NCBI GenBank assembly: GCA_964575955.1
Contig: CAZNTG010000006.1
Span: forward strand, 32,001 to 96,000
Source: an uncultured Thermoproteaceae archaeon
GTDB lineage: Archaea; Thermoproteota; Thermoprotei; Thermoproteales; Thermocladiaceae
DNA length: 64,000 bases
Direction: 5' to 3'
In this document: piece by piece, positions 1 to 64,000 of the stretch
How positions within the stretch are numbered: the first letter of the stretch is position 1
Layout of the letters: each line of letters starts with the position of its first letter
Translations under genes and position numbers: made by a program
The notes under the pieces: generated by a model
Told to the model about the DNA's origin: nothing
The model's input: the letters and a program-made list of their open reading frames with translations, nothing else
The model's database searches: none

Positions 1-793
1 CTTCGCTAAACATACTCCTGATACTACTAGGAAGATCCCCTACATGAATTATAGCATGGTCAAAACATATAGACATATTAATTTTAAAATCAGGAATCTT
101 ACTATTCAAGATATATGACATAGACTTCAACAATAGTTCAAAATCTCTAACAATACCATAACTAGCAACCTTATAAATCACAAAATTATGATCAAGAACT
201 CTAGGTTTAACAGTCTCTAAATCCACATTAATTTTTAAAAATGAATTATCACTACTAAATGCAACATCTCTATGCATAAATATATCATCAATATAATTCT
301 TCAATGAGTAGTCTACATATACACCATCATTATATTGTCTAAACACATTATAAAGTTCGTATATTTTAAATATGTCAGATCCATACAGAATAACATCTAC
401 AGAGTTCTCTCTTATCTTATCAAGATATTCAAAATTTGTATAATCAGGAAGTTTAACAATTTCATCACCACAGATAACATTTTCACAAGTATATTCTAAA
501 CCTCTAACCTTAACATACTTACCACATACTTCAACATCTTGTAAATTATCAATATTAATAATATCAAAACTTTCTAAGATTTTCAGATAATCTCCACTAT
601 AAATTACACATCTATCAGAATTTCCATACTTCAGATATGTGTGAGGTATAGAGTCTATTAAAGTATTAAATTTTAAATATTCTTCTAGATTTAAGCTTGT
701 AATTATTAGCATGTTATTTAATATCTTTGAAAATTGTGATATTATGAATAGTGTTCCTATATTAATGCCAACGATACATACCTTATACCTCAT
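1..793 (-). CDS. Partial ORF (runs off window edge); degenerate Rossmann/pyridine nucleotide-disulfide oxidoreductase-like protein
   Basis: ATG at 793, MRYKVCIVGINIGTLFIISQF...; the N-terminal KVCIVG strand resembles an FAD-binding start but GxGxxG is broken; not in ORF track. Confidence 0.5.
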   Translation of the reverse strand, partial: MRYKVCIVGINIGTLFIISQFSKILNNMLIITSLNLEEYLKFNTLIDSIPHTYLKYGNSDRCVIYSGDYLKILESFDIINIDNLQDVEVCGKYVKVRGLEYTCENVICGDEIVKLPDYTNFEYLDKIRENSVDVILYGSDIFKIYELYNVFRQYNDGVYVDYSLKNYIDDIFMHRDVAFSSDNSFLKINVDLETVKPRVLDHNFVIYKVASYGIVRDFELLLKSMSYILNSKIPDFKINMSICFDHAIIHVGDLPSSIRSMFSE

Positions 794-856
794 TACCTTT
801 AGGTAGTGTAAAATATCTAGCTTTTATACTTAAAAAATCTAATTTTCAAATACTTT

Positions 857-1372
857 ATGCGTAGTAGAGATATTTATGAGATGTTTTGTAAATATTTTAA
901 CTGTTTTAAGGTTAGTGTTGAGGATTTTATAAAGATTATCCTATACTTCAGTAGTGGTAAGTGTATGAATTTATTGAAGTTTATACTATTCATATATAGT
1001 TACCATCATGCTCTTAATATTAAATTTGAATCTCCACCATTGATATGTGTTAAGTTATTTAGAATTATTAAAAATCTCATCAGGTTAGGAATTTTAAATA
1101 TTGAGGGAGATAGGCTATGTCTTTCTCAGAGCTGTGTAGGTGATGTATATAGAACTATTAATGAGATTAGTAGATGTGATTTTGTGATTATTGGTTCTCT
1201 ATGTATGAAGCCTAGAGATCTCTATTTTGAGTTATCTAGTAAGGTTTCATATTTCGAGAAGTGTGATGTTCATCTACTTCTAGTTAGGTCTTTTGAGGAT
1301 TTTTTAGTCAGAGATGTCAATTCTCTAGATATTTTAGACATTGTTAAACTCATTTTAAGGCAATTATGTTAA
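857..1372 (+). CDS. Hypothetical protein (possible wHTH-like segment)
   Basis: 171-aa ORF; IKNLIRLGILNIEGDRLCLS resembles a helix-wing; no family recognised. Confidence 0.5.
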   Translation: MRSRDIYEMFCKYFNCFKVSVEDFIKIILYFSSGKCMNLLKFILFIYSYHHALNIKFESPPLICVKLFRIIKNLIRLGILNIEGDRLCLSQSCVGDVYRTINEISRCDFVIIGSLCMKPRDLYFELSSKVSYFEKCDVHLLLVRSFEDFLVRDVNSLDILDIVKLILRQLC

Positions 1373-1422
1373 TCTTGTGTATTTATAAATCTTTAAAGTA
1401 TACTATAGGTGAGGTTCTGGTT

Positions 1423-3012
1423 ATGAAGAGTAAGAATATTGAGATTAAGTATGAAGAACTTTCACCTGCTGAGTGGTTTAGGAGAAATAAGGAGCTTGCT
1501 GGTCTAACTAATCCAACTAGAGCTATGTATCAGACAATTAGAGAATTTGTTGAAAATAGTTTAGATGCTACTGAAAGTTATGGAATACTTCCAAACATAA
1601 TAATAAGGATAGAACATTATGATAAATCTAGAGGATGGGTATCTGTATATGTTGAAGATAATGGTGTAGGAATACCTGATCATGAAATACCAAATGTGTT
1701 TGGTAGAGTATTCTATAGTAGTAAGTACAGGATTAGGCAACATAGAGGAGTATTTGGACTTGGTGCAAAGATGATAATACTATATGCACAATCAACAACA
1801 AATAAGCCGATAGTTGTTAGAAGTGCTCCAATTGGAAGTGACAAGATATATGAGTATGTCTTGATGATAAACACATTGAAAAATGAGCCAATAATACTTG
1901 AGAGAAGAGAGTATGAGAATAGGTATAAGTGGCATGGAACTGCTGTTAAAGTTATAATTGAGGGAGACTGGTCTAGAGCTAAGAGGAGAATTGAAGAATA
2001 TTTAAGGAGAACTTACATGATTGCTCCATATGCTGAAATTATATTAAAGGCACCTGACTTAACATTATACTTTCCAAGAATTGTCACTAAACTTCCAACA
2101 CCACCAAAAGAAGGATTACCACATCCTAAGAGTGTTGATGTTGAATTAATAAAACATCTAATTAGTAGAGATCCAAATCTAACACTAAGAGAATTTCTAA
2201 TAGAATATTTTGACGGTGTTGGTAAACAGACAGCTGAATCATTTCTAAAATGGGCAAAATTTGACCCTGACAGGAAGGTTGGAGAATTGACAGAAGAAGA
2301 GATTACTGAATTGACAACAAAGATGAGAGAGTTTAATGGTTGGAGAAGACCTAAAGCTGACTGGCTATCTCCTGTAGGTGAAGATCTCCTAATTGAAGGT
2401 ATTAAGAAGGTTTTAGAACCTGAATTTGTTGCTGCAGTTACAAGAAAACCGAGTTCATACATGGGTCATCCATTCATAGTTGAAGCAGCAATAGCGTGGG
2501 GTGGTAAAATTCCACCAAGTGAAAGACCGATAGTTTACAGATTTGCAAATAAAGTACCACTACTATATGATGAAGGTAGTGATGTTGTTAGAAAGGTAGT
2601 TGAAGAGATTGACTGGAGTGTATATAAGGTAAAATTCCCAGCACCTCTAGCAGTTGTTGTTCATGTATGCTCAACAAAGATACCGTACGTAAGTGCAGGT
2701 AAGGAAGCAATTGCAGATGTTGTAGAGATTGAGGAAGAGATAACACTAGCTATAAGAGAAGTTGCTAGAAAGTTAAGACAATACATAACTAAGAAAGAGA
2801 AAGAGGAAGAAATATACATAAAGTATGCAACATTCAGCATGTATGCTGGAGAAGTAGCACATGCATTAGCATACGTAACATCAAAATCTGAAGAAGAGTT
2901 AAAGAAGAAACTTCAAGAATTGATAATAAGGAAGGTTGGTCTACCACCAATACAACAACCTCAAGAGAAATCTCAGGAAAAGGAAGAGAAAACTGTAGAA
3001 ATTAAGAAGTAA
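1423..3012 (+). CDS. top6B: DNA topoisomerase VI subunit B
   Basis: GHKL motifs EFVENSLDA, EDNGVGI, RGVFGLG; YRFANKVPLLY; start moved to ATG 1423 after SD-like GGTGAGG. Confidence 0.97.
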   Translation: MKSKNIEIKYEELSPAEWFRRNKELAGLTNPTRAMYQTIREFVENSLDATESYGILPNIIIRIEHYDKSRGWVSVYVEDNGVGIPDHEIPNVFGRVFYSSKYRIRQHRGVFGLGAKMIILYAQSTTNKPIVVRSAPIGSDKIYEYVLMINTLKNEPIILERREYENRYKWHGTAVKVIIEGDWSRAKRRIEEYLRRTYMIAPYAEIILKAPDLTLYFPRIVTKLPTPPKEGLPHPKSVDVELIKHLISRDPNLTLREFLIEYFDGVGKQTAESFLKWAKFDPDRKVGELTEEEITELTTKMREFNGWRRPKADWLSPVGEDLLIEGIKKVLEPEFVAAVTRKPSSYMGHPFIVEAAIAWGGKIPPSERPIVYRFANKVPLLYDEGSDVVRKVVEEIDWSVYKVKFPAPLAVVVHVCSTKIPYVSAGKEAIADVVEIEEEITLAIREVARKLRQYITKKEKEEEIYIKYATFSMYAGEVAHALAYVTSKSEEELKKKLQELIIRKVGLPPIQQPQEKSQEKEEKTVEIKK

Positions 3013-3048
3013 CTTTTTCAATTGTAAGCATTAGTCCTCTGATAATAC

Positions 3049-3081
3049 TTTAATATTATCCGAAATCCGATAACGGATAAT
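3049..3081 (+). promoter_or_regulatory. TATA-like box followed by perfect inverted repeat ATTATCCG-N11-CGGATAAT overlapping the wtpA start; candidate operator
   Basis: TTTAATA 3049-3055; arms at 3055-3062 and 3074-3081. Confidence 0.55.
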
Positions 3082-4168
3082 GACTAAGAAAACTATAATT
3101 GGTATAGTGATAGTCATAATAGTCATATGTATAGCACTATCAATCTACTATATATCAATACTACATAAATCAACAATTTCAAAATCTACATCATTAAGAA
3201 TATTTTGTGCTGGATCATTAGCAATACCATTTCAAAATATTTCACAAATATTTGAAAATATGTATCATATACCTGTACATATTGAATCTAGTGGTAGTGT
3301 TATGGCTGTTAGAAAGATTGTTGATCTACATAGATGGTGTGATGTTTTGGGAGTTTCTGACTATAGATTAATACCTAGATTTATGATTCCTAAATATGCT
3401 AAGTGGTGTATTGGATTTGCAACAAATCAAATAGTTTTAGCATTTACAAATCATTCAAAATATGCTAAATATCTACTAAGTCATCCTCAAGATTGGTATA
3501 AGATACTTATGAGAAGTGACGTCAGGTATGGTTTTTCAAATCCAGATATGGATCCATGTGGTTATAGAGCTGTTGGAGTAATAGCTCTAGCAGCATTATA
3601 CTACCATAATTTGACAATACTTGAAAAGTTAGTAATATCGAAAATTTCAGGATCTAGATACGTCTACAAAAATGGTACTATCACTGTATACATACCTGCA
3701 ACATTTAATGTTAAAGGTAGAAATCTCGTTATTAGACCTAAAGAGGTTGATCTAGTAGCTTTATTAGAATCTGGAGAGATAGATTACGCATTTGAATATA
3801 AGAGTGTTGCTATCCAACACCATCTACTATACATAACTCTACCACCATCGTTAAATCTTGGAAATATAGATTATTCAAACTTCTATAAAAAAGTCACAGT
3901 TGTAATCTTGTGGGGTACAAAAGAAGCTAAAGCTATTAAAATAGCACCGATAGTATATGGCATCACTATACCAACAGTCTCTAAACATAGAGATCTTGCA
4001 ATAAAATTTGTAGAACTACTACTAAGTGATGTTGGTAGAAAAATATTTGAAAGATACGGTCAAAATATACTAAGGAGATTAATAATAATTGGTAATATTC
4101 CTAAAGATCTTATAGAGTTCTTAAGAGAGAATGGTTATACATATGTCATCGAGAATATTACAGGTTGA
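3080..4168 (+). CDS. wtpA: Tungstate/molybdate ABC transporter substrate-binding protein
   Basis: N-terminal TM anchor; AGSL, SGSV, SNPDMDPCGYRA, DYAFEYKSVAIQH, PIVYGITIP. Confidence 0.93.
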   Translation: MTKKTIIGIVIVIIVICIALSIYYISILHKSTISKSTSLRIFCAGSLAIPFQNISQIFENMYHIPVHIESSGSVMAVRKIVDLHRWCDVLGVSDYRLIPRFMIPKYAKWCIGFATNQIVLAFTNHSKYAKYLLSHPQDWYKILMRSDVRYGFSNPDMDPCGYRAVGVIALAALYYHNLTILEKLVISKISGSRYVYKNGTITVYIPATFNVKGRNLVIRPKEVDLVALLESGEIDYAFEYKSVAIQHHLLYITLPPSLNLGNIDYSNFYKKVTVVILWGTKEAKAIKIAPIVYGITIPTVSKHRDLAIKFVELLLSDVGRKIFERYGQNILRRLIIIGNIPKDLIEFLRENGYTYVIENITG

Positions 4169-4928
4169 GAAGACGTTAATAATATTCTACTCACTATTTT
4201 CAATTGCAATATTATTTATACTAATACCAATAGTAGCATTATTCATATCATTTAGATATGATGTGCTTATTAGTATATTGAAAACTCCACTATATGTTAA
4301 TGAGTTTAAATCTGCCTTAATTACAACATTTAAAGCAGCATTTATATCATTACTAATATTAGTAGTTGTTGGCATACCTGTAGGTTATGTATTGGCTAGA
4401 TCAAATTTTAAATTTAAATCTATTATTGAAGCTTTAATCGACATTCCCTTTGTAATACCTCACCCTATTGTTGGCGTTATGCTTCTTATGGCATTTGGTA
4501 GTAGAGGTATCATATCTATGAGTATTGAAGATACTTTTTGGGGTATAGTGTCGGTTATGGTATTTGTATCTCTACCCTTAATGGTAGATACTATAAAGCT
4601 TGGATTTCTATCAATAGATCCAACACTTGAGTATGTTGCTAGAAGCCTTGGTGCATCATTTTCAAAGACTTTTATAAGTATACTACTACCATTATGTATT
4701 AGAAACATATTTGCAGGATGTATATTATCGCTAGCTAGGTCTCTTAGTGAAGTTGGTGCTTTACTAATACTAGCATACTTTCCAAAAACTATCAACATTC
4801 TCATACTTGATTGGTTTGATACTCTAGGTTTACCATATGCTGTTGTCGTATCTTGTCTATATCTACTAATAATACTTATAATGTTCATAGTGTTGAGAAT
4901 AGTTACTAAGACACATGTTACTTATTAA
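4143..4928 (+). CDS. wtpB: Tungstate/molybdate ABC transporter permease
   Basis: Multi-TM; DIPFVIPHPIVG, EAA-like LEYVARSLGAS, ARSLSEVGA. Confidence 0.92.
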   Translation: MSSRILQVEKTLIIFYSLFSIAILFILIPIVALFISFRYDVLISILKTPLYVNEFKSALITTFKAAFISLLILVVVGIPVGYVLARSNFKFKSIIEALIDIPFVIPHPIVGVMLLMAFGSRGIISMSIEDTFWGIVSVMVFVSLPLMVDTIKLGFLSIDPTLEYVARSLGASFSKTFISILLPLCIRNIFAGCILSLARSLSEVGALLILAYFPKTINILILDWFDTLGLPYAVVVSCLYLLIILIMFIVLRIVTKTHVTY

Positions 4929-5652
4929 AGATTTAGAGATTAAAGTTGGTGATGTACATATATATGTTAAAAATATATCAGTAGATAAGTATGAATATTG
5001 TATATTGTTAGGTCCTAGTGGTGTTGGTAAGACACTTCTATTAAACTCTATTGTTGGTTTTATAAAGCCTTTGAGAGGTAGTATAATTATTGATGATATT
5101 GATGTTACAAACTTACCACCAGAGAAGAGAGGTATTGCTATCGTTCCTCAAAATTTTGCATTATTTCCACATATGTCTGTTTATGATAATCTTGCATTTC
5201 CTCTTAAAATTAAGAAGCTTAATAAGAGAGAGATTGAGAGAAGGATTATTGAGATTTCTAGACTTTTAGAAATTGAAAATGTTCTCAATAGGAAACCAAG
5301 TACTTTAAGTGCTGGTGAAGCTCAGAGAGTTGCTATTGCTAGAGCACTATTATCTGAGCCTAGAGTTCTACTTCTAGATGAGCCATTATCAAATCTTGAT
5401 CCAGGTAGAAAACTTTCAGCTATGAGACTTCTACATAGTCTATGTAAAGAGAGAGATATCTACATAATACATGTCACACATGATATAGCTGAAGCTGTGA
5501 TACTCGGTGATAAGATATACTACATGTCTGGTGGTGAAATTGTATTTGAAGGTACGTCTAGGGAATTTTTAGAATCTATATATGCTAGACCATATATAGA
5601 TCTTATTAAGAAGGTTTTTGAAGTGTATAGTCTGGCTAGATCCCCCTTATAA
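4915..5652 (+). CDS. wtpC: Tungstate/molybdate ABC transporter ATPase
   Basis: Walker A GPSGVGKT, signature LSAGE, Walker B LLLDEP, H-loop VTHD. Confidence 0.92.
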   Translation: MLLIKDLEIKVGDVHIYVKNISVDKYEYCILLGPSGVGKTLLLNSIVGFIKPLRGSIIIDDIDVTNLPPEKRGIAIVPQNFALFPHMSVYDNLAFPLKIKKLNKREIERRIIEISRLLEIENVLNRKPSTLSAGEAQRVAIARALLSEPRVLLLDEPLSNLDPGRKLSAMRLLHSLCKERDIYIIHVTHDIAEAVILGDKIYYMSGGEIVFEGTSREFLESIYARPYIDLIKKVFEVYSLARSPL

Positions 5653-5685
5653 ACCCCGTAAGTATAGTTTAATTTATAGAGAATT

Positions 5686-6795
5686 ATGGTTGCTAAATCA
5701 AGACAGGAAGTATTGAAGATACTTGAAGATTGGGGTAGAAAGATAGTTGAACAGATTGAGAAAGGTCAAGAACCTGTACTTGAGATACCATCAAGAACAT
5801 TATCAAACACTGTCTGGGATCCTGTTAGAAAGATACTTGTTCTAGGTCCTGAAAAGATGAGACGTAGATTTCTCGATTTGAAAGAGTCTAGAAAGTTTAT
5901 GCAGACAATGTTGATGTTGAAACTTATTGTTGAAGCTATTAGAGAGAATGTATATCCAACTATAAGAGACCTATACTACAACGGTAAGCATACTATAGTG
6001 TATGTAGATGCTAGGAAGAAGGTATTTAAGGAGAATACTTGGGATGATCAACAGGAGTCTAATGCCGTTATTGAAGATATTGAGGTAGCTACAGGACTTC
6101 TAAGAGAAGAGATGGGTATATCAGCAGATGTGAAGGGTAAAGTTGTTGGTCCAATAATTGTGAGATCTAAAGGATTTGAAATTGATGCTACAAAACTTGG
6201 AGATGCTGCATTAAGTCTACCTCCAAATCCTGATGAGCTTGAAATTGTTAAAGTAGAGGCAAACTATGTCTTAGTAATTGAGAAAGACGCTATATTTCAA
6301 AGACTTAATAGAGAAGGTTTTTGGAAAGATGAAAATTGTCTTCTAGTAACTGCTAAAGGAATGCCTGATAGAGCTACTAGAAGATTCATAAGGAGATTAA
6401 GTGAGGAGTTTAAACTTCCTGTCTATGTTCTAACTGATGCAGATCCATATGGATGGTACATATATAGTGTCTATAGGAGTGGATCTATAAAGCTGAGTTA
6501 TGAAAGTGAAAGACTTGCAACACCAGATGCCAAATTTGTAGGTGTAACAGCAACAGACATAATAAACTACAAGATAAGTGATGAATATGTTATTGCAGCA
6601 ACAGATAGAGACATTAAGAGAGCACATGAATTGTTGAGATATCCATGGTTTCAGAGTGATGCATGGAAGAAGGAGATACAACTATTCTTAAAGATGAAGA
6701 AGAAGGTTGAGATTGAGGCATTATCAACACATGGATTGAAATTCCTACATGACTACCTGAAAGATAAGATTCACGGAAGGAAGTGGATTGAGTAG
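5686..6795 (+). CDS. top6A: DNA topoisomerase VI subunit A
   Basis: TIRDLYY catalytic Tyr; TOPRIM VIEKDA, KGMPDRATR, TDADPYG. Confidence 0.97.
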   Translation: MVAKSRQEVLKILEDWGRKIVEQIEKGQEPVLEIPSRTLSNTVWDPVRKILVLGPEKMRRRFLDLKESRKFMQTMLMLKLIVEAIRENVYPTIRDLYYNGKHTIVYVDARKKVFKENTWDDQQESNAVIEDIEVATGLLREEMGISADVKGKVVGPIIVRSKGFEIDATKLGDAALSLPPNPDELEIVKVEANYVLVIEKDAIFQRLNREGFWKDENCLLVTAKGMPDRATRRFIRRLSEEFKLPVYVLTDADPYGWYIYSVYRSGSIKLSYESERLATPDAKFVGVTATDIINYKISDEYVIAATDRDIKRAHELLRYPWFQSDAWKKEIQLFLKMKKKVEIEALSTHGLKFLHDYLKDKIHGRKWIE

Positions 6796-6798
6796 GAC

Positions 6799-7455
6799 AT
6801 GGATAAGATTCTACTTGCTAAAGGTGCGGAAGCTGAACTCTATCTTGAAGATTGGCTTGGTATAAAGACAGTTCTTAAATGTAGGATATGTAAGAAGTAT
6901 AGAAATCCAGAACTTGACTATAAGATTAGGAGGAGAAGAACGTTATGTGAAGTTAGAAATATGTTAAAAGCTAGAAAACTTGGTATAAATGTACCACATG
7001 TTCTTGAGTTAGATTTGTCAAGATTGTGTATAAGACTTGAATATATTGAAGGTATAAATCTTAGAGATTTAACGAGAGAGTTAGATGATAAATTGCTTGA
7101 AGATTTATATAGTGAGGTTGGGAAAATTGTTGGAAAGCTACATCTTAATGGTATAATGCATGGAGATTTAGCATTAACAAACTTCATATATTCTAAAGGT
7201 AGATTGTATGTAATAGACTTTGGTTTAAGTTATGATTTTCAACAAGTGTTTGATAAGAAGCGTATAAATCTATGTGCTAGAGATATAAATGTATTATTGA
7301 GAAATTTAGAGGCAAACTTTGGAGATAGAGGATTAAGGTTATTTCAACATTTTCTAAATTCCTATTCAGAAGTTTTAGGTTTTGAAATTGCTAAAAATGT
7401 TGTTAAAGAAGTTAAGAGAATTAGAAGTATGGCTAGGTATGCTGTGAGAGTCTAG
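6799..7455 (+). CDS. bud32: KEOPS complex kinase Bud32
   Basis: KGAEAELY, KYRNPELD, HGDLALTN, IDFGL. Confidence 0.93.
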   Translation: MDKILLAKGAEAELYLEDWLGIKTVLKCRICKKYRNPELDYKIRRRRTLCEVRNMLKARKLGINVPHVLELDLSRLCIRLEYIEGINLRDLTRELDDKLLEDLYSEVGKIVGKLHLNGIMHGDLALTNFIYSKGRLYVIDFGLSYDFQQVFDKKRINLCARDINVLLRNLEANFGDRGLRLFQHFLNSYSEVLGFEIAKNVVKEVKRIRSMARYAVRV

Positions 7456-7497
7456 CTTTGGAGAAGATTTATAAGATAATTATATTCTGACTTTCTC

Positions 7498-7956
7498 GTG
7501 CCACATAGGTCTAGACATAAGAAAGGTAGAAGTAGCTCAACTAGACCTGTAACTAAGACACCACCAGGATGGGTTAGATATACTCCAGAACAGATTGAAC
7601 AGTTGATAGTTGAACTTGCTAGGAGAGGATTTACACCATCTATGATTGGTATAATACTTAGAGATCAATATGGAATACCACTAGTTAAGCCAATTTTAGG
7701 TAAGTCAATAACTGAAGTACTTGAAGAGCATGGTCTTGCACCTCAAATACCTGAAGATTTGATGTTTCTAATTAGGAAGGCTATAAAGATTAGAAAGCAC
7801 CTAGAAGAGCATCCAAAAGATATGTCTGCTAAAAGAGGATTAATACTTACAGAATCTAAGATTAGAAGACTCGTAAAGTATTATAAGAGGGTTGGTAAAT
7901 TACCTCAAGACTTCGAGTATAGACCTGAACAGTTCATGCATATGATGGCTATGTAA
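7498..7956 (+). CDS. rps15: 30S ribosomal protein S15 (uS15)
   Basis: [27 protein letters not shown]. Confidence 0.97.
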
Positions 7957-7960
7957 AATA

Positions 7961-8989
7961 ATGAGCACTAGTATAGATTTAACATCAAGTCCACTACTAA
8001 TCTTAACTCGTCGAGATCCTATCTGCATATTCTACTCAATAGCTCTAACATATCTGAGATTGAGAAGAAGATTAATAACACATGTATCATTTGTAGATTC
8101 TATATTTAATACAGTAGTTGAAGATTTTACACAACATTACGATACAGTACTACTATTAGACATATGTACAGAGTTTAATACAAGAATGTTAAACAACTTT
8201 AAAAATGTTAGAAAATTGTTAATAAATGAAGAATCAATATCACAACTACTAGAACTTTCAACTGGTGATGCAAAGATTAGGAATTTAGTAGAGATTTGTA
8301 AAATATTGTATATCTATGAAAAACCTGAAATATATCAGGATGAGATTAAAGTAGAAACTTTAGACCATCTAAATATACCACCACTTCCAGGTGTTACATA
8401 TCTAGATTTTGAAAAATCTATCAAATTATGCATAATACCATACATACCAGACATTACCGGTTCAGATAGTGTAGATATAGATTTATCAAAAAATATTGAA
8501 GATATTATTAGACATATAAGTGAGAAGATTATCAGAAATAAATTCTCTGGTGTTATGTTAGATTCATGGTTATGTGGTACATATCTTCTAAAGAATGGAT
8601 CACCGATTCAAGATATTTTACTATTTCTAGAATCATCACTACGATATGAATATTATATAAACATGGTAGACATTCTTAATCAAAGTAAGTTATTAGATAA
8701 TGATAGGGTATTTAATACATGTTTTAAGTATGTTAAAGAGATTTCTAACATAGTTCAGGAAGTATTGAAGAATAATACACTAACTTTTGAAGTTGATAAT
8801 TCAGTACTATTTTATAGACTTATGAAGATCTTGAGATTTTATAGAAAGTGGAAAGATGTTAAAATAATATTTAAACCTAGGAGAGATGTTAAGTGTGTTG
8901 CTTCTGGTAGTTTAGATATGTCTAAATCTAGAGAGTATTCAATATATGAGAAGGATGGTGTATACATATTCTGCTATGAGGAAAGCTAA
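7961..8989 (+). CDS. Degenerate DHH/RecJ-like protein (positional assignment)
   Basis: Occupies the conserved rps15-DHH-pcc1-rps3Ae slot; PYIPDITG motif; no intact DHH motif. Confidence 0.5.
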   Translation: MSTSIDLTSSPLLILTRRDPICIFYSIALTYLRLRRRLITHVSFVDSIFNTVVEDFTQHYDTVLLLDICTEFNTRMLNNFKNVRKLLINEESISQLLELSTGDAKIRNLVEICKILYIYEKPEIYQDEIKVETLDHLNIPPLPGVTYLDFEKSIKLCIIPYIPDITGSDSVDIDLSKNIEDIIRHISEKIIRNKFSGVMLDSWLCGTYLLKNGSPIQDILLFLESSLRYEYYINMVDILNQSKLLDNDRVFNTCFKYVKEISNIVQEVLKNNTLTFEVDNSVLFYRLMKILRFYRKWKDVKIIFKPRRDVKCVASGSLDMSKSREYSIYEKDGVYIFCYEES

Positions 8990-9257
8990 TTTGAAAATTT
9001 GTGTAAATATTGATCTAGATTCTGTAGATATGTGCGAATCTTGTTGTAGATCTATTAAAGTTGATAATGTTGATATACCTAAATGTATTAAGAGTATTGA
9101 TGTTTACTGTCGTGATAATATTCTAGTTTTATCTCTTGATTGTGAAGTTTTTGAAAGTAGAGATATACTAACTATATGGTCTACTATTGATGATATAGTT
9201 AGATGTGTTAAAGCTGCTATTACGAGTATTAGAGAAGTTGAGAGGAAAAGAATTTAA
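8976..9257 (+). CDS. pcc1: KEOPS complex subunit Pcc1
   Basis: SIKVDNVDIP, C-terminal STIDDIVRCVKAA; upstream of rps3Ae. Confidence 0.75.
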   Translation: MRKANLKICVNIDLDSVDMCESCCRSIKVDNVDIPKCIKSIDVYCRDNILVLSLDCEVFESRDILTIWSTIDDIVRCVKAAITSIREVERKRI

Positions 9258-9282
9258 TAACTCTATACTCTGTCTTTGCTGA

Positions 9283-9921
9283 ATGTCTTCAGCACATAAG
9301 TCATTGATAGGGAAATGGGCACTTAAGAAGTGGTTTATAGTACATGCACCACCTGCACTTAAGTGTGTAGAGATTGGTGAAGTTCCAGCTGATAGTCCTG
9401 AAAAGCTTCTAAATAGGACAATTGAGATAAGTCTATTTGAACTTACTAGAGATCTATCTCACATACCTATAAAATTGAAGTTTCAAATATATAGAGTAGA
9501 GGGTGAACATGCATATACAAGATTTAAGCTACAGGAACTTACGAGAGATTATGTAAAATCTCTTGTTCGTAGAGGATCTTCAAAAATTGTAACTATTCAT
9601 GATGTTACAACACCTGATGGTGCTAAGATGAGAATTCAAGTTTTGGCAATCACAGCTTATAGATGTAATACAAGTCATAAGAAGGCTATTAGAGCAATTA
9701 CAAGAGAGAGACTAGATTACTACTCGAAAATTCTAAACTTCGATAACTACATGCTAGCTCTCATATTTGGAACAATAGCACAGGACGTGTTAGTACATGC
9801 TAAAAAGATATATCCATTAAGGAAGGTTGAGATATTGAAAGTCAAAGTACTGGACTATCCTGAACAGTTCAAGAAGTTGGAAGTTGTTGAAAAACCTGTT
9901 GCTGAAGCTGTTCAAGAATAA
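9283..9921 (+). CDS. rps3ae: 30S ribosomal protein S3Ae (eS1)
   Basis: KWALKKWF, RDYVKSLVRRGSSKI, KKIYPLRKVEI. Confidence 0.96.
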   Translation: MSSAHKSLIGKWALKKWFIVHAPPALKCVEIGEVPADSPEKLLNRTIEISLFELTRDLSHIPIKLKFQIYRVEGEHAYTRFKLQELTRDYVKSLVRRGSSKIVTIHDVTTPDGAKMRIQVLAITAYRCNTSHKKAIRAITRERLDYYSKILNFDNYMLALIFGTIAQDVLVHAKKIYPLRKVEILKVKVLDYPEQFKKLEVVEKPVAEAVQE

Positions 9922-9923
9922 TT

Positions 9924-10571
9924 TTAATACTCTTCCTCACCTTCAATAACATCTCTCCATTCAACTCCAACATCTTCTCTAAACATAGATCCAACACCAG
10001 ATACAAGTTCTTCAAGTTTTCTACGTCTCATCTCTCTTCTCCATGACTGTAATCTTCTATACACTGTTGCATGTTGTCTACCTCTTATCAGTAATTCTAT
10101 TGCTTCTCTAGCAGCTTTAGCATTTTCATACTCTCCAATAATTGCAACAGCTTTATCAGATACTACTATCTTAGTACCTGAAAGTTCTTCAATAGTCTTT
10201 CTAGCTCTACCTTCTTCACCAATTACTCTACCTTTAATTCTAATTAGATGATTTATCTTTGACTTATCTATATAATCTCTAAAATCTATAACCATCAACA
10301 CGTAGTTAGGCTTTTTCAACTCTAGTGCAGTATTTATATCAAATCCGTAGTTTAATGCTTCAATAACTTCTTTAGCTTTCATAATTTGATTAAGGCTGGT
10401 GTTTTCCTTAGGTTCAATAATTACCTGACCTGTTGGGTCAATACTTATCTTAACATTCAACTCTCTCTCAAGAATATCTTTATGTTTCTCAACATATCTA
10501 AGTCTATTCCTATCCATACTAATCACAATTCTACCTCTAACACCATCTACAGACCAGGTATTTATAGACAT
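9924..10571 (-). CDS. KH-domain RNA-processing protein (Pno1/Dim2/Rrp20)
   Basis: RIKGRVIGEEGRAR, GRQHATVY. Confidence 0.92.
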   Translation of the reverse strand: MSINTWSVDGVRGRIVISMDRNRLRYVEKHKDILERELNVKISIDPTGQVIIEPKENTSLNQIMKAKEVIEALNYGFDINTALELKKPNYVLMVIDFRDYIDKSKINHLIRIKGRVIGEEGRARKTIEELSGTKIVVSDKAVAIIGEYENAKAAREAIELLIRGRQHATVYRRLQSWRREMRRRKLEELVSGVGSMFREDVGVEWRDVIEGEEEY

Positions 10572-10629
10572 AGATTACACTACGATTAGCATATTTATTA
10601 AGCTGATCTTAAGAAGATCCTTAGATCGT

Positions 10630-11592
10630 TTAGAGTGTTGACATTATTGAATCAAATATTAAGTAGAATATTACAGATATCAGAGGTGAGTACAGTATTG
10701 CTAACAATAGTGCAATTCCATAAACATTAAAGTATGGAGGTTTCATAAATGCTAACATTTTCTGCATAAATCCAGTGACACCTATGGGGATACCCGCAAA
10801 TAATAGTTGTGGTAGTGTAAACGCTGCATATATTATCAATATTAATGATGGTGCTAGAAATGCCATTATTGAATATGTCTGAAATAGCAGTGTAAGTGTT
10901 GTTAATACTTGTCTCAGTCTTAAGAACTTATCCCTAACAAGAACATTCAACTTCTGCAATATTATTCTCTCAGGTTCAGTTGTAAGTTGAATACTTTGAA
11001 TTAATGCAGACATGACATCTTTATACACTATAGATCTTGTTCTATCTATACTCCTCTTTATAGCTGTTATAATATCAACACCAAGCATACAATCTTTTAA
11101 AATAAGTCCAAGCTCATGTCTAATTTCAGGATCTTTCTCAACTTGATAAAGCCTAGTCAACACCTCTATCAATGGTGCAGATGTTGCTAATAGTGGAACC
11201 ATATATGATACAGTATATAGAAACCTCTCGTTTAGATGTGTGTCCCTTCTATAAATTTTCATTAAAACATTACCTAAGAGCCCTACTAAAGCCATGAATA
11301 GTCCCATTAAAGTTATCGATGCTGTCAATATTACATATTTCAATATTACCATTCTAGTTATTGTGTAGAGTATTGATAATCCTATACATATTGGTGTAAA
11401 TAGTATTATACTGTAAAGTATTGATAGTAGTAGATATTTAAATAAGTTCTTATTTATTCTATATCCTGTATATTCATAAAATCTATTAGATATATTTTCT
11501 GAAAATGTGTTAAGTATTCTAGCTATATTTCTTACATGTACTAATATTCTAGTGAACTTTAATACCCTCTTAAGGTTACTTGTCTTCATCAA
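10630..11592 (-). CDS. Type IV pilus/T2SS F-family membrane platform protein (TadC/ArlJ-like)
   Basis: TM pair plus T2SSF cytoplasmic domain (ILKDCMLGVDIITAI) plus C-terminal TMs; downstream of secretion ATPase. Confidence 0.85.
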   Translation of the reverse strand: MMKTSNLKRVLKFTRILVHVRNIARILNTFSENISNRFYEYTGYRINKNLFKYLLLSILYSIILFTPICIGLSILYTITRMVILKYVILTASITLMGLFMALVGLLGNVLMKIYRRDTHLNERFLYTVSYMVPLLATSAPLIEVLTRLYQVEKDPEIRHELGLILKDCMLGVDIITAIKRSIDRTRSIVYKDVMSALIQSIQLTTEPERIILQKLNVLVRDKFLRLRQVLTTLTLLFQTYSIMAFLAPSLILIIYAAFTLPQLLFAGIPIGVTGFMQKMLAFMKPPYFNVYGIALLLAILYSPLISVIFYLIFDSIMSTL

Positions 11593-11621
11593 ATTTTTGT
11601 GTATAGTATATTCAACTCCTT

Positions 11622-13193
11622 TTAAGGTATTACTCCTGAAATAACCTTAAAGTAAGTATCTTCGGGATTTATGTGATAGCTTCTAAAGATTCTAAATACT
11701 GTTGCTGGATCTCTAAAGTTGTATCTTGCCATTGCTTCTAGAATTTCTTTACGTCTTTGAACTTCATTAATTAGATTTTCATATGGTACGAGCCTGACCT
11801 CTGCAATTTCTTTCAATAGCTCGCTCTCCTCATATTTTTCAACTCTATCTGTGAGTGGATTGTATTTGTATGGTGTTATAAATCTTGGTTTACCATTTTC
11901 AAATCCTCTAAATTCTTTAATTTCTATTACTCTTCTAACGATTCTATCGAATATTCTAACTCTCTGAATATTGCAAAATACATGAGCCATTCTTAACAAT
12001 CTTTTAGGCACATTCATAGGTTTTGTTGTTAATCTCATTATTGCTGCCTCTACAGTATCTGCATGCAGTGTTGTTAATCCTGCATGTCCACTTGCAAATG
12101 CTTGAAATAGTGCATATGCCTCTTCACCTCTAATCTCACCAATAACTAGGTAGTCTGGTCTTATTCTCATTGAGACTTTTATAAGGTCGAACTGTGTTAT
12201 CTCTCTAACCTGTGGATTGAATGATGGTCTTGTAAGTAATGGAACCCACTGTTCATGTGGAATATTTATCTCTCTAGTATCTTCAATAGTGACTATTCTA
12301 ACTTCAGGACGTATCAAGTATAGTAGTGAGTTTAATAATGTCGTCTTACCACTACCTGTAGGTCCAATAATTACAACATTAAACTTATAATCGATGACAG
12401 TCCATAGATATGCTGCTGCTTCAGCACTTATAGTTCCAGCCTTTATTAAGTCCACTATTGTGAATGGTTCAGTTCTAAACTTTCTAATATTTATACAATG
12501 TCCAAGTGGTGCAATATCACTTAGAGCTGCTTCAACTCTAGCAAAATTACCTATAAGACCTTCAAGTATTGGATTAGCACTACTTACATTTCTCTTTACA
12601 ATTTGTGAAATTTTTACGATATAATTATATATTTCCTCGGCAGTTTCAAATTTTACATTTGTCCTAAGATGCTCATAATAGCTATGCCATACATATACAT
12701 ACCTTCCAGGACCATTAACATTGATATCTTCAATATATGGATCACGCATTAATGGATCAAGCTTTCCAAATCCAACAACATCTCTCATTATGTAGTACAT
12801 GTACTTTCTCAATACTGAGTCAGGTATGTCTAATTTGAGCTTCTTAATAGCATCTTTAACATATCTTTCTAATCTCTCTTCAGGAAACGAGGTTCTTCCA
12901 GTTAAAACGTCATCTAAGATCTTTCTATCTTTCATAATTATATCTCTGACAAACTCTCCAATCAATTCTAGATTCTTCACATCTTCATCTGTTAATGGTG
13001 GTTCAACAACATTGTATACTAGAACACCTTCTTTCTCATCTCTATAAATTATGACATAGACAAATCCAGGAATTACACTATATACATCTCTGAGAAGTAT
13101 CGCACTTTTACTCTCTAGAATCTTTTGAATATGTTCCTCCTTAACTTCTGTTTGTGACGTTGCTTTAATCACGTTTCTACATTTATTTTTCAA
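11622..13193 (-). CDS. Type IV pilus assembly ATPase (ArlI/TadA/VirB11 family)
   Basis: DPLMRDPYIEDI, GPTGSGKTT, IEDTRE, RIRPDYLVIGEIRG, GHAGLTTLHA. Confidence 0.95.
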   Translation of the reverse strand: MKNKCRNVIKATSQTEVKEEHIQKILESKSAILLRDVYSVIPGFVYVIIYRDEKEGVLVYNVVEPPLTDEDVKNLELIGEFVRDIIMKDRKILDDVLTGRTSFPEERLERYVKDAIKKLKLDIPDSVLRKYMYYIMRDVVGFGKLDPLMRDPYIEDINVNGPGRYVYVWHSYYEHLRTNVKFETAEEIYNYIVKISQIVKRNVSSANPILEGLIGNFARVEAALSDIAPLGHCINIRKFRTEPFTIVDLIKAGTISAEAAAYLWTVIDYKFNVVIIGPTGSGKTTLLNSLLYLIRPEVRIVTIEDTREINIPHEQWVPLLTRPSFNPQVREITQFDLIKVSMRIRPDYLVIGEIRGEEAYALFQAFASGHAGLTTLHADTVEAAIMRLTTKPMNVPKRLLRMAHVFCNIQRVRIFDRIVRRVIEIKEFRGFENGKPRFITPYKYNPLTDRVEKYEESELLKEIAEVRLVPYENLINEVQRRKEILEAMARYNFRDPATVFRIFRSYHINPEDTYFKVISGVIP

Positions 13194-13362
13194 GTGAAGA
13201 GTTTATTTTCTTTAATCTTTATTCACATACATAGGGACTACAATACGTATTAAGTTTAGAGTTAAAAGACTTAAAAAAAGAGAGGAGAGAAGACCTCGAA
13301 GAATTGCTATAGAGCAAATTATCAAACTACCATTATACATTTTAGTACTTTTATGCATATTA

Positions 13363-14217
13363 ATGGTAGCTATGCAATCTTTGAAGAAAAGTCCAATCGT
13401 GTTTACGGCAGTGATTCTCAATAAGACGTTTAGAATACCCTATTCTCCATTTGAACCAAGGTTTGTATTAGAACTAATATTTCTATCGATAGCACTTGTT
13501 AGTCCAGTAGCCTTCTATGAGTATAGTAGATACAAACTTCTATATAGAATTGAAGATCAGCTACCTGTAGTTACTAGAATTATTGCTGATGCTCTAAGAA
13601 CAGGAACAGTAATTGAAGATGCGATACAACTTATCGCCAGAAGTGGTATTAGTCCTATAAATAAGATATTAGGGAAAGCACTTGTATTAAGTAGATATAG
13701 ATCTATACCAATAACTGAATCTATAAGAATTTTAGGAAATAGTATTGGTGCTGAACAACTTGTCAGATTTGCAGACCTTATAGAACTCGCGTATAGGTAT
13801 GGTGCAAGAGCTGAAGAAATCTTAGAGGTGGCTGCAAGTACCATGGAATCAATACAGACTTACAAAAGGGAAAGAATGGTAAATCTTAGACCATATGTAG
13901 CACTCATATACATGATAGTATTCGTATACTTGTTCATATGTGGTATAATTGCTGTCCTCTCAGCTCTACACATTACAAACCCTATGGGTCATGTAAAGAT
14001 GAGCATTAACGAGACTACATTAAACATGATGTTGTCAGTTGTTGAATATATAACTCTAATAAATGTTGCAGGTGCATCATTAGTCATTGGTAGAATAGTT
14101 TATGAAAGACCACTTGCAGGCCTGATACACTACGTCATATTAGCACCAACAACATACTTCACATTAATAGTAATGAAAGCACTTCTAATCAGGATGCTAA
14201 TTCCTGGAGTAGTATAG
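13363..14217 (+). CDS. Second T2SS F-family platform protein (TadB/C-like), divergent from ATPase; true start probably upstream
   Basis: IEDQLP...IADALRTG, LRPYVALIY; frame open from 13216. Confidence 0.85.
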   Translation: MVAMQSLKKSPIVFTAVILNKTFRIPYSPFEPRFVLELIFLSIALVSPVAFYEYSRYKLLYRIEDQLPVVTRIIADALRTGTVIEDAIQLIARSGISPINKILGKALVLSRYRSIPITESIRILGNSIGAEQLVRFADLIELAYRYGARAEEILEVAASTMESIQTYKRERMVNLRPYVALIYMIVFVYLFICGIIAVLSALHITNPMGHVKMSINETTLNMMLSVVEYITLINVAGASLVIGRIVYERPLAGLIHYVILAPTTYFTLIVMKALLIRMLIPGVV

Positions 14218-14223
14218 GGTACT

Positions 14224-15183
14224 TTACTCTGATTGCTCTGGAAATATTTTTCTAACAGCTTTTTCAAGTTCATCTTCTAGAGAGACATCATTATTCCCTA
14301 TAGTTATAACGTGTACTTTAGGTTTACCAGCTGCTATGGCTGAGCATGACATCTCCATACTACTGATAGCTGACTCATCACATAGCAATATGATATTCTT
14401 TGTTTCCGGAATGTCTAGTAGAAAACTTGTGAACAGTGTCGCATCTCTTTCAGATAGTATGAAAAACACGTAGGCTTCTCTGCTTCCTCTTATCAGAATT
14501 GCAGGTACTTTATGATCGACTCCTGACATTCCTTTGACATTTACATCGAACTTTACATCAATTCCATACTTATCAGCTACATTAAGTATAACATTTTTAA
14601 TATAATCCCTAATAAATACCCTTCTAGCTTTCTCAAACTCTTTAGCTTCAATAGCATACTGAGGTATTCTTTTAACTCTAGCCTCCTTAAGTGTGAATAT
14701 CAGTCCACAACTTAAACATCTTATCTTCAGTGATGGTGTTTCAAATCTAGCACCACAATTCTCACATACAAACACCTTACCGTATATCCTAATCTCTGAC
14801 TCACTAATAATCTTCTCACCACATCCGGGACATATCATTTCACCACTCTTGTTAAATTCTTGTGTAAATCCAATATATCCACATTTTACATGTGCTATAA
14901 GTTCAGCGATGTCAACATCATTGGAACCACATCTAGGACATACGGGTAGTAGTGCAAGAACGTGATCACCGCAGGATGGGCATGATATTATACCTATAAA
15001 ACCTATCTGTACTAGAAGTCCAAGCTCTCTCATTCTTTGAATACTCTCCTCAGAAAGTACACTATCACCAACGTAGTACTTTATGCCCGACTTATCGATC
15101 TCTGTTATAACAGTCTTAGAGTTTCCTTGAATAAGCCTAGTTAACACCTGCGAAATGTCACTAAGCTTCTTTTCGTTTGACAT
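14224..15183 (-). CDS. Multi-Zn-ribbon TackOD1-like protein with C-terminal restriction-endonuclease-like domain
   Basis: CPSCG, CPRCGS, HVKCGY, CPGCG, CENCG, CLSCG; then KGMSGVDHKV. Confidence 0.75.
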   Translation of the reverse strand: MSNEKKLSDISQVLTRLIQGNSKTVITEIDKSGIKYYVGDSVLSEESIQRMRELGLLVQIGFIGIISCPSCGDHVLALLPVCPRCGSNDVDIAELIAHVKCGYIGFTQEFNKSGEMICPGCGEKIISESEIRIYGKVFVCENCGARFETPSLKIRCLSCGLIFTLKEARVKRIPQYAIEAKEFEKARRVFIRDYIKNVILNVADKYGIDVKFDVNVKGMSGVDHKVPAILIRGSREAYVFFILSERDATLFTSFLLDIPETKNIILLCDESAISSMEMSCSAIAAGKPKVHVITIGNNDVSLEDELEKAVRKIFPEQSE

Positions 15184-16366
15184 ATATTGGTAAACTTCTG
15201 TCTCCAGTATTTAATACTTCTTCTATCTCTCTAATAACCGAAAGTCTTACATCTATATTTCTAACTCTCTTAGATAGATAATGGTACTGTTTTACAGAGT
15301 TTGTGTAGATAACATCATACTTCTCAACTATACTATCAATATATGATGATACGAATAGGCAAGTATCATAGATAATTTTGAAACAGACATTTCCATTTAG
15401 AAACATTTTACAAAATCTAGATGTGAAAATCCAGACATTATTAAAAAGTTCACACTTAAATTTATCTAAATGACAAATCTTTCTCACAGAATCTTTAGAC
15501 ATGTGTGGACATCCTAAAACTACAATCTCATGCTTTTTTAAATCTCTAAGAGATAGTTGAATTGAAATATCTTTAATCTCTCTCTCAATATCTCTAATAT
15601 CTATACTTAGCCTACTTTCTATATTCATACTATCTCTGTAGTATTTATAGTTTGTTGATAATCTATCTATTATTACTAATGTTGAATTACTATACGTTGA
15701 GAATGATGCTAAGAAGGATTTTAAGCTCTCAATATTTTTAAATAATGTTTTTGATGGTTTTAGATATACTACATCTAGATCTTTACTATATTTTTCACCA
15801 ATAATCTTTCCTAATACTCCAGCTTCTACACAATTTAATTCTCTATTATTTCTAACTTCAACATATATTTTCGGTATTCTATTTTTAGGATTTGATAAGC
15901 CTATAAGTGGCATCTTACCAACCAATGCACATATTAGTGCTAATGGGCCAGGCAGTTTTTCGACATATGCATCATATATAGAGTTTATGAATGCTACAGC
16001 ACTTGATTCAGACCATGCATAGAATCTTCTAGGTTTAATATTTTGATATTCATATGGTATACAGGTAAACCATGTAGATACTCCAATACTTTTTAATATT
16101 TTTAATATTTCTAACTGTGCTTTACATATTTCACAATTTTCTCTATATAAATCTTCAATACACATACACATTGGATTACAGGTTGTGAAAACTTTTACTC
16201 TACATTTTGATGTGTATAAATCTTTTAGAAATTCTAGACCTGCTTTTCCAATATTTATGTATGATATTCCTGATATGTGTGATGATTCTACATCAACATA
16301 TTTTTCATATCCTAAGTTTGACAATACTTCTCTCAACTTACTAAATATCTCTTCTACATTTATCAC
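15161..16366 (-). CDS. Aconitase X catalytic subunit (phosphomevalonate dehydratase large subunit-like)
   Basis: HISGISYINIG, TTCNP, TCIPY, AWSESSAVAFINS, LGCPH, DTC. Confidence 0.85.
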   Translation of the reverse strand: MINVEEIFSKLREVLSNLGYEKYVDVESSHISGISYINIGKAGLEFLKDLYTSKCRVKVFTTCNPMCMCIEDLYRENCEICKAQLEILKILKSIGVSTWFTCIPYEYQNIKPRRFYAWSESSAVAFINSIYDAYVEKLPGPLALICALVGKMPLIGLSNPKNRIPKIYVEVRNNRELNCVEAGVLGKIIGEKYSKDLDVVYLKPSKTLFKNIESLKSFLASFSTYSNSTLVIIDRLSTNYKYYRDSMNIESRLSIDIRDIEREIKDISIQLSLRDLKKHEIVVLGCPHMSKDSVRKICHLDKFKCELFNNVWIFTSRFCKMFLNGNVCFKIIYDTCLFVSSYIDSIVEKYDVIYTNSVKQYHYLSKRVRNIDVRLSVIREIEEVLNTGDRSLPIYVKRKEA

Positions 16367-16451
16367 ATCTATAACAACTTTTCTAAATATTGTAAAGCTC
16401 TACGTTTATAAACTAGTTCAAGTCTAGTAATTAATTGGGGATTAGTTACAG

Positions 16452-16742
16452 ATGACGAGAATTAGGAGGCTTGTACTTGATGTTGATATTCCATCTAAGG
16501 TTAGCATTGTCGAACTTGCTAAAAATATAACTAAGGTTCCAGGTGTTAAGGCTGTAAATATTACTGTAGAGGAGACTGATGTTGATGTTCTTGGACTTGT
16601 AATCATTGTTGAGGGTGATGATATAAATTTTGAAGAATTGAAAAAGGTTATTGAATATCATGGTGCTGCAATACATGGTGTTGATCAGGTTGTAGCTGGT
16701 GATCGAATTATTGAATATCCTGTGAGAATTGTTAGAAGGTAG
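16452..16742 (+). CDS. DUF211 family protein
   Basis: IRRLVLDVDIP...GAAIHGVDQVVAG. Confidence 0.88.
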   Translation: MTRIRRLVLDVDIPSKVSIVELAKNITKVPGVKAVNITVEETDVDVLGLVIIVEGDDINFEELKKVIEYHGAAIHGVDQVVAGDRIIEYPVRIVRR

Positions 16743-16793
16743 TCTAACATGTCTAATGTAAATGTTAAATAGTTCTCCATAGTTAAGCATGGA

Positions 16794-18143
16794 GTGTATA
16801 GATTTGACGTTGTTATAGTAGGTGGTGGTACTGCTGGACTATACGCAGCTTACAACCTTGCTAAATTTGGATTCTCTGTATGTGTAGTAGAGCAAAAATC
16901 TGTAGATTCATTATACAAGATTACTGGAGATGCAATAGGTAAGCATCACATAGATAGACATGGTATTGATATTAGTGGAATTGTTGAAAATTTCTATAAA
17001 GGAGCACTTGTATACAGTCCTGACGAGGACGTAAGATTGAAAGTTCCAGGAGAAGGATATGCACTAGACATATCAGGATGGTTGAAAAGATTAGCAAGTA
17101 TGGCATTGTCTAGAGGAGTAACAATACTAGATAAGACAACATTCACAAAACCTATAGTAGATGGTAAATATGTAGTTGGTGTTAGATGTAGAAGAGATGG
17201 AGATGTTGAAATATATTCAAAAGTTGTTATAGATGCGTCAGGAGCTACAGCAGTTGTAAGAACAAGACTTCCATGGAATATACCATTCACAGAACCTTTA
17301 AAATATGAAGATGTCTCATATGCATATAGAGAAGTTGTTGAATTAGACTCAGAACCTGAAGAGAGAGAATACATAAGGATATATCTAAATCAGAATATTG
17401 CACCAGGAGGATATTGGTGGTTCTTTCCAAAGAAGGGGAGTGTAGTTAACGTTGGTCTTGGAATTTGGGGTAAGTATGTTAAAGAGTTGAAATATAGTCC
17501 ACTAGAATTTTATAAGGATAAGTTATTGAAAGTTAGAAGAGAATTACAGAATAGAAAAATAATAAACTCAGGTGGTGGCATTGTTCCAACTAGAAGACCA
17601 CTAGAGACATTGGCATGGTATGGTATTGTTGCTATTGGTGATGCAGGTGTTACTGTAAATCCAGTACATGGTGGTGGTCTAGGTCCTGCATTACTTTCAG
17701 CAAAGCTTGCATCAGAGACAATAGCTGAAGCATGGGAGAGAGGTAGTATGAGTTTAGAAAATCTGTGGAACTACAATATTAAATATATAGAGGAGTATGG
17801 TAAAAAACAGGCAAAACTTGACATATTTAGACTAGCACTTCAACATATGAATAATGAAGAAATTGAGAGAGGTTTAAAGGCTGGTCTTGTAGATGAGAGT
17901 GAGGTCTTATCAATATCATCAGAAGCTAGAACATCATCAATATTTGACAAGTTGAAAAAGCTTTTAAAACTTAGAAAAGTACCATTTTCACTAGCTAGAA
18001 AACTTATACTATCTTTCACATATATGAAGAAGATTGAAAAGCTCTACGATAACTATCCTAGAGATCCTAAAGATCTTGATCTCTGGATTGAAAAACTTAG
18101 AAAACTATATTCAGACTACTTAAAGACACTTAAGAAGATATGA
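16794..18143 (+). CDS. Digeranylgeranylglycerophospholipid (geranylgeranyl) reductase
   Basis: GGGTAG, APGGYWWFFPK, GDAGVTVNPVHGGG. Confidence 0.92.
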   Translation: MYRFDVVIVGGGTAGLYAAYNLAKFGFSVCVVEQKSVDSLYKITGDAIGKHHIDRHGIDISGIVENFYKGALVYSPDEDVRLKVPGEGYALDISGWLKRLASMALSRGVTILDKTTFTKPIVDGKYVVGVRCRRDGDVEIYSKVVIDASGATAVVRTRLPWNIPFTEPLKYEDVSYAYREVVELDSEPEEREYIRIYLNQNIAPGGYWWFFPKKGSVVNVGLGIWGKYVKELKYSPLEFYKDKLLKVRRELQNRKIINSGGGIVPTRRPLETLAWYGIVAIGDAGVTVNPVHGGGLGPALLSAKLASETIAEAWERGSMSLENLWNYNIKYIEEYGKKQAKLDIFRLALQHMNNEEIERGLKAGLVDESEVLSISSEARTSSIFDKLKKLLKLRKVPFSLARKLILSFTYMKKIEKLYDNYPRDPKDLDLWIEKLRKLYSDYLKTLKKI

Positions 18144-18727
18144 CTCGAGAAGCAGAGCTTAGAAGACTGTTAGCAGAAGTGTTTAGATGGACATATCTTA
18201 AAGGATTAACAACAACACTTGGAGGAAACGCATCTGTAAAACTTGATGATGAGACAATACTGATAACACCATCAGGAATGCCTAAACACATGATAAGACC
18301 AGCACATATAGTTAAGATGAAGCTTGATGGAACAGTTCAAGGACCAGGAAAACCATCATCAGAGTGGAGAATGCATGTTGAGATATATAAGACTAGAGAT
18401 GATGTTAGAGCTGTACTTCACGTACATTCACCACACATATTAGCACTCTACGAAGCTGGATATAAGCTTGATATAGATATTGTAGAATTGAAAACCTATG
18501 TAGGACCTACAATACCAGAAGTTGGCTATCTAACGCCAGGAAGTCAAGAACTTGCAGAAGCAGTAGCAAGAGCATTAAGACCTAGGAATGTACATGCAGT
18601 AATTTTAAGAGGACATGGAGTAGTAACTGTAGGTTCAAATATACTAGAAGCTCTAAATAGAGCAGAAATACTAGATCAGGCAGCGTATATAACAATATTG
18701 AGAAATATGTTAACGAGAGAACGTTAA
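18140..18727 (+). CDS. Class II aldolase/adducin family protein (FucA/MtnB-like)
   Basis: GGNAS, ITPSG, PSSEWRMH, HVHS, RGHG. Confidence 0.9.
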   Translation: MTREAELRRLLAEVFRWTYLKGLTTTLGGNASVKLDDETILITPSGMPKHMIRPAHIVKMKLDGTVQGPGKPSSEWRMHVEIYKTRDDVRAVLHVHSPHILALYEAGYKLDIDIVELKTYVGPTIPEVGYLTPGSQELAEAVARALRPRNVHAVILRGHGVVTVGSNILEALNRAEILDQAAYITILRNMLTRER

Positions 18728-18776
18728 TGATGAAGCACCAGTTTACTGATATTGATGAAAGGGTAGGTTGCTGATC
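18725..18776 (+). ncRNA. C/D box sRNA; both guides complementary to 16S rRNA 5' domain-like sequences
   Basis: C ATGATGA 18727-33, guide AGCACCAGTTTA, D' CTGA, C' TTGATGA, guide AAGGGTAGGTTG, D CTGA 18771-74. Confidence 0.92.
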
Positions 18777-19283
18777 TCACATAAACTCTTCATCTTCAAT
18801 AAAATCCTCAATCATCTCTTCAGCAAGCATCATAGGTATTACTATTCCAAAAGCATCAGTAAAGAATGATAGAAGTAGTGCATCTTCAATCATTCCTAGA
18901 GCTGCAAGTGCGGGTATGTAATCCTTTATCGACTCAGCCTTTCTCTTAGCTTCTTCATGTCTACCCTTAACTACCAATTCTTTAGTCTCATTCAAAGTCT
19001 TATTAACTTCTTTTAAAACCTCTTCCTTCAAATTATTAAGAACTTTAAGACCCTTATCTGTTAATTTGAAAATTTTCCTCTTAAATATCCTACCTCTCTC
19101 CTCTTCTTCAATATAGCCATTCTTTATAGCATACTCAATAACATTCTTAATAATTTCATGAGATATTCCAGATAATTTGAAAAATATACATCTCTCACTT
19201 CTACAACCCTTATTTATAGCTTCCAGCACAAGATAGAGAACATTCTTATCAACACTACCTGTAGACATGTATCTACAAGACAT
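18777..19283 (-). CDS. Winged-helix domain protein with acidic C-terminal tail
   Basis: NGYIEEEERGRIFKRKIFKLTDKG MarR/PadR-type wing. Confidence 0.7.
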   Translation of the reverse strand: MSCRYMSTGSVDKNVLYLVLEAINKGCRSERCIFFKLSGISHEIIKNVIEYAIKNGYIEEEERGRIFKRKIFKLTDKGLKVLNNLKEEVLKEVNKTLNETKELVVKGRHEEAKRKAESIKDYIPALAALGMIEDALLLSFFTDAFGIVIPMMLAEEMIEDFIEDEEFM

Positions 19284-19318
19284 TATCTAACATATATGTC
19301 TAAAGTATCTTTAGGAAA

Positions 19319-20593
19319 CTAACAGTTCAAATATTTTTCGAGAATATTCTTAACAAGTTCACATTTAGAGTAGTAATCTATCTTATCAACAATATCTACA
19401 ATCTTCATAATTAAATCTTTACACCTATCAACGTTTAGAGAACCTGAACACTCTATAAAACATAAATCTTCATAATTACACTTCCTCTTTACACATAAAT
19501 CCTTATAGAAACCACATAATGAATATTTCTCAACTATATGAAAAACCTCACTAACCTCAGAAACATCTAACAACTTCACTAATCTCTTCATAATTTTAAA
19601 ATCTTCAAAAATATTACATAAATTATCTACACTTACAAGATCAATATCTACAAATCCATGCCTGTAACACTCATATAATAATCTCAATACTAAATACATA
19701 ATACAAAACTTTGAAATATTTAGAATATAGTACTCTATCTCCGAGAATGTTCTAATAAAGTTCTTCATAATATAACTATAATCTTCTGCATATCTTAAAT
19801 CTACACCTAGACATCTATACATCAATACATCTAACATATTTTTAATATCAACACTCTTAATCTTACTTAATACAAATCTTGTAAGTTCTATTAATCTCCT
19901 ATAACTATCAACTGCCTCAAATACAAATCCCTCATTCAATCTTGAGATTATTTCCTGAATCTTTATTAGAATATTATTTATCCAATGTCTATCTTCTCTA
20001 TCTAAATACTTATTATCCCTTATGAATTTTAGAAGTTCTATAAATGCAAATACCTTATAACTACCTTCAACATCTAACTTTACAATATTTACCTCATCGC
20101 TAGATATGAAATACTTATCATATATCTCTACATTTATATTAAGTATACTCTTAAGCAGTCTGGATGTAATATATGTTGAATACTTAACTATAAAATTCTC
20201 GGTTGTTGTTAAGTCTATAATAATATTACACTTATCTATATTCATTTTCTCTATATATTTCATAACTTCTATAAACATTCTAGTTATTATATCATTTTGA
20301 TCAAGTTTTCCTATATTTATAGAATCTATCCATGATTTATCAAGTATTGTTAATGTGTACTCATCATCTTTAAAGTTTTCTCTTAATATTCTTCTAATAT
20401 CCTTAATATCTTTCACTTTAATATCATCTGTATGTAGTATAAGTATGTTTGACACTTTTTCATATATGAATGGTAGTATTGTTGAAGTTTTTAATATACT
20501 ATCTCTAAATCTTATCTTAAATTTTTTAATAGGGTTTAATATTGTTGATTTATCGATGATTATGCAGTAGATTGTGCTGTTTGACATATACAT
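19319..20593 (-). CDS. Degenerate Csx1-like CARF-domain protein
   Basis: IIIDLTTTENF resembles the Csx1 DLTHGIN motif; N-terminal layout and 424-aa length match Csx1; no HEPN RxxxxH. Confidence 0.55.
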   Translation of the reverse strand: MYMSNSTIYCIIIDKSTILNPIKKFKIRFRDSILKTSTILPFIYEKVSNILILHTDDIKVKDIKDIRRILRENFKDDEYTLTILDKSWIDSINIGKLDQNDIITRMFIEVMKYIEKMNIDKCNIIIDLTTTENFIVKYSTYITSRLLKSILNINVEIYDKYFISSDEVNIVKLDVEGSYKVFAFIELLKFIRDNKYLDREDRHWINNILIKIQEIISRLNEGFVFEAVDSYRRLIELTRFVLSKIKSVDIKNMLDVLMYRCLGVDLRYAEDYSYIMKNFIRTFSEIEYYILNISKFCIMYLVLRLLYECYRHGFVDIDLVSVDNLCNIFEDFKIMKRLVKLLDVSEVSEVFHIVEKYSLCGFYKDLCVKRKCNYEDLCFIECSGSLNVDRCKDLIMKIVDIVDKIDYYSKCELVKNILEKYLNC

Positions 20594-20598
20594 AATAG

Positions 20599-20651
20599 TA
20601 TCAGCGTATCCTTATCTAATCATCTATCATACCCACCGCTAATCATCATTT
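20599..20651 (-). ncRNA. C/D box sRNA
   Basis: Minus strand ATGATGA-TTAGCGGTGGGT-ATGA-TAGATGA-TTAGATAAGGATACG-CTGA; C box overlaps stop codon of upstream methyltransferase. Confidence 0.8.
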
Positions 20652-21632
20652 TCTAACTAGCTTGACTATACTGACCTTATAACCTCCCTGTACTGTATCC
20701 ACTCTATCTACGACTTCTAGATTAAGTTTTTGTAACTCCCTCCCTATATTTTTAAAGATTTTTGAAAATGTTATGAAAACTATACATCCATAATCTACAA
20801 TTTCCCATGAAGCTTTCTGTAAAAATTTCAGATATAGTTCTATACTTGATCTTAATCTTAAACCTCTTGGTGGATCTGTAATTATACACTCAATATCTCT
20901 AAATCTAATTTTAAAATAATCTCCACACAGTATATCTACCTTATCTAATATGTCTAAAACTTTCAAATTCAATATAGACTTCTTAAGAACTTCATATTCA
21001 ATATCTACACATTTAACATGTGTATTTTTCCAAAATCTTACATATTCTATCGGTATCGTTAAACTACCTGCAAATGGATCTAAAACTACATCATACCTTC
21101 CTGCAATTATTGACATTGTAGCTGCAAGTATTGGATTTAGTGATGCTCTAGACTTGTAGACTGTATACCATCTTCTATAGAGTGGTTGTATTGAACCTAT
21201 ATTAATACATATTAAGAATCCTCTATTAAAAAATCTCACATATATTTCATAATCTCCTCTAGATCTTGTTAATCTACATTTAAATACTCTCTCAATTTCT
21301 CTAATAAGTATTTTAAGTATCTTATCTCTAACGTCTCTACTTACAACATTTACAATACTACCATGTTCAAAATAGTCTGAATACTCTCTTAAAGTTTTTC
21401 TAACAACTTTCCTGAACTCTTTAATATCATTCACATATGGTATCCATGTTATACATCTCTCTAATCTCGTTACTGTTTGTAATTTTCTTAACAATTTTAC
21501 ATATTCTTCAGAAACTTCAATAATTAAACTTGTCTGATCACTATACTTAACATTTACAGGTACATTCCTGATAGCTAATTCCTTAAGAACTATCTTATCA
21601 AGATTTGGAAGTGTTTCAAGTATGACTAGCAT
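20646..21632 (-). CDS. THUMP-domain RNA methyltransferase (Trm14/Trm11-like m2G)
   Basis: LYRRWY, ASLNPILAA, LDPFAGSLTIPIE, ITDPPRGLR. Confidence 0.85.
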   Translation of the reverse strand: MLVILETLPNLDKIVLKELAIRNVPVNVKYSDQTSLIIEVSEEYVKLLRKLQTVTRLERCITWIPYVNDIKEFRKVVRKTLREYSDYFEHGSIVNVVSRDVRDKILKILIREIERVFKCRLTRSRGDYEIYVRFFNRGFLICINIGSIQPLYRRWYTVYKSRASLNPILAATMSIIAGRYDVVLDPFAGSLTIPIEYVRFWKNTHVKCVDIEYEVLKKSILNLKVLDILDKVDILCGDYFKIRFRDIECIITDPPRGLRLRSSIELYLKFLQKASWEIVDYGCIVFITFSKIFKNIGRELQKLNLEVVDRVDTVQGGYKVSIVKLVRK

Positions 21633-22596
21633 GAATATACTTATAGTTGGTGATGATCCACATATTTTAACATTAGCTTACTATACATCATTAATAAATC
21701 AGGATATTGACATAACTATAGCATGTACAGACGAGAATAAAAAATTTGTAGATAATGTATTGAATATAAGACCTGTACATAGTGAAAGATATTTACAATC
21801 TCTAGGTTGTGAAATTATAAATATTAGAGATGTGAAAGATTTTGATAAGTATGATATAGTGATAGATTTTATGACATATAATGTAGAATTTAAAGAAGAG
21901 TATGACTATGTTGAAGGTTTTGGATATATTGAACATAAGATATCTAGTAAGTATAGAATACCTATAAAACCTACAGAAGATGATATTGATAGTGATATAA
22001 TAACGTTCTTAGATAGAAGAGGATTGTTAGGTAGTGGTAAGAATAAGATTGTTGTTAAATATGGAATTAAACATATAGATAATGCAGATCTATACATAGG
22101 ATATGGAGCTTTCTCAAAATTTCAAAACTTTAAATCAACATTTAAAGATCCTTTCAATATTTATAGACATGTTATATACATATCTCTAATTTTAGCTTTC
22201 AGGAAAGATCTATCTAATATTGAGATGTTTCCAACATGGTTTCTAGTTCCAATTGATAAGTATCTAGTTTATAGATTTGGTCCTGTTAGCAGTGATATAT
22301 TTAAACTTGGAATTTCTCCGACAAGTATATCTCTAACTATCGATAATGTTTATATGAAAATTTTGACATGTTATGGTAAGTTTCCATTTAGTATTCAATG
22401 TGTGGGATCTTTTGAAGATGTTTCTAGTAAGTTATCACTTGCATATTCTATAGTATCTACATGTATTGAAGATCCTATTATTAAACTACTATCAATACCG
22501 TCAATTCCTGAAAGTGAAAATTTGAGAAGTTGGGTTGATATGTTTATTGAGTGTATTTTGAGAGAGTCTTATTGGATATACTACATTAAGCGTTAG
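21631..22596 (+). CDS. Degenerate CoA-disulfide reductase/NADH oxidase-like protein
   Basis: MNILIVGDD N-terminal strand, LYIGYG and C-terminal dimerisation-like segment; GxGxxG lost. Confidence 0.45.
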   Translation: MNILIVGDDPHILTLAYYTSLINQDIDITIACTDENKKFVDNVLNIRPVHSERYLQSLGCEIINIRDVKDFDKYDIVIDFMTYNVEFKEEYDYVEGFGYIEHKISSKYRIPIKPTEDDIDSDIITFLDRRGLLGSGKNKIVVKYGIKHIDNADLYIGYGAFSKFQNFKSTFKDPFNIYRHVIYISLILAFRKDLSNIEMFPTWFLVPIDKYLVYRFGPVSSDIFKLGISPTSISLTIDNVYMKILTCYGKFPFSIQCVGSFEDVSSKLSLAYSIVSTCIEDPIIKLLSIPSIPESENLRSWVDMFIECILRESYWIYYIKR

Positions 22597-22836
22597 TTAT
22601 CTATTGTGTACATATTTACGTTTTTATCTTGAATGTCTATGTTGTTACATATTTTCAATGTATTAAAGATGTGTACATGCTATGCATTATGTATATATTC
22701 TCTATAGTACGCTTATGATATCTATAGTACTTTGATAGTCTATATAGTTTTTATATAAACATTCAACACTTGTTAAATGTATAATGAATGTCATGTTACT
22801 TAAAGTATATACGTTTCTTAAAAATATAGTATATAG

Positions 22837-24450
22837 TTGAGAATGAAGTCTTACAACTCTAATGGGTATCCTATAGTTATCACGTCTGACAGGGCTACCA
22901 TGACTAACTATAGTAATTTTAATGCACTTGGATTCTTACTATGCTTACCTGAGAGAATATTACCATCGTTTATAGCTAAACATTTTGTCGCACCCAAGAT
23001 GAAAGTTGATAAGTGTGGTAGACCTATACTACTTCCGTATGCATTAAGAAAAATTGAAGCTGCACTATACATGTCAGGTTTTACTGATAGAGATTTCATA
23101 ATAACAGCTCCTGAATTAGTGAGTAAGTTTATTGGACCTAACACTAAGATTGTTGCTATTCATGTACTTGATCCACTTGGACTAGCACCTGTAAGCTATA
23201 CTTTAAAAGCACTGTTTGGTGGTGGACAAACTTGGACTACTAGATTCTTTCTAGAGCTTATAGAGAAGTTGAAAAAGTTGAAAGATATCTATAAGTTTAC
23301 ACTGATAGCTGGTGGTCCTGGAACATGGCAGTTGAGATATCTATATAGAGATTTGGGTATTGACCTTCTAATACATGGTGAAGGTGAGGTCATATTTCCT
23401 GAAGTTTGTAAATCTATACTTAATGGTGAGAAGATTGAAGGTGAGATTGATGGTGGTTCAGTACCATTAGAGCTTATTCCAGCTATTAGAGGTCCCTCTA
23501 GAGGTGGTATGGTTCAGATTACTAGAGGTTGTCCACGTAGATGTAGATTTTGTAATCCAACAATGTTCAATTTTAGATCAATACCACTAGAGGTAATTGG
23601 TAAAGAGGTTGAAATTAATAAGAGAGCAGGCTATCGATTACAGAGTCTAGTTACTGAAGATGGCTTACTATACGGTGCTAAGGGTGTAGTAGTGAATAGA
23701 GATGCACTTAGAAAACTTATGAAGGTATTGAAGGAGAGAGGTGTTAGAGGAGATTTCTGTCATGTATCTATAGCAGCAACAGTACAGGCACCTGACATAG
23801 TTGAAGAGTGGGCTAGAGAAAATGGACATCTTGAAGACTGTGCATTTCCACAGGTAGGTCTTGAAACAGGTAGTCCAAGACTACTCAAGATGTATATGGC
23901 AGGTAAAGCAGCACCATTCAAAGTTGAGGAATGGCCTGAAATAGCTGAAGAAGCTACAGATATAATGAATAAGTGCAAGTGGTATCCGTGCTACACACTA
24001 ATACTAGGACTTCCAGGAGAGACTGAAGATGATGTTAAAGCAACGATAGATCTCATAAAGAGATTGAAAGGTAGGAAATGTTGGATATTTCCACTACTAT
24101 TTGTACCAATGGGTGGTTCAAAGCTTGAAGATAAAGATTTTGCAGATACTGAAATATTGAAGAATGATACATATATAGAAGTTATATATGAAATGTTAGA
24201 TCACAATATACAATACACACTATCAATACTTGACTTATTCGTAAGTAGAATTACCAATAAGATTGCTAGAAATGTAATGAAGAAATTTATTGGAAATAGT
24301 GTAAAGGCATTAGAAGGACTTAAAAATGAAGTTAAGAAAGACTTTCCAAAAATATTAGAAACTGCTAAAAATGTAGACTTTAATAATCCAATATCATTAT
24401 CAAAGCTAGTTATAGGGTGGATATTTAATAAGTTTAGAAGAAGATGTTAA
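22837..24450 (+). CDS. B12-binding-domain radical SAM protein
   Basis: RGCPRRCRFC, AGGPG, GEGE, GLETGS, ILGLPGET. Confidence 0.92.
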   Translation: MRMKSYNSNGYPIVITSDRATMTNYSNFNALGFLLCLPERILPSFIAKHFVAPKMKVDKCGRPILLPYALRKIEAALYMSGFTDRDFIITAPELVSKFIGPNTKIVAIHVLDPLGLAPVSYTLKALFGGGQTWTTRFFLELIEKLKKLKDIYKFTLIAGGPGTWQLRYLYRDLGIDLLIHGEGEVIFPEVCKSILNGEKIEGEIDGGSVPLELIPAIRGPSRGGMVQITRGCPRRCRFCNPTMFNFRSIPLEVIGKEVEINKRAGYRLQSLVTEDGLLYGAKGVVVNRDALRKLMKVLKERGVRGDFCHVSIAATVQAPDIVEEWARENGHLEDCAFPQVGLETGSPRLLKMYMAGKAAPFKVEEWPEIAEEATDIMNKCKWYPCYTLILGLPGETEDDVKATIDLIKRLKGRKCWIFPLLFVPMGGSKLEDKDFADTEILKNDTYIEVIYEMLDHNIQYTLSILDLFVSRITNKIARNVMKKFIGNSVKALEGLKNEVKKDFPKILETAKNVDFNNPISLSKLVIGWIFNKFRRRC

Positions 24451-24456
24451 GAGTAG

Positions 24457-25707
24457 ATGACTAAGATAGACATCAAATTACCAGAAGATGGAGAGTTCAT
24501 CAGGATAGAGCGTGGAGAGTGGAAAGTGCCTAACAAGCCTATAATAGCATACATTGAGGGTGATGGTATTGGTCCTGAAGTTGTAAAACCAACAATAGAG
24601 ATAGTTGATAGAGCAGTAGAATTATGTTATGGATCTTCAAGACAGATAGTATGGTTAAAACTATATGCAGGTGATGAAGCTGAGAAGAAGTATGGTACAA
24701 GATTACCTGAGGAGACAATTAAGGCATTAGAAATTGTTAGAGTATTAATTAAGGGACCTCTATACACACCACCTGGAGGTGGTTGGAGAAGTATTAATGT
24801 ATTTCTTAGACAGAAGTTTGATCTATATGCAAATATAAGACCTGTAAAATACTTCAAAGGACTTCCATCACCATTAAAAGATCCTGAAGGTATAGATTTA
24901 GTAATTTTTAGAGAAAATACAGATGATCTATATGTAGGTATTGAATGGCCTTGGAATAGTGATGAAGCTAGGAAAATTAGAGAATTTCTATTAAAAGAGT
25001 TTGGAATTAAAATATCTGAAGATTCTGGAATTGGTATAAAACCAATGAGTAGGTATAAAACTGTTAGAATTAGTAGACTAGCTATACAGTATGCATTAAA
25101 GACAGGTAGAAAAGTTGTGACAGTTGTACATAAGGGAAATATTATGAAATATACAGAAGGAGCATTTAGAAATTGGTTTTATGAAGTTGCTCTAAATGAA
25201 TTTAGAGATTATGTAGTTACTGAAGATGAGGTTAAGGAGAAATTTAATGGAAAGATACCTGAAGGTAAGATATTGATTAATGATAGAATTATGGATAACA
25301 TGTTACAACAAATTATTCTAAATCCAAAAAACTACAGTGTTATACTATGTCCAAACGTTAATGGTGATTATCTAAGTGATGCAGCAGCTGCACTAGTAGG
25401 TGGTGTTTCCGTAGCTCCAAGTGCAAATATTGGAGATAGTGCAGCATTATTCGAACCTGTGCATGGTACAGCACCTGATATTGCTGGTAGAGGTATTGCA
25501 AATCCAACAGCAATGATATTATCAGCATGTCTAATGCTTGAATATATGGGATGGATTGAAGCAGCAGAACTTATTAGAAAGGCTATTCAGGAGGTTATAG
25601 CTAGTGGTAAGGTAACTCCTGACCTTGCTAAAGGTATGAATGTTAAACCATTAACAACTGAAGAATTTAAGAATGAAATTCTTAAAGTATTAGAAACATT
25701 GAGATAG
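24457..25707 (+). CDS. icd: Isocitrate dehydrogenase (NADP+ type)
   Basis: [46 protein letters not shown]. Confidence 0.96.
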
Positions 25708-25709
25708 TA

Positions 25710-26294
25710 ATGTTTGAAGAAGCTTTTAAATGCGTTATTAAGTGCGTTATTAAGTCTGAAGATAGATGTTTTAAACTTTCAAGTGGTAAATTAAGTCCAT
25801 ATTATATAGATCTTAGGAGAATACTCTTTGGAGATCCTAAATGTCTAGATATAATATCTCAAGTATTGATAGAGAAGTTTTTAAAATATATTCAATACGA
25901 CTTCATAGCATGTAAAGCTCTTGGAGCAGTTCCATTAGCAGTTTCACTATCTCTAAAAGTTGAAAAGCCTATAATAGTACTTAGAGAGAGGTACAAGGAT
26001 TATGGATTGAAAGGTAGTGTTGTAGGACCTATAGATCAGGTGTATGGTAAATATGTAGTTATTGTTGATGATGTTGCAACAACGGGAAACACCATCCTTG
26101 AAGTCGCTAAAGTAGTTAGAGATAGTGGTGGTATTGTAGATAAGGCAATTGTCATAGTTGACAGAGAGGAAGGTGCTAGAGAATTTTTGAAAAAGCATAA
26201 CATCGAACTACTATCACTATTTAAGAGGAGCGAACTTGGAATATCTGATGAATGGTTAAGAAGTGTTGAGAATATATGTAGAGAAGTTATTTAA
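25710..26294 (+). CDS. pyrE: Orotate phosphoribosyltransferase
   Basis: FKLSSGKLSPYYIDLR, VDDVATTG. Confidence 0.93.
   Translation: MFEEAFKCVIKCVIKSEDRCFKLSSGKLSPYYIDLRRILFGDPKCLDIISQVLIEKFLKYIQYDFIACKALGAVPLAVSLSLKVEKPIIVLRERYKDYGLKGSVVGPIDQVYGKYVVIVDDVATTGNTILEVAKVVRDSGGIVDKAIVIVDREEGAREFLKKHNIELLSLFKRSELGISDEWLRSVENICREVI
25731..25754 (+). repeat. Perfect 12-bp tandem duplication in pyrE 5' end
   Basis: TGCGTTATTAAG x2 (CVIK CVIK). Confidence 0.85.
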
Positions 26295-27243
26295 ATAGTT
26301 CTAGCGTATGTGCAAGTTCTTCACACTTATCCTCATATATTATAAACGTATCTTCAAATTGCGAAACCATACCTTTTCTCTGTTCTACAAGAACAGGATA
26401 TGCATATAGTACATTTTCTTTAACTAGATTTTCAATTATATCATTAATATTTTCATACTTATCTTTCAACCATCTTGGTGTAAATGGTAGATGATCATTA
26501 ATATTTAATATATCGTTTATAATATTACCATACTTTTTCTGAATTTTCTTCAACTGTTTTGCAGTTGTTATTTGTAGTCTAAATATTGTATATATGGGAT
26601 AGTCAATAACACTTCCAGCACCATCAGTTGCAAATGGCTCTATTGCATATATTTCTCCCTGAACTACATGTCTTTCATCACCATTATCTACATTTGGTAT
26701 TGACTTACCTGCATGAAGTTCATACCTTCTTATTAGATGTCCTGTCAAGTTTTCTATTGGTTTAAAGCCAAATGATTTTATAGTCTTTTCAATTACTTGA
26801 CCAATCTTTCTTATTGGTACTCCATGCTTAAGTACTGTTTTAACAGCTTTCAAAGCCTCTATTGAAGCTTCTAGAAGTTTATCATATATTGGGTTGAATG
26901 ATACTGTTATTGCTGCATCAACAATAAGACCATCAATATGTGCACCAACATCTATCTTAACTATAGATTTCTCAGGTATTGTATATTCATCATCTATCTT
27001 AGCTGTGTAGTGTGCTGCAACTTCATTAATGCTGACATTTACAGGAAATGCAGGTTTTGCACCTTGAGATCTTATGTAATTTTCAAGATCTTCACAGAGA
27101 TCTAAAACTTTCATACCTGGTTTAACAATATTGAGAGCTCTATTCAAAGTCTTATGAACTATCTCTCCAGTTTTTCTCAAGATCTCAACTTCTTCACTAC
27201 TTAGAGACTTGGACACCAGATTCTCTACATAGAGAGCAGTCAT
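26287..27243 (-). CDS. map: Type II methionine aminopeptidase
   Basis: AFPVNVS, AAHYT, KIDVGAHIDG, NLTGH, AIEPFAT, QFEDT; start moved to ATG 27243. Confidence 0.95.
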   Translation of the reverse strand: MTALYVENLVSKSLSSEEVEILRKTGEIVHKTLNRALNIVKPGMKVLDLCEDLENYIRSQGAKPAFPVNVSINEVAAHYTAKIDDEYTIPEKSIVKIDVGAHIDGLIVDAAITVSFNPIYDKLLEASIEALKAVKTVLKHGVPIRKIGQVIEKTIKSFGFKPIENLTGHLIRRYELHAGKSIPNVDNGDERHVVQGEIYAIEPFATDGAGSVIDYPIYTIFRLQITTAKQLKKIQKKYGNIINDILNINDHLPFTPRWLKDKYENINDIIENLVKENVLYAYPVLVEQRKGMVSQFEDTFIIYEDKCEELAHTLELFK

Positions 27244-27325
27244 ATTAACAATTCTCTTCTCGTCATGGAGTAATGTAAAGAAACATTTAAGACTTAGTAA
27301 AGAGCGTTTAGCGTGCAGAGATCTC

Positions 27326-28651
27326 ATGGGTGCGTTAACGATAGCTGCTAAATACCTGATTATAGCATCATTTGAAGTTCAGGGATCTGTAGATAAGCCA
27401 GACATCATTGGAGCGGTATTTAGTCAAACAGAAGGTCTACTAGGCTCAGATTTAGATCTTAGAGAACTACAAATGATGGGTAGAGTTGGTAGGATAGAGG
27501 TTGAAATAGAGAAGAGAGGTGATAAAACGATCGGTAAGATATATGTTCCATCAAACTTAAACAGATTTGAAACTGCGCTGATAGCAGCAGCATTAGAGAC
27601 AGTTGATAGAGTTGGCCCATATGCTGCCAAGGTTAAGATTGTTGAAATTAAAGATTTGAGAGAGGAGAAGAGGAAGAGAATTCTTGAAAGAGCTAAAGAA
27701 CTTGCAATGAAGATACAACATGAAGTACTACCTGACAGTAAAGAGCTTATTAGTAAGTTAGTAGAAGCTGTAAGCGAGGCAGAACTAGTTAAATACGGTC
27801 CCGAAGGTCTACCAGCAGGTCCTGATGTGGATAGGTCAGATACGATAATAATTGTTGAAGGTAGAGCAGATGTGTTAAACTTACTTAGACATGGTTATAG
27901 AAATGTGATTGCTGTTGAAGGTGCTAGTGGTGGTATACCAAAAACAATAATTGAACTATCTAGAAAGAAGACAACAATAGCATTTGTAGATGGTGATAGA
28001 GGTGGAGAGATGCTTCTAAGAGAGTTGATAAAGGTTGCAGATATAGACTATATTGCACGTGCACCACCAGGTAAAGAAGTTGAAGAGTTGACAGCTAAGG
28101 AGATAGCAAAATGTTTGAGAAATAAGATACCTGTTGAAGAGTACCTTGCACAGATCAGAGAAGAGAGATTGAGAGTTGAGAAACCACAGTCACAGGAAGT
28201 AACTGTTGAAAAAACTATAGAGACAAAGCCAGTATCAGTAAGTGTAGAATTTCAGAAACCAGCTGAAGAACAATTAGCACAACCTGTAAAAGTTGAGAAA
28301 GAGGTTGTTCAAGAGGTTAAAGCACCAACAGTAGAGTTAGAGATACCGTCAAATGTTATTGAGGAGGTTAAGAAACTTACAGGTACTCTAGAAGCAGTAC
28401 TTTATGACAATTCTTGGAATGAGATTAAGAGAGTTCCTGTAAAAGATCTAATAGATACATTACAACAGTTAGATAGTGTAAATGCGATAATAATGGATGG
28501 TGTATGTACACAAAGACTTGTAGATACAGCAGCAGGTAAAGGTGTTAAGATTATTGTTGCATCAAGAATTGGAGGTATAGCTAAGATGCCTGAAAATATG
28601 AAGATATTGACAATAGAAGACCTATCAAAACAGGGACAGCAAACTACTTAA
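27326..28651 (+). CDS. dnaG: Archaeal DnaG (exosome-associated TOPRIM protein)
   Basis: DIIGAVFSQTEGLLG, VEGRADV, DGDRGG. Confidence 0.96.
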   Translation: MGALTIAAKYLIIASFEVQGSVDKPDIIGAVFSQTEGLLGSDLDLRELQMMGRVGRIEVEIEKRGDKTIGKIYVPSNLNRFETALIAAALETVDRVGPYAAKVKIVEIKDLREEKRKRILERAKELAMKIQHEVLPDSKELISKLVEAVSEAELVKYGPEGLPAGPDVDRSDTIIIVEGRADVLNLLRHGYRNVIAVEGASGGIPKTIIELSRKKTTIAFVDGDRGGEMLLRELIKVADIDYIARAPPGKEVEELTAKEIAKCLRNKIPVEEYLAQIREERLRVEKPQSQEVTVEKTIETKPVSVSVEFQKPAEEQLAQPVKVEKEVVQEVKAPTVELEIPSNVIEEVKKLTGTLEAVLYDNSWNEIKRVPVKDLIDTLQQLDSVNAIIMDGVCTQRLVDTAAGKGVKIIVASRIGGIAKMPENMKILTIEDLSKQGQQTT

Positions 28652-28653
28652 AA

Positions 28654-31047
28654 CTATGTGAAGAAGTCTGTAATTGATTTTGCTCTCTTACCACTCATCA
28701 ATGAGTCTTCTCTAACACCAAATACCTGTAATATTCTCAATGCTGCAGGTATTACTTGATGCTCTATGTAGTAGTCAACATCTACCTCTCTAATATCTTT
28801 AATCAATATGTACGGTTTTGCTCTATAGGCAATCTTACTACCTCCAGATTTAACAATAACATATCCAATAGTGTCACCTTTAGATACCTTATAACCAGCT
28901 TCAATAAGTTTCTTAGCTGCGTATACATGTGGTGTTATTGTCTTATACTCATTTAGATTCTTATCAAGTGTCTTCCATATTATAACATCATCAAGATTGA
29001 ATCTGTAGTTTTTCAATCTCTGTATTACGTCATGTACATATTTTATAGCTTCATCAATATTACCTGTCTTTAACACTATTTCAGCAACCTTCTCTTGAGT
29101 TTCTTTAGCAATTTCAGCCCAATCACCTCTAGCAGCTTCAAAACCAACAATCTCTATCCTACCATCATCTGTTAATCCTACATACCTCTTCTTAGCTTCT
29201 GTAAATACTATCTTCTTATAAACTTTCTCAAGCTTTATTTCAAATCCAAGCTCTTTCTCTACAAACTCTATAAGCTTTTTAATCTTATCTTCATCATATT
29301 TTACAAATAGGCTATCAGTATCTCCATATATTACTTGTAGATTTATCTTCTTAGCATAGTTTAGCACAGTCTTCATTATATGTCTAGCCCATGCTGTTAC
29401 AGCTTCAGCAACCTCCCTCCTATACCATCTAGCACCAATCCAACCACAGTAACCATACATTGCATTAGCCATAATCTTTAATGCTCTCTGTCTTTCGTCT
29501 AGAATAACGTAGTCTGGGCTATCCTTGGGAATTTTCTTCATTAACTCTCTAATCTCTCTTCTCCTACTCATCAATTCTATTAAAATATGTTTATAAAGTC
29601 CTGGTGGTTCTTTTCTAAATCTATGTTTAACTTCAGGAGCTTCATAATAATCTTCATACTTATCCCATTCTGAAGGTTCTATATATGTGTCAGGTGATAC
29701 ATTATACTTAACCATTATGTTTGGATACATGCTTGTGAAGTCTAGAACTGCGACATCACTATGAAGTCCAGGTTTTGGTTCTAGAACAATTGCACCTCTA
29801 TAGCTCTCATACGGTCTTTCAACCCTGTTAGGTGCAAGCTCGTTCAACTTATATGCTCTAAACATTATCATCCACTCAACACGCATACCTACAGATGCCG
29901 CAGCAACTTGATCGAGTGGTAGACCTGAAATGTATGATAGCTGTATTAGGAATGGTATTAATTTCTCACCAAGCTTATATGTACTATAGACATCTTGTTC
30001 ACAATACTTTATCAATAACTCTCTCCTCTTCTTATCATCCCAATATTCAAATATTCTATGACCTGGAATTAGAATTCTCTCATCTCTAGATAGAATACCA
30101 AAATAATCTGCAACATAGTCAAGACTCTTAATCTTAATATCAGGCATCTCCTCAATAATGTTGTAGAGATCTACATTAGCTCTACCAATAACAGACCAAT
30201 GACCATAAACACTCTGTTCAGGTTTTGAATTTGATCTAGTTACTGTAAGCTTAATTCCAAGTCTTTCAGCTCTCTTTACAAGATATGGCCAATCAAAGTT
30301 ATTTGAATTATATCCAAGTATTATGTCTGGATCATATTCCTGTACATAGTTTACAAATTCTTTCAAAATCTTTCTATCATTCTTATCATCATCCACTGTT
30401 AAAGTTGTTAACTTCCCATCACTATTATATAGAGAGATTATCAATATTGGATCTCTATCAGGATGTGGTGTACCTCTAGGATTATAGACCTCTATATCAA
30501 ATGCAAGCATCTTCAGATTAGGTATATCAGTCTTCTCATGTAGTGTTCTCGGTCTAGTATTTGCTACTAAGATTCTATCAACCTTCTGTTCAGGATATTC
30601 CTTCTTATCAACTTCTTCGACATTATCAACATAGATCCATGAACATGGTCTTAAATCATGATCTATTAGATATCTCATGTAGAATCTTATATCAGCTTCA
30701 ACAACATCTTCAACTTCCTGATACTGTTTTACAAGTTCTCTAAGTTCTCTAACTTTTTCAGGAATTTTTGCAATTATTTTAACAACATTTCTCTCTTTAC
30801 CAAATATCTTCTTAACACATTTCTCAACACCTATAACTCCCTTAGCTTCAAGTCTTTTTCTAATTTTTTCACAAGCTTCATCAGGGTTTACATTGTTCTT
30901 CAATATTGCGTAGAAGTATGGTCTAAAACCTCTATCTAGTAGGAGTACTCTATTACCATCACGATCAATTCCATAGATCCTAAGCTCAAGACCTCTCTTA
31001 CCAATACCATACGTAATATCTAACAACCACATCTCTAGATCAGACAT
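28654..31047 (-). CDS. Family B DNA polymerase (PolB3 type)
   Basis: FDIE, YNSNNFDWPY, DFTSMYP, KIMANAMYGY, YGDTDS, KKRY. Confidence 0.96.
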   Translation of the reverse strand: MSDLEMWLLDITYGIGKRGLELRIYGIDRDGNRVLLLDRGFRPYFYAILKNNVNPDEACEKIRKRLEAKGVIGVEKCVKKIFGKERNVVKIIAKIPEKVRELRELVKQYQEVEDVVEADIRFYMRYLIDHDLRPCSWIYVDNVEEVDKKEYPEQKVDRILVANTRPRTLHEKTDIPNLKMLAFDIEVYNPRGTPHPDRDPILIISLYNSDGKLTTLTVDDDKNDRKILKEFVNYVQEYDPDIILGYNSNNFDWPYLVKRAERLGIKLTVTRSNSKPEQSVYGHWSVIGRANVDLYNIIEEMPDIKIKSLDYVADYFGILSRDERILIPGHRIFEYWDDKKRRELLIKYCEQDVYSTYKLGEKLIPFLIQLSYISGLPLDQVAAASVGMRVEWMIMFRAYKLNELAPNRVERPYESYRGAIVLEPKPGLHSDVAVLDFTSMYPNIMVKYNVSPDTYIEPSEWDKYEDYYEAPEVKHRFRKEPPGLYKHILIELMSRRREIRELMKKIPKDSPDYVILDERQRALKIMANAMYGYCGWIGARWYRREVAEAVTAWARHIMKTVLNYAKKINLQVIYGDTDSLFVKYDEDKIKKLIEFVEKELGFEIKLEKVYKKIVFTEAKKRYVGLTDDGRIEIVGFEAARGDWAEIAKETQEKVAEIVLKTGNIDEAIKYVHDVIQRLKNYRFNLDDVIIWKTLDKNLNEYKTITPHVYAAKKLIEAGYKVSKGDTIGYVIVKSGGSKIAYRAKPYILIKDIREVDVDYYIEHQVIPAALRILQVFGVREDSLMSGKRAKSITDFFT

Positions 31048-31106
31048 TCTACACTATATAATGCAGATTAGACTTTATAAGACCTAACACAACACATAGA
31101 ACAGAG

Positions 31107-31409
31107 ATGTCGAGTGTAGATACTTCACAGGGAAAAGCGACTAAAGCAGAAATTGAAGAAAGACTAAAACAGGCACTATACTACCTAACTAGAGTAGTTC
31201 AAGATATGGGAGTACCTAGAAATATACGTAGAGCTGCAAGTGAGGCAATTAGAGTACTAATGAATCCATCACTAAGTCCCGGAGTTAAAGCATCGATGGT
31301 TATAAGTATACTAGATGATGTATTAATGGATCCAAACATGCCACTATTTAGTAGAGTAATATTTTGGCAAGTAATAAGCATACTTGAACAAATTAAAGAT
31401 ATCGTTTAA
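31107..31409 (+). CDS. UPF0147 family protein
   Basis: DMGVPRNIRRAA, DPNMP. Confidence 0.92.
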   Translation: MSSVDTSQGKATKAEIEERLKQALYYLTRVVQDMGVPRNIRRAASEAIRVLMNPSLSPGVKASMVISILDDVLMDPNMPLFSRVIFWQVISILEQIKDIV

Positions 31410-31416
31410 CCATATT

Positions 31417-32700
31417 TTAATATTTAACAATTTTTGATATGAAAAATCCAGAACATCTATGTATGTGAGGTAAAATGATAACACACTTCCTGAGTATAGG
31501 ACTAGAAATACCCAACTTTAAAATTCCAGTATAGTCAATATCGACATTGTCTAAATTAAGCATAGAGATAACATTATACTCATTCTCTTCATATGTTAAA
31601 GTACATGTACAATAATACACAGTACTACCTCTCAAAACTTTACTTAACACATTTCTAAGAAGATTTCTCTGAAGTCTAGACTTATTTAAAACATCTATAG
31701 GAGTTAACCACATCTTAATTTCAGGATTATGTTGAAGTCTACCTAAACTAGAACAGTCAGGATCTATTAAAAATAGTTTAGTACTATCTCTAAGCTTAAT
31801 AGGAAGATATGTAGAATCAGTATGCACATAGTCAACATTGTATAACCTAATTCTCTCAACATTCCTCTTAATCTCTAAAATTCTTCTTCTAGAAATTTCA
31901 AAACCTATAGTATAAAATCCATATTGAGATATGTAAGACATCTTATTACCAGGACCTGCTGTCAAATCTATAAAAATAGTCTTATACTTCCTACACTCCT
32001 CGAGGAGTAGTTTAGATATAGCTAAACTAGCCTTATCTTGAGGATATATTAAACCATCTCTATACTCTTTCAATTTAGTAACATTAACATCACTATGAAT
32101 AACTATTAAATCATCAAAGTCTGGATCAACACTACAAGAAATACCTTTCTCGTTGAGTCTTCTAACAACTTCGTAAACACTTACTAGATGTGTACATACT
32201 CTAACATACTTAACAGGTTTTTCCATTAAAAACTTCAACAAATCTTCTATACTATCCTCAACATACATCATAAATCTCTCAATAATCCATCTGGGTGTTG
32301 AATATTTTACACTTAATTTCTCAATAAAATCTTTACCATGTAGTAATTCGTTGATATCAAAATTCTTAGATAGTAAAGCTATATCTCTTATACATAGTTT
32401 AAATTTTCTTAAGAATCTATACAACTTATCTACACTGTAATTTCTATACAATATCTCATAAACTAAGACTCGTAGAAGATTTTTTCTATAATTATCCAAT
32501 CTTTCAAGTTTTATATTCAAAAATTCTCTACATATTGCATCTATAGTTAAATATCTCTTTGCAATATTTATTGAGAGAGCTTTAATTATAGGTCTAATAT
32601 TTTCATATTTTATAAGTTTATATATTGAGTCTCTTATAGTTGTCTTCTTCTCAATACAGTATGTGAGTACTTTTGCTGTTAATTCTTCTATCGATAACAT
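31417..32700 (-). CDS. RsmB/NOP2 family RNA m5C methyltransferase
   Basis: QDKAS, DLTAGPGNK, DPDCSSLG, YCTCTL...ENE, GFFI. Confidence 0.9.
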   Translation of the reverse strand: MLSIEELTAKVLTYCIEKKTTIRDSIYKLIKYENIRPIIKALSINIAKRYLTIDAICREFLNIKLERLDNYRKNLLRVLVYEILYRNYSVDKLYRFLRKFKLCIRDIALLSKNFDINELLHGKDFIEKLSVKYSTPRWIIERFMMYVEDSIEDLLKFLMEKPVKYVRVCTHLVSVYEVVRRLNEKGISCSVDPDFDDLIVIHSDVNVTKLKEYRDGLIYPQDKASLAISKLLLEECRKYKTIFIDLTAGPGNKMSYISQYGFYTIGFEISRRRILEIKRNVERIRLYNVDYVHTDSTYLPIKLRDSTKLFLIDPDCSSLGRLQHNPEIKMWLTPIDVLNKSRLQRNLLRNVLSKVLRGSTVYYCTCTLTYEENEYNVISMLNLDNVDIDYTGILKLGISSPILRKCVIILPHIHRCSGFFISKIVKY

Positions 32701-33998
32701 TCTAATGTCACACTACTTCTCAAAGATAAACTTTCAATTATATACTTATGTATTTTCTCAGCTAATTCTTCCTGTTCTCTCCAATATCCTTCAAGTCTCT
32801 TCAACTTCTCTATCTCTCTAAGTGTTTCTAAATATTTTGGATGTATCTTTCCTGGCTTCTCATTTTCAAATGGTGTTCCGGGTAGTGGCATAAATGTATG
32901 TCCACGAATTATACATCCCTTCTTTGCAAATTCAAGCATTACTTTTGAAGTTATTTCAACATCTTCTTCAGTTTCTCCAGGTAGTCCAAATATGAAGTCT
33001 AGACATGGTGTATATCCATATTCTAGACATAGATCAACAGCCTCGTATACACATTCAATATTGTGACCTCTACCTATGTAATTTAGTAGTCTATTACTAC
33101 CTGTCTGTACTCCAATCGAGATCTTCTTATTATCTACATATTTTGAAACTACTTCAAGAACATCTCTATTAATAAAGTCTGGTCTTACCTCACTTGGAAA
33201 TGTTCCTAATACAAGTTTTGATTTACCTTCAACAGCTTCATAAGATGTTTTTAACATATTTTCAAGTGCTTTAATATTTGGTCTCTTACAATCTTTAGAA
33301 CCATATGCAAATCCATTTGGTGCTAAGTATCTTATAGTTTTAATACCAATCTTATAGTAATGTCTACACCATCTATATATTTCGTCAAGACTTCTATACC
33401 TAACCTTAAACATGTATATTCTAGGTGTTTGACAATACTTACATGCATGTTTACAACCTCTCATAATTTCAAGTGGTGCATATATTCTGAACCTGTCAAC
33501 ATATGGGCATGATGTATAGATCTTATCAGGAATGTAGTCTAGAGTCTTTATAATCTTCTCACCATCTCTATAAACTATATTTGGAACATCTCTCAAATCT
33601 TCATAACTGACTAGAGCATCTAGAAGTCTAGGTATTGTAATCTCACCTTCTCTAAGAACAGCAATATCAAAACCAAGTCTCAATAATGTACCTACAGGAT
33701 CACCAGATGCATGAGGACCACCAGCAATAAGTACTAAGTCGTGAGTTTTTCTAAGATCTCTAAGCATTTTCAATTCTTCAATAATCTCAACATCAAATAT
33801 TTGAGGTGTCATAAGTGAATACATCACAACTATGATATCTGAATCACATTTTAGAACTTCATTAACAACATCTCTAGCTAGGATTATATTCTTAACAAAT
33901 CTTCTAGATATTGAATAATTTTCAAGTATTGATAGTACATAAGCTAGAGAAAATCTACTAAGATCAGAATACTTAACTATTATAGTAACACTCTTCAC
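32688..33998 (-). CDS. B12-binding radical SAM protein (TIGR04013-like)
   Basis: AGGPHASGDP, RGCKHACKYCQTP, GTFPSEVRPD. Confidence 0.9.
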   Translation of the reverse strand: MKSVTIIVKYSDLSRFSLAYVLSILENYSISRRFVKNIILARDVVNEVLKCDSDIIVVMYSLMTPQIFDVEIIEELKMLRDLRKTHDLVLIAGGPHASGDPVGTLLRLGFDIAVLREGEITIPRLLDALVSYEDLRDVPNIVYRDGEKIIKTLDYIPDKIYTSCPYVDRFRIYAPLEIMRGCKHACKYCQTPRIYMFKVRYRSLDEIYRWCRHYYKIGIKTIRYLAPNGFAYGSKDCKRPNIKALENMLKTSYEAVEGKSKLVLGTFPSEVRPDFINRDVLEVVSKYVDNKKISIGVQTGSNRLLNYIGRGHNIECVYEAVDLCLEYGYTPCLDFIFGLPGETEEDVEITSKVMLEFAKKGCIIRGHTFMPLPGTPFENEKPGKIHPKYLETLREIEKLKRLEGYWREQEELAEKIHKYIIESLSLRSSVTLECYR

Positions 33999-34053
33999 AC
34001 TAATGATAATGATTAGGGAAGTAATTAAAATCGTAACTCTACAACTATAAGTA

Positions 34054-35901
34054 GTGACAAGTCTAACAATGAATATAGTAGATGTCGATAGTGGAAAGAT
34101 TGAAAAACTTCAAATAGATTTTAAAGATATTAGAAAGTTAATACACCCAACATTAATAATGTATAAGATATCTAAAGATCTAAATCTTAAGAATATACTA
34201 GCAATACTTCAACATCCATCAAAGCTATTTAAAATTCCTGGAACAACATCAATATACTTAATAGATATTGAAAATGATAAGATTAGCTGTGTTAGAGCAC
34301 TTGTAGGAAATATAGATTTTAAACATAAGTTCTTTGGAATATTATTCAAAGATAGGAAGCCTTCAACAATAACTATAGAAGATGATAAAATTCTATTTAA
34401 TGAACCTAAAGATAAAGATCAATATGCTAAGATAGTTGTAGATAAGGATAGATTAACTACAGACATATTTTCAATAAAGCACAATCTAAATATTGACAAA
34501 TTCGAAATATATGTTAAGAAGAGTATTAACGATTCTACAGATGTAGATATTGATAGAGAGTTTATTAGAAAAATAGAAATTCTATATAAATACTCACCAA
34601 TCATCGGTGAAGACTCTCCGGTCAGAAGACATGGTCTAAAAGCAATTATTAATAAGTTAGTTGGTTTAGAACTTAGAGAAGATGTTAAGACTAATATTGA
34701 AAATGTTAGAAGTGATTTAAGATTTTGCTGTAATTACTGTGATGTGTCTTGTCTTAATTCTATATATAACTATAATATTTTTTATTATGACTATATGTAT
34801 AGTATTATTCAAGATTTTGTATATGATAACGATCTTTTAAGTAGATTGAAGTCTAGTTGTGACGATCTTTTCTACATAGTACAGATGTTGTATATGTGTA
34901 GATTTAACTATCCTGAAAAGCTTGAGAAAGGTTTTGAGAAACCTAGTTCTAATCTATACTACTCTATAAGTATGCTTGGTCTATGTCCATTATGTATGTT
35001 ACTCTTCTCTAAGTCTAGAGATTTCAATATTGATATACCTATACAAATTTTGAAATATCTATACAAAATTGATGTTAAGTTAGACGATTTTATTAAGATT
35101 ATTGAAAAGTTCAGGCCAACATTTAGATTTTCTATAATGTTGAAGAATGTTGAAGATATTTTGAAGATTATGTATCAATTTAATGATGTTGATAAACCTG
35201 TCAATTATATTCATCCTAACTCTATTCTTAGAGATAGGAAAGTTCAGGTTGCTATTGATGTAGTTGATGTCCCTGAGCGTATTATTGATATTGCTTTTAC
35301 ATGTATATCTTCTGGAATTGATATTGTTGAAGTAGGTACACCATTATTGAAGTATTATGGAGTTAAGATTGTGGAGTTGTTGAGATCTAACCTTCCTGAG
35401 GGTACTATAATATTTGCAGATACAAAAACTATGGATGTTGGTGATCTAGAGGCAAGAATTATGTATATACATGGTGCTGATATGGTATCTACAATGGCTA
35501 TTGGAACATTATCTAAAATTAAGGAGGCAATATTTGAAGCTGCAAAATTTGACAAGATTCTACTTATAGATTTAATGCAGTGTGAAAATCCTATAAGAAA
35601 GATAGAGGAAATGAGAGAAATTCTCGAAAAAGCATATCCGTGGATAATCATATGTGTTCATAGAGGAATAACAGAGCAGATAAGAGGAATGGGTATTGAG
35701 TCAGATATAGATCTTATCAGAAAGATTAGAGAGATCTTACCTAAAGAGATACCACTAGCAGTTGCTGGAGGAATAAAGTTGGGAATAGCTAAGAAAGTTG
35801 TAGATGCAGGAGCAAATATTGTTATAGTAGGTGCAGCAATATACACATCTAGAGATATTGGAGAAACAGCTAGAAAGATTGTGAAAGAAGTTAAGTCTTA
35901 A
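34054..35901 (+). CDS. Fusion: degenerate aldehyde:ferredoxin oxidoreductase-like N-terminal region plus 3-hexulose-6-phosphate synthase (HPS/KGPDC family) C-terminal domain
   Basis: C-term VQVAID, IVEVGTPLLK, ADTKTMDVG, AVAGGI, IVGAAI (confident); N-term resembles AOR motifs (less certain). Confidence 0.75.
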   Translation: MTSLTMNIVDVDSGKIEKLQIDFKDIRKLIHPTLIMYKISKDLNLKNILAILQHPSKLFKIPGTTSIYLIDIENDKISCVRALVGNIDFKHKFFGILFKDRKPSTITIEDDKILFNEPKDKDQYAKIVVDKDRLTTDIFSIKHNLNIDKFEIYVKKSINDSTDVDIDREFIRKIEILYKYSPIIGEDSPVRRHGLKAIINKLVGLELREDVKTNIENVRSDLRFCCNYCDVSCLNSIYNYNIFYYDYMYSIIQDFVYDNDLLSRLKSSCDDLFYIVQMLYMCRFNYPEKLEKGFEKPSSNLYYSISMLGLCPLCMLLFSKSRDFNIDIPIQILKYLYKIDVKLDDFIKIIEKFRPTFRFSIMLKNVEDILKIMYQFNDVDKPVNYIHPNSILRDRKVQVAIDVVDVPERIIDIAFTCISSGIDIVEVGTPLLKYYGVKIVELLRSNLPEGTIIFADTKTMDVGDLEARIMYIHGADMVSTMAIGTLSKIKEAIFEAAKFDKILLIDLMQCENPIRKIEEMREILEKAYPWIIICVHRGITEQIRGMGIESDIDLIRKIREILPKEIPLAVAGGIKLGIAKKVVDAGANIVIVGAAIYTSRDIGETARKIVKEVKS

Positions 35902-35958
35902 GTCAGTTCGTGACCCACTCGTCACATATCAGTGGGCGCTTTTTCCCATTCATCATTT
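35901..35958 (-). ncRNA. C/D box sRNA
   Basis: Minus ATGATGA-ATGGGAAAAAGCGCCCA-CTGA-TAT-GTGACGA-GTGGGTCACGAA-CTGA; GC-rich island. Confidence 0.82.
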
Positions 35959-35969
35959 ATGTAGTTTCT

Positions 35970-36026
35970 TATCTGCTTGCTGAGTAATCATCATATTTTC
36001 AGTGTAACTCTGACTCTTCATCAATT
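35970..36026 (-). ncRNA. C/D box sRNA (23S H69-like and 16S-like guides)
   Basis: Minus TTGATGA-AGAGTCAGAGTTACA-CTGA-AAAT-ATGATGA-TTACTCAGCAAG-CAGA. Confidence 0.85.
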
Positions 36027-36075
36027 CTACTCTTATTAGAAATGATTTATAAGTACTCTTACATTTAGATGCTTC

Positions 36076-37197
36076 ATGTCTCTGATAGAGAAGATTAAGC
36101 CAATGAGTATTGGTCAGGAAAGACTGCTAAATGCATTAATGGATGATAGAAATGAGATTGTTGGTGCTTTTGGACCAACTGGTACTGGTAAGTCACTACT
36201 ATCCTGTGCATATGGAATATCTGGAGTTTTAAGTGGTAAGTATAAGAAGTTTATTATCGCTAGACCTGTTGTTGATGTTACAACTGGAGAATTGATAACA
36301 CCTGAAAGACTTGGCGATCTATACTACAAGATTGCTTCATCATATCTAGAAGATATTCTTGGAGAATTCATGTCTCGTGATGAGATACTCAAACTACTTC
36401 ATGAAGGTAAGGTCATTGTAACTGATGTATCATATTTAAGAGGTAGAACATTTGACGATTCTGTAATATTTCTAGATGATGCACAAAATGTACAACCTGA
36501 AAGTGCTGCTGAGATCTTAATGAGAATTGGTAGAAATTCTAAATTAATAATTGCTGGTGATCCAGTATTACAGAAACCTGTAACATTTGAAAAAGATGGA
36601 GCAACTCTACTAAGAGAAGTATTACTTAATGAAGAAAATGCAGCAGTAATTGATCTAGGATTGAAGGATATTGTTAGACCTGGAGCTAGGAGAGGTGTAA
36701 AAGTAATATTTGAATTGAGAATGAGGAAGAGAGAATTGACAGAGAGTGAGAGACAACTACTAGACCTAGTTAAAGTATGTGCACCAGATGCAGATGTTGT
36801 AACAGTAATAGAGTTTAAAGCTGAAAAAGATAGTTTAGGAATAAAGTCTGAAAACGTACCTGATGCATTAATAATAGCGAAAGAGGGACATCTAGGTAGA
36901 GTTGTTGGTAAAGGTGGTGAGAGAATTAGAAGTGTTGAAAATGAGTCAGGACTAAGACTTAGAGTAGTTGAAATGACTCTAGACTTCAAGAATTGGATAA
37001 GAGCAATACACCCAGTATCATGGATTGGAAAACACATAATTGATGTAGATCTAGCAGGACCTGAACTAGTAGTAACAGTTAGAAGAAATGCATTTGGAAC
37101 ATTTGTAGGACAGAGAGGAATGTATGTTAGACTACTCGATAGAATATTTAAGAGATTAATAAACGTTGGTATTAGAGCTATGGAAAGTGAAGAGTAA
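36076..37197 (+). CDS. PhoH-family ATPase with C-terminal KH domains
   Basis: GPTGTGKS, YLRGRTF, DDAQN, GDPVLQ; GRVVGKGG and GTFVGQRG KH loops. Confidence 0.9.
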   Translation: MSLIEKIKPMSIGQERLLNALMDDRNEIVGAFGPTGTGKSLLSCAYGISGVLSGKYKKFIIARPVVDVTTGELITPERLGDLYYKIASSYLEDILGEFMSRDEILKLLHEGKVIVTDVSYLRGRTFDDSVIFLDDAQNVQPESAAEILMRIGRNSKLIIAGDPVLQKPVTFEKDGATLLREVLLNEENAAVIDLGLKDIVRPGARRGVKVIFELRMRKRELTESERQLLDLVKVCAPDADVVTVIEFKAEKDSLGIKSENVPDALIIAKEGHLGRVVGKGGERIRSVENESGLRLRVVEMTLDFKNWIRAIHPVSWIGKHIIDVDLAGPELVVTVRRNAFGTFVGQRGMYVRLLDRIFKRLINVGIRAMESEE

Positions 37198-38280
37198 TCA
37201 ATATCTTAAAAGATCATTAACAATATCAGGGTCAAACCTATCAATCTTCATAACATTAACAGCAAAATTTAACAACGCTTCTCTAACATTTGGAGGATTA
37301 TCAGGGTAGAATAGTGGACTTGCAATAACTATAGCTCTAAATGCAAACCATGGTTGACATACATTTAAAATATCTTCATCTCCAGTATACTCAATATACT
37401 TCTTTAGAAATATTCTAAACATATTTTCAAAAACACCAGAAAACTTTCCTGTATCTAGAAGTGAAAACCATATGTAGTTAGTTAGTAGACATGTAACATC
37501 ATCAGCAGGCTCGCCCCATTCACCTCTAGATCTATCGAGAACTATCAATTCATCATTCTCTCTAAACCATATGTTAAATGGATGATAATCACCATGAACC
37601 TGACATAGTCTTGAGTAATACTTCTTAAGTCTCCATCTCCACTGTAGTGCCAAAACTTCAACCTCTCTAAGCCTATCAATAAGTTCAAAATCATCAGGAT
37701 ATGCAGAATCTACAACACCCATAATCATCTCACCATGACCAACAAGATCTCTAATTCTCCTATAGTATAGCCTTTTCATAGAATTAACATCACCTTCAAA
37801 TTTAACACTATGAATATCTACAAGATATTTAACAAGTATTTCAAGTCTTTTCAAATCTCTATCAGACAATTCTCTCCTCTTTAAAATATCTCTCAAATCC
37901 TCTATATATGGTCTACCTGAAGCTTCTTCCATAAGTATGAAAAATTCTTCATAATTACCAACACTATGAAGATCACCAAAATTATCTAAATACCCAACAT
38001 CTATAGATTTTACATGATTTGGAAGTTTATTAAAATCTTTATGAGCCATCAAAAGTACCTGTGCTCTATCTGCAGGATAGTCATGACCAAAACCTTTCTC
38101 ACCTTTTAAGAATTTTAATACAAATCTCTTAACACCTTCGCCCTCAACATCAACTTCAACTCTCCAAGCTTCAGCATGCCATCCTGTTCCAAGAAGATTT
38201 AAATTTATAACTTTCACAGGCTTTCTAAACACTTCTCTTAGATATTTTTCAATTCTATCAACACTTAGAGAGTACGTCAC
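37198..38280 (-). CDS. Aminoglycoside phosphotransferase/choline kinase family protein
   Basis: LGTGWHA, HGDYHPFNI, LDRS, GEPADD. Confidence 0.85.
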   Translation of the reverse strand: MTYSLSVDRIEKYLREVFRKPVKVINLNLLGTGWHAEAWRVEVDVEGEGVKRFVLKFLKGEKGFGHDYPADRAQVLLMAHKDFNKLPNHVKSIDVGYLDNFGDLHSVGNYEEFFILMEEASGRPYIEDLRDILKRRELSDRDLKRLEILVKYLVDIHSVKFEGDVNSMKRLYYRRIRDLVGHGEMIMGVVDSAYPDDFELIDRLREVEVLALQWRWRLKKYYSRLCQVHGDYHPFNIWFRENDELIVLDRSRGEWGEPADDVTCLLTNYIWFSLLDTGKFSGVFENMFRIFLKKYIEYTGDEDILNVCQPWFAFRAIVIASPLFYPDNPPNVREALLNFAVNVMKIDRFDPDIVNDLLRY

Positions 38281-38331
38281 AGTGATAATGTATTTAAAAA
38301 TCTTAAATATATTACTACTGAACTAGAAGTT

Positions 38332-39717
38332 TCAAGATTTTAAACATATAGATTCACACTCATTAAATATCTTCTCAATAGTCTTATCAATCCTATCCTT
38401 AATACTATTCAATACCTCTCTCTGCTTTTCAATAGACTCTCTAGATCTTTGAATTAGAAATCTAACCTGTTCATAGCTTGAAGAGCCTAAGCTCTTCCTC
38501 ATCTTTAAAACACTTTCAGGATCTAGTAATTTAACATTCTTCTCTCTAATAGACTTTGCAATATTCATATAAACAATTCTGAATGATTTCTTTGTATTTA
38601 TAGATTCATATTCCACAGTTTCAGCAGAGGTTAAATATGTCTTATTAATTATATCATTAATAGTATCTTCATTAACTTTTAATCTATCTACTATATCCGT
38701 AAGTATTTTTAGACAATCATTAACGTCTTTAAATATGTTCCATACATGTGGTGTCACTTCCTGAAGATCTAGATAATATCCTTTACCAACATTCTTAATA
38801 ATGTTAAGTATCGATACTAAGTTGCCTATAATTATCGATATTCTAGCTCTAGCAATTTCTAAAGTTGCAGGATTTCTCTTATGAGGCATTATACTGCTTG
38901 TTGCACAATGTTCATCTGGTATGTATATTATGTTCATATCTGAAAATCTTATTAAATCATTTATGAATCTAGACAACTCAACTGCAAGACATGTTAATAT
39001 ACTTGACATTATTGTAAAGTAATCTCTACTTTCAGTAGCGTAGAGACAGTTATAGATTATTCCCATATTTAGATCAGATGCTTCTCTAGATCTATCAATT
39101 GGTGTAAGTGTGCCAACTGCAGGTCCTGAACCTAGAGGACATTTTTCAATAAAGTTTTCTAAAACATATATTATTAAATTTGTAAAGTTTTCTAACATCT
39201 CATCTACTGATAGTAGGTAGTGTGAAAATAATGTTATTTGAGCAGGTTGACCATGTGTAAATGCTATAAATCTACATCTTTCATATTCAATAGAGCGTTT
39301 AAGAATTACTTCTCTAAGCTTTAGAATATTGTTAAGTAACTCATATACATATTTTCTCAATCTTAATCTATGTGCTGTAGCTACATGATCATTTCTACTT
39401 CTACCAATACCTATCCAACCTCCACATTCAGGACCTAGTCTATCTATGAGATATTTTTCAATAAATTCATGAATATCTTCATACTTATATATTTCAGGAT
39501 TGTTATATAGATCTTCAATATTGTTATAGAGCTTCTTCAACTCTCTAAATATTTTACATAGTACATCTCTATCTATTATTCCACATCTATACACTTCTAA
39601 TACATGTTCTATTAATGTTAATATTACCTCTCTAGCAATTTCTCTATCTTCATCAATACTAGATATGTATTTCGCTAACCAATCTTCAGTTTCTCCAAGA
39701 AGCTCTTTCCTATACAC
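38332..39717 (-). CDS. argH: Argininosuccinate lyase
   Basis: EDIHE, GRSRNDHV, FTHGQPAQ, SSIMPHKRNP. Confidence 0.94.
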   Translation of the reverse strand: MYRKELLGETEDWLAKYISSIDEDREIAREVILTLIEHVLEVYRCGIIDRDVLCKIFRELKKLYNNIEDLYNNPEIYKYEDIHEFIEKYLIDRLGPECGGWIGIGRSRNDHVATAHRLRLRKYVYELLNNILKLREVILKRSIEYERCRFIAFTHGQPAQITLFSHYLLSVDEMLENFTNLIIYVLENFIEKCPLGSGPAVGTLTPIDRSREASDLNMGIIYNCLYATESRDYFTIMSSILTCLAVELSRFINDLIRFSDMNIIYIPDEHCATSSIMPHKRNPATLEIARARISIIIGNLVSILNIIKNVGKGYYLDLQEVTPHVWNIFKDVNDCLKILTDIVDRLKVNEDTINDIINKTYLTSAETVEYESINTKKSFRIVYMNIAKSIREKNVKLLDPESVLKMRKSLGSSSYEQVRFLIQRSRESIEKQREVLNSIKDRIDKTIEKIFNECESICLKS

Positions 39718-39719
39718 GA

Positions 39720-40016
39720 CTACTCGAGTTCTGGTCTATAGGCACCTTCTTCAATCTTAGATAATTTTAATGTCTTGACATTATTATTCATCTTGAACTT
39801 AACTACCAACTTCTTAGGCCATTGAGATGTATCAAGTTCAATAATTTCAGCATTCATTCTCCTACACAGATCCTGTATTGCATCTTTAACCTCGGATAGA
39901 TCTTCAGGCGCTGTAATTGTTGTATCAAGTTTAACACCTCTAGCAATAAGTTTTGCAAGTTCTTCTCTATCTTCCTCATATGTAATATCGTAGAATGATC
40001 TTACCTCCTCTGACAT
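39720..40016 (-). CDS. Conserved-looking hypothetical protein
   Basis: MSEEVRSFYDITYEEDREEL...; start moved to ATG 40016; typical codon usage. Confidence 0.7.
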   Translation of the reverse strand: MSEEVRSFYDITYEEDREELAKLIARGVKLDTTITAPEDLSEVKDAIQDLCRRMNAEIIELDTSQWPKKLVVKFKMNNNVKTLKLSKIEEGAYRPELE

Positions 40017-40081
40017 AGCACTCTTAGAGTTGTCCAGATTTATAAATATGAAGTAAAGAGTTTTAAATATGCGTATACGTA

Positions 40082-40597
40082 TTGAGAAGTGTGAGTATTG
40101 CACAGATTGGGATTGATAAAATTGTTAAAAATGTAGCTAGAAAATATGGTATCAGTGATGAAGTTCTAGTAAAAGTATATTGTAGAGATGAGGAAGTTTC
40201 TGATGAGGTTCTAGATAAATTATTAAAATTTGAAAATGAAATCGCTGAAAGAGGTATTGATGTTGATGAAATAATGTCTCAATACTGTAGAGATAAAGTT
40301 GAGATAGAGAAAGAAGATGTTGAGAAGGGTAAATTAATAGAAGTTGAGAAGGTAGAGACTGTCTTAAAAGTTCCAATATTTAAAATGGGTGAAGAGAAGA
40401 TATTGAATATAGTTATTAAGAATGGTAAGATATCTCTAGAAGGCAATATTGAGGATATATGTAAAGATCCTAACGATATAGTAATCGGGAAAACTACAAT
40501 ATACATAAAATGTGGAAATACTTGGAAATCTCTACTACATAATCTTAAAGAAGATGAAGTAATTAAAATTGAGAAGATTGTGAAATCATGCTCCTAA
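40082..40597 (+). CDS. Hypothetical acidic protein
   Basis: 171-aa ORF overlapping sufC start. Confidence 0.6.
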   Translation: MRSVSIAQIGIDKIVKNVARKYGISDEVLVKVYCRDEEVSDEVLDKLLKFENEIAERGIDVDEIMSQYCRDKVEIEKEDVEKGKLIEVEKVETVLKVPIFKMGEEKILNIVIKNGKISLEGNIEDICKDPNDIVIGKTTIYIKCGNTWKSLLHNLKEDEVIKIEKIVKSCS

Positions 40598-41313
40598 GAG
40601 TTGAAGATCTCTATGTAGAAGCTGGAGGTAGACTTATAGTTAGAGGTATAAATCTTGAAATTGATAGAGGTGAAATACACATAATAATTGGTCCAAATGG
40701 TGCAGGTAAGTCAACACTACTCTACGCAATATCAGGTATTCCTAAGTATAGAATTGTTAGAGGTAGAATATTGTTTAATAATGAAGATATAACTAATCTA
40801 ACATCAACAGAGAGAGTTAAAATAGGTATATGTCTTATGCATCAATTTCAACCACAGATAAAGACTGTGAAAGTTAAAGATATTGAAGAGTATATAGTAT
40901 CCAAATTTGGTAAAAATAAACTTGCAGAATATGCAAGAGAGATTTTAGAGATAGATAAGTTAGAAAATAGATCACTATTTCATAATATGAGTGGTGGTGA
41001 GAGAAAGAGATTAGAACTATACTTAACACTATTGACAAATCCTAAACTAGTGCTACTTGACGAACCTGATAGTGGTGTTGATGTTGATAGTTTATTTAAA
41101 ATTGCTGAAGTTATAAATAGAATAGTTAGTGAAGGTATAGCATGTATATTAGTTACACATAGAGGAGATATTGTTAAACTATTGAAGAAGGTTGATAGAG
41201 TATATGTTATGTGTAGTGGAAAGATTGTTGAGAGTGATGGTAGAGATGTTCTTGAGAGGGTGTTATCAACAGGATTTGCTAAAGTTTGTGAAAAATTGAA
41301 GAGTGGTCTCTAG
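40588..41313 (+). CDS. sufC: Fe-S assembly ABC ATPase SufC
   Basis: GPNGAGKST, MSGGERKR, LDEPDSGVD. Confidence 0.9.
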   Translation: MLLRVEDLYVEAGGRLIVRGINLEIDRGEIHIIIGPNGAGKSTLLYAISGIPKYRIVRGRILFNNEDITNLTSTERVKIGICLMHQFQPQIKTVKVKDIEEYIVSKFGKNKLAEYAREILEIDKLENRSLFHNMSGGERKRLELYLTLLTNPKLVLLDEPDSGVDVDSLFKIAEVINRIVSEGIACILVTHRGDIVKLLKKVDRVYVMCSGKIVESDGRDVLERVLSTGFAKVCEKLKSGL

Positions 41314-41356
41314 TGGAAATATATACAAAGAGTCTTGAAAAGACAGTGTATAGGTA

Positions 41357-42538
41357 GTGATGAATAAGCATAATAGACTTGAATATATAAGGAAGAGAGC
41401 AGATGAAGTATTATCAAAGTTGAAGCATGATGGAGAGATTTTAGAACTTATAGCAAAGTCTGAGATAGAGCTACCACAAATACCTTATTATGAAGCATGT
41501 GAACTTGAAGGACCACTATACTACTCAATGATTGATAGAGCTAATGAGAAGTATTCGAATATACAGACTAGTAATCTAATATTAACATCATTACGTAGAG
41601 TTGTTATGGAAGAGATTGATCTAGATAACTTATGGTCACTTGCACAACCTGAAGAAGATCCACATCTAGCATTGATAGCTAAGTATGGTGATGATAGAGG
41701 TGCATATATTAGAGTACGTAGAGGATCTAAGGTAGGTCCTGTAAGAACATGTTACATATCTAGAACTCCCGGATCTGTACAGTTTGTACATAATGTATAT
41801 GTTGTTGAAGATAATGCAGAACTTCAAGTATTATCTACATGTCTAGCTGAGAAGTACATTCCTGAAATTTCTCATATAAGTTTAACAGAGGTTATATTAG
41901 GTGAGAATAGTAGATTTACAATGATAATGTACCATAGTTGGAATGAGACTACAAAACTTTGGTCAAGTCTTAGAATTCTTGCAGGTCCTCGAAGTAAGGT
42001 TACTATACTATACATAACTCACACACCTATAGGTAAGATGGATGGTGAGAGTAAGATTATTCTTAAAGATGAATCATCTCTAAACTACTCATCAATAATA
42101 TATGGTAGAGGCGGTTATTATAAATCTAGAGTTGAATCATATCTAGAAGGTTCAAACTCAAATTCAATAATAATATCGAGGATTATAGGATCACTAGGTT
42201 CACAGGTAGAGTCGATAACTAAGATTGTTGCTGAAGGTTCAGATAGTAGAGGGCATATAGAGTGTCTAGGAATAACGCTAGATCCTAAGTCTAGAATAGT
42301 TACAGTACCTGCACTTGAAGCAAAGAGAGATGATGTACAGCTTAGTCATGAGGCAGCTATTGGCAAGTTCTCTGAAGAAGAATTGGTGTATCTGATGAGT
42401 AAGGGATTAACAGAAGATGAAGCAAAGCAGGTACTTGTTAGAGGTTTTGTAAGTATAGAAATTCCAGAACTTCCACAAACTCTCAAAAATATTGTAGATA
42501 GAATAGTACAGAAACTCTCTAAATATCAATCAATCTAG
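41357..42538 (+). CDS. Fe-S assembly protein SufB/SufD family
   Basis: QFVHN, RGHIECLG, VPALEA, LSHEAAIGK, YLMSKGL. Confidence 0.92.
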   Translation: MMNKHNRLEYIRKRADEVLSKLKHDGEILELIAKSEIELPQIPYYEACELEGPLYYSMIDRANEKYSNIQTSNLILTSLRRVVMEEIDLDNLWSLAQPEEDPHLALIAKYGDDRGAYIRVRRGSKVGPVRTCYISRTPGSVQFVHNVYVVEDNAELQVLSTCLAEKYIPEISHISLTEVILGENSRFTMIMYHSWNETTKLWSSLRILAGPRSKVTILYITHTPIGKMDGESKIILKDESSLNYSSIIYGRGGYYKSRVESYLEGSNSNSIIISRIIGSLGSQVESITKIVAEGSDSRGHIECLGITLDPKSRIVTVPALEAKRDDVQLSHEAAIGKFSEEELVYLMSKGLTEDEAKQVLVRGFVSIEIPELPQTLKNIVDRIVQKLSKYQSI

Positions 42539-42632
42539 AATATATAGATAGTTGAAGCGTTTAGAATATTCTCAAAGTATAGTCTAGCTATGTAGAAAAC
42601 TTAATATAGCTTTACAATATCATCTTCAAGAC

Positions 42633-43097
42633 ATGTCATACGTACCTGTATACGAGTTACCGACAAGACCAAAACCTGGTGAGGAGATTGTACTTCCAAC
42701 AGGACAGAAGGTATATATTAGACCTGTAGGAATACCATGGATAGCACCTCCTAAGAAAGTTTGTCTTGATGAGAAATGTCCATGGCATGGTCATCTCAAG
42801 GTTAGAGGTGTCATTTTAGAAGTTAAGGTTGTTAAAGTACATCCAAAGTTTGTAGTTACACTACACGAATGGTTGAAGTATGATCATAAGTATAAGAGGT
42901 ATGAGTGGAGAAGAAAGAAGATACATGCAAGATTACCACCATGTATAGATGTTAAACCTGGAGATATAGTGTATATTGGAGAGACAAGACCATTAGCAAA
43001 GACTGTGTCATTTGTGGTTATTGGAACTAAAAATGATGTAATACCTGTCAAACCTATAGTTAAGAGACTTGGAGAAACAGAAGATTTGAGAATATAG
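42633..43097 (+). CDS. rps17: 30S ribosomal protein S17 (uS17)
   Basis: CLDEKCPWHG, HARLPPC, GETRPLAKT. Confidence 0.96.
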   Translation: MSYVPVYELPTRPKPGEEIVLPTGQKVYIRPVGIPWIAPPKKVCLDEKCPWHGHLKVRGVILEVKVVKVHPKFVVTLHEWLKYDHKYKRYEWRRKKIHARLPPCIDVKPGDIVYIGETRPLAKTVSFVVIGTKNDVIPVKPIVKRLGETEDLRI

Positions 43098-43147
43098 TCA
43101 GACTTGAGGCATCATCACAGTCTCAGCCGAAATCCGATACATCACCA
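43096..43147 (-). ncRNA. C/D box sRNA
   Basis: Minus GTGATGT-ATCGGATTTCGG-CTGA-GACT-GTGATGA-TGCCTCAAGT-CTGA. Confidence 0.82.
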
Positions 43148-43148
43148 A

Positions 43149-43574
43149 TTAGCTAGATACATATCCCCTATATATTCCATAGTTCGTATATACAACAATA
43201 GTATACACATCATAACATTGAGAACCTTCAAAATATATACTCAATACCTGTCCAGGTCTTATCGTAATTGGAAGTTTTAATTTTTGATTATTTAGACTTA
43301 CACTAGATAATTCACAATTTGAAATCTCATTTCCTGAACTATCAAATAGTTTTATAGATTTAATACGAACTTCACCAACACCAATATTCCTGATATCTAC
43401 AATAAGCTTACTATTACCGATAAGATATCCATTAACTGCAATCTGCGCACTACTACTAATACCACCTGTCATTAATGTGTATATTATTGCACCTAGAGTT
43501 ACTGATGCTAAAATTCCAACAATAGCCCAAACTATATCTGATAATGCACCTCTTCTAGACTTTGATAGCTTCAT
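43149..43574 (-). CDS. Archaeal type IV pilin (class III signal peptide)
   Basis: KSRRG/ALSDIVWAIVGILASV basic leader, cleavage site and hydrophobic helix; IRNIG beta-sandwich motif. Confidence 0.85.
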   Translation of the reverse strand: MKLSKSRRGALSDIVWAIVGILASVTLGAIIYTLMTGGISSSAQIAVNGYLIGNSKLIVDIRNIGVGEVRIKSIKLFDSSGNEISNCELSSVSLNNQKLKLPITIRPGQVLSIYFEGSQCYDVYTIVVYTNYGIYRGYVSS

Positions 43575-43779
43575 GAGAGATTGTTTTTAAAATTATGTTA
43601 ATAATACAGTCTGTAAGTGTGTAGATGTATTGCTATAGTCTTCTTGAATATTCTTAGGATGTTTATTTACACACTTAACATGTCTATATTATGAGAATAG
43701 TGTATTTTTCTAAACTTTTTTCACATATTTCTACACCATCTCAACATACACTAAGTTTATTAGGTAGAATTTCTCTACT

Positions 43780-44982
43780 ATGTGTAGCTTAGGGGAAATG
43801 TTTCATAAGACTGATTCAGGTAGAGAAAGCTACAGACCTATATCTGTAGTTGACTGTATTAGAAAGATTAGAGATCTCTCAAGTCTTGTACTAGACTTAA
43901 CATACTACGCTCTACTATATCAGGATAGAGAGCTTGCACAGGTTGCATATGCTACTGGTGAAGAGACTATAAACTATTGGAGAGAGATGATGAAACATGC
44001 ATTTATGGCTATGAGCATGGTTCCTGAGATGGAGAAAGTCATCAGCAGTTTTATAGAAATTGCACACCATATGAGGAGAGCTGTAGATGTGTTACTAGAT
44101 TTTTGTAAACTTATACAGCTTGGATATAGACCACACTCAGCACTTATAAAGGCTGTAGAATTGAGTGAGGAGCAGGTTGCCATTGTTGAACTTCAAGATG
44201 GTATGACTATAGAAGAGTTGATCGATAAGATAGAGGCTTCTCTAGATGTGATAGCTGTTAAATGTGGTACTGCATGGTTTATAGATCCATCAAGAGATAG
44301 ATATCTACATAAGGGAGATTTACTAATTGTAAGAACTACAAATGATGTACTATCAAGAATTGAAGAGTTGAATATTGGAAAAATTAGAAGACCTAAAGTA
44401 GAGTGTGAAATACATAGATTAGAGGATGTTGAAGACATTGTAAAAGAGTTAGCATATATGAAGAATTTGAGTGAAGTTGCACTAGATTTAGCATATCTAA
44501 CAGTACTATCACTAGACCCATCAATAGTTGAAGAGGTTGAAGATATAGAACACTACTTTGATATTAGACATATAGAACTTGAAAAGAAGATATATAGAAA
44601 GTTGAGTGGAGATCCTGTAGAGATAATAACAACTATAAGATACATACTATGTCTAGAGGAGATTGTAGATTCTGCTAGAAGTCTAGCAGTATCTGTTAAA
44701 AAATGTCCAGAACTTGCATATATTCTTCAAAAAGCTGTTAGAGAAAGTGAAGAAGTGCTACTTAAAATAGTACTACAGAAGTCAGGAAGTATGAAATTGA
44801 AAGATTTGGCACTAGATGACTTAGGCTTAACAGTACTTGCAATAAAGAGAAAAGGAGACATAATAGTTCTACCAAGCCAAGAAATTGAATTAAAGGATGG
44901 AGATGTATTAATAATAAAATGCTTCAGAGAAGCTCTAGATGAAGTTAAGGAGAGATTAAGAATACCAATACAATCATTCTAA
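43780..44982 (+). CDS. PhoU plus TrkA-C (RCK-C) tandem domain protein
   Basis: Repeated MKNLSEVALDLAY helices; VLAIKRKG...ELKDGDVLII. Confidence 0.85.
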   Translation: MCSLGEMFHKTDSGRESYRPISVVDCIRKIRDLSSLVLDLTYYALLYQDRELAQVAYATGEETINYWREMMKHAFMAMSMVPEMEKVISSFIEIAHHMRRAVDVLLDFCKLIQLGYRPHSALIKAVELSEEQVAIVELQDGMTIEELIDKIEASLDVIAVKCGTAWFIDPSRDRYLHKGDLLIVRTTNDVLSRIEELNIGKIRRPKVECEIHRLEDVEDIVKELAYMKNLSEVALDLAYLTVLSLDPSIVEEVEDIEHYFDIRHIELEKKIYRKLSGDPVEIITTIRYILCLEEIVDSARSLAVSVKKCPELAYILQKAVRESEEVLLKIVLQKSGSMKLKDLALDDLGLTVLAIKRKGDIIVLPSQEIELKDGDVLIIKCFREALDEVKERLRIPIQSF

Positions 44983-44983
44983 C

Positions 44984-45796
44984 ATGTTGAAACTATTTGA
45001 AGAATTTAGAACATTATACAAATACTATCTTAAAGATCCAATACAGTACATATACGTCATAGTTGATCTATTACAATACCACGATACTAGCATTGTCGAT
45101 ATACTTAATATAGAACCAATAAGACTAGTTTTAACATATGTACACAACTTCTATAAGATAGGTTCAATATACATATATACAGACGATATAGATATTGAGA
45201 AATTAAGATACTTTCTAGAATATTGCATATCTAGAAATTGTAAGAAAATATATATATACATACCTTACATATCTTCTACATATAGTAAAGTATTGAAATT
45301 AGTATCTGAATATGGATTAAATATTTATAGAAAGTCTACATGGATAACGATGTATCTTACATATGATAGATTTAGACCAAAATACTTAAACTATGATGTA
45401 CATATCTTAAGACCTGAAAATGATTATCATGTTAAAATATTTATGAAGCATATGAAGTATGATAGGAATATAGAGTTAGAATATGAGAAATGTGTAGAAT
45501 TTTTGAGAAAGAATTGTGTATATGCTATAGTTAAGGATGATGAGATATTGTCGATAGGGTATGTCTATATTAATGATGGTAGAGTTGCAGGTATTGGTGG
45601 TGTATTTACAAAACCTGAGTATAGAGGTAGAGGACTTGCAAAAACACTTCTATCTCATATGTGTAGAGATTTGTTAAAACTTAACATAACACCGTTTCTA
45701 CATGTTGAAGATTGGAATTTACCTGCACTTAGACTTTATAGATCTCTAGGGTTTGTAGTTCATGATTGTGTTATGCTTATCGTTGTAGGTTATTAA
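44984..45796 (+). CDS. GNAT family N-acetyltransferase
   Basis: GGVFTKPEYRGRGLA, NLPALRLYRSLGF. Confidence 0.9.
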   Translation: MLKLFEEFRTLYKYYLKDPIQYIYVIVDLLQYHDTSIVDILNIEPIRLVLTYVHNFYKIGSIYIYTDDIDIEKLRYFLEYCISRNCKKIYIYIPYISSTYSKVLKLVSEYGLNIYRKSTWITMYLTYDRFRPKYLNYDVHILRPENDYHVKIFMKHMKYDRNIELEYEKCVEFLRKNCVYAIVKDDEILSIGYVYINDGRVAGIGGVFTKPEYRGRGLAKTLLSHMCRDLLKLNITPFLHVEDWNLPALRLYRSLGFVVHDCVMLIVVGY

Positions 45797-47121
45797 TATC
45801 TATCTAATTCAAGTTTTGTAATATATGTCTGTACTTCACTTCTAGGATTAATCTCAAATGCTATTGGTGTTAACATTATCTTTCTAACTTCTTCCATATT
45901 TCTAGTTTTTGCTAATGTCCAACATAGTTTTACATATGCTGTTTCAGGATGCATATCTTCTGCAGGTATTACACCAATTTTTAGAAGTTCTACACCTCTC
46001 CTATACACGTTTAGATTTACTCTACCAAATATTGTTTGACTAGCAATAACTACAGGTATCTCTTCTTCAATTGCTCTTCTAATAGGTTCTAGAAGTTCTT
46101 TACGTACATGTCCAAATCCTGTTCCTTCAATAACTATCCCATGATATTTCTTATCTATGAGGTAGTGTATTATTTCAGGATCCATACCTGGGTAGAATTT
46201 TACTAGTGCAACTTTATTATCAAACTTGTTTTCAAGTATTATACTACTTCTATCACTATTTCTAGGTAGGTATCTTCTTGTTCTCAATTCAAATTCTAGC
46301 TTTTGTGGATATACAAATGCTATCGGTTCACTATTAATACTTACAAATGCATCTCTACGTGATGTATGCATCTTTCTAACTTTAGTACCTCTATGTACTG
46401 CTACTACACCATCGTTCGTTGTGTAATGCATAACTATGACAGATTCTCCAAATGGTGCTTTAATACATGTTAATACTGCTGAAAGTAAGTTTTCAAATGC
46501 ATCACTTGAAGGTCTATCACTACTTCTTTGAGAACCTACTAATGCTACAGGACCAGGAATGTTACGTAGTGCAAATGCTAATGCTGCAGATGTGTAATGC
46601 ATTGTGTCTGTTCCATGTAGAATAACAACACCATCAACACCATCAAGAAATGCCTTATATGCACTTTCAGCAATTTTTGACCATGTTTCAGGTGTGAAAT
46701 CTTCACTAAATATTGCCATTAGATTTAGAAGTTCTATACTTGCAATATTTCTAAGCTCTGGATATAGTTCATATAGATCTTCAAGACTAAAACTTGGATA
46801 TACAGCACCTGTAACATAGTCAACCTTAGACATTATTGTACCTCCCGTAGCTACTAGTCTAACTCTAGGTAAATTACCTCCAGACTTAACTAGATGACCA
46901 ACAGGAATTTCAACAGATTTTGAAGATTCTTTACCAATAACTTCAAATCTCTCAATTTGGTCAACCCTAATACCTACATTATACCCATTTGGAAGTTTTA
47001 ATACTATAACATCAGGACTTGCAGTTTCAGGTTTTGGAAGAACAACACCTTCTAAGATAGTTCCATATTTTAAGAAGATTCTAACACGAGAAAACTCTTC
47101 AATATTCAATCTAGAAGACAT
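45793..47121 (-). CDS. gatD: Glu-tRNA(Gln) amidotransferase subunit D
   Basis: LKLPNGYNVG, TGGTIMSKVDY, HGTDTM, SQRSSDRPSSD, RKMHTSRRDAF. Confidence 0.96.
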   Translation of the reverse strand: MSSRLNIEEFSRVRIFLKYGTILEGVVLPKPETASPDVIVLKLPNGYNVGIRVDQIERFEVIGKESSKSVEIPVGHLVKSGGNLPRVRLVATGGTIMSKVDYVTGAVYPSFSLEDLYELYPELRNIASIELLNLMAIFSEDFTPETWSKIAESAYKAFLDGVDGVVILHGTDTMHYTSAALAFALRNIPGPVALVGSQRSSDRPSSDAFENLLSAVLTCIKAPFGESVIVMHYTTNDGVVAVHRGTKVRKMHTSRRDAFVSINSEPIAFVYPQKLEFELRTRRYLPRNSDRSSIILENKFDNKVALVKFYPGMDPEIIHYLIDKKYHGIVIEGTGFGHVRKELLEPIRRAIEEEIPVVIASQTIFGRVNLNVYRRGVELLKIGVIPAEDMHPETAYVKLCWTLAKTRNMEEVRKIMLTPIAFEINPRSEVQTYITKLELDRY

Positions 47122-47154
47122 TTAGAAAGAGTGATTTTATATATGTTAAATTTA

Positions 47155-47313
47155 TTATGCTGTAGAGCTTGCCTGAGCTGCGTATAGTATTCTCCTTCTA
47201 TAGTTTCTCCAATTTCTTCTTCTAGGCGGTAGATCCTTCTTTGGCTTTGGTGGTATTTTAGGTGTTTGACTTCTAACCTTACCTGCCTTCGTAATTGAAC
47301 CGTGGCTACCCAT
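47155..47313 (-). CDS. rps30e: 30S ribosomal protein S30e (not in ORF track)
   Basis: MGSHGSITKAGKVRSQTPKIPPKPKKDLPPRRRNWRNYRRRILYAAQASSTA. Confidence 0.95.
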   Translation of the reverse strand: MGSHGSITKAGKVRSQTPKIPPKPKKDLPPRRRNWRNYRRRILYAAQASSTA

Positions 47314-47354
47314 AGCTAGTACACCTCACTACTCTAGGGTTTAAAAACCGAACT

Positions 47355-47654
47355 CTATCTAGCTCTAGCAGCTGCCTGTCTAGCTCTCTTAAATATGTAT
47401 GCAGGTATTAGACTTACATAACTTACAACTACAAGACCAGCACCACCCATCAAGTAAAAACTTTGCTTTGGAGGATATCCTAACACTAATGCTAATCCAA
47501 GACCAACTAGGTACACTACTAGACATATGAAGTCTAGTATTATGCTAATCACTAGGTGATCTATACTACCAGTAACACCATATATTATAGCACCTATCCA
47601 TGCAAGTACACATATACCAGCTAGAAACACGTCTAGTGCAAATACATCTACCAT
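47355..47654 (-). CDS. Small 3-TM membrane protein
   Basis: Three hydrophobic helices, basic C-terminus. Confidence 0.7.
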   Translation of the reverse strand: MVDVFALDVFLAGICVLAWIGAIIYGVTGSIDHLVISIILDFICLVVYLVGLGLALVLGYPPKQSFYLMGGAGLVVVSYVSLIPAYIFKRARQAAARAR

Positions 47655-47705
47655 AAGTATATTTATGTATTGAACATTTTAAACTATTAAAGCTTGTGAA
47701 TAGAG

Positions 47706-47720
47706 AAAGATTTTAAAATA
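47706..47720 (+). promoter_or_regulatory. BRE/TATA promoter of tRNA-Leu
   Basis: Purine-rich AAAGA then TTTTAAAA about 30 nt upstream of tRNA. Confidence 0.6.
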
Positions 47721-47745
47721 CCTAAATCAACTACGTTTCAAGATA

Positions 47746-47833
47746 GCGGGGGTGCCCGAGCCTGGCCAAAGGGGGCGGGTTGAGGTCCCGCTGGCGTAGG
47801 CCTGCGTGGGTTCAAATCCCACCCCCCGCACCA
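47746..47833 (+). tRNA. tRNA-Leu(GAG), intronless, encoded CCA
   Basis: GCGGGGG acceptor stem/CCCCCGC-ACCA; anticodon arm GCGGG-TTGAGGT-CCCGC; long variable arm; GGTTCAAATCC. Confidence 0.96.
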
Positions 47834-49206
47834 GACCTATATACTATGTTTGTTATAACTTCTTCAGGTCTCTTATAGAATTCTGAGATTATACTGAGCT
47901 GTTGTGTATATGATTTTCTGACTAGATTTTTAATAATTTCTCTTCTATACTCAATCTCATCTCTAGGTATTTCTACACTATTTGGGATATATATATCTGA
48001 TACTTTTCTAATTTTTCTACAAATTCTAACACCATCTAGCTCAACTATTGTTGTACCTGTATGCATTTTAACTACAGCAATTTCTTTCAAAATATTTTGA
48101 CTATTTTCAATCATATTTGATAACCTCATTTTCAATTTATCATAACTATCTGCGTGAAATGTTGTAACACCACCATGACCTGTAGTTACGGCATCAATCC
48201 ATGCTTGAACTTCATCTCTAGTTCTAACCTCATTAACAATAATGTAGTCAGCACCTATTCTCAATGCATGAGCTATTAAATCTGACTTTGTAATTGATTT
48301 AACTCCAAGTCCATAGGATCTTCTTTCAATCAACTTAACAACATTATGACCAGGAAGTGTCATCTCATCAACATCCATTATCAATGCTTTAAATAGTGTT
48401 GGATTACTACAAAATGTTATTGCATTAGCTAGACTAGTCTTACCAGAACCCATAGGACCTATTATCAATATTGGTATCTTATTATCAAATAAATACCACA
48501 ATAATGCACATTGAGTAAAATCTACACTATCTCTAACAATAAGATCACCATAAGTCCAAGGACTTCTCGGTAAGATTCTAATATGTATGTAAGGTTCAGA
48601 TATTGGTTTTATCGAAATTGAAAATCTAACTCTAAACTCATGATCAGTAACTGATATCATAGGCATGTATGTTGTTATTGGACTACTAGATCTCTCAGCA
48701 ACACGAGAAATTACATATTCCAAAAAATCTTTAAGACTATATACCCTTCTATAAAGTCTATGCTTTACAAATTTAAGTATTGTAGATTTAAAATCTACGT
48801 ATGTATTTTCAAACTCAACATTAACTTCACAAAGACCGAAATCAGAATGATATGCATAGAAGTTTGATGTTGTTAAGTATATATCAGTAATCTTGTCATA
48901 TAATAATAATGGTGTTAAAATACCATAATATTTAAACCACCTAGTCCAAACTAAGCTAATATCCTCATAATTAACATTTAGAGATTTAGAAATTTTCTTA
49001 ATAATACTATCAACATCCTTACCTGAAATTACTAGACTATATATGAAATACGGATCTACATGTTGTATACCTTCATCAACATCATCATATAGATATATTA
49101 TGAATGTTGAACCTATCTGACGTATATCTATTATTGATCTAACTAGGAAATCTACAATAAAACTTTCAACAAGTTTACCATTAGGTTTTGACTTACTTAT
49201 AAGCAC
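47812..49206 (-). CDS. VirB11/TadA-like secretion ATPase; 3' end overlaps tRNA antisense
   Basis: LTPLLLYDKITDI, GPMGSGKTS, ALRIGADYIIVNEVR, TGHGGVTTFHA. Confidence 0.88.
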   Translation of the reverse strand: MLISKSKPNGKLVESFIVDFLVRSIIDIRQIGSTFIIYLYDDVDEGIQHVDPYFIYSLVISGKDVDSIIKKISKSLNVNYEDISLVWTRWFKYYGILTPLLLYDKITDIYLTTSNFYAYHSDFGLCEVNVEFENTYVDFKSTILKFVKHRLYRRVYSLKDFLEYVISRVAERSSSPITTYMPMISVTDHEFRVRFSISIKPISEPYIHIRILPRSPWTYGDLIVRDSVDFTQCALLWYLFDNKIPILIIGPMGSGKTSLANAITFCSNPTLFKALIMDVDEMTLPGHNVVKLIERRSYGLGVKSITKSDLIAHALRIGADYIIVNEVRTRDEVQAWIDAVTTGHGGVTTFHADSYDKLKMRLSNMIENSQNILKEIAVVKMHTGTTIVELDGVRICRKIRKVSDIYIPNSVEIPRDEIEYRREIIKNLVRKSYTQQLSIISEFYKRPEEVITNIVYRSGAGGGI

Positions 49207-49351
49207 GTATAGTTACATATCTTAACATTACTAAATTCCAATCATATTGGGAGCTATAGAAACTCGATATAAATATTTAATGAGTATATACCTGATAGAA
49301 TAAGACTATTCAGGACGTACAAAAAAGATCATTGCATATCTTAAGTACTAA

Positions 49352-50077
49352 GTGGAAATATGTGAAACCATGAGTGTAAGACATAGATATAATATAACAA
49401 CATTTGACAATTTAGTATTAAGAACTTACAATCCAACAACATACATACCTCTCAATATTTGGGAAAGAATGTATAAGAGAGGAGAATTAACTATAAAGAG
49501 CTTAATAATACTTGGATGGAGAGTTAAATCATTAAGAGAGTGTAGACTATTTGGATTAGCATTCTCAGACTTACATGATCAGGATAGACTACTAGACATA
49601 GTATCGGTATTAGGTAACTATAAGAAGAGAGTTCATATAAAATTTACAAGTAGAGAATCGAGTATAGTATCAAAAATATATGAACAACATATAAGATATA
49701 GAACAACTATAAGCAATTACCTACTATATCTTTTTCTAACAGGATTTTATGCAAATTCAAGAGTAGTCACACATTACTCAAACTCGATAGATAGAATAAA
49801 ACTTGCATATGAGGATGAAAATATGCTTAAAGAAATGATGAAAACAGTGTTAAAAAACGTATTAAAAAATTATGAAGATATAGTGATATTTAAGAATAGG
49901 ATTATAACTGAATTATCGAGAACTCGTAGAAGGAGTACAATAAGGCATATTAAGAGAATTAATAATGAAAATGATAAAGAGAGATTGATATCATATATAT
50001 TAGACTCAGTGATATTTAATATAAAACCAGGAGCATTATTGAAGACCTATGTAAAAAACTGCATAGGATATGTATAG
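49352..50077 (+). CDS. Hypothetical protein, possibly eroded HerA/VirB4-like ATPase remnant
   Basis: 241-aa ORF; in-frame upstream segment from ATG 49280 reads MSIYLIE*DYSGRTKK; IPLNIW motif. Confidence 0.4.
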   Translation: MEICETMSVRHRYNITTFDNLVLRTYNPTTYIPLNIWERMYKRGELTIKSLIILGWRVKSLRECRLFGLAFSDLHDQDRLLDIVSVLGNYKKRVHIKFTSRESSIVSKIYEQHIRYRTTISNYLLYLFLTGFYANSRVVTHYSNSIDRIKLAYEDENMLKEMMKTVLKNVLKNYEDIVIFKNRIITELSRTRRRSTIRHIKRINNENDKERLISYILDSVIFNIKPGALLKTYVKNCIGYV

Positions 50078-50459
50078 AATATTTTTAGCAATATCAGCTG
50101 AGAGTATAAGTAAGAATGTTATAGAACCATTCCTAAAATCTGCATACGACATCGTATCTATAATAGGTGGTTTAGCATTATGGGCTTTAATAATAATGTC
50201 TATAGTGAAGTTAATAGAGAGTAAACTCGGACCAACAGGTTGGTATAGATCTGCAGCTATGACAGGTCTATTTGAACTATTTAAGAGATTTCTAATAGCA
50301 ATAGCAATATTCTACGTAATAACATACATAATTGCATATATAATGAGCTCAATGGGTACAACTATAAATCCAACACAACTTGCAACAAACATCTTACTAA
50401 ACATGTTATTTAAACCATTCACAACACTGTACAAATATGTGATAAGTACAGGTAAATGA
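50070..50459 (+). CDS. VirB2-like conjugative-type pilin (TedC/CedA1-like)
   Basis: 129 aa, two long hydrophobic helices split by basic loop ESKLGPTGWYRS; between ATPase and large membrane protein. Confidence 0.6.
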   Translation: MYRIFLAISAESISKNVIEPFLKSAYDIVSIIGGLALWALIIMSIVKLIESKLGPTGWYRSAAMTGLFELFKRFLIAIAIFYVITYIIAYIMSSMGTTINPTQLATNILLNMLFKPFTTLYKYVISTGK

Positions 50460-52933
50460 TATTACAGATAGCATTAGCGATAGAATTAACAATATTCACA
50501 ATACTCTACCTTAAGAATAGAAATCTTAGAGATATAAAGGATTTAGTAACAACAATAATATTAATATCAATAATAGTATTAATATCCTCAAACTACATAC
50601 TAAACTACTCTATATGCATTAAGAAGACTAGAGATATTATAGAAGTTTTAGAAAGTTGTTCAAAAATACTAAATTTAACAATATTAACATATTCTATTAG
50701 TCTCATACTACTTTCAATCTTAATATCTATAGTTCCTGTATTAAACATAGTTAATACTATATACCTATTTTACACATTACCACTAGGAAAGATTATAGAT
50801 CCTGTATTGAATAGTTTGATAATAATTTCAAACATTATACAACTTACACTAATAGTTCTAGTAGCAGAGCTAGATTTACTAATATTCTCTAAAGTAGCTT
50901 TAAAATATCTAATATTTCTACCACCTATATCATTAATAAGAAGATTAAAGATGCCGATAATTCTGATAGTGGTCTGCATACTCATAATTATAATATCAAC
51001 AGGATTGATATATAAGTCAGGAATATCGAAGATAAATCATAAAATTTTGAGAAAGATTAAGGATGAAATATTTAACATATCTAAATCTATCTCTAAAATC
51101 AGCATAGAGTATAGTAATATATCGATATTTAGATATATTTCAAATTATGGAGAGGTAAGTATCATATATATAAGATGTGGAAATTATGTAGATAGAGTAT
51201 TCGGTCTTGGAAATATTACGATTATATACAACTGTAGTAATGTAGGGCTTTTAAAAGCTTTCAAAATAGTGTTAAACTATAATGTAAGTAGTGAGATTTA
51301 TTGTAAGTATACTAAACATAGAAATATAACATACGTAGTATGTCATTCAAAATCCAAATTAAGACCTATAATCTATAGAAGATATCTTGTAGGATTACTT
51401 CATACCAACTGTTCTAAAGTATCTATAAAATTTATAGATAATATCACACTTATAGTCAGGAAACATCTAAATGCTTCATGTAGCGTAAATATAGTAGGTC
51501 CCTTCTCAGGTAGCGAAAATGTTCAATATAGTAATGTTCAATATAGTAAGATTGAGATACTGAGAAAAATTCTATATAAGATATATAATGTTGATAAGAT
51601 TGTAAATTATTACTATAATAAGAGTGTTGTAGATTTGAGAAAAATTCTAACATTAATACAGACTATAGACAATTTGAAGTACTATACTGTCAGGAAATTC
51701 ATTTTGCATAGAGATGTAGATAGTATATACATACATTTTCCAATTAGTAGAGCTGTGTTATGGCCTGTAAATATATCAACTATACCATATTCAAAATCTA
51801 TATATACATACTATAGATATCTCATAAACGTAAAGTCTGAATGTTCTAATATTTTGAAAACATTTAATTTCTATAAGTACTTCAATAATATTATAATCAT
51901 CTCACTATATTCACTATTCTTAACAATATTCTCAATAATTGCAGCAATGTACATATTGACAAATATCTTAAGTTTAGAAGGTATTGTTATATATCCTCTA
52001 ATTAAGTTTGGAAAAATATTACTATCTGAATTTTTAATACCTCTATACTTTAAGATTGCTAGTAAAGCTGTATCTAAGAAATTTATTAGAAGTATCTATA
52101 GAGCTTTCAAGAAAAGTGAAGGAATAGTAATTTTGGATAATTATCACAGAGTTGAGAATGTATTGAAGACGTATCACCATAGATATAGGGTTGAAGGTCT
52201 TTATACAATTTCAAATTATGCTAGAAGAAGATTATCAAAATATATCGATAGGAGAGTACTGTATGAAATTGAAAATAGGAGGATGCCAATTCTATATTTG
52301 AAGAACTTAGATATAAAGAAGAAAGATTACCAAACTAAGATTATTATTGAAGATATTATGAAAAATCTTGGTATATCTATTGAACTTTTATCAGACTTCT
52401 CAATTAGGAGATTTGAAAGACTTGATAGACTATCTAAATATGTATTATCAACATATATAAATGTTTCTAGAGGATTCAGATACTACAATATTATAGACTT
52501 ATCTATTGATATGAGATTAACACCATACCATATATTGTTACTATCATTAGACAGAGATGTTATTACTAATGTCTTACGGAGGTTAAATCTTTATGATATG
52601 TTTAAGGATTATCTTGATGTTAATAGAGATTTTATATTTAGCAAGTTTAGGACCTACATTTATGATCTATATTATGCATCATTATTAACATCTAGAATTA
52701 TACATAGGAGAGTTACTGGTTCTATAATTTTGAGTTTGTTAAAATATTCTGACTTAGATAGATCTCTATATGTTAGAGAGGTTAAGAACATTTTAAGATA
52801 TCATATTGATTTTGATGTTGTTAAGAAAATATTAGATGAGTATTTGAGAGAGGTTTATACTAGATATTCTGGTAGTTTTAGAAGGAGAGAATTGTATAAG
52901 GTTAATATTTTAAGAAGGTTATTTAATGTTTAG
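50456..52933 (+). CDS. Large polytopic membrane protein (TedA/CedA/VirB6-like architecture)
   Basis: About 5-6 N-terminal TMs, large N-x-S/T-rich loop, further TMs, basic cytoplasmic tail. Confidence 0.5.
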   Translation: MILQIALAIELTIFTILYLKNRNLRDIKDLVTTIILISIIVLISSNYILNYSICIKKTRDIIEVLESCSKILNLTILTYSISLILLSILISIVPVLNIVNTIYLFYTLPLGKIIDPVLNSLIIISNIIQLTLIVLVAELDLLIFSKVALKYLIFLPPISLIRRLKMPIILIVVCILIIIISTGLIYKSGISKINHKILRKIKDEIFNISKSISKISIEYSNISIFRYISNYGEVSIIYIRCGNYVDRVFGLGNITIIYNCSNVGLLKAFKIVLNYNVSSEIYCKYTKHRNITYVVCHSKSKLRPIIYRRYLVGLLHTNCSKVSIKFIDNITLIVRKHLNASCSVNIVGPFSGSENVQYSNVQYSKIEILRKILYKIYNVDKIVNYYYNKSVVDLRKILTLIQTIDNLKYYTVRKFILHRDVDSIYIHFPISRAVLWPVNISTIPYSKSIYTYYRYLINVKSECSNILKTFNFYKYFNNIIIISLYSLFLTIFSIIAAMYILTNILSLEGIVIYPLIKFGKILLSEFLIPLYFKIASKAVSKKFIRSIYRAFKKSEGIVILDNYHRVENVLKTYHHRYRVEGLYTISNYARRRLSKYIDRRVLYEIENRRMPILYLKNLDIKKKDYQTKIIIEDIMKNLGISIELLSDFSIRRFERLDRLSKYVLSTYINVSRGFRYYNIIDLSIDMRLTPYHILLLSLDRDVITNVLRRLNLYDMFKDYLDVNRDFIFSKFRTYIYDLYYASLLTSRIIHRRVTGSIILSLLKYSDLDRSLYVREVKNILRYHIDFDVVKKILDEYLREVYTRYSGSFRRRELYKVNILRRLFNV
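51518..51547 (+). repeat. Perfect 15-bp tandem duplication
   Basis: AATGTTCAATATAGT x2 (NVQYS NVQYS). Confidence 0.85.
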
Positions 52934-52934
52934 T

Positions 52935-52986
52935 TGATGATGAGTCTTCAGCCGAATGATTGGTGATTTGAGGCTGTTTGCTGATC
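52935..52986 (+). ncRNA. C/D box sRNA (tRNA-Phe anticodon-arm-like guide)
   Basis: ATGATGA 52937-43, GTCTTCAGCCGA, ATGA, TTGGTGA, TTTGAGGCTGTTTG, CTGA 52981-84. Confidence 0.85.
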
Positions 52987-52990
52987 ATGA

Positions 52991-54031
52991 TTATACTCTT
53001 ATGACTATTTCCAACTTATCTAATATTTCTTGATATCTTTGTCTAATTGTTACATCTGATTTTCCTGTTGCTTGTGATACTTCTTTCTGTTTTCTCTTAG
53101 TGTTAACTATGTTTACGGCTATGTATATTGCTGCTGCAGCTATTGCATATTTATCTTTTCCATTTGTGAGTCTTATTTTTCTACATGCATCTATGATGTT
53201 CCATGTAAGCTTCATTATTGGTGGTCTTAGGTCTGATGGAACTTCAAGTTTGTCTAATACTGTAGATATGTATCTTCTGATTTCAGCCTCATTTATAACT
53301 GATGTTTGAATGTTTATTCCTGAGCTTGCTAGTATTGATTTTATTTCTGTTAAAATTTTTGCAAGTCTTCTTCTATCGACATTAAATTCTGTTAATATTT
53401 CTTTAATTCTAAATCCTAAACCTCTATTTTTACATGCTACGTATAGTAGGGCTGCTGCAAGTTCTCTTAATCTATACATCCTCTTCTTTCTCTCAGGTAT
53501 CTTACCTTCTTTCACTGCTTTAGCGATATGTCTATACATGTGTATTACATCATCGATTATGCTTGATGGTAATCCAAGTTTTTGTACAACATTCTTAACA
53601 TATCTTTGAAGTGTTACAACATTTCTCTCAGTACTTGTAACTCTAAGTCTCTGGTGAATTATGCTAAGTCTTTCAAGTACTGATCTCATCTTAATGTTTT
53701 GTGATACTTTTGTTACATCAATCTCATCTTGTCCAAGTCCTTGATTTGGATATTTTATGTCAGTCTTGTATAGTCTTTCTTTTTCTTCAGCTTCTTCAGG
53801 TGTGTATACTCTATATTCTGGTCTTGTTATATCTGGTATTTTTTCAACAATTATTGAGCCACACTGTGTACATACTACCTGTCCATTTCGATAATCAAAT
53901 ATTATTTTTGGACATCCACAGTATGGACATCTTGTCAATTCTTCAATATTTACAACAGTTTCAGTCTTCTCCTTATCTTTATGTAACTTCTTTCTTAGGT
54001 ATTCAAATTTTGAAATTTTTTCATCAATCAT
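52991..54031 (-). CDS. tfb: Transcription initiation factor IIB paralog
   Basis: Zn ribbon CPYCG...CTQCG, PEYRVY B-reader, cyclin repeats AAALLYVAC / AAAAIY, TIRQRY. Confidence 0.93.
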   Translation of the reverse strand: MIDEKISKFEYLRKKLHKDKEKTETVVNIEELTRCPYCGCPKIIFDYRNGQVVCTQCGSIIVEKIPDITRPEYRVYTPEEAEEKERLYKTDIKYPNQGLGQDEIDVTKVSQNIKMRSVLERLSIIHQRLRVTSTERNVVTLQRYVKNVVQKLGLPSSIIDDVIHMYRHIAKAVKEGKIPERKKRMYRLRELAAALLYVACKNRGLGFRIKEILTEFNVDRRRLAKILTEIKSILASSGINIQTSVINEAEIRRYISTVLDKLEVPSDLRPPIMKLTWNIIDACRKIRLTNGKDKYAIAAAAIYIAVNIVNTKRKQKEVSQATGKSDVTIRQRYQEILDKLEIVIRV

Positions 54032-54032
54032 A

Positions 54033-54314
54033 CTATCTCCTCTTTCTTGTTCTTGATTTTTCAAGATCAAGTACTCTTACATATACTGCTTTACCTTTAA
54101 ACTTTTCTGGATCTTCAAGAACATTTCTGTCAGGTTTTACTAAGCCAAATGGGCTTGATACAGGTCCAATAACATCATATAGAATTCCTAATCTCTTCAT
54201 AGCGTAGTCATATACTGTGATGTAGAGTGGTGGTACCATGCTTAATTTAATTACAAGCTTCTTATCGTGTGAAAGATGAAGAACTTCACCTATCTTCTTC
54301 AATGATGTAGACAT
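54033..54314 (-). CDS. gar1: H/ACA RNP protein Gar1
   Basis: LGILYDVIGPVSSPF; conserved gar1-tfb adjacency. Confidence 0.9.
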   Translation of the reverse strand: MSTSLKKIGEVLHLSHDKKLVIKLSMVPPLYITVYDYAMKRLGILYDVIGPVSSPFGLVKPDRNVLEDPEKFKGKAVYVRVLDLEKSRTRKRR

Positions 54315-54461
54315 CCTTATTAGGCTAGTATTATATATCTTAAATCATAAACGTTTCGTCTACCTGAATCATAATGTGTATATATTGTATATTGTTGAAG
54401 ACAGGAAGGTAACAGATGGATGAGATATGTTTAAATAGGTACTATGTAGCATGCATTAGCA

Positions 54462-54884
54462 ATGGTAAAACTGCTAAGCTACTATCAGGGTAATGATACT
54501 AAGAAGCCATCTGGAGGATATAGACCAAGACCATATAAGGTGAAGAGGAAATGTCTTGGTGGTGGACCACCAACAATGACAAAGTTGGGCAATTCTGACA
54601 GGATTAAGATTACTAGAGACTATGGTGGTAATCATAAGATTAGACTTCTAGAAGCAGCTACAGCAAATGTATATATTCCAGATGAGAAGAGGTGTGTTAA
54701 AGTTAAGATTTTGAGAGTCCTTGAAACACCATCAAATCCTGAATATGCTAGAAGAGGAATAATTGTGAAAGGTGCTGTGATAGATACAGAGATTGGTAAA
54801 GCAGTAGTAACATCTAGACCTGGTCAGGATGGTGTTATTAATGCAGTACTGATTGAGAAGAGAGAAGAGAAGAAAAAGAAGTAG
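54462..54884 (+). CDS. rps8e: 30S ribosomal protein S8e
   Basis: KKPSGG, IIVKGAVIDTEIG, VTSRPGQDGVINA. Confidence 0.96.
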   Translation: MVKLLSYYQGNDTKKPSGGYRPRPYKVKRKCLGGGPPTMTKLGNSDRIKITRDYGGNHKIRLLEAATANVYIPDEKRCVKVKILRVLETPSNPEYARRGIIVKGAVIDTEIGKAVVTSRPGQDGVINAVLIEKREEKKKK

Positions 54885-54899
54885 ATTAACAATATCTAA

Positions 54900-55226
54900 A
54901 TGGTTCGTAGAAGGAGAAGAGGCATAATTATATGGACTGTATTTTTTGATTCTTCAAGATCTAGAAATCTTGGAAGAAAAGTTCCTAAATCATTAGCAAT
55001 TAAATGTCCAACAGTTGAAGAGCTTGAAGAAGCTGTTAAAGAGCTTGGTTTTGAATATGAGGTTTATAGAGATAAGAAGTATCCAAAAACTTGGTATTTA
55101 GATTCATGTCAAGGATATGTTAAGATATTTAAAAAACCTGACATGGAGATTAGCAGAACAAAACTTCTGAAGACTATAGCTGAGAAGTTGAGAGAGATTA
55201 GACAGAGAAGACAGATGAAGAGCTAA
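54900..55226 (+). CDS. srp19: Signal recognition particle protein Srp19
   Basis: IIWTVFFDSSRSRNLGRKVPK, KYPKTW. Confidence 0.92.
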   Translation: MVRRRRRGIIIWTVFFDSSRSRNLGRKVPKSLAIKCPTVEELEEAVKELGFEYEVYRDKKYPKTWYLDSCQGYVKIFKKPDMEISRTKLLKTIAEKLREIRQRRQMKS

Positions 55227-55277
55227 CTACTTCTTAAGAAATGTTTTAATGAGTGTTAAGATGATACTTGACTATCT

Positions 55278-56075
55278 ATGACATTGATAGAACATTTACG
55301 AACTATATCAGAGAAAGCTAGAATGTATCTACTACTAATAGCACTATACAATCCAGGAGTACATCTAGGATCTTCATTATCAGTAATTGAAATATTGACA
55401 GCACTATACGGTACAGGTAGAGTAAGCTTTCTTAAAGGTGATATTGATAGAAATTGGCTAATATTAAGTAAAGGTCATGCTGTACATGCAGTATATGCAA
55501 TAGCTGCAGCTATGGGATACCTATCATGGAATGACCTTAGAAATTCAGGTACAATAATGAGTCCACTACAAAATCATCCAGAACTTGGATGTCCAGGTGT
55601 TGATGTAGCAACAGGATCGCTAGGTCAAGGTGTTAGTATTAGTGTAGGTATTGCACTAGGATTAAAACTTAGAGGATTAACAAATAGGAAAGTATACGTA
55701 ATACTTGGAGATGGTGAACTTGATGAAGGTCAGACATGGGAAGCATTTTCAACAGCAGCACACTACAACTTGACAAATTGGATACCAATAATAGACCACA
55801 ATAAGATACAGCTAGATGGTAAGGTTGATAATGTTAAGAAGAAGGGTGATCTAAGGAAGAGATTTGAATCTCTTGGATATGATGTTGTTGAAGTTGATGG
55901 TCATGATATAAATGCAATACTTGGAGTTTTAGAAGATGTTGAATCTAGTAATAGGATGAGTGTAATTATAGCACATACAGTACGTGGTAAGGGTGTACCT
56001 GTACTTGAAGGAACTAATAGACAGAGAATGTTTAGAGAAGAGATTTTACAAATACTTAAAGAATATATGCAGTAG
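55278..56075 (+). CDS. Transketolase N-terminal (TPP-binding) subunit
   Basis: HLGSSLS, LSKGHA, TGSLGQG, GDGELDEGQTWE, TVRGKG. Confidence 0.93.
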   Translation: MTLIEHLRTISEKARMYLLLIALYNPGVHLGSSLSVIEILTALYGTGRVSFLKGDIDRNWLILSKGHAVHAVYAIAAAMGYLSWNDLRNSGTIMSPLQNHPELGCPGVDVATGSLGQGVSISVGIALGLKLRGLTNRKVYVILGDGELDEGQTWEAFSTAAHYNLTNWIPIIDHNKIQLDGKVDNVKKKGDLRKRFESLGYDVVEVDGHDINAILGVLEDVESSNRMSVIIAHTVRGKGVPVLEGTNRQRMFREEILQILKEYMQ

Positions 56076-56624
56076 CTATTTTCTAGGTATACACTCTTTA
56101 ATTAGTATTTCAGCAGATGCATATACTGCAGATAGACCACATATAATACCTTCATAACCAGCAACTCTCAATATTGTTAAACTGCCTGTAGCAAATGCTG
56201 CACATAGTAGAAAGAAGAGTATTGTTAAAGTTACGAAGACCACTTTAAGACTTGCAGTACCAGTCTTCAAGACTACTATGGTTAAGTATAGTGTAAATAT
56301 GCCCCACATAAACATCCATGCTGCAAGTTCACCAGAGCCTATAGTTGTCAACTTTAACCATCCTGTAACAGCACTCATAAGTGCTAGACCAATCCAAAAT
56401 AATCCATATGCTGTAAATGCTGTACCTCCAAATGTCGATCCTCTTCTAAACTCTATAATTCCAGATATTACCTGTGCAAGACCACCAAAGAAGAATCCAT
56501 AACACATTGTTAATGTTGCTGTTTTAACAATACCTGCATTATACAGATTTAGCAGTACTGTAGTTAATCCAAAAGCTGCAAGTCCCAGTGATGCTGGATT
56601 ACCCCATTGATTAGTTGTTGACAT
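56076..56624 (-). CDS. Acetate uptake transporter (SatP/YaaH, GPR1/FUN34 family)
   Basis: GNPASLGLAAF signature, FFGGLAQ, TFGGTAFTAYG; six TMs. Confidence 0.93.
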   Translation of the reverse strand: MSTTNQWGNPASLGLAAFGLTTVLLNLYNAGIVKTATLTMCYGFFFGGLAQVISGIIEFRRGSTFGGTAFTAYGLFWIGLALMSAVTGWLKLTTIGSGELAAWMFMWGIFTLYLTIVVLKTGTASLKVVFVTLTILFFLLCAAFATGSLTILRVAGYEGIICGLSAVYASAEILIKECIPRK

Positions 56625-56784
56625 GTGTTTCCTCTCTAATACTTTCTCTTCTTATCTATTTTTACAAATCTGTAATAAACAATATTTTAGAATGAGAGTA
56701 CTTACCTGTATATAGTCTAAATATGTTGTTGCTATAGGTAAAACATTATACTTATATCTTCATACGAGAACTTTCGTGAACTAG

Positions 56785-57750
56785 ATGTCAAGTATAAGTC
56801 TTACAGAACTTTCAGAACTAACACCTAGAGATGCTCTAGGTAGAGCACTTGTAGAACTTGGATCGATGTATAGAGATGTTGTTGTTGTAACAGCAGATGT
56901 TGGTGAAGCAACTAGAGCAAAATATTTTGGAGATAGATATCCAGATAGGTACTTCAATGTCGGAATAGCTGAGCAAGACATGCTTGGTGTTGCTGCAGGT
57001 CTAGCACTTACAGGATTTAGAGTATATGCAGTTGCATTTGCAATGTTTCTAATGAGAGCATGGGAGCAGATTAGGAACAGTATTGTGAGAATGAACATAC
57101 CTGTAAAGATTGTTGGTACACATGCAGGATTTAGTGATGCATATGATGGAGCTAGTCATCAATGTCTTGAAGATATTGCACTTATGAGAATACTACCAAA
57201 CATGACCGTCATAGCACCTGCAGATGCACCTGAAGTATATAGAGCTATTATAAGTAGTGCTGAACTAAAAACACCATGCTATATCAGAGTTGGTAGAGAT
57301 TATACTAGAAATATTACACATACACTAGACTACGAGTTTAAGATTGGTCAAGCAGTAGTTGTTGAAGATGGTGAAGACATCTCAATATTTACAACAGGAA
57401 TGACACTATGGATAGCACTTGAAGCATACAACATACTTAAGGATATGGGTGTAAGTCCAGCAATAGTACACTTCCACACAATATCACCACTAGATGTAAA
57501 CACTGTAGAGAAGTATGCTAGAAAGACAGGAGCGATAGTAACTATAGAAGAACATCTAGTTAAAGGAGGATTTGGATCAGCAATTGCAGAGACAGTAGTA
57601 CAGACATATGCAGTACCTATAGTGATGGTTGGTGCATATAGTTTTGGTAGAAGTGCTAGAAGTCCTGAAGAGCTATATAGATATTTTGGAATAGAACCAA
57701 ATGAAGTTGCTCTTAGAGCAATTGAACTTATAAAGTTGAGAAAGAGATAA
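56785..57750 (+). CDS. Transketolase C-terminal subunit
   Basis: NVGIAEQ, RAWEQIR, DGASHQCLED, IEEH...GGFGSA. Confidence 0.93.
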   Translation: MSSISLTELSELTPRDALGRALVELGSMYRDVVVVTADVGEATRAKYFGDRYPDRYFNVGIAEQDMLGVAAGLALTGFRVYAVAFAMFLMRAWEQIRNSIVRMNIPVKIVGTHAGFSDAYDGASHQCLEDIALMRILPNMTVIAPADAPEVYRAIISSAELKTPCYIRVGRDYTRNITHTLDYEFKIGQAVVVEDGEDISIFTTGMTLWIALEAYNILKDMGVSPAIVHFHTISPLDVNTVEKYARKTGAIVTIEEHLVKGGFGSAIAETVVQTYAVPIVMVGAYSFGRSARSPEELYRYFGIEPNEVALRAIELIKLRKR

Positions 57751-57794
57751 GAAGTAGGTTTCTAAACCCTCTAAAATAGTAGAAGTTAAGTATC

Positions 57795-59678
57795 GTGACA
57801 AAGATATCACTAATAGAAAGATATTTTCCATATAGTAGATGGAGAAGATTTCAGAAAGAGATAGCTGAGACAGTTTACGATGGATTAATAGACTGTGGAA
57901 TAGTCCTAATAGAAGCACCAACAGGGATTGGGAAGACAAGCTCAGTACTTTCAGGAGCATTAGCATATGCTGAAGAGACAGATAGAAAATTGATATATCT
58001 AATAAGAACTAAAAGTGAAGCACAGGCACCACTTAGAGAGATAGATAGATTGAAGAGTAGAGAGATATACATACCATACACACTTATAAGAAGTAGATTA
58101 GATATGTGTTGCATGATTGAGAATAGAAAGATACCGTATGACGAATTCTTAGAAGAATGTAGATATCTCAGATATTCAGGAAAGTGTCAATACTACATAA
58201 ATGCTCAAAAAGTAGATATAGATGACATAATATTAAGAGTACAGGAACTAGATGCAAGACCAGAAGAGTTTTTAACATTTATGTGCAATAACGCACTATG
58301 TCCATATGAGGTTGCTAAGAGAATGATTGAGAAGTCTAGAATAGTCATAATGACATACCACTACATATTTAGTATGAATATAACTGAGACACTACCAATA
58401 AATCTTGAAGATTCTATATTAATAATAGATGAAGCACACAATCTGCCAAATATAATAATTGATGCAAACTCCTTCTCAATTAGTGAAATAACTATAAAAT
58501 CATGTATAAGTGAGGTTAAGAAGTACATATCGAGTGAAGATAAGAAGAATAGAACTGTGAAAGTTCTTAAAGATATACTAGCATATATGAAGAAGTTTAA
58601 AGAGTTGAAAACTTATGAAGAACTTGAGAGAAGTTATATACAGATTGATGTGTCTGATATATTATCACTATTTGAAAATATTGATATTATTAGAGAAGCA
58701 TATCTAGAAGTTATTAGTAAGAAGAGAAGTTCTAGTGTTGGTATACCATTCTCATATCTTTATAGAATATTAGATTTTCATAGAAAATTAATGAATATAG
58801 GTTCTCAATTTGCAGCATTTATAACATGTAATGAAGGTATTTTAGAAATCTCATGTAGATGTCTTGATCCAGCTGTTATAAGTTCTAAAATTTTTGATAA
58901 AATTGCAGGTGCTGTATTGATGAGTGGTACATTACCGCCAACAGACTATATTAAAAGCATGTTAGGAATATATAGACATGTTAGAGAATTGAGAATACCA
59001 TTTAGAGATTATGTTGGTTCTAGTAATATTGAAGCTGTGATATATACAGAAGTAACTACTAGATACAGTGAGAGATGTGAAAATATGTATAGTAGAATTG
59101 GTAAAGTACTTTCAGAAATTTATAGAAATGTTAAAGATGGTGCAATACTTAGTGTATTTCCATCATATACAGTATTGAAGACTGTTAGAAGATATATAGA
59201 TAGCGATGTTGATTATATTATGGAAGTATCATCAACAACAATATCTCAAGTATTAGATAGATTGAGAGAAAATCCACACATCTTGATAATGGCTGTTGCA
59301 GGTGGTAAACTTATGGAAGGTGTAGAATTTAAGATTGATGGTAGAAATATTTTGAAGTCTGTAGTTATTGTAGGTGTACCATATCCAGAACCTAACGATT
59401 TTCTAGAAATGTTTAGAGGTATAGTAAGTACAAGATTAGGATCTAGCGAACTTGCATGGGAACTTGTATATATGTGGAATGCTTTAATGAAAGTTAAACA
59501 AGCTATAGGTAGAGCTATCAGATCTGAAAATGATAGAGCTTTCATAATATTGATGGATCGTAGATATCTAGATTCTAGACTTAGAAAATTTATAGAAGAT
59601 TATTTAGGAAATGTTGAAGTTACTAACAATATTGACGATATGTTAGTTAGATTAAGAAGATTTCTAAACTCCAACTGA
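57795..59678 (+). CDS. XPD/Rad3/DinG family Fe-S DNA helicase
   Basis: EAPTGIGKT, Fe-S cysteines including CPYE, DEAHN, SGTL, QAIGRAIR. Confidence 0.93.
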   Translation: MTKISLIERYFPYSRWRRFQKEIAETVYDGLIDCGIVLIEAPTGIGKTSSVLSGALAYAEETDRKLIYLIRTKSEAQAPLREIDRLKSREIYIPYTLIRSRLDMCCMIENRKIPYDEFLEECRYLRYSGKCQYYINAQKVDIDDIILRVQELDARPEEFLTFMCNNALCPYEVAKRMIEKSRIVIMTYHYIFSMNITETLPINLEDSILIIDEAHNLPNIIIDANSFSISEITIKSCISEVKKYISSEDKKNRTVKVLKDILAYMKKFKELKTYEELERSYIQIDVSDILSLFENIDIIREAYLEVISKKRSSSVGIPFSYLYRILDFHRKLMNIGSQFAAFITCNEGILEISCRCLDPAVISSKIFDKIAGAVLMSGTLPPTDYIKSMLGIYRHVRELRIPFRDYVGSSNIEAVIYTEVTTRYSERCENMYSRIGKVLSEIYRNVKDGAILSVFPSYTVLKTVRRYIDSDVDYIMEVSSTTISQVLDRLRENPHILIMAVAGGKLMEGVEFKIDGRNILKSVVIVGVPYPEPNDFLEMFRGIVSTRLGSSELAWELVYMWNALMKVKQAIGRAIRSENDRAFIILMDRRYLDSRLRKFIEDYLGNVEVTNNIDDMLVRLRRFLNSN

Positions 59679-59693
59679 TAACCTCAACCCAAC

Positions 59694-60221
59694 CTATTCC
59701 GAAGTTGATGTTTCTCTCTTCTCTTCAGGTTTTTGCAATATCTTACCTTGCTGAGTAGCTGTTGGTGGTCTTATTAATGCTTCAGCTGTTGGTGATGGAG
59801 TTGGTGGTCTTCTCTCAGGTTTTACCTGTGGTTGTGTTGGTATTGGCTGTTGATATGGAGTAGATTGCATTGTCTGAGTCTGTGGTATTGGTGGTCTAAC
59901 CATTTGTGGATATTGTGGTTGTTGATATGGTTGGTATGGCGCTACATATTGTGGAGGTGGTGGTTGAACTTGATATTGAGGATATGGTTGTCTTCTCTGC
60001 TGTATCTGTCTTATCAATATTACCTGAATTGCAATTACTATAGATAGTAGACATATTATCAATATGTCTATTATAGTCTGCATGTATACTCCATACGCCA
60101 TATATGCTGTATTGTAGAATGATAAGGTTACTAATGATAACACTATCCCAATGACAGCAATTACGGCAGCTGCAATTAGTAGTGCTATATATCCTCTACC
60201 TTCTCTATACGGAGTATACAT
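59694..60221 (-). CDS. Two-TM membrane protein with Pro/Gln/Tyr-rich low-complexity tail
   Basis: Two hydrophobic helices then QPYPQYQVQPPPPQY... Confidence 0.8.
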   Translation of the reverse strand: MYTPYREGRGYIALLIAAAVIAVIGIVLSLVTLSFYNTAYMAYGVYMQTIIDILIICLLSIVIAIQVILIRQIQQRRQPYPQYQVQPPPPQYVAPYQPYQQPQYPQMVRPPIPQTQTMQSTPYQQPIPTQPQVKPERRPPTPSPTAEALIRPPTATQQGKILQKPEEKRETSTSE

Positions 60222-60363
60222 CCATATCCACTACCATGACAGTATATATGAAGATTTTATACTTGTCGGTCATTAAATACTTGATACTTGATATATCCAA
60301 GTTTTAATGTAGATTCTACAGATTTGAGATAGTTTTATAATTCTAAAATACAGACCTAGACAT

Positions 60364-62004
60364 GTGTTATCACTTCAATCTCTACTTAACAAAGTTGGAG
60401 TTGAAATATCGCCAGACATAGTAAATAGGATTAGAGAACTTTCAAGAGAAAGAGAGTTGAAAAAGGGTGATGAATTCCCAATACCTGCAGGAACGTTAAT
60501 AGCAATACTTGACGGTATAGTTGAGATAAATGGAGAATTAAACTGTGTTGGAGATTTACTATACTGTGAAGATACTATAGATTTAAAATGTATAAGTAGT
60601 AATTGTGTATTGTTAGAGATAGATAAAGAGGTAATGTCTATAATACCAGAAAATATTAGAGATAAATTAATAAGATTTTCAAAAGTTATTAAAAGTGAGG
60701 AATACATACCTGTAAAACTATTTGTAAAGAGAATACCAATAACACTTAAGAAAGATGCAACATTGATAGAAGCTGCTAGGATAATGTATGAGAAGGGTAT
60801 TAGCTCTGTAATACTTGTAGACGATGAAGATAGACCAATAGGAATAGTTACAGATTCAGATTTAAGAAGAGCACTTGCACTTGGTGTAGATCCAAAAACT
60901 AGATTAGGAGAATTTAGTTTAAAACAGGTATATGTAGCTCAAGAAGATGAACCACTAAATATAGCTCTTGAGAGAATGCTTGTACATGGTGTTAAACATC
61001 TAGTAATTGTTGATAATAATGGTAGAGTTAGTGGAATGGTAACTGCTAGAGATCTACTAGATGCATATACTGCAGTTCCACTAGCTCTCTTAAGAGAACT
61101 TCAGAGAGATTTAACTGTAGATGATGTGAAAACAACATATTCAAGAATAATAAAACAGGTAATAAATGTATCTAAAGAACGTAGTATAGATATTTTAGAA
61201 TTTTCAAGAATATTCTCAATAGCTAAGATATTGCTAATACGTAAATTATTAGAAATTGAGTGCAAAGCTATTCAGGAAGAGTGTACAGTATTTATAGAAA
61301 TACCACTAGCAACATATAGTCATGTTATTGGTGAACCTGTAAGACTATACATAATATCTGAAAGTTATGAAAAGATAAGTGATCAAGTACTTAGACTTAG
61401 AACTGACATATCGAGAATTCCAGATGTAAGTGAGACCTTAAGTGTAGAGACATATACTTATGAAGATGTTAAGAATAATGTAGAGTTATTAACAAATATT
61501 GAAGTATTTTCAAGATATTTATGGGGTAGTAAGTTTAGTATCGATATTAATGATGAGATATATGCAAACATCATGCGAAGATTAGCAAGAATATGTGCTG
61601 AAATTGAAATACCTCTAGACATGTTTGGTAAGATAAAAGTGAAGACTTTAGACATTGCTAGACATATAGTAATTCCACTAGAGAGAATGTTAGCAATGCT
61701 ACACTACGTATGTATGGGTAGTCGTGTAAAAGTTAGACCACATAGAGCAATACATATGCTTCATGAGAGAGGACATATAACAGAGGAAATTGTTGAAGAT
61801 CTATTCTTCATATACTTCCAAATTAAGAATCTACTAATTAAGACATGTGTAAACAACTACCTAACTAGAGGTGAGATAAGTACTGAAGTTAAGATTGATG
61901 AAATACCTGACACTGAGCTAGATATAATTCGTAGAGGATTGAGAGTGTTGAAGGAGTTGAAAGAGAGGACTCTCTCAATAATAACTAGGTATGTTGTTGT
62001 GTAA
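60364..62004 (+). CDS. cNMP-binding plus CBS pair plus degenerate DUF294 nucleotidyltransferase protein
   Basis: LKKGDE...ILDGIVEI; CBS GIVTDSDL, GMVTARDL; C-terminal LDMFGKIK..LDIARHIVIPL resembling DUF294_C. Confidence 0.75.
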   Translation: MLSLQSLLNKVGVEISPDIVNRIRELSRERELKKGDEFPIPAGTLIAILDGIVEINGELNCVGDLLYCEDTIDLKCISSNCVLLEIDKEVMSIIPENIRDKLIRFSKVIKSEEYIPVKLFVKRIPITLKKDATLIEAARIMYEKGISSVILVDDEDRPIGIVTDSDLRRALALGVDPKTRLGEFSLKQVYVAQEDEPLNIALERMLVHGVKHLVIVDNNGRVSGMVTARDLLDAYTAVPLALLRELQRDLTVDDVKTTYSRIIKQVINVSKERSIDILEFSRIFSIAKILLIRKLLEIECKAIQEECTVFIEIPLATYSHVIGEPVRLYIISESYEKISDQVLRLRTDISRIPDVSETLSVETYTYEDVKNNVELLTNIEVFSRYLWGSKFSIDINDEIYANIMRRLARICAEIEIPLDMFGKIKVKTLDIARHIVIPLERMLAMLHYVCMGSRVKVRPHRAIHMLHERGHITEEIVEDLFFIYFQIKNLLIKTCVNNYLTRGEISTEVKIDEIPDTELDIIRRGLRVLKELKERTLSIITRYVVV

Positions 62005-62010
62005 AAATAT

Positions 62011-62922
62011 ATGGTTAAGATTGGAATACTTACAAGAAATCCAAATGGATGGGCAACACAACAACTTAGAAAAGCCGCACTCGAACTTGGATATCAAATA
62101 ACAACATTTAGATTTAGAGATCTATCAGTTAAGATTGAGAGTGATAATGTAGAAGTATATTTTAGAGACACTAAGTTGAAAGATGTTGTAGATATTGTAC
62201 TTGTAAGACCAATAGGTAAGTGTAGTCTTGAACAGGCAATATATAGGATGGATCTACTACACTTAATTAAAGAACTTGGAATATATGTTATAAATGATCC
62301 TAAAAGTATAGAAATTGCAATTGATAAATTTAGAACATTATACATACTTGCTTTAAATGGGTTAAAAGTTCCATATACAATCGTTACAGAGAATGAGTAT
62401 AGGATATATGATGTTGATAAAATTCCTGAAAGATTAATTATAAAACCTCTATTTGGATCGAGAGGACATGGAGTATTTAGCATATCTAATATGGGTAATG
62501 TAGAATATTTTAGAGATTTTATATGGAGAATATGTTTCTACCTAACTAGTATGAGGAGTGTAGTATATATTCAAGAACAGGTATCTACAAAAGGTGAAGA
62601 TTATAGACTTCTAGTAGTTGGTGATAGAGTTATAGCTGGTATGTTAAGAAAGTCTGAGGTTGGTTGGAAAACTAACATATCTGTAGGTGGTAAACCAATA
62701 CCTCTCAAGAAAATTCCTAAAGAAGTTGAAGATATGGCATTAAAGGCTTGTAAAATTATTGGTTGTGAAATTGCTGGTGTTGATATAATTAGAGGTGATG
62801 ATGATAATTACTACATACTTGAACTAAATACTCAACCTGGCTGGAGAGGTCTTCAACAATGTACTAATATTGATATTGCGAAAGAAATTATAAATTACTT
62901 AGCTGAGAAAGTTAAGAAATGA
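62011..62922 (+). CDS. RimK-family ATP-grasp alpha-L-glutamate ligase (MptN/CofF-like by context)
   Basis: DKFRT, IKPLFGSRGHG, YIQE, DYRLLV, WKTNISVGG, AGVD, LELN; overlaps ftr start. Confidence 0.88.
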   Translation: MVKIGILTRNPNGWATQQLRKAALELGYQITTFRFRDLSVKIESDNVEVYFRDTKLKDVVDIVLVRPIGKCSLEQAIYRMDLLHLIKELGIYVINDPKSIEIAIDKFRTLYILALNGLKVPYTIVTENEYRIYDVDKIPERLIIKPLFGSRGHGVFSISNMGNVEYFRDFIWRICFYLTSMRSVVYIQEQVSTKGEDYRLLVVGDRVIAGMLRKSEVGWKTNISVGGKPIPLKKIPKEVEDMALKACKIIGCEIAGVDIIRGDDDNYYILELNTQPGWRGLQQCTNIDIAKEIINYLAEKVKK

Positions 62923-63878
62923 TCACAATTGATGAAGTTTTAAGTAAGATAGATGACACGTTTGCTGAAGCATTTCCAATGTATGTGTCTAGAGTATTAG
63001 TCACTGCTGATAGTAGGAAGTGGGCACTTATAGCTGGTAAATTAGCTACAGGTTTTGCAACATCAATAATATTATCACCATGTGAAGCAGGTATTGAAAA
63101 GCTTGTAAGTTCAAAATCAACACCTGATGGTAGGGTTGGAGTATTATTACAATTTTGGCATAGTGATCTAACAAATCTAAAACTTCAACTGATATTAAGA
63201 TTAAGTCAGGTGGTCTTGACATGTCCAACAACTAGAGTATTTGATGGTCTTCCTAAAAGTAGAAGAAAATTCACAATTGGTAAAAGTATTGCAAGATTTG
63301 GAGATGGATTTGAATATGAAGCTGAGATTTTTGGAAGAAAAATGTGGATTATACCTGTAATGGATGGAGAATTCATGATTGAAGATAAGGTAGGAGTAGT
63401 TAAGGGTGTTGCAGGTGGTAACATAATCATACTAGGAAAAGATAGGAGAGGTACACTAGAAGCTGCGTATAGAGCAGCAAGAGCAATTCAAAGAGCAGGT
63501 CTTAGAGTAATACTTCCATTCCCAGGTGGAGTATGTAGAGCAGGTTCAAAACCTGGATCTAGAGTATATAAGAAGGTTAAAGCTACAACAAATCACCCGT
63601 TCTGTCCAACACTAAAAGATAAGATACAAGATACGAAACTTACAAAAGATGTTGAATGTGTATATGAGATAGTCATAAATGGACTTACTGAAAGAGATGT
63701 AAAAATTGCAATGGGTATAGCAGCAATAGTAGCATCAAAACATGAATCAGTGATTAAGATTACATGTGGAAACTATGGAGGAAAATTAGGACCATACAAG
63801 ATATTTCTAAAAGATGCTATTAAGGAAGCATTAGAAAACTATAGAGATTTACTAAATAGACTTACAACCTTAACATAA
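62919..63878 (+). CDS. ftr: Formylmethanofuran--tetrahydromethanopterin N-formyltransferase
   Basis: IDDTFAEAF, TGFATSII.SPCEAGIE, TPDGRVG, LTCPTT, FGDG, PVMDGEF, GVAGGN, ATTNHPFCPTL, EIVING, GNYGGKLG. Confidence 0.96.
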   Translation: MITIDEVLSKIDDTFAEAFPMYVSRVLVTADSRKWALIAGKLATGFATSIILSPCEAGIEKLVSSKSTPDGRVGVLLQFWHSDLTNLKLQLILRLSQVVLTCPTTRVFDGLPKSRRKFTIGKSIARFGDGFEYEAEIFGRKMWIIPVMDGEFMIEDKVGVVKGVAGGNIIILGKDRRGTLEAAYRAARAIQRAGLRVILPFPGGVCRAGSKPGSRVYKKVKATTNHPFCPTLKDKIQDTKLTKDVECVYEIVINGLTERDVKIAMGIAAIVASKHESVIKITCGNYGGKLGPYKIFLKDAIKEALENYRDLLNRLTTLT

Positions 63879-64000
63879 TCATCTAACGTATCAATATCAA
63901 TAATATCGTTAAGATCAAATATTGGTAAACTAGTCCAAGATAGCTCTTTACCAAAAATACACCTATCAGCATATACTAGACTAACATTACTAACACTACC
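63839..64000 (-). CDS. Partial (C-terminus) NTP-transferase, MobA/CobY/CofC-like
   Basis: ...PIFDLNDIIDIDTLDDYVKVVSLFSKSL*; DIDTxDD C-terminal motif. Confidence 0.55.
   Translation of the reverse strand, partial: GSVSNVSLVYADRCIFGKELSWTSLPIFDLNDIIDIDTLDDYVKVVSLFSKSL

Follow-up and report, generated by a model that had tools for sequence, protein, structure and literature searches.

An open reading frame in the stretch of DNA analysed here (the window, 64,000 nucleotides from an uncultured Thermoproteaceae archaeon) ends in an HPS (3-hexulose-6-phosphate synthase) barrel, and the locus raises the question of what the roughly 390 residues in front of that barrel are and what they might do. Pfam detects the HUMPS domain only, and two thirds of the protein are therefore left unnamed. 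A first-pass annotation had proposed that these residues derive from the tungsten aldehyde:ferredoxin oxidoreductases (AORs).

One reading frame joining an AOR-derived part to HPS

Both parts are encoded in a single uninterrupted + strand frame that starts with a GTG and ends at 35901 (Table 1); were the ATG inside it at 34069 the start instead, the product would have 610 aa. Read from the GTG, the N-terminus stays colinear with that of its relatives, which start V/MDTLxLY. Full-length orthologous frames are present in five of the six other genomes of the genus, and the frames of all relatives are unbroken across deep divergence, with a stop codon at the domain junction in none. Two genes merged through an assembly or sequencing error or a lost stop, a doubt that the first-pass annotation had itself raised, are hardly conceivable as an explanation, and nothing was found in their favour: 10 distinct proteins, drawn from several assemblies, share the one-frame layout, and a contig from an independent run (X2, a separate study) crosses the junction at 34945-35287 with 0 differences, the X2 contigs leaving 34339-34877 without cover and X3 covering little of the stretch. 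The reading frame is real, the junction between its domains did not arise through assembly, and the gene is a true fusion of an AOR-derived part and an intact HPS.

Table 1. Features of the fusion gene, in positions of the window
Feature	Position	Strand	Remarks
Whole ORF (pseudo-AOR domain + HPS)	34054..35901	+	615 aa from GTG; stop codon included
Reduced AOR-family domain (~396 aa)	34054..35241	+	Whole AOR fold with internal deletions; Foldseek, VIA-align, hhalign
CNYCDVSC (CxxCxxxC)	34729..34752	+	Three of the four AOR [4Fe-4S] ligands: C221, C224, C228 (610-aa numbering)
C306 in MLGLCP	34984..34986	+	Aligned with the fourth Fe-S cysteine (AOR's second DxxGLC, Asp lost)
3-Hexulose-6-phosphate synthase barrel	35242..35898	+	VQVAID... 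through C-terminus; Pfam, TIGR03128, solved-structure and Foldseek matches
DTKTMD (DxKxxD signature)	35419..35436	+	Invariant in 9/9 short forms

The barrel is intact (residues about 396-614), as had been claimed. It matches PF00215 (E 7.3e-26, residues 396-609, 91.9 bits with the cut-off at 27), and TIGR03128 is the top-scoring model (E 2.8e-41, residues 397-611, 1-203 of 205 model positions), although its 141.5 bits lie under the equivalog cut-off of 200. By sequence, the closest solved relatives are the HPS chains 9lj9_B (8.6e-32) and 3ajx_A (9.6e-25), with which QVAxD, EVGTP, DxKxxD, VHxGxxEQ, AVAGG and VGxAI align. The suprafamily active-site motifs, which we take to be the Asp after strand 1, the Glu in EVGTP, DxKxxD (presumably the signature of the OMPDC/HPS suprafamily), the His in VHxG and the presumably phosphate-binding GG and VGxA, are identical to those of both chains and invariant across nine short forms, that is, fusions with a reduced N-terminal part. 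Foldseek with the full-length model found 9lj9_A (E 1.5e-13, rmsd 1.8, 36% identity) and returned TIM-barrel matches only, because the barrel fills the list.

From these motifs and matches, the barrel is predicted to be a working 3-hexulose-6-phosphate synthase (ribulose-5-phosphate + formaldehyde <-> hexulose-6-phosphate). An altered activity is possible because the score falls below the TIGR03128 cut-off and the HPS domain of the short forms sits on a long branch (0.95) in the HPS tree. The same low score, and the long branches that part the fused clade from stand-alone HPS, would also suit a different member of the OMPDC suprafamily, one that formerly supplied the AOR part with an aldehyde as its product or substrate, but we consider this very improbable: the best matches by far are to models and solved structures of HPS, the KGPDC model reaches just 61.6 bits on the barrel, and the genome has PHI, with no second HPS found. 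In the genome searched (G000, 94.7% complete), the fusion is the one HPS match, and across the genus all HPS matches are of the fused type. PHI is encoded apart from it, on a different contig (176.8 bits; the cut-off is 160), while Fae, G6PD and transaldolase were not found in the genome searched.

A reduced AOR-family domain and its four cysteines

The AOR homology of the N-terminal part is clear only through a profile of the long fusions, fold searches and a tree. In Pfam, the first ~390 aa match no family, with no match to AFOR_N (PF02730) or AFOR_C (PF01314) at E<=10, and none of six N-domains gave an AFOR match at that threshold. A profile search against PDB sequences returned a sole, unrelated match (E 0.7); the best E in a BLASTP comparison with the AORs of the genome itself was 0.19, and hhalign against these three AORs alone gave a colinear but weak alignment with a probability of 3.8% (E 0.011).

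All nine Foldseek matches at E<=0.001 were AOR-family chains (E 1.2e-6 to 3.5e-4), the tenth match following at E 0.15; an N-terminus lacking any AOR-fold match, the outcome that the first-pass annotation had set against its own reading, was thus not what we found. VIA-align gave Z scores of 10.7-12.8 for seven AOR-family entries, with 312-340 residues aligned (runner-up, Z 3.5), and placed residues 1..370 of the model on residues 8..~605 of the AOR chain, so that the three-domain fold is matched throughout. When nine short forms were compared by hhalign with 31 long forms, in which the AOR part is of full length, the Cys motifs lined up in register in the local match (probability 72%, E 3.4e-5), another colinear match took in the fourth Cys, and the global alignment was likewise colinear (E 1.3e-5). 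The mid-part of the AOR alignment (residues ~229-278) is uncertain. Foldseek, VIA-align and hhalign agree, and the first ~390 aa are a reduced AOR-family domain. Five of the six AOR landmarks originally picked out by eye were placed right (MNIVDVD..., ILAILQHP..IPG, KPSTITIEDDKILF, CxxCxxxC and LGLC). RRHGLKAII was misplaced: in the profile-profile alignment it falls where AOR domain 2 begins, on an 'LxxxGT' segment, and the GSKxLKAI stretch lies in a deleted or unrecognisable part of the short form. Judged by eye, what is left of the first DxxGLD motif may be SCDDxF, instead of the column chosen by hhalign.

The AOR part is ~205 aa shorter than in the full-length fusions. Among 88 near-invariant AOR columns, 35 are deleted and 53 aligned, with 9 kept. 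The GRxGxGxVxGSK block, E314, H431 (numbering of P0008, an 829-aa long form from the sister genus) and the Asp of DxxGLC are deleted or replaced. Because the motifs conserved in active AORs (glycine-rich, Glu and His) are lost, the remnant would be unable to hold tungstopterin or oxidise aldehydes, and because 79 of the 88 columns are gone, we would class it as a homologue of the AORs and not as a functional member of the family. Four of the nine kept columns are the CxxCxxxC...C cysteines of the [4Fe-4S] site. The second, third and fourth Cys are present in 10/10 proteins and the first in 9/10 (Ser in P0041), counted over 10 different proteins with 22-43% N-domain identity, the motif of P0042 being read by eye; on this comparison, chance does not account for the four cysteines. 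The column survey and the cysteine check together bear out the original observation that the pterin-binding motifs are lost with the Fe-S cysteines retained, and show the catalytic motifs to be lost too. About 20 N-domain columns beside the cysteines are invariant among the short forms; the nine invariant polar residues of the N-domain in the nine short forms, cysteines apart, are E201, N230, D253, D266, Y275, R278, Y281, E283 and Y297.

The full-length AF2 model has a pLDDT of 89.9 and a pTM of 0.91. In the region of the Cys motif, pLDDT rises from ~44-55 in the domain folded alone to 87-93 in the full-length model, a gain that may be due in part to the use of nine versus six aligned sequences. 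Remnant and barrel are predicted by this model to form one compact body.

Descent from full-length fusions and relation to known systems

Proteins with full-length AFOR_N + AFOR_C + HUMPS make up 32 clusters in the databases, and one full-length AOR-HPS fusion, the 829-aa P0008, was found in the sister genus. The short forms group in the HPS tree as a single clade (100/100) that is sister to this 829-aa fusion (99/96) and lies three nodes deep inside the long-form clade (85/86, 99/91, 99/96). Support for the fused clade is 100/98, with stand-alone HPS of the same family placed outside, and the long forms came out as a single group in 0 of 200 bootstrap trees. By this tree, full-length (~820 aa) AOR-HPS fusions are the ancestors of the protein, whose AOR part shrank in this genus.

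For the three closest pairs, dN/dS is 0.15-0.19, at a near-saturated dS of 0.7-2.1; distant pairs gave no usable value because dS was saturated or undefined. N-domain identity is 24% in the short forms versus 52% for the AOR part of the long forms, at an HPS identity of 50-60%, meaning that the AOR part evolves ~2x faster relative to HPS in the short forms than in the long forms. Compared over one and the same set of genome pairs, the fusion reaches 34% identity and its PhoH neighbour 84-88%. The N-domain thus evolves fast, yet under purifying selection.

The short form shares with the full-length AOR-HPS proteins (AFOR_N + AFOR_C + OMPdecase/HUMPS, ~800-830 aa) the domain order, the four cysteines of CxxCxxxC...C, a FELD segment and the linker that leads to QVALD, but has ~205 aa less AOR, the 9/88 columns and no AFOR Pfam match, and would hardly act as an oxidoreductase. 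With the tungsten AORs (1aor, 1b25, 6x1o, 8c0z, 9g7j, 9mqx; BamB 4z3w) it shares the three-domain fold and the [4Fe-4S] cysteine pattern, whereas GGRG, GPxT, IGPAGE, GRxGxGxVxGSK, a conserved Glu and AYxP...H, which we take to be the pterin-binding and catalytic motifs of AORs, are deleted or replaced. Other HPS fusions differ in the partner. The Fae-HPS of methanogens (NF009833; HPS part E 1.2e-36) likewise carries its HPS C-terminally behind a formaldehyde-handling N-terminal part, and has in common with AOR-HPS the logic of coupling formaldehyde release to removal, but its partner is active and of unrelated fold, whereas that of the short form is AOR-derived and degenerate, in a genome where Fae was not detected. 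HPS-PHI (NF041755; solved as 9lj9) supplies the closest solved relative of our barrel; its partner is C-terminal and the next pathway enzyme, whereas here PHI is encoded apart. The HPS/RraA-like bifunctional protein (NF005442) has a different, C-terminal partner domain that is absent from the present gene; an NF005442 match (618 bits; the cut-off is 593) occurs in the sister genus alongside the long AOR-HPS.

Passages of PMC7143981, PMC11291895, PMC8065059 and PMC10547907 cover HPS-PHI, Fae-HPS or the oxidation of formaldehyde by AOR and make no mention of an AOR-HPS fusion. Nor was such a fusion found in the literature searched, which comprised the main texts of openly readable articles. The initial view that the architecture is undescribed holds for print to that extent; it does not hold for the public databases, which already contain the full-length form, and the novelty is the degenerate, pterin-less form.

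Possible roles of the remnant

On balance, we think it probable, if only modestly so, that the protein is an HPS carrying a catalytically dead AOR descendant, the remnant serving as an Fe-S-bearing structural and possibly redox-sensitive partner. The barrel would run RuMP in reverse, from fructose-6-phosphate through hexulose-6-phosphate to ribulose-5-phosphate and formaldehyde, and reverse RuMP would be the pentose route of the cell. The remnant would still hold an Fe-S cluster and be integral to the barrel's support, and the formaldehyde would be disposed of in trans, the likeliest agent being one of the three AOR paralogs that stand alone.

A stronger role for the cluster, in which it senses redox or iron state and tunes HPS and formaldehyde release as a redox or oxygen switch, is rather unlikely. 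The survival of the four Fe-S cysteines when nearly all other AOR-specific columns are gone, the nine further invariant polar residues in the short forms and the compact two-domain model would all suit a switch; a structural cluster, however, accounts for the same conservation, and in the P0041 lineage the first ligand is Ser. The related view of a pseudoenzyme turned regulator, whose kept [4Fe-4S] site ties HPS to redox, oxygen or iron status or to a stand-alone AOR, is similarly doubtful; if true, it would put reverse RuMP under the control of an Fe-S switch. We find it quite improbable that the remnant is a docking adaptor, which the first-pass annotation had suggested as the alternative to redox sensing, and pairs with an active stand-alone AOR/FOR, to which the formaldehyde from HPS is handed over for oxidation. 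Such docking could draw on the three intact AOR paralogs in the genome, on ancestral fusions of an intact AOR with HPS and on the homo-oligomeric state of known AOR enzymes, but a conserved adjoining AOR, ferredoxin or PHI gene was looked for beside the fusion gene and not found, the only conserved neighbours being a B12/radical-SAM gene and a PhoH-KH gene, and the nearest AOR paralog lies ~46 kb off. Complex prediction for the N-domain (1-370, 9-row alignment) with the closest of the three AOR paralogs (629 aa, 3-row alignment), the one paralog covered, scored 0.00 in two runs and speaks neither for nor against docking. We give as little credence to an inert relic, devoid of both a cluster and a function of its own, that is kept through a folding dependence of the barrel or slow deletion: the very fast evolution of the N-domain, and of the fusion beside its PhoH neighbour, would fit, but dN/dS is far under 1, every frame is intact over deep divergence, and the N-domain is invariant at its cysteines and in about 20 columns besides.

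The favoured reading, a dead AOR descendant retained as a partner of HPS, bears on how formaldehyde is handled. Reverse-RuMP archaea free one formaldehyde per ribulose-5-phosphate; methanogens remove it with Fae-HPS, and outside the methanogens its removal is poorly settled. The protein is also a warning for annotation, since its N-terminal two thirds are missed by Pfam, and would be a clean example of an enzyme domain decayed to a pseudoenzyme with its metal-cluster site retained. The full-length AOR-HPS fusions are gene-fusion evidence for an AOR-type enzyme as formaldehyde sink, and the short form would be their natural 'AOR-dead' descendant, now the sole HPS of the genus, the long and short forms together offering a built-in control for tests of channelling.

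An intact HPS barrel fused to a dead AOR fold

The fusion gene lies in an AT-rich window (G+C 26-36%). Although an internal ATG at 34069 would yield 610 aa, the GTG is the colinear start, since the starts of relatives precede a shared 'IVD' motif by five residues. Residues 396-609 match PF00215 (Pfam; E 7.3e-26), and the top NCBIfam model for the barrel is TIGR03128 (E 2.8e-41, positions 1-203 of 205; 141.5 bits, below the equivalog cut-off of 200). The closest solved structures by sequence are HPS 9lj9_B (8.6e-32) and 3ajx_A (9.6e-25), with every signature motif aligned, and the top fold match is 9lj9_A (E 1.5e-13, rmsd 1.8, 36% identity). The 3-hexulose-6-phosphate synthase barrel (HPS barrel) that the first-pass annotation placed in the last ~220 aa is thus intact. 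The junction also held up in reads: those of the likely source run cover the entire stretch, and a 343-base contig from another study's run spans 34945-35287 across it with no differences.

Features discussed, with coordinates
Feature	Location	Strand	Remark
Fusion gene	window 34054..35901	+	one unbroken frame, 615 aa from GTG
B12-binding radical-SAM gene	window 32688..33998	-	divergent, 55 bases from fusion-gene start
PhoH-like ATPase fused to KH domains	window 36076..37197	+	downstream of fusion gene
Transketolase N-terminal subunit	window ~55362..56018 (G000:C6:87362-88018)	+	267-aa frame
AOR paralog nearest ancestral AOR half	G000:C6:19061-20221	-	same contig, ~12 kb ahead of window start, ~46 kb from fusion gene
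Long AOR-HPS gene of sister genus	L012:565..3054	-	tail-to-tail with next ORF, 4-base overlap
Candidate serine recombinase/resolvase, C-terminal zinc ribbon (by eye)	L012:41..568	+

The first ~390 aa (the N-domain) have no Pfam family match at E<=10. An AF2 model of this domain alone, built from six sequences (pLDDT 74.8, pTM 0.80), gave nine Foldseek matches at E<=0.001, all to chains of the aldehyde:ferredoxin oxidoreductase (AOR) family (9g7j, 6x1o, 1aor, 8c0z, 1b25, 4z3w, 9mqx), the next match being at E 0.15. VIA-align placed seven AOR-family entries at Z 10.7-12.8 (312-340 residues aligned, rmsd 4.7-5.3; runner-up Z 3.5), and because model residues 1 to ~370 cover chain residues 8 to ~605, the N-domain is a whole AOR fold with internal deletions, not a truncation. 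Set against the AOR portions of the 31 long fusions in hhalign, nine short N-domains gave a local match (Prob 72%, E 3.4e-5) of residues 80-228 on 99-297, with CxxCxxxC over CxxCxxxC, and a second colinear match of 279-348 on 442-518, with the LCP cysteine over the fourth AOR cysteine and FELD over FELD; the global alignment is also colinear (E 1.3e-5). All three methods support the AOR descent proposed in the first-pass annotation. Five of its six landmarks fall where it put them, but RRHGLKAII aligns by hhalign with the start of AOR domain 2 and not with GSKxLKAI.

We compared the nine short forms at 88 columns that are near-invariant across the 31 long fusions and the genome's three own AORs. 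Thirty-five fall within deletions and 53 align to a short-form residue, and only nine are retained in at least eight of the nine short forms (P57, G189, C221, C224, C228, D253, Y275, P282, C306). Absent are GGRG, GPxT, IGPAGE, the GRxGxGxVxGSK block, the conserved Glu (E314 of P0008, an 829-aa long form of the sister genus), the AYxP...H431 segment and the Asp of DxxGLC, which we take from the AOR structure literature to be pterin-binding and catalytic elements. Among 10 different short-form proteins (the motif of P0042 being read by eye), the second, third and fourth Fe-S cysteines are present in all 10 and the first in nine, Ser replacing it in P0041. As had been suggested, the pterin motifs are lost and the putative Fe-S cysteines, judged by alignment, are retained; the N-domain is a dead AOR fold. 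The lineage of P0041, L010 and L028 carries the motif RVGSAYCPVKC, in which Ser at the first position may itself be a ligand, leave a 3-Cys cluster or mark the loss of the cluster.

Distribution and descent of the short form

A word-indexed search with residues 1-395 returned three proteins including the window's own (608-610 aa, all with PF00215). An exhaustive HMMER search over 1.84 billion cluster representatives yielded just three at E<=0.001 (42%, 27% and 26% identical; 602-610 aa), each ending in an HPS barrel, and no stand-alone N-domain copy. Among 41 genomes (the window's own and 40 relatives), the N-domain profile matched the window's genome and five of the six others of its genus, gave a weak match (E 3.5e-4) in one sister-genus genome, and found nothing in 33 genomes of six other genera. 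The short-form records are uncultured Thermoproteota, Thermoproteales and Thermoproteaceae MAGs. HPS is present in 39 of the 41 genomes: outside the genus in open frames of ~215-380 aa, and within it always as the fused type (612-643-aa frames, plus one copy broken by contig ends). The window's genome (1.52 Mb, 94.7% complete) has a single HPS match. One MAG of the genus, G001 (69% complete, 3% contamination), carries two different full-length short-form genes, L008 and L013, on contigs C56 and C1 with the same radical-SAM neighbour, which could reflect a strain mix or true duplication.

The weak sister-genus match lies within P0008, a complete AOR fused to HPS (AFOR_N 2.7e-81, AFOR_C 3.2e-89, then PF00215 1.5e-27). 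Its AOR half is nearest to AOR-type enzymes (9mqx_D 8.8e-129, 1aor_A 4.2e-116; the FOR enzyme 1b25_A, 1.4e-81). Among proteins of 455-1451 aa, a search with its HPS part picked out 38 and bore out the proposed AFOR-HPS architecture: 31 carry AFOR_N, AFOR_C and PF00215 (mostly 797-830 aa, with one 696-aa fragment), one is a fragment with AFOR_C and PF00215, and six, the window's among them, have PF00215 only (608-617 aa) and are short forms. Long-form sources include Bathyarchaeia and Hadarchaeota/Hadarchaeales MAGs. The sister genus retains the long form and a separate HPS/RraA-like gene (NF005442, 618 bits vs a cut-off of 593). The candidate recombinase ORF adjoining its long-form gene suggests possible carriage of the long fusion by a mobile element.

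We inferred a maximum-likelihood tree from 52 HPS domains, nine of them short, 33 long or fragmentary and 10 taken from genes of the same family that are not fused to AOR (midpoint root, stand-alone HPS sequences as outgroup). A 100/98 branch has all fused domains on one side. The short forms make up a single clade (100/100) nested within the long forms, sister to P0008/P0009 (99/96), then to the long form P0010 (99/91) and after that to P0011 (85/86), and 0 of 200 bootstrap trees recovered the long forms as a single group. The short form therefore arose from a full-length AOR-HPS fusion whose AOR half decayed.

The N-domain is evolving fast: at 50-60% HPS identity, identity is 24% between short-form N-domains (n=24 pairs) and 52% between long-form AOR parts (n=82), and genome pairs of the genus in which the fusion protein is 34% identical show 84-88% for the PhoH gene next to it. 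Nevertheless, it is under purifying selection, the three closest pairs giving dN/dS of 0.15, 0.19 and 0.18 (HPS, 0.09-0.16; dS 0.7-2.1, near saturation). A full-length AF2 model from nine sequences reached pLDDT 89.9 and pTM 0.91, and the Cys-motif region rose from pLDDT ~44-55 in the domain alone to 87-93. This points to a single compact two-domain body, as modeled, although the deeper alignment may contribute to the rise.

Genomic context and proposed role

The neighbours of the fusion gene (RsmB-type methyltransferase, B12/radical-SAM, PhoH-KH and APH-like kinase) are unrelated housekeeping genes, the radical-SAM and PhoH genes being syntenic throughout the genus. The radical-SAM arrangement is kept in all five related loci examined (59-67% identity), with no functional link evident.

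The window's genome encodes a separate PHI (the next RuMP enzyme), above its cut-off, and three intact AOR paralogs; the tabulated one shares 43% identity with P0008's AOR part. We found no Fae, G6PD or transaldolase in this 94.7% complete genome, and with a transketolase subunit encoded but neither of the last two found, the non-oxidative pentose phosphate pathway appears incomplete. The reverse-RuMP route to pentoses releases formaldehyde. The gene set fits the archaeal form of this route, a pathway mentioned in a passage of PMC10547907 that cites Orita et al. 2006.

Full-text searching turned up no published description of an AOR-HPS fusion; the passages retrieved speak of HPS-PHI, of Fae-HPS, or of AOR oxidising formaldehyde as an enzyme apart, and of nothing further in this line. 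What is new is a degenerate form that, going by its residues, would be pterin-less and Fe-S-retaining, and that in the searches made was limited to one uncultured genus and three clusters at 50% identity. The first-pass annotation had the remnant docking HPS to an active AOR or FOR; with three intact AORs encoded, partners would be at hand, but we consider such pairing improbable. We favor a model in which HPS is the catalytic half, supplying the cell's pentose and formaldehyde, while the AOR remnant would hold a [4Fe-4S] cluster and serve as a structural, possibly redox-responsive, partner of HPS, and a stand-alone AOR would probably oxidise the formaldehyde in trans.

Follow-up and report, generated by a model that had tools for sequence, protein, structure and literature searches.

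The locus at 47746–52933 of the 64-kb stretch of DNA analysed here (the window), from a hot-spring archaeon, combines known parts in a new way: genes of the Ted (Thermoproteales exchange of DNA) system lie back to back with the gene of a catalogued type IV pilus ATPase. Because the pilus system is separate from Ted and had been catalogued before, the arrangement is new but the type of machine is not. What we observed are identities, gene linkage and phyletic patterns; the reading that we favour, with a probability of about 60%, is that the Ted locus shares its place in the genome, and perhaps its regulation, with a contact pilus to which the ATPase of subclade 4G belongs, in the manner of Ups with Ced. 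In the following, G000 denotes the genome that holds the window, g1 its genus, which is related to Caldivirga, Thermocladium and Vulcanisaeta, and g5 a sister genus.

Layout of the locus

The first-pass annotation of this DNA had described a minus-strand ATPase gene, next to a tRNA-Leu, that diverges from an overlapping three-gene unit. Both statements were borne out: the ORF list of the 64-kb window has all four ORFs at the positions assigned to them, and ARAGORN located the tRNA. The features are as follows.

47746–47833, plus strand: tRNA-Leu(GAG), the sole tRNA found by ARAGORN in the 64-kb window
47812–49206, minus strand: ATPase ORF, 464 aa (ORF list)
49207–49351, no strand: divergent intergenic region of 145 bp, common to the ATPase and the three-gene unit
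49352–50077, plus strand: 241-aa ORF (ORF list)
50070–50459, plus strand: 129-aa ORF (tedC homologue), 8-nt overlap with the 241-aa ORF
50456–52933, plus strand: 825-aa ORF, 4-nt overlap with the 129-aa ORF

The 3'-most 22 nt of the tRNA-Leu(GAG) overlap the 3' end of the ATPase ORF. Related genomes repeat the four-gene order with TFB, tRNA-Leu and GatD on the flanks, and the four ORFs are real genes, not chance ORFs. Within the 145-bp intergenic region, for which we infer a promoter function, a block at about 49246–49261 is kept in three of the six aligned genomes.

The 129-aa protein is a TedC homologue

The 129-aa protein has three helices, two of them hydrophobic, and lacks an N-terminal signal peptide. 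A 12-sequence profile of the protein matched PDB entry 8dft_A with an E value of 4e-4 (query 32–118 against chain 20–108, nearly the whole chain); 8DFT is the TedC pilus of P. calidifontis (Beltran et al. 2023, PMC9905601). The same chain was the best Foldseek match of the AF2 model (pLDDT 77.7), with TM scores of 0.62/0.70 and an rmsd of 2.9, and 8DFT was the sole good match, the others among the matches listed reaching TM 0.42 at most. The A. pernix CedA1 entry, 8DFU (Beltran et al. 2023, PMC9905601), was not reached by the profile in the PDB search at E values up to 10 and was absent among the Foldseek matches listed for the model. By profile, fold and context, the 129-aa protein is a TedC homologue, that is, a VirB2-like conjugative pilin, which agrees with its earlier description as a two-helix VirB2-like protein. 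For this reason the locus is Ted-type; of the initial label, Ted/Ced-type, the first half holds and the second, with CedA1 unreached in these searches, is not supported.

The TedC family was present in 30 of the 120 genomes of the class, in the families f1 (22/30) and f3 (7/29) only. In f3 loci, a gene of the TedA family lies 3' of tedC and a TedB-like gene either adjoins tedC (L052) or is found about 6 kb upstream (L049), a layout that agrees with the description given by Beltran et al. 2023 (PMC9905601). The supplement of Makarova et al. 2016 (PMC4858521) enters Pcal_0765 (TedC) as arCOG10500 and Pcal_0766 (TedA) as arCOG10497, and the coordinates of the Caldivirga genes listed there under these two arCOGs coincide with our own matches in G066.

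The 825-aa and 241-aa proteins

The 825-aa protein is a polytopic membrane protein, as had been annotated, and divides into four regions.

Residues 1–195: probable TedA-like membrane domain
Residues 196–465: extracellular, beta-rich; 11 N-x-S/T sequons and 7 Cys
Residues 466–545: TM pair
Residues 546–825: basic cytoplasmic helical domain; pI 9.9, 0 Cys, 1 sequon

Its family is narrow, with 22 representatives in 1.84 billion proteins, and homologues lie 3' of tedC in four related genera (g1, g2, g3 and g4). Alignment of the N-terminal domain with TedA by hhalign gave an E value of 1.5e-4 at a probability of 52%, while all 24 controls (2 reversed, 20 column-shuffled and 2 unrelated membrane families) had E values of 0.28 or higher; the AF2 model of the protein was unusable (pLDDT 42.9). 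The N-terminal membrane domain is thus probably a divergent TedA/VirB6-like domain, and to this extent the earlier proposal of a VirB6/TedA-like channel is upheld. The canonical channel is another protein, encoded by a separate 269-aa TedA gene on contig C7.

The 241-aa protein is basic (pI 9.8) and soluble, is confined to g1 and is always encoded upstream of tedC; homologues occur in 5 of 17 loci, each time with tedC as a neighbour. It had no family match in Pfam or NCBIfam and gave weak leads only, to DNA binders of the ribbon-helix-helix or mobilization type. We read it as a genus-specific accessory protein, possibly a DNA binder or a regulator.

Other Ted genes in the genome

All three Ted components, TedC, TedA and TedB, were found in G000, two of them outside the window.

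G000:C7:114759–115568: canonical TedA, 269 aa (A4 profile, E 1.9e-107)
G000:C10:7752–9842: TedB/VirB4-like protein, 696 aa (DUF87 and AAA_10 matches)

The 269-aa TedA is 30% identical to the g5 TedA that adjoins tedC, and the 696-aa TedB aligns over 718 positions, at 32% identity, with the Thermocladium TedB encoded next to tedC. A ParA-like gene lies next to tedB on C10. The Ted genes outside the window are dispersed over the chromosome. The VirB4-like gene had been suspected to be eroded or elsewhere; the genome search found it elsewhere and intact.

The divergent ATPase and its probable type IV pilus partners

The ATPase matched Pfam T2SSE (PF00437; E 5.3e-20), and the residues of the Walker A, Asp box, Walker B and His box motifs were invariant in 21 members of its family. 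The best NCBIfam models were BasE (92 bits) and FlaI (89 bits), with the VirB11 model TIGR02788 at 74 bits against a cut-off of 250; likewise, FlaI (77.5 bits) and AfGspE were the best PDB matches and VirB11 scored 28 bits. In the tree, the archaeal ATPases together with CpaF formed one side of a split (SH-aLRT 91), and VirB11 and TrbB the other. The ATPase clade, which is confined to one archaeal family, was sister (SH-aLRT 97) to a clade of ATPases from modules composed of pilin, TadC-like, ATPase and ParA genes. A search of 72,556 plasmids yielded 73 records at E values of 1e-8 or below, the best 40 of which were CpaF or haloarchaeal ATPases throughout; among 60 listed of 504 records, TrbB first appeared at 3e-8 and VirB11 at 8e-4. 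The Caldivirga orthologue is entered as arCOG01817 FlaI in the supplement of Makarova et al. 2016 (PMC4858521). We assign the protein, by sequence, to the archaeal type IV pilus (FlaI/PilB/TadA-like) assembly ATPases. The VirB11-type identity given to it at first is ruled out by the NCBIfam and PDB scores, the tree and the plasmid search, and elsewhere the genome encodes a probable TadC-like partner of the ATPase and pilins of the class III type.

The statement that TadC, class III pilin, integrase and relaxase genes are missing held within 47746–52933, where none of the four was found. Outside it, a pilin-like gene lies 4 kb from the locus, still in the window, and 290 kb along the contig there is a TadC-like gene of the A6 family. 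The further pilus genes are the following.

43149–43574, minus strand: the nearby pilin-like protein, 141 aa, with a class III signal-peptide-like N-terminus
C6:372753–373943: pilin homologues
C6:501196–501453: prepilin peptidase (Peptidase_A24, E 8.3e-10)

The class III signal-peptide assignment of the pilin-like N-termini is a motif read by eye. The 141-aa protein is 32% identical (E 3e-17) to the product of a pilin-like gene in the Vulcanisaeta-type module of L046 and is likely to be a pilin of the pilus system served by the ATPase.

The A6 membrane family was present in f1 only (25/30 genomes, compared with 0/89 in other families). Within g5, it occurred in exactly the seven genomes that have the ATPase clade, and the A6 gene adjoins the ATPase in three genera, directly so in Thermocladium and g5. 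Pfam T2SSF does not detect the family, and hhalign of the A6 profile against T2SSF gave no support (E 0.14); the label 'TadC-like' is accordingly based on context and on the annotation of the arCOG in 2016 as 'TadC/FlaJ family, subclade 4G' (arCOG10359; Makarova et al. 2016 supplement, PMC4858521). The same source places the corresponding Caldivirga and Vulcanisaeta genes under type IV pilus subclade 4G and lists arCOG10497 and arCOG10500 as 'associated membrane proteins' of 4G in these two genera. Homology to the Caldivirga and Vulcanisaeta genes, together with coinciding coordinates, is the basis on which we assign the ATPase to 4G.

Linkage of the pilus ATPase and Ted across genomes

The ATPase and tedC are adjacent in six of the seven g1 genomes; in the seventh, the contig ends at the ATPase. 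In G082 and G085, both of g5, the whole pilus module is situated between tedC and tedB, on one strand and inside the Ted operon, and a Caldivirga contig carries a second pilus module with a TedC-like fragment. The linkage of the ATPase to the pilin gene that the first-pass annotation had posited is real in g1, although the motor is not of the VirB11 type. That annotation would have counted against its reading an ATPase that groups with type IV pilus motors and is unlinked from these genes elsewhere; the grouping was found, and a sister ATPase clade is linked to tedC in other genomes.

On the reading that we favour, the three-gene unit is part of the Ted system of this uncultured genus. The 825-aa protein would be a lineage-specific Ted partner, in which a probable TedA/VirB6-like paralogue is joined to a glycosylated domain outside the cell and to a basic one in the cytoplasm, which could hold DNA. 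The type IV pilus would make the cell–cell contact, and the Ted pilus and channel would then move the DNA, by analogy with Ups and Ced; the 145-bp intergenic region may co-regulate the ATPase and the Ted unit.

An unlikely account, but the one that competes best, is that there is no functional link, the ATPase serving an adhesion or biofilm pilus and its adjacency to tedC being inherited order in a small, gene-dense genome. The orthologous ATPases of Caldivirga and Thermocladium are not near tedC, so the adjacency in g1 may be mere synteny; moreover, the whole neighbourhood, including TFB, tRNA-Leu, a 99-aa membrane protein and GatD, is syntenic too, and the kept order is therefore not specific to the ATPase–tedC pair. 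Phyletically, too, the two systems can be told apart: TedC and TedA are present in G094 (99% complete), where the ATPase clade and A6 are absent; the ATPase and A6 are present in G086 (99% complete) and in G091, where TedC and TedA are absent; and neither the ATPase clade nor A6 occurs in any Ted-bearing f3 genome (A6 in 0/29 f3 genomes; best ATPase E values of about 1e-21 to 1e-30). This account is opposed by co-location in at least three arrangements, namely divergent in g1, as a nested operon in g5 and as the second module with the TedC-like fragment in Caldivirga, and by a SWIM-finger gene, found in the Ted loci of several genera, that adjoins the TadC-like gene in this genome.

We consider it improbable that the ATPase is an integral Ted motor in the role that VirB11 has in bacterial T4SS, with or without the TadC-like partner, and that 4G and Ted are one hybrid machine. 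Such a motor would power the growth of the TedC pilus or the passage of DNA through the TedA-like proteins. It would be suited by the divergent adjacency in g1, where the TadC-like gene and the pilin genes are on other contigs or at a distance of 290 kb, by the module nested in the Ted operon of G082 and G085 and by the ParA/MinD-like genes, which are neighbours of the ATPase in g5 but of tedB in G000 and Thermocladium; in addition, the TedA and TedC arCOGs are drawn in the assembled 4G system of Makarova et al. 2016 (PMC4858521). However, TedC pili are reported in P. calidifontis (Beltran et al. 2023, PMC9905601), and f3, which has the Pyrobaculum-type Ted layout, is without the ATPase clade and A6; G094, on the one hand, and G086 and G091, on the other, each have one system without the other. 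TedC furthermore has no class III signal peptide and is therefore not a usual type IV pilus substrate. Just as doubtful is an apparatus in which the type IV pilus-type ATPase, the TadC-like partner and the Ted proteins are combined, with the 825-aa protein as the DNA-conducting subunit and its basic domain receiving the DNA. If true, a DNA importer of T4SS descent would, in this family of archaea, have taken over a type IV pilus motor as its substitute for VirB11.

Integration of a mobile conjugative or viral element at the tRNA-Leu is scarcely credible: the locus adjoins a tRNA and has a GC content of 0.26–0.29 as compared with 0.31–0.36 in its flanks, but no integrase ORF is seen in the ORF list of the window, genomes whose ATPases are only 49–60% identical still share the gene order, with the tRNA, TFB and GatD in it, the other Ted genes are dispersed over the chromosome, and the tRNA-Leu, which lies beside the ATPase orthologue in five of six related loci (L001–L005; the sixth, L007, has none but breaks off within the ATPase), is in our assessment a neighbour of the ATPase that has been conserved in the chromosome, not a site of integration.

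Comparison with known DNA-exchange systems

The genome shares with Ted, as described by Beltran et al. 2023 (PMC9905601), the TedC pilin, a VirB4/HerA-like TedB with N-terminal TM helices, a ParA/MinD-like protein and a 7-TM TedA, as well as the distribution of parts over distal loci that is seen in some genera. It differs in that the 825-aa gene, not a short TedA gene, follows tedC, in the genus-specific 241-aa gene that precedes tedC, in the type IV pilus ATPase as divergent tedC neighbour, and in a TedC without the cleavable signal peptide reported in P. calidifontis (PMC9905601). Neither VirB11 nor PilB is mentioned in that publication (Beltran et al. 2023, PMC9905601).

Modules of subclade 4G comprise a FlaI-type ATPase, a diverged TadC/FlaJ-like protein (arCOG10359), PilA-family pilins (arCOG03871) and a FleN/MinD ATPase (Makarova et al. 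2016, PMC4858521; PLoS Genet 2026, PMC13705601). In g1, by contrast, the module is dismantled: the ATPase stands alone by tedC, a distance of 290 kb separates it from the TadC-like gene and the pilins, and ParA lies with tedB. With bacterial VirB11/TrbB, the ATPase has in common the P-loop superfamily PF00437 and a VirB2-like pilin gene nearby; the bacterial VirB11/TrbB references are 322–332 aa long, whereas the protein described here has 464 aa and a long N-terminal domain.

The CedA/CedE paralogy of Sulfolobales (Wu et al. 2025, PMC11868833) likewise places a second VirB6-like paralogue beside the canonical one, a likeness by description. The 825-aa protein, however, is three times larger and has the extra extracellular and cytoplasmic domains. 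By sequence, the locus is not a member of Ced, the TedC profile missing CedA1 (8DFU) at E values up to 10. To our knowledge, ups and ced are not adjacent genes. The model proposed here, a contact pilus co-located with a Ted locus, most resembles in its logic the Ups and Ced systems of Sulfolobales, which act together (Beltran et al. 2023, PMC9905601) and pair a type IV pilus for species-specific contact with a DNA importer derived from VirB2, VirB4 and VirB6.

Organization and conservation of the locus

All ORF positions claimed by the first-pass annotation were borne out by the ORF listing of the window:

47746-47833, tRNA-Leu(GAG), the sole tRNA within the window
47812-49206, minus strand, ATPase, 464 aa
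49352-50077, plus strand, 241-aa protein, overlapping the 129-aa ORF
50070-50459, plus strand, 129-aa protein, overlapping both plus-strand neighbours
50456-52933, plus strand, 825-aa protein, overlapping the 129-aa ORF

The final 22 nt of the tRNA-Leu gene (47812-47833) overlap the end of the ATPase ORF, whose last codons run antisense to the tRNA 3' end, an overlap also seen in the related locus L004. The C-terminal tail of the ATPase is not conserved in its family and therefore appears to be read-through as far as the next stop codon. GC content is 0.26-0.29 across the locus versus 0.31-0.36 in the flanks. The window's genome (denoted G000; contigs C6, C7, C10 and C13 are named below) comprises 1.52 Mb in 15 contigs and is 94.7% complete; the window spans C6:32001-96000.

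Conservation was surveyed in 17 related loci, whose ORFs were searched by BLAST with the proteins of the window. The genes for the 241-aa and 129-aa proteins were present in L001, L002, L004, L005 and L007, and the 825-aa gene in L001, L002, L005 and L007, L004 being cut by a contig end. The divergent arrangement is identical in every locus having these genes. A TFB gene lies beyond the 825-aa gene in all four loci with that gene, and on the far side of the ATPase L001-L003 have GatD. The tRNA-Leu gene adjoins the ATPase also in L001-L005 and is thus an inherited neighbour.

The window's TFB is full-length (359 aa; 52991-54070, minus strand) and convergent with the 825-aa gene; a second TFB (C7:103874-104968) is 30% identical to it. 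In Sulfolobales, a paralogue of TFB controls ced, ups and herA together (Beltran et al. 2023, PMC9905601). An extra gene, absent from the window, separates the ATPase from tRNA-Leu in three related loci (L001:9475-11058, L002:9405-10385, L003:2271-3341); its products of 326-527 aa carry an N-terminal TM or signal segment and, in two of the three, a long proline run. L001 and L002 share with the window a short block of the divergent intergenic region (window 49246-49261), a possible promoter or operator element, which is not conserved in L004, L005 or L007.

A type IV pilus motor ATPase

A word-based search with the ATPase yielded 26 proteins at E<=0.001. Twenty-two of them form a tight family (E<=5e-88), beyond which the next match drops to E 2e-23; the source-named members come from Caldivirga, Thermocladium or unclassified Crenarchaeota. 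Against NCBIfam the ATPase scored 92 bits with BasE, 89 with FlaI, 78 with TadA and 74 with VirB11 (cut-off for VirB11, 250), and against the PDB 77.5 bits with FlaI, 75 with AfGspE, 53 with CpaF and 28 with VirB11. A search of 72,556 plasmids gave 73 records at E<=1e-8, the best 40 of which were CpaF or haloarchaeal ATPases; among the best 60 of 504 records in a relaxed search, TrbB first appeared at 3e-8 and VirB11 at 8e-4.

We next consider a tree with 35 ATPases (15 from the family of 22, six from the modules of the sister genus g5 and of Caldivirga C34, ten other archaeal, one CpaF, two TrbB and one VirB11), whose root was placed by hand on VirB11/TrbB and which contains several long-branch rows. 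The window's clade forms one branch (SH-aLRT 99) with the g5/C34 clade as its sister (SH-aLRT 97). Both lie inside the archaeal group, CpaF comes next, and VirB11 and TrbB split off from the other ATPases (SH-aLRT 91). The label VirB11-like, given in the first-pass annotation, is hence contradicted by the bit scores and by the tree, in which the protein groups with archaeal type IV pilus ATPases. Its identity as an ATPase of the archaeal type IV pilus (T4P) subclade 4G is well supported.

The 129-aa protein is TedC

An alignment of 12 sequences of the 129-aa family displays two hydrophobic helices with an invariant loop between them. Compared with all PDB sequences, its profile gave a single significant match, 8dft_A (E 4e-4; query 32-118, chain 20-108; runner-up E 0.53). 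The AF2 model (pLDDT 77.7) consists of three helices, and its top Foldseek match was again 8dft_A (prob 1.00, TM 0.62/0.70, rmsd 2.9 Å over 101 columns), with none besides it above TM 0.42 among the matches listed. 8DFT is the Pyrobaculum calidifontis pilus, i.e. TedC, the pilin of the Thermoproteales DNA-exchange system Ted, and 8DFU is the A. pernix CedA1 entry (Beltran et al. 2023, PMC9905601); 8DFU was not matched in the profile search of PDB sequences. By profile and by fold, the identity of the 129-aa protein as TedC is well supported.

Within the class, 30 of 120 genomes carry a member of the TedC family, all from families f1 (22/30), which is the window's own and takes in the Caldivirga and Thermocladium loci, or f3 (7/29). 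In f3, tedC is followed by a gene for a 273-329-aa multi-TM protein, and a gene for a TM-bearing HerA-like ATPase adjoins directly (L052) or lies ~6 kb upstream (L049), which is the Ted layout described by Beltran et al. 2023 (PMC9905601). TedC of the window and of other f1 members has two hydrophobic segments without an N-terminal signal-like segment, and f3 members have three or four; P. calidifontis TedC, in contrast to that of the window, has a cleaved signal peptide (Beltran et al. 2023, PMC9905601).

The other known Ted genes are located elsewhere in G000, an assignment that is well supported:

C10:7752-9842, TedB, 696 aa, with N-terminal TM helices and DUF87/AAA_10 matches
C10:6281-7078, ParA/MinD-like gene preceding TedB, orthologous to the gene upstream of Thermocladium tedB
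C7:114759-115568, canonical TedA homologue, 269 aa

TedB shares 32% identity with the protein that Thermocladium encodes directly upstream of tedC, and 29% with a g5 protein from a Ted operon. The VirB4-like gene, which the first-pass annotation supposed to be eroded or elsewhere, is therefore elsewhere and intact. A TedA profile matched 20/30 f1 and 10/29 f3 genomes, with two weak matches in other genomes. TedA adjoins tedC in genera g5, g7 and g8 and is distal in g1-g4, g1 being the window's genus.

The 825-aa and 241-aa proteins

In g1-g4, the gene after tedC encodes a large membrane protein of the 825-aa family. Members from g1 measure 804-841 aa, the g2 member 1240 aa, that of Caldivirga 1090 aa and that of Thermocladium 913 aa. 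Among 1.84 billion representatives, searched exhaustively by HMM, just 22 family members reached E<=0.001, and the protein matched no Pfam or NCBIfam family. Four regions can be distinguished:

residues 1-195, hydrophobic helices, likely membrane
residues 196-465, 11 N-x-S/T sequons and 7 Cys, likely outside
residues 466-545, TM pair, likely membrane
residues 546-825, pI 9.9, no Cys, 1 sequon, likely cytoplasm

The final 280 residues of five relatives are similarly basic (pI 9.8-10.9). With shallow alignments, hhalign linked the 825-aa family to TedA weakly (E 0.0043, prob 8%). With deeper ones (14 N-terminal domains versus 26 TedA sequences), residues 19-210 matched TedA 39-247 at E 1.5e-4 and prob 52%, and none of the controls (two reversed alignments, 20 column shuffles, two unrelated membrane families) scored better than E 0.28. 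At the sequence level, the N-terminal domain is probably a TedA paralogue fused to extra domains; the canonical TedA is the separate 269-aa protein. As its gene regularly follows tedC across four genera, the large TedA-like protein is a candidate new Ted component. Its identity as a large Ted-associated protein, probably TedA-like, is well supported.

AF2 with a 5-sequence alignment gave a pLDDT of 42.9, too low for a fold search, and the ESM Atlas gave nothing usable for this protein. A word-based search, saturated by low-complexity candidates, returned the query alone. The Caldivirga homologue was named "CorA-like Mg2+ transporter" in the 2016 supplement (PMC4858521); Pfam scans of the 825-aa protein (E<=1) and two homologues (E<=0.01) were without any family match, and we rejected this name. 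Also rejected was a kinship of TedA with TedC via a short G-P-T...R motif (hhalign E 0.06), which was lost with a deeper TedA alignment (E 0.26).

The 241-aa gene was found solely beside tedC in g1-type loci, and Pfam/NCBIfam and PDB profile searches gave no significant family for its product. All leads are sub-threshold: ESM Atlas neighbours are NikA-like/RHH mobilization proteins (TM 0.38/0.44), Tra_M matched 2/6 family members (E ~0.1), and residues ~92-133 form a conserved stretch that, read by eye, looks strand-helix-helix.

Pilin-like genes and a putative partner of the ATPase

In Thermocladium, the ATPase orthologue is directly followed by the gene for a 337-341-aa multi-TM protein. In g5 and on a Caldivirga contig the module runs pilin-like genes, 357-382-aa 7-TM protein, sister-clade ATPase and ParA/MinD, and the small proteins have class III-signal-like N-termini as read by eye. 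The multi-TM proteins beside the ATPases constitute one family, denoted A6, a putative TadC-like partner of the ATPase. A6 is confined to f1 (25/30; 0/89 other genomes), and in g5 it occurs in exactly the seven genomes with the ATPase clade. Our own sequence and profile comparisons gave no link of A6 to T2SSF, and Pfam and PDB profile searches with it yielded nothing significant. A prepilin peptidase is present in G000, together with:

C6:371516-372661, A6 member, next to three pilin-like genes and a SWIM-finger gene
window 43149-43574, further pilin-like gene

Genes of a SWIM zinc-finger family adjoin Ted or 4G genes in several genera, that of G000 adjoining the TadC-like gene:

G000:C6:371092-371427
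L043:6602-7195
L044:17624-18202
L049:5894-6475
L053:8128-8739

The 8.1-kb Caldivirga contig L043 contains a second module of the 4G type, in which a RadA/Rad51 paralogue separates the TadC-like gene from the ATPase. The contig also encodes a SWIM-finger protein and a ParA-like protein, and a TedC-like fragment lies at its end.

The window also harbours a second, conventional type IV pilus core (10630-14217):

10630-11592, minus strand, T2SSF/TadC gene
11622-13193, minus strand, T2SSE ATPase, 523 aa
13363-14217, plus strand, T2SSF/TadC gene

Elsewhere in the genome (C13:32557-34600), the gene of a divergent T2SSE-like ATPase of 395 aa adjoins one for a protein of 283 aa that has a TFB-like zinc ribbon; Makarova et al. 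2016 (PMC4858521) described a similar ATPase-TFIIB pairing for 'subclade 4D'.

The same genes in two literatures

The pilus system has been published before under a different name, T4P subclade 4G, in which ATPase and TadC are both diverged and are accompanied by PilA-family pilins and a FleN/MinD ATPase (Makarova et al. 2016, PMC4858521). The supplement of that paper assigns Pcal_0765 to arCOG10500 and Pcal_0766 to arCOG10497; by the locus tags of Beltran et al. (PMC9905601) these are TedC and TedA, respectively. Because the tags coincide, the "T4P subclade 4G associated membrane proteins" of 2016 are TedA and TedC. The Caldivirga table of 2016 lists arCOG10359 (TadC/FlaJ-family, subclade 4G), arCOG01817 (FlaI-type, beside a pilin), arCOG10497, arCOG10500 and, beside the latter, a 1096-aa arCOG13765 (PMC4858521). 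Its coordinates coincide with the A6, ATPase, TedA and TedC matches in the Caldivirga genome G066, and arCOG13765 corresponds in position and size to the member of the 825-aa family encoded after tedC in another Caldivirga (L041, 1090 aa). Likewise, the Vulcanisaeta table (FleN, ATPase, arCOG10359, pilins; PMC4858521) has the gene order of our locus L045.

The text of the 2023 paper mentions neither VirB11 nor PilB, and its figures or supplements may show these genes in grey (PMC9905601); the text of a 2026 T4F census mentions neither Ted nor "conjugat" (PMC13705601). Two separate literatures thus describe overlapping gene sets that these two texts do not connect. In our literature search on TedC, TedA and TedB, very little was described of Ted beyond the pilus structure.

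A proposed contact pilus beside Ted

The ATPase adjoins tedC in six of the seven g1 genomes, the seventh contig ending beside the ATPase, and in G082 and G085 the entire 4G module lies between tedC and tedB on a single strand. Pieces of TedA, TedC and A6 share one contig in G084, and a Caldivirga contig brings together a second module, a RadA paralogue, a SWIM protein and a TedC-like fragment. Conversely, G094 has TedC and TedA without the ATPase/A6 pair, as do all f3 genomes with Ted, and the pair occurs without Ted in G086 and G091; in Caldivirga and Thermocladium the orthologous ATPase lies away from tedC. The genomes behind these linkage and phyletic counts are kin, hence not independent. 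This pattern shows that the pilus module and Ted are separable yet repeatedly co-located, and it suggests an Ups-Ced-like partnership in Thermoproteales, an order that was not known to have such a pilus partner.

We favour a contact pilus beside Ted over three alternatives. Mere synteny, an adjacency of ATPase and tedC without functional link, would be a minority explanation deserving about one chance in four; co-location recurs in g1 and in g5, among related genomes. A hybrid single machine, uniting the pilus ATPase module and Ted in one apparatus, appears rather less probable; the two are found side by side in G082 and G085, and each is found alone in other genomes. A mobile element integrated at the locus is most improbable, as gene order including tRNA-Leu is kept across related loci and nothing points to integration. 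The favoured partnership of contact pilus and Ted is testable in cultured Vulcanisaeta and Caldivirga strains.

Taken together, the locus is a new arrangement of already known systems, with one candidate new component. TedA and the probably TedA-like N-terminal domain of the 825-aa protein recall the CedA/CedE pair (PMC11868833), and the contact pilus would act alongside the pilus and channel by which Ted transfers DNA, in the manner of Ups and Ced.

Follow-up and report, generated by a model that had tools for sequence, protein, structure and literature searches.

The RimK-type ligase and formyltransferase genes located near the end of the window, which is the whole stretch of 64,000 nucleotides analysed here, are very probably a fragment of a complete archaeal Wood-Ljungdahl (reductive acetyl-CoA) pathway (WLP) that depends on tetrahydromethanopterin (H4MPT) and belongs to an uncultured genus of Thermoproteales. 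This reading is based directly on gene presence, family membership, the Cys-His pair and FeS motif of FwdB, synteny and phyletic pattern, from which we infer the activity of the pathway, the substrate of the ligase and the direction of flux. In the proposed scheme, the tungsten/molybdenum enzyme Fwd, consisting of FwdA, an FwdD-FwdB fusion and FwdC, would put CO2 onto methanofuran, and the formyl group would then be passed to H4MPT by the Ftr encoded in the window. Reduction to methyl-H4MPT would be carried out by Mch, F420-dependent Mtd and Mer, and CdhABCDE would form acetyl-CoA from the methyl group, CO and CoA. The RimK-type ligase coupled to ftr most likely glutamylates one of the three coenzymes (H4MPT, methanofuran or F420).

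The ligase-ftr pair and the adjoining genes

The RimK-family glutamate ligase is encoded on the forward strand at positions 62011-62922 (303 aa), and is followed on the same strand by the open reading frame for formylmethanofuran:tetrahydromethanopterin N-formyltransferase (Ftr) at positions 62919-63878 (319 aa). As read directly from the sequence, the ATG of ftr lies over the TGA of the ligase gene in an ATGA overlap at positions 62919-62922, and by this overlap ftr is predicted to be translationally coupled to the ligase. The family matches of the two genes had E-values of 1e-51 to 1e-113, which rules out chance. Both lobes of Ftr were found with Pfam (PF01913, 172.4; PF02741, 184.3), and the protein was over both NCBIfam cut-offs, with scores of 378.6 for NF002554 (cut-off 297) and 349.9 for TIGR03119 (cut-off 292.6). 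The top solved structure was the Ftr of M. barkeri (1M5S, 292 bits). The YEIVING segment is kept, with 'vyeivingl' aligned to 'VYEIVINGL' of 1M5S, and it includes an acidic residue that we take to match the Glu with a catalytic role in M. kandleri Ftr. Judged by its sequence, the gene at 62919-63878 is a genuine formylmethanofuran:H4MPT formyltransferase.

Upstream of the pair, the forward strand at 60364-62004 encodes a CBS-pair/DUF294_C protein of a putative signal-sensing nucleotidyltransferase family (Pfam CBS, 90.6 bits; DUF294_C, 28 bits), with 6 nt between its end and the ligase gene. Five of 80 related loci (L007-L011) have this gene immediately 5' of the ligase-ftr pair, and its position suggests that the ligase-ftr transcription unit may begin with it. 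On the other side of the pair, a convergent MobA/CobY-like NTP-transferase of 184 aa (PF12804, NTP_transf_3, 41.1 bits) is encoded on the reverse strand at window positions 63839-64393, which correspond to C6:95839-96393 of the genome. Just the last 162 nt of this open reading frame (63839-64000, the last 53 codons) lie inside the window, and its 3' end overlaps that of ftr by 40 nt. It is the final gene of an operon with the order aminotransferase-fwdC-mch-DHPS-like-NTP-transferase, which extends beyond the window to C6:100559.

Further from the pair, a WtpA-type tungstate ABC transporter occupies positions 3080-5652 of the forward strand, with the binding protein at 3080-4168, the permease at 4131-4928 and the ATPase at 4915-5652. 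The binding protein was assigned by NCBIfam (NF003196, 365.6, cut-off 355; TIGR03730, 337.5, cut-off 242.75), and the permease and ABC ATPase were assigned by Pfam. This transporter likely supplies Fwd, a tungsten/molybdenum pterin enzyme, with its metal. An AceTr (GPR1/FUN34/YaaH) acetate uptake transporter is encoded on the reverse strand at 56076-56624 (NF038013, 177.8, cut-off 50; PF01184, 105.1 bits), and would fit acetate being consumed or produced by the pathway.

A first-pass annotation of this DNA had described the ATGA coupling of ftr to a RimK-type ligase with a convergent NTP-transferase, and the open reading frames, the overlap and the family scores agree with that description. 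The tungstate uptake and acetate transport that it named were also recovered, both over their cut-offs. The HPS fusion that it proposed is reduced to a sub-threshold HPS-type domain in the protein encoded at 34054-35901 (TIGR03128, 141.5 bits, cut-off 200), preceded by a 395-aa N-terminus that matches no recognised family and gave no usable match in an Atlas search.

Candidate substrates of the ligase

The ligase matched the Pfam families RimK (93.8 bits) and Rimk_N (47.6 bits), and was over the cut-off of NCBIfam rimK_fam (180.6, cut-off 143.4). The best 120 of its 552 homologues were all named 'RimK family', with no methanogen MptN among the matches listed. In the ligase tree, which contained no reference MptN and no reference MyfB, the window gene was placed in a clade of 47 rows (SH-aLRT 98), while all 15 RimK paralogues of four WLP-negative genomes were placed outside it. 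Of 80 loci, 43 have a member of this clade no more than 8 kb from ftr, and among the 45 loci with both FwdA and Mch the figure is 34. The clade accompanies ftr, fwd and mch across Thermoproteota and is missing from the WLP-negative relatives. These observations point to the ligase as a candidate C1-coenzyme glutamyl ligase, either MptN-like or MyfB-like. By position, its substrate would be methanofuran or H4MPT, since both are substrates of Ftr.

It is quite possible, by analogy, that the ligase is an archaeal counterpart of MyfB, and that it would build or extend the methanofuran glutamate chain that docks on the formyltransferase or the Fwd-Fhc complex. According to the available excerpt of the report on M. 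extorquens, the RimK-type ligase MyfB (orf5) shares 33% identity with MptN, is required for methylofuran and makes polyglutamate in vitro (PMC8141765). The window ligase resembles MyfB in that it is RimK-type, lies in ftr/fwd(fhc)/mch clusters and is confined to the genomes that contain them. In a bacterial locus (L080, a Chloroflexia record), a member of the 47-row clade adjoins fhcA-ftr-fhcC-mch, although this member is on a long branch (1.02) in the ligase tree, and in genome G008 a clade member lies 136 bp from mfnB. The linkage of the glutamates argues against a MyfB counterpart, as the glutamates of archaeal methanofurans are gamma-linked, whereas RimK-type enzymes usually form alpha links.

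Alternatively, though with some reserve, the ligase may be a true MptN. It would then attach glutamate by an alpha link to the hydroxyglutarate terminus of H4MPT, and this lineage would use a sarcinapterin-type carrier. MptN_Meth (NF040720) was the best NCBIfam model for the ligase (225.6), ahead of LysX (141.6), RimK (106.5) and CofF (90.5); the gene is coupled to that of Ftr, which uses H4MPT, and a DHPS-like pterin enzyme is encoded in the convergent operon. However, the score is under the 350-bit cut-off of the model and a paralogue on contig C2 of the host genome scores higher (233.3), so that the MptN identity implied by the first-pass annotation is not established. The model also gives 205-233 bits to a different paralogue clade, which occurs as well in genomes without Ftr and RFAP synthase matches. 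Matches to MptN_Meth occurred in all 41 genomes of the order, at about 158 bits at least and mostly at 205-272, with none of the 41 over the cut-off. The MptN_Meth score was dropped as proof of MptN because RimK paralogues in all 41 genomes score alike.

Gene set, distribution and direction of the pathway

The host genome is a metagenome-type assembly of 1.52 Mb in 15 contigs, with 94.7% completeness and an estimated contamination of 0.53%. Beyond the window edge lie fwdC, mch, the gene for the DHPS-like pterin enzyme, cofG, cofD and a cofE-like gene, and elsewhere in the genome are fwdA, the fwdD-fwdB fusion, mtd, mer, cdhABCDE, cooS, mfnB, two RFAP synthase genes, cofH and wtpA. In profile searches of the host genome, scores over the cut-offs were obtained for FwdA (707.8, cut-off 392.75), the FwdD-FwdB fusion (445.7, cut-off 327.8), FwdC (TIGR03122, 220.9, cut-off 130.65), Mtd of the F420-dependent type (361.5, cut-off 297), Mer (371.1, cut-off 348.7), CdhB (PF02552, 80, cut-off 21), CdhC (595.6, cut-off 355.95), CdhD (355.3, cut-off 252.9), CdhE (521, cut-off 306) and CooS (638.5, cut-off 478). 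CdhA scored 607.7, under its cut-off of 781.3, but was still the best and only strong family for its gene, which is adjoined by an FrhB/FpoF-like gene. Mch, encoded by a single-copy gene, matched PF02289 with 182 bits (cut-off 25) but reached 173.6 on TIGR03120, below the equivalog cut-off of 228.8; the Mch of the host genus is only 25-32% identical to that of other Thermoproteota clusters.

Coenzyme synthesis was scored by marker genes of each route. The marker for methanofuran was MfnB (118.5, cut-off 22.4), and those for a methanopterin-type pterin were the two RFAP synthases (153.9 and 145.3, cut-off 113.5), with the DHPS-like enzyme scoring 163.4 on TIGR00284, under the cut-off of 256.65. 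The F420 route was marked by CofG, CofD, the CofE-like protein and CofH (449.8, cut-off 374.1). No match to PF02249 (mcrA) or to mtrH was found in this 94.7% complete genome, with controls matched for both, and the genome is predicted to support neither methanogenesis nor Mcr-based alkane oxidation. The first-pass annotation had let its reading depend on the presence of other H4MPT/methanofuran genes, and fwdABCD, mch, mtd, mer, cdhABCDE and mfnB were found. The Wood-Ljungdahl methyl branch that it suggested is borne out and was understated, as all methyl-branch enzymes and CODH/ACS are encoded, and its description of the host as Thermoproteales-like fits the placement of the genome.

The distribution of the pathway was surveyed in 41 genomes from eight genera of the order (g1-g8), in which g1 is the host genus with seven genomes including the host. 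Ftr and MfnB were over the cut-off in 9 genomes each, and FwdA, FwdB and CdhC in 10 each. Their carriers are confined to three of the eight genera (g1, 7/7; g3, 1/1; g7, 1-2/2), and none of these families was over the cut-off in the 31 genomes of g2, g4, g5, g6 and g8. For Mer, 10 genomes gave matches at E<=1e-10, all in g1, g3 and g7, and 6 of these exceeded the cut-off. None of the 10 WLP genomes, and hence none of the seven host-genus genomes, had HpaB_N, the 4-hydroxybutyryl-CoA dehydratase family, which was present in 18 of the 21 genomes of g5, g6 and g8; the two marker sets were mutually exclusive among the 41 genomes sampled. In most Thermoproteota loci the gene order is ftr-mtd-fwdDB-fwdA-fwdC-mch with the ligase at the end, and in the host genome the fwd, ftr, mtd and mch genes are scattered over several contigs with no single operon. 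Monophyly of the Ftr of this order was not rejected (p-AU 0.10), which, together with the mutual exclusion of the markers, supports an ancestral WLP.

Cultured Thermoproteales use the dicarboxylate/4-hydroxybutyrate cycle. A joint scenario is put forward tentatively and seems doubtful as a whole: the WLP would be ancestral in Thermoproteales and would survive only in uncultured genera with small, low-GC genomes, the dicarboxylate/4-hydroxybutyrate cycle having replaced it in the cultured genera, and the RimK clade linked to ftr, fwd and mch would be the archaeal enzyme for the methanofuran glutamate tail, a MyfB counterpart and not MptN.

Because the enzymes are reversible, gene content does not decide the direction of flux. 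CO2 fixation is favoured since the 4-hydroxybutyrate-cycle marker is missing. Acetate oxidation by the same enzymes is possible given the DsrAB-like and Fpo/Nuo-like genes, but this use of the pathway is considered somewhat unlikely. Imported acetate would be cleaved by CODH/ACS and the methyl group would be oxidised to CO2 via Mer, Mtd, Mch, Ftr and Fwd, with electrons from F420H2 and ferredoxin passing to a membrane complex and dissimilatory sulfite reductase. The AceTr acetate transporter in the window, a DsrA-like/DsrB-like pair at C6:257244-259991, two NuoD/FpoD-like subunits and the FrhB/FpoF-like gene beside cdhA are consistent with such oxidation. However, the NuoD/FpoD-like subunits and the Dsr pair score under the curated cut-offs (DsrA-like, 287.1, cut-off 392.85; DsrB-like, 333.9, cut-off 341.5), no other autotrophy marker was found for carbon supply, with HpaB_N in 0 of 7 host-genus genomes, and hydrogenase-family matches make H2-driven CO2 reduction equally possible.

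Formaldehyde oxidation, which the first-pass annotation had offered beside the methyl branch, fares far worse. The Ftr and Fwd homologues would in this case serve as an Fhc-like formyltransferase/hydrolase in formaldehyde oxidation or detoxification fed by the HPS-domain protein, and the bacterial route is indeed also built from Ftr, Mch and Fwd homologues. No match to Fae (PF08714) was found in the host genome, with controls matched in two genomes, and none to the MtdB-type N-domain (PF09176), although the control for the latter was also silent. The HPS domain is under its 200-bit cut-off, and the genome encodes a full CODH/ACS as well as F420-type Mtd and Mer. In addition, the FwdB segment 'svCHgp' aligned to Cys118-His119 (position count) of M. 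wolfeii FwdB (5T5I chain B), and its N-terminal motif 'vCpfCgllCd' (CPFCGxLCD) aligned to 'VCPFCGTLCD' of 5T5I. The Cys is presumably a metal ligand with an adjacent His and the N-terminal Cys motif presumably binds FeS, both being features of redox-active Fwd, and FwdB is thus predicted to be of the redox-active Fwd/Fmd type as opposed to the hydrolytic Fhc type. With these features retained, a role in formaldehyde oxidation is very unlikely.

It is most improbable that the H4MPT/methanofuran genes came into this assembly on foreign contigs through a binning error. Although the assembly has many contigs and the pathway genes are spread over several (C2, C3, C6, C9 and C15), the contigs concerned have a uniform GC content of 32-33%, the 621-kb contig C6 carries ftr, mch, fwdC, mfnB and cofH alongside genes for ribosomal proteins and replication, PolB and Topo VI among them, the gene set is present in 7 of 7 host-genus genomes, and the estimated contamination is low, as given above.

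Comparison with known systems

The WLP has been published for crenarchaeal MAGs of Ignisphaera (Berghuis et al. 2019 PNAS, PMC6421429). In the available excerpt of that report, these MAGs resemble the host in being non-methanogenic Crenarchaeota that have Cdh, Fwd and Ftr but lack key enzymes of the dicarboxylate/4-hydroxybutyrate cycle. For cultured-type genomes, the first-pass view that Ftr is uncommon in classical Crenarchaeota is reasonable (Ftr occurs in 17 of 98 genomes from the class), but a WLP had already been published for these crenarchaeal MAGs. Compared with the proteins of Ignisphaera-labelled loci, identity is 55-60% for the window Ftr and 40-49% for the window ligase. The two lineages belong to different orders, with the host in Thermoproteales and Ignisphaera in Desulfurococcales, and the single ftr-mtd-fwd-mch cluster of Ignisphaera is split over four contigs in the host. 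Fae and MtrH are reported for Ignisphaera in the same excerpt (PMC6421429), whereas neither was found in the host.

In the literature searched, no statement of a WLP in Thermoproteales was found; supplementary tables of MAG surveys, outside this search, may list one. The pathway is uncommon for Thermoproteales and is already known from related uncultured lineages. It is not a new kind of system: its genes are of standard types, they come from public genomes, and the occurrence of this pathway in Ignisphaera was described in 2019. What is added is an order to the crenarchaeal lineages with this ancient pathway: a sister genus in the same family as textbook dicarboxylate/4-hydroxybutyrate users instead holds what is very probably a complete H4MPT-dependent WLP with its three special coenzymes. 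The contrast within the order offers a clean setting for the question of whether the WLP was inherited or acquired, and the conserved ftr-adjacent ligase gives a concrete candidate enzyme for an unassigned step of C1-coenzyme biosynthesis.

Archaeoglobus is a non-methanogen with an H4MPT-dependent acetyl-CoA pathway, in which Fwd, Ftr, Mch, F420-dependent Mtd, Mer and CODH/ACS are combined with dissimilatory sulfite reductase and F420H2 dehydrogenase and run oxidatively. The host has the same enzyme set but belongs to another phylum, its Dsr-like and Fpo-like parts are under the cut-offs, and its pathway is predicted from gene content. The window ligase is similar to MptN (MJ0620, the H4MPT:alpha-L-glutamate ligase of Methanocaldococcus jannaschii) in being a RimK-family ATP-grasp protein of approximately 300 aa with a genomic tie to H4MPT enzymes, and differs from it in its score below the MptN cut-off, on a model that scores an unrelated paralogue clade equally. 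In the excerpt available for Methylorubrum extorquens, MyfB (Orf5) is likewise an MptN-like RimK-family protein encoded among Ftr, Fhc/Fwd and Mch genes; it is a bacterial methylofuran polyglutamate ligase, and its product is the tail that docks on the formyltransferase complex (PMC8141765).

The host Fwd was also compared with the tungsten FwdABCD of Methanothermobacter wolfeii (5T5I). Unlike in that system, the host FwdD forms the N-terminal part of a fusion with FwdB, approximately 70 extra residues (336-405) are present within FwdB, and fwdA, fwdDB and fwdC are on three different contigs. The two enzymes nevertheless match over FwdB (393 bits) and FwdD (60 bits), and share the Cys-His pair and the N-terminal Cys motif.

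The ligase-ftr pair and the island at the window edge

The first-pass annotation had described an ftr gene coupled to a RimK-type ligase, with an NTP-transferase gene converging on the pair, and all three genes proved to be real. The RimK-family ATP-grasp ligase (303 aa, window 62011-62922, plus strand) and Ftr (319 aa, window 62919-63878, plus strand) are ORFs recognized by both Pfam and NCBIfam, and direct reading of the sequence placed the ligase TGA and the ftr ATG in an ATGA overlap at 62919-62922. Both Ftr lobes were found by Pfam, the scores exceeded the cut-offs of NF002554 (378.6; cut-off 297) and TIGR03119 (349.9; cut-off 292.6), and the solved M. barkeri Ftr matched at 292 bits with the YEIVING segment conserved. 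Judged by these matches, the ORF is a genuine Ftr. The MobA/CobY-like NTP-transferase gene (184 aa, genome C6:95839-96393, minus strand, on the contig of the window) is convergent on ftr and overlaps its end by 40 nt, with only its last 162 nt inside the window. A gene for a CBS-pair/DUF294_C protein (window 60364-62004, plus strand) ends 6 nt ahead of the ligase start; it holds the same position in five related loci (L007-L011), and its product may regulate the ligase-ftr unit.

The window corresponds to C6:32001-96000 of an assembly that comprises 1.52 Mb in 15 contigs (94.7% complete, 0.53% contamination, approximately 33% GC); the order to which it belongs is also represented by many complete genomes of 1.8-2.5 Mb. 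The public records nearest by Ftr (66-82% identity) are labelled Thermoproteota, Thermoproteales and uncultured Thermoproteaceae archaea, and the record labelled Thermoproteales has the same Ftr sequence as one genome of the window's genus, which makes the earlier Thermoproteales-like placement reasonable. Past the window end lies a tight minus-strand operon encoding a class I/II aminotransferase, FwdC (220.9; cut-off 130.65), Mch (Pfam, 182 bits), a TIGR00284-family protein resembling dihydropteroate synthase (163.4, under the cut-off) and the NTP-transferase. It is followed after a few kb by genes for CofD (271.7; cut-off 257.45), CofG (317.8; cut-off 213.35) and a 287-aa CofE-like protein (genome C6:102004-102867, L087:7004-7867, minus strand) located between a THUMP-domain gene and cofG. 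The 287-aa protein was recognized by neither Pfam nor NCBIfam, and the protein atlas led to F420-0:gamma-glutamyl ligases (CofE; feature score 0.94, structure TM 0.85). The operon and the cof genes thus indicate that the window edge cuts through an island of C1-enzyme and coenzyme genes. Of 80 loci around ftr homologues in public records, 26 have a homologue of this CofE-like gene no more than 8 kb from ftr, and in several it adjoins mer or an FrhB-like gene.

Wood-Ljungdahl pathway genes in the genome

Targeted searches and family scans of the genome located FwdA (707.8 bits) and Mer (371.1) on contig C3, and an FwdD-FwdB fusion (445.7 bits), Mtd (361.5) and a CooS-type CODH (638.5) on C15. 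CdhA, CdhC, CdhD and CdhE lie with an FrhB/FpoF-like gene on C9, and CdhB lies on C2. MfnB, two RFAP synthase genes and CofH were also found, as was WtpA inside the window, which confirmed the tungstate uptake noted previously. The genome gave no match to McrA, MtrH or Fae in searches whose positive controls responded. The presence of Fwd, Ftr, Mch, Mtd, Mer, Cdh and the coenzyme genes, together with the lack of matches to McrA, MtrH and Fae, indicates a predicted complete H4MPT-type Wood-Ljungdahl pathway (WLP) in a non-methanogen. The ligase-ftr pair is therefore clearly not an isolated remnant, as fwd, mch, mtd, mer, cdh, mfnB and cof genes accompany it, and the methyl branch proposed in the first-pass annotation is encoded as part of a whole pathway that includes CODH/ACS.

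Formaldehyde oxidation, which had been proposed as the other possibility, lost its footing, as Fae was not found and FwdB does not look Fhc-like. In the fusion (genome C15:2092-4008, L104:2092-4008, minus strand), FwdD is joined to the N-terminus of FwdB; a Cys-His pair corresponds, counted by position in the alignment, to Cys118-His119 of the M. wolfeii enzyme, and the N-terminal Cys motif is kept. FwdB thus looks like a redox-active dehydrogenase rather than an Fhc-type hydrolase. About 70 residues (336-405) find no equivalent in the M. wolfeii FwdB structure, and the same split match is common to all genomes of the window's genus and the sister genus.

The HPS fusion that had been cited alongside is not Fae-HPS. 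In this 615-aa protein (window 34054-35901, plus strand), an HPS/OMP-decarboxylase-type domain occupies residues 396-614 only and scored 141.5 against TIGR03128 (below 200), while the 395-residue N-terminus was recognized by neither Pfam nor NCBIfam at the thresholds applied and had no match in the atlas. The neighboring, divergently transcribed gene (window 32688-33998, minus strand) encodes a B12-binding radical SAM protein whose score against TIGR04013, the MJ_1487 family, marks it as a full member (384.1; cut-off 251), and a second B12-binding radical SAM protein is encoded at window 22837-24450 (plus strand).

Cluster linkage and identity of the ligase

In most of the 80 loci, a single ftr-mtd-fwdDB-fwdA-fwdC-mch cluster was observed with a homologue of the window ligase at its end. 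Ligase and ftr are no more than 8 kb apart in 43/80 loci; of the 45 loci that hold both FwdA and Mch, 34 show this proximity. A same-strand ligase directly upstream of ftr was seen in L007-L011 (the window's genus and kin), L050, L052, L053 and L056. The window's genus no longer has the ancestral cluster in one place; pieces of it are spread over several contigs. Locus L031, from a record titled Vulcanisaeta sp. JCM 14467, carries an ftr-fwd-mch-ligase cluster with partial matches to FwdDB (9331-10647), FwdA (10680-11909) and Mch (13281-13625); its Ftr and ligase nest inside Ignisphaera-labelled clades, which points to foreign DNA, a transfer or an assembly rich in frameshifts.

The ligase scored 93.8 bits for Pfam RimK, 47.6 bits for Rimk_N and 180.6 for NCBIfam rimK_fam (cut-off 143.4), and its homologues are publicly named 'RimK family alpha-L-glutamate ligase' (best 120 of 552 matches). 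The genome holds three RimK-family genes, one of which, on C12, encodes LysX (312.1; cut-off 275.6). In a tree of 67 RimK-family proteins, the window ligase falls in a 47-row clade of cluster-linked genes (SH-aLRT 98), which excludes all 15 paralogues of four genomes lacking the Ftr, Fwd and Cdh set (WLP-negative) as well as the remaining paralogues of WLP-positive genomes. Synteny and this clade therefore tie the ligase subfamily to the pathway by neighborhood and phyletic pattern.

Methanofuran, H4MPT and F420 are the three candidate substrates. For methanofuran, a MyfB-like role, one clade member lies beside fhc genes in a bacterial locus and another abuts mfnB in G008, a genome of the same order. 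Bacterial MyfB, 33% identical to MptN, is described as required for methylofuran, whose polyglutamate tail it extends; this tail is the part that docks on the formyltransferase complex (PMC8141765). For H4MPT, the MptN role assumed previously, MptN_Meth is the top single NCBIfam model for the ligase. The HMM does not carry that label: the score (225.6) is under the 350-bit cut-off, the C2 paralogue scores higher (233.3), and matches of ~158-272 bits (mostly 205-272, none over the cut-off) occur in 41/41 genomes of the order, including those without an Ftr or RFAP synthase match. F420, the CofF role, is less likely, since the CofF model gave the ligase only 90.5 bits. The C2 paralogue itself (genome C2:31098-31958, minus strand) has counterparts in all 41 genomes; MptN_Meth is the best NCBIfam match of its clade (205-233 bits, under the cut-off), and presence in genomes without an Ftr or RFAP synthase match ruled this clade out as MptN. 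The cluster-linked clade is the most testable loose end.

Phylogeny, distribution and direction of the pathway

In the Ftr tree (81 rows), the window Ftr and sequences of its genus and the sister genus form a 9-row clade (SH-aLRT 94) apart from other Thermoproteota, and the Ftr of a third WLP genus is placed near Thermofilaceae-type sequences. The phylogeny proposed earlier as a check thus recovered the local clade without grouping the order, yet a constrained tree uniting the order's Ftr was 23 log-likelihood units worse and was not rejected (p-AU 0.103), so that vertical retention and transfer are both compatible with it. A second, divergent Ftr paralogue (333 aa, genome C7:100618-101619, L088:8618-9619, plus strand; NF002554 219.7, below 297) is 32% identical to the window Ftr and keeps the EIVIN segment. 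Every genome of the genus has this paralogue, and in the tree it groups in a long-branch clade with the sister-genus copy, which adjoins ftr and cdhC.

Among the 41 genomes of the order, matches over the cut-off were obtained for Ftr in 9, FwdA, FwdB and CdhC in 10 each and MfnB in 9, and Mer was found at E<=1e-10 in 10 (6 over the cut-off). These families are confined to three genera: the window's own (7/7, this genome included), the sister genus (1/1) and one of another family (1-2/2), with 0/31 in the other five genera, whose genomes are mostly complete. RFAP synthase was found in 8 genomes. In the third genus, G026 and G028 both hold Fwd, Mer and CdhC, and G026 also holds Ftr and MfnB; neither gave an RFAP synthase (TIGR00144) match at E<=1e-10, and their pterin route may for this reason use a divergent enzyme. 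At class level, Ftr occurs in 17/98 genomes and 9/36 genera (genomes at least 80% complete). Whether the pathway is routine in the lineage thus depends on rank: every sampled genome of the genus has it, its occurrence in the order is uneven, and in the class only a minority of genomes carry it. WLP is common across Thermoproteota MAGs; among the 80 ftr loci are some from records that bear the labels Ignisphaera, Desulfurococcales, Thermofilaceae, Methanomethylicia, Nezhaarchaeales, Culexarchaeia, Korarchaeia-type and Bathyarchaeia.

Autotrophic CO2 fixation is favored as the direction of the pathway. HpaB_N, a marker family for the 4-hydroxybutyrate cycle that includes 4-hydroxybutyryl-CoA dehydratase, was found in 18/21 genomes of three WLP-negative genera and in 0/10 WLP genomes (two further genera have neither WLP nor this marker), and tungstate uptake and hydrogenase-family matches are present. 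The enzymes are reversible, however, and acetate oxidation would be consistent with the acetate uptake transporter, correctly recognized in the window before, with NuoD/FpoD-like subunits, and with a divergently transcribed DsrA-like and DsrB-like pair (genome C6:257244-259991; L119:1390-2802, minus strand, and L120:1219-2493, plus strand). The pair scored just below the cut-offs (287.1 against 392.85 and 333.9 against 341.5) and may represent a dissimilatory sulfite reductase.

No statement on WLP in Thermoproteales appeared in the portion of the literature searched, and supplementary tables of large MAG surveys may list it. WLP genes were described in 2019 in crenarchaeal Ignisphaera MAGs, in a paper that also suggested that WLP was ancestral in Crenarchaeota/TACK (PMC6421429). 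The pathway in this genus provides a useful within-order contrast to the users of the dicarboxylate/4-hydroxybutyrate cycle.
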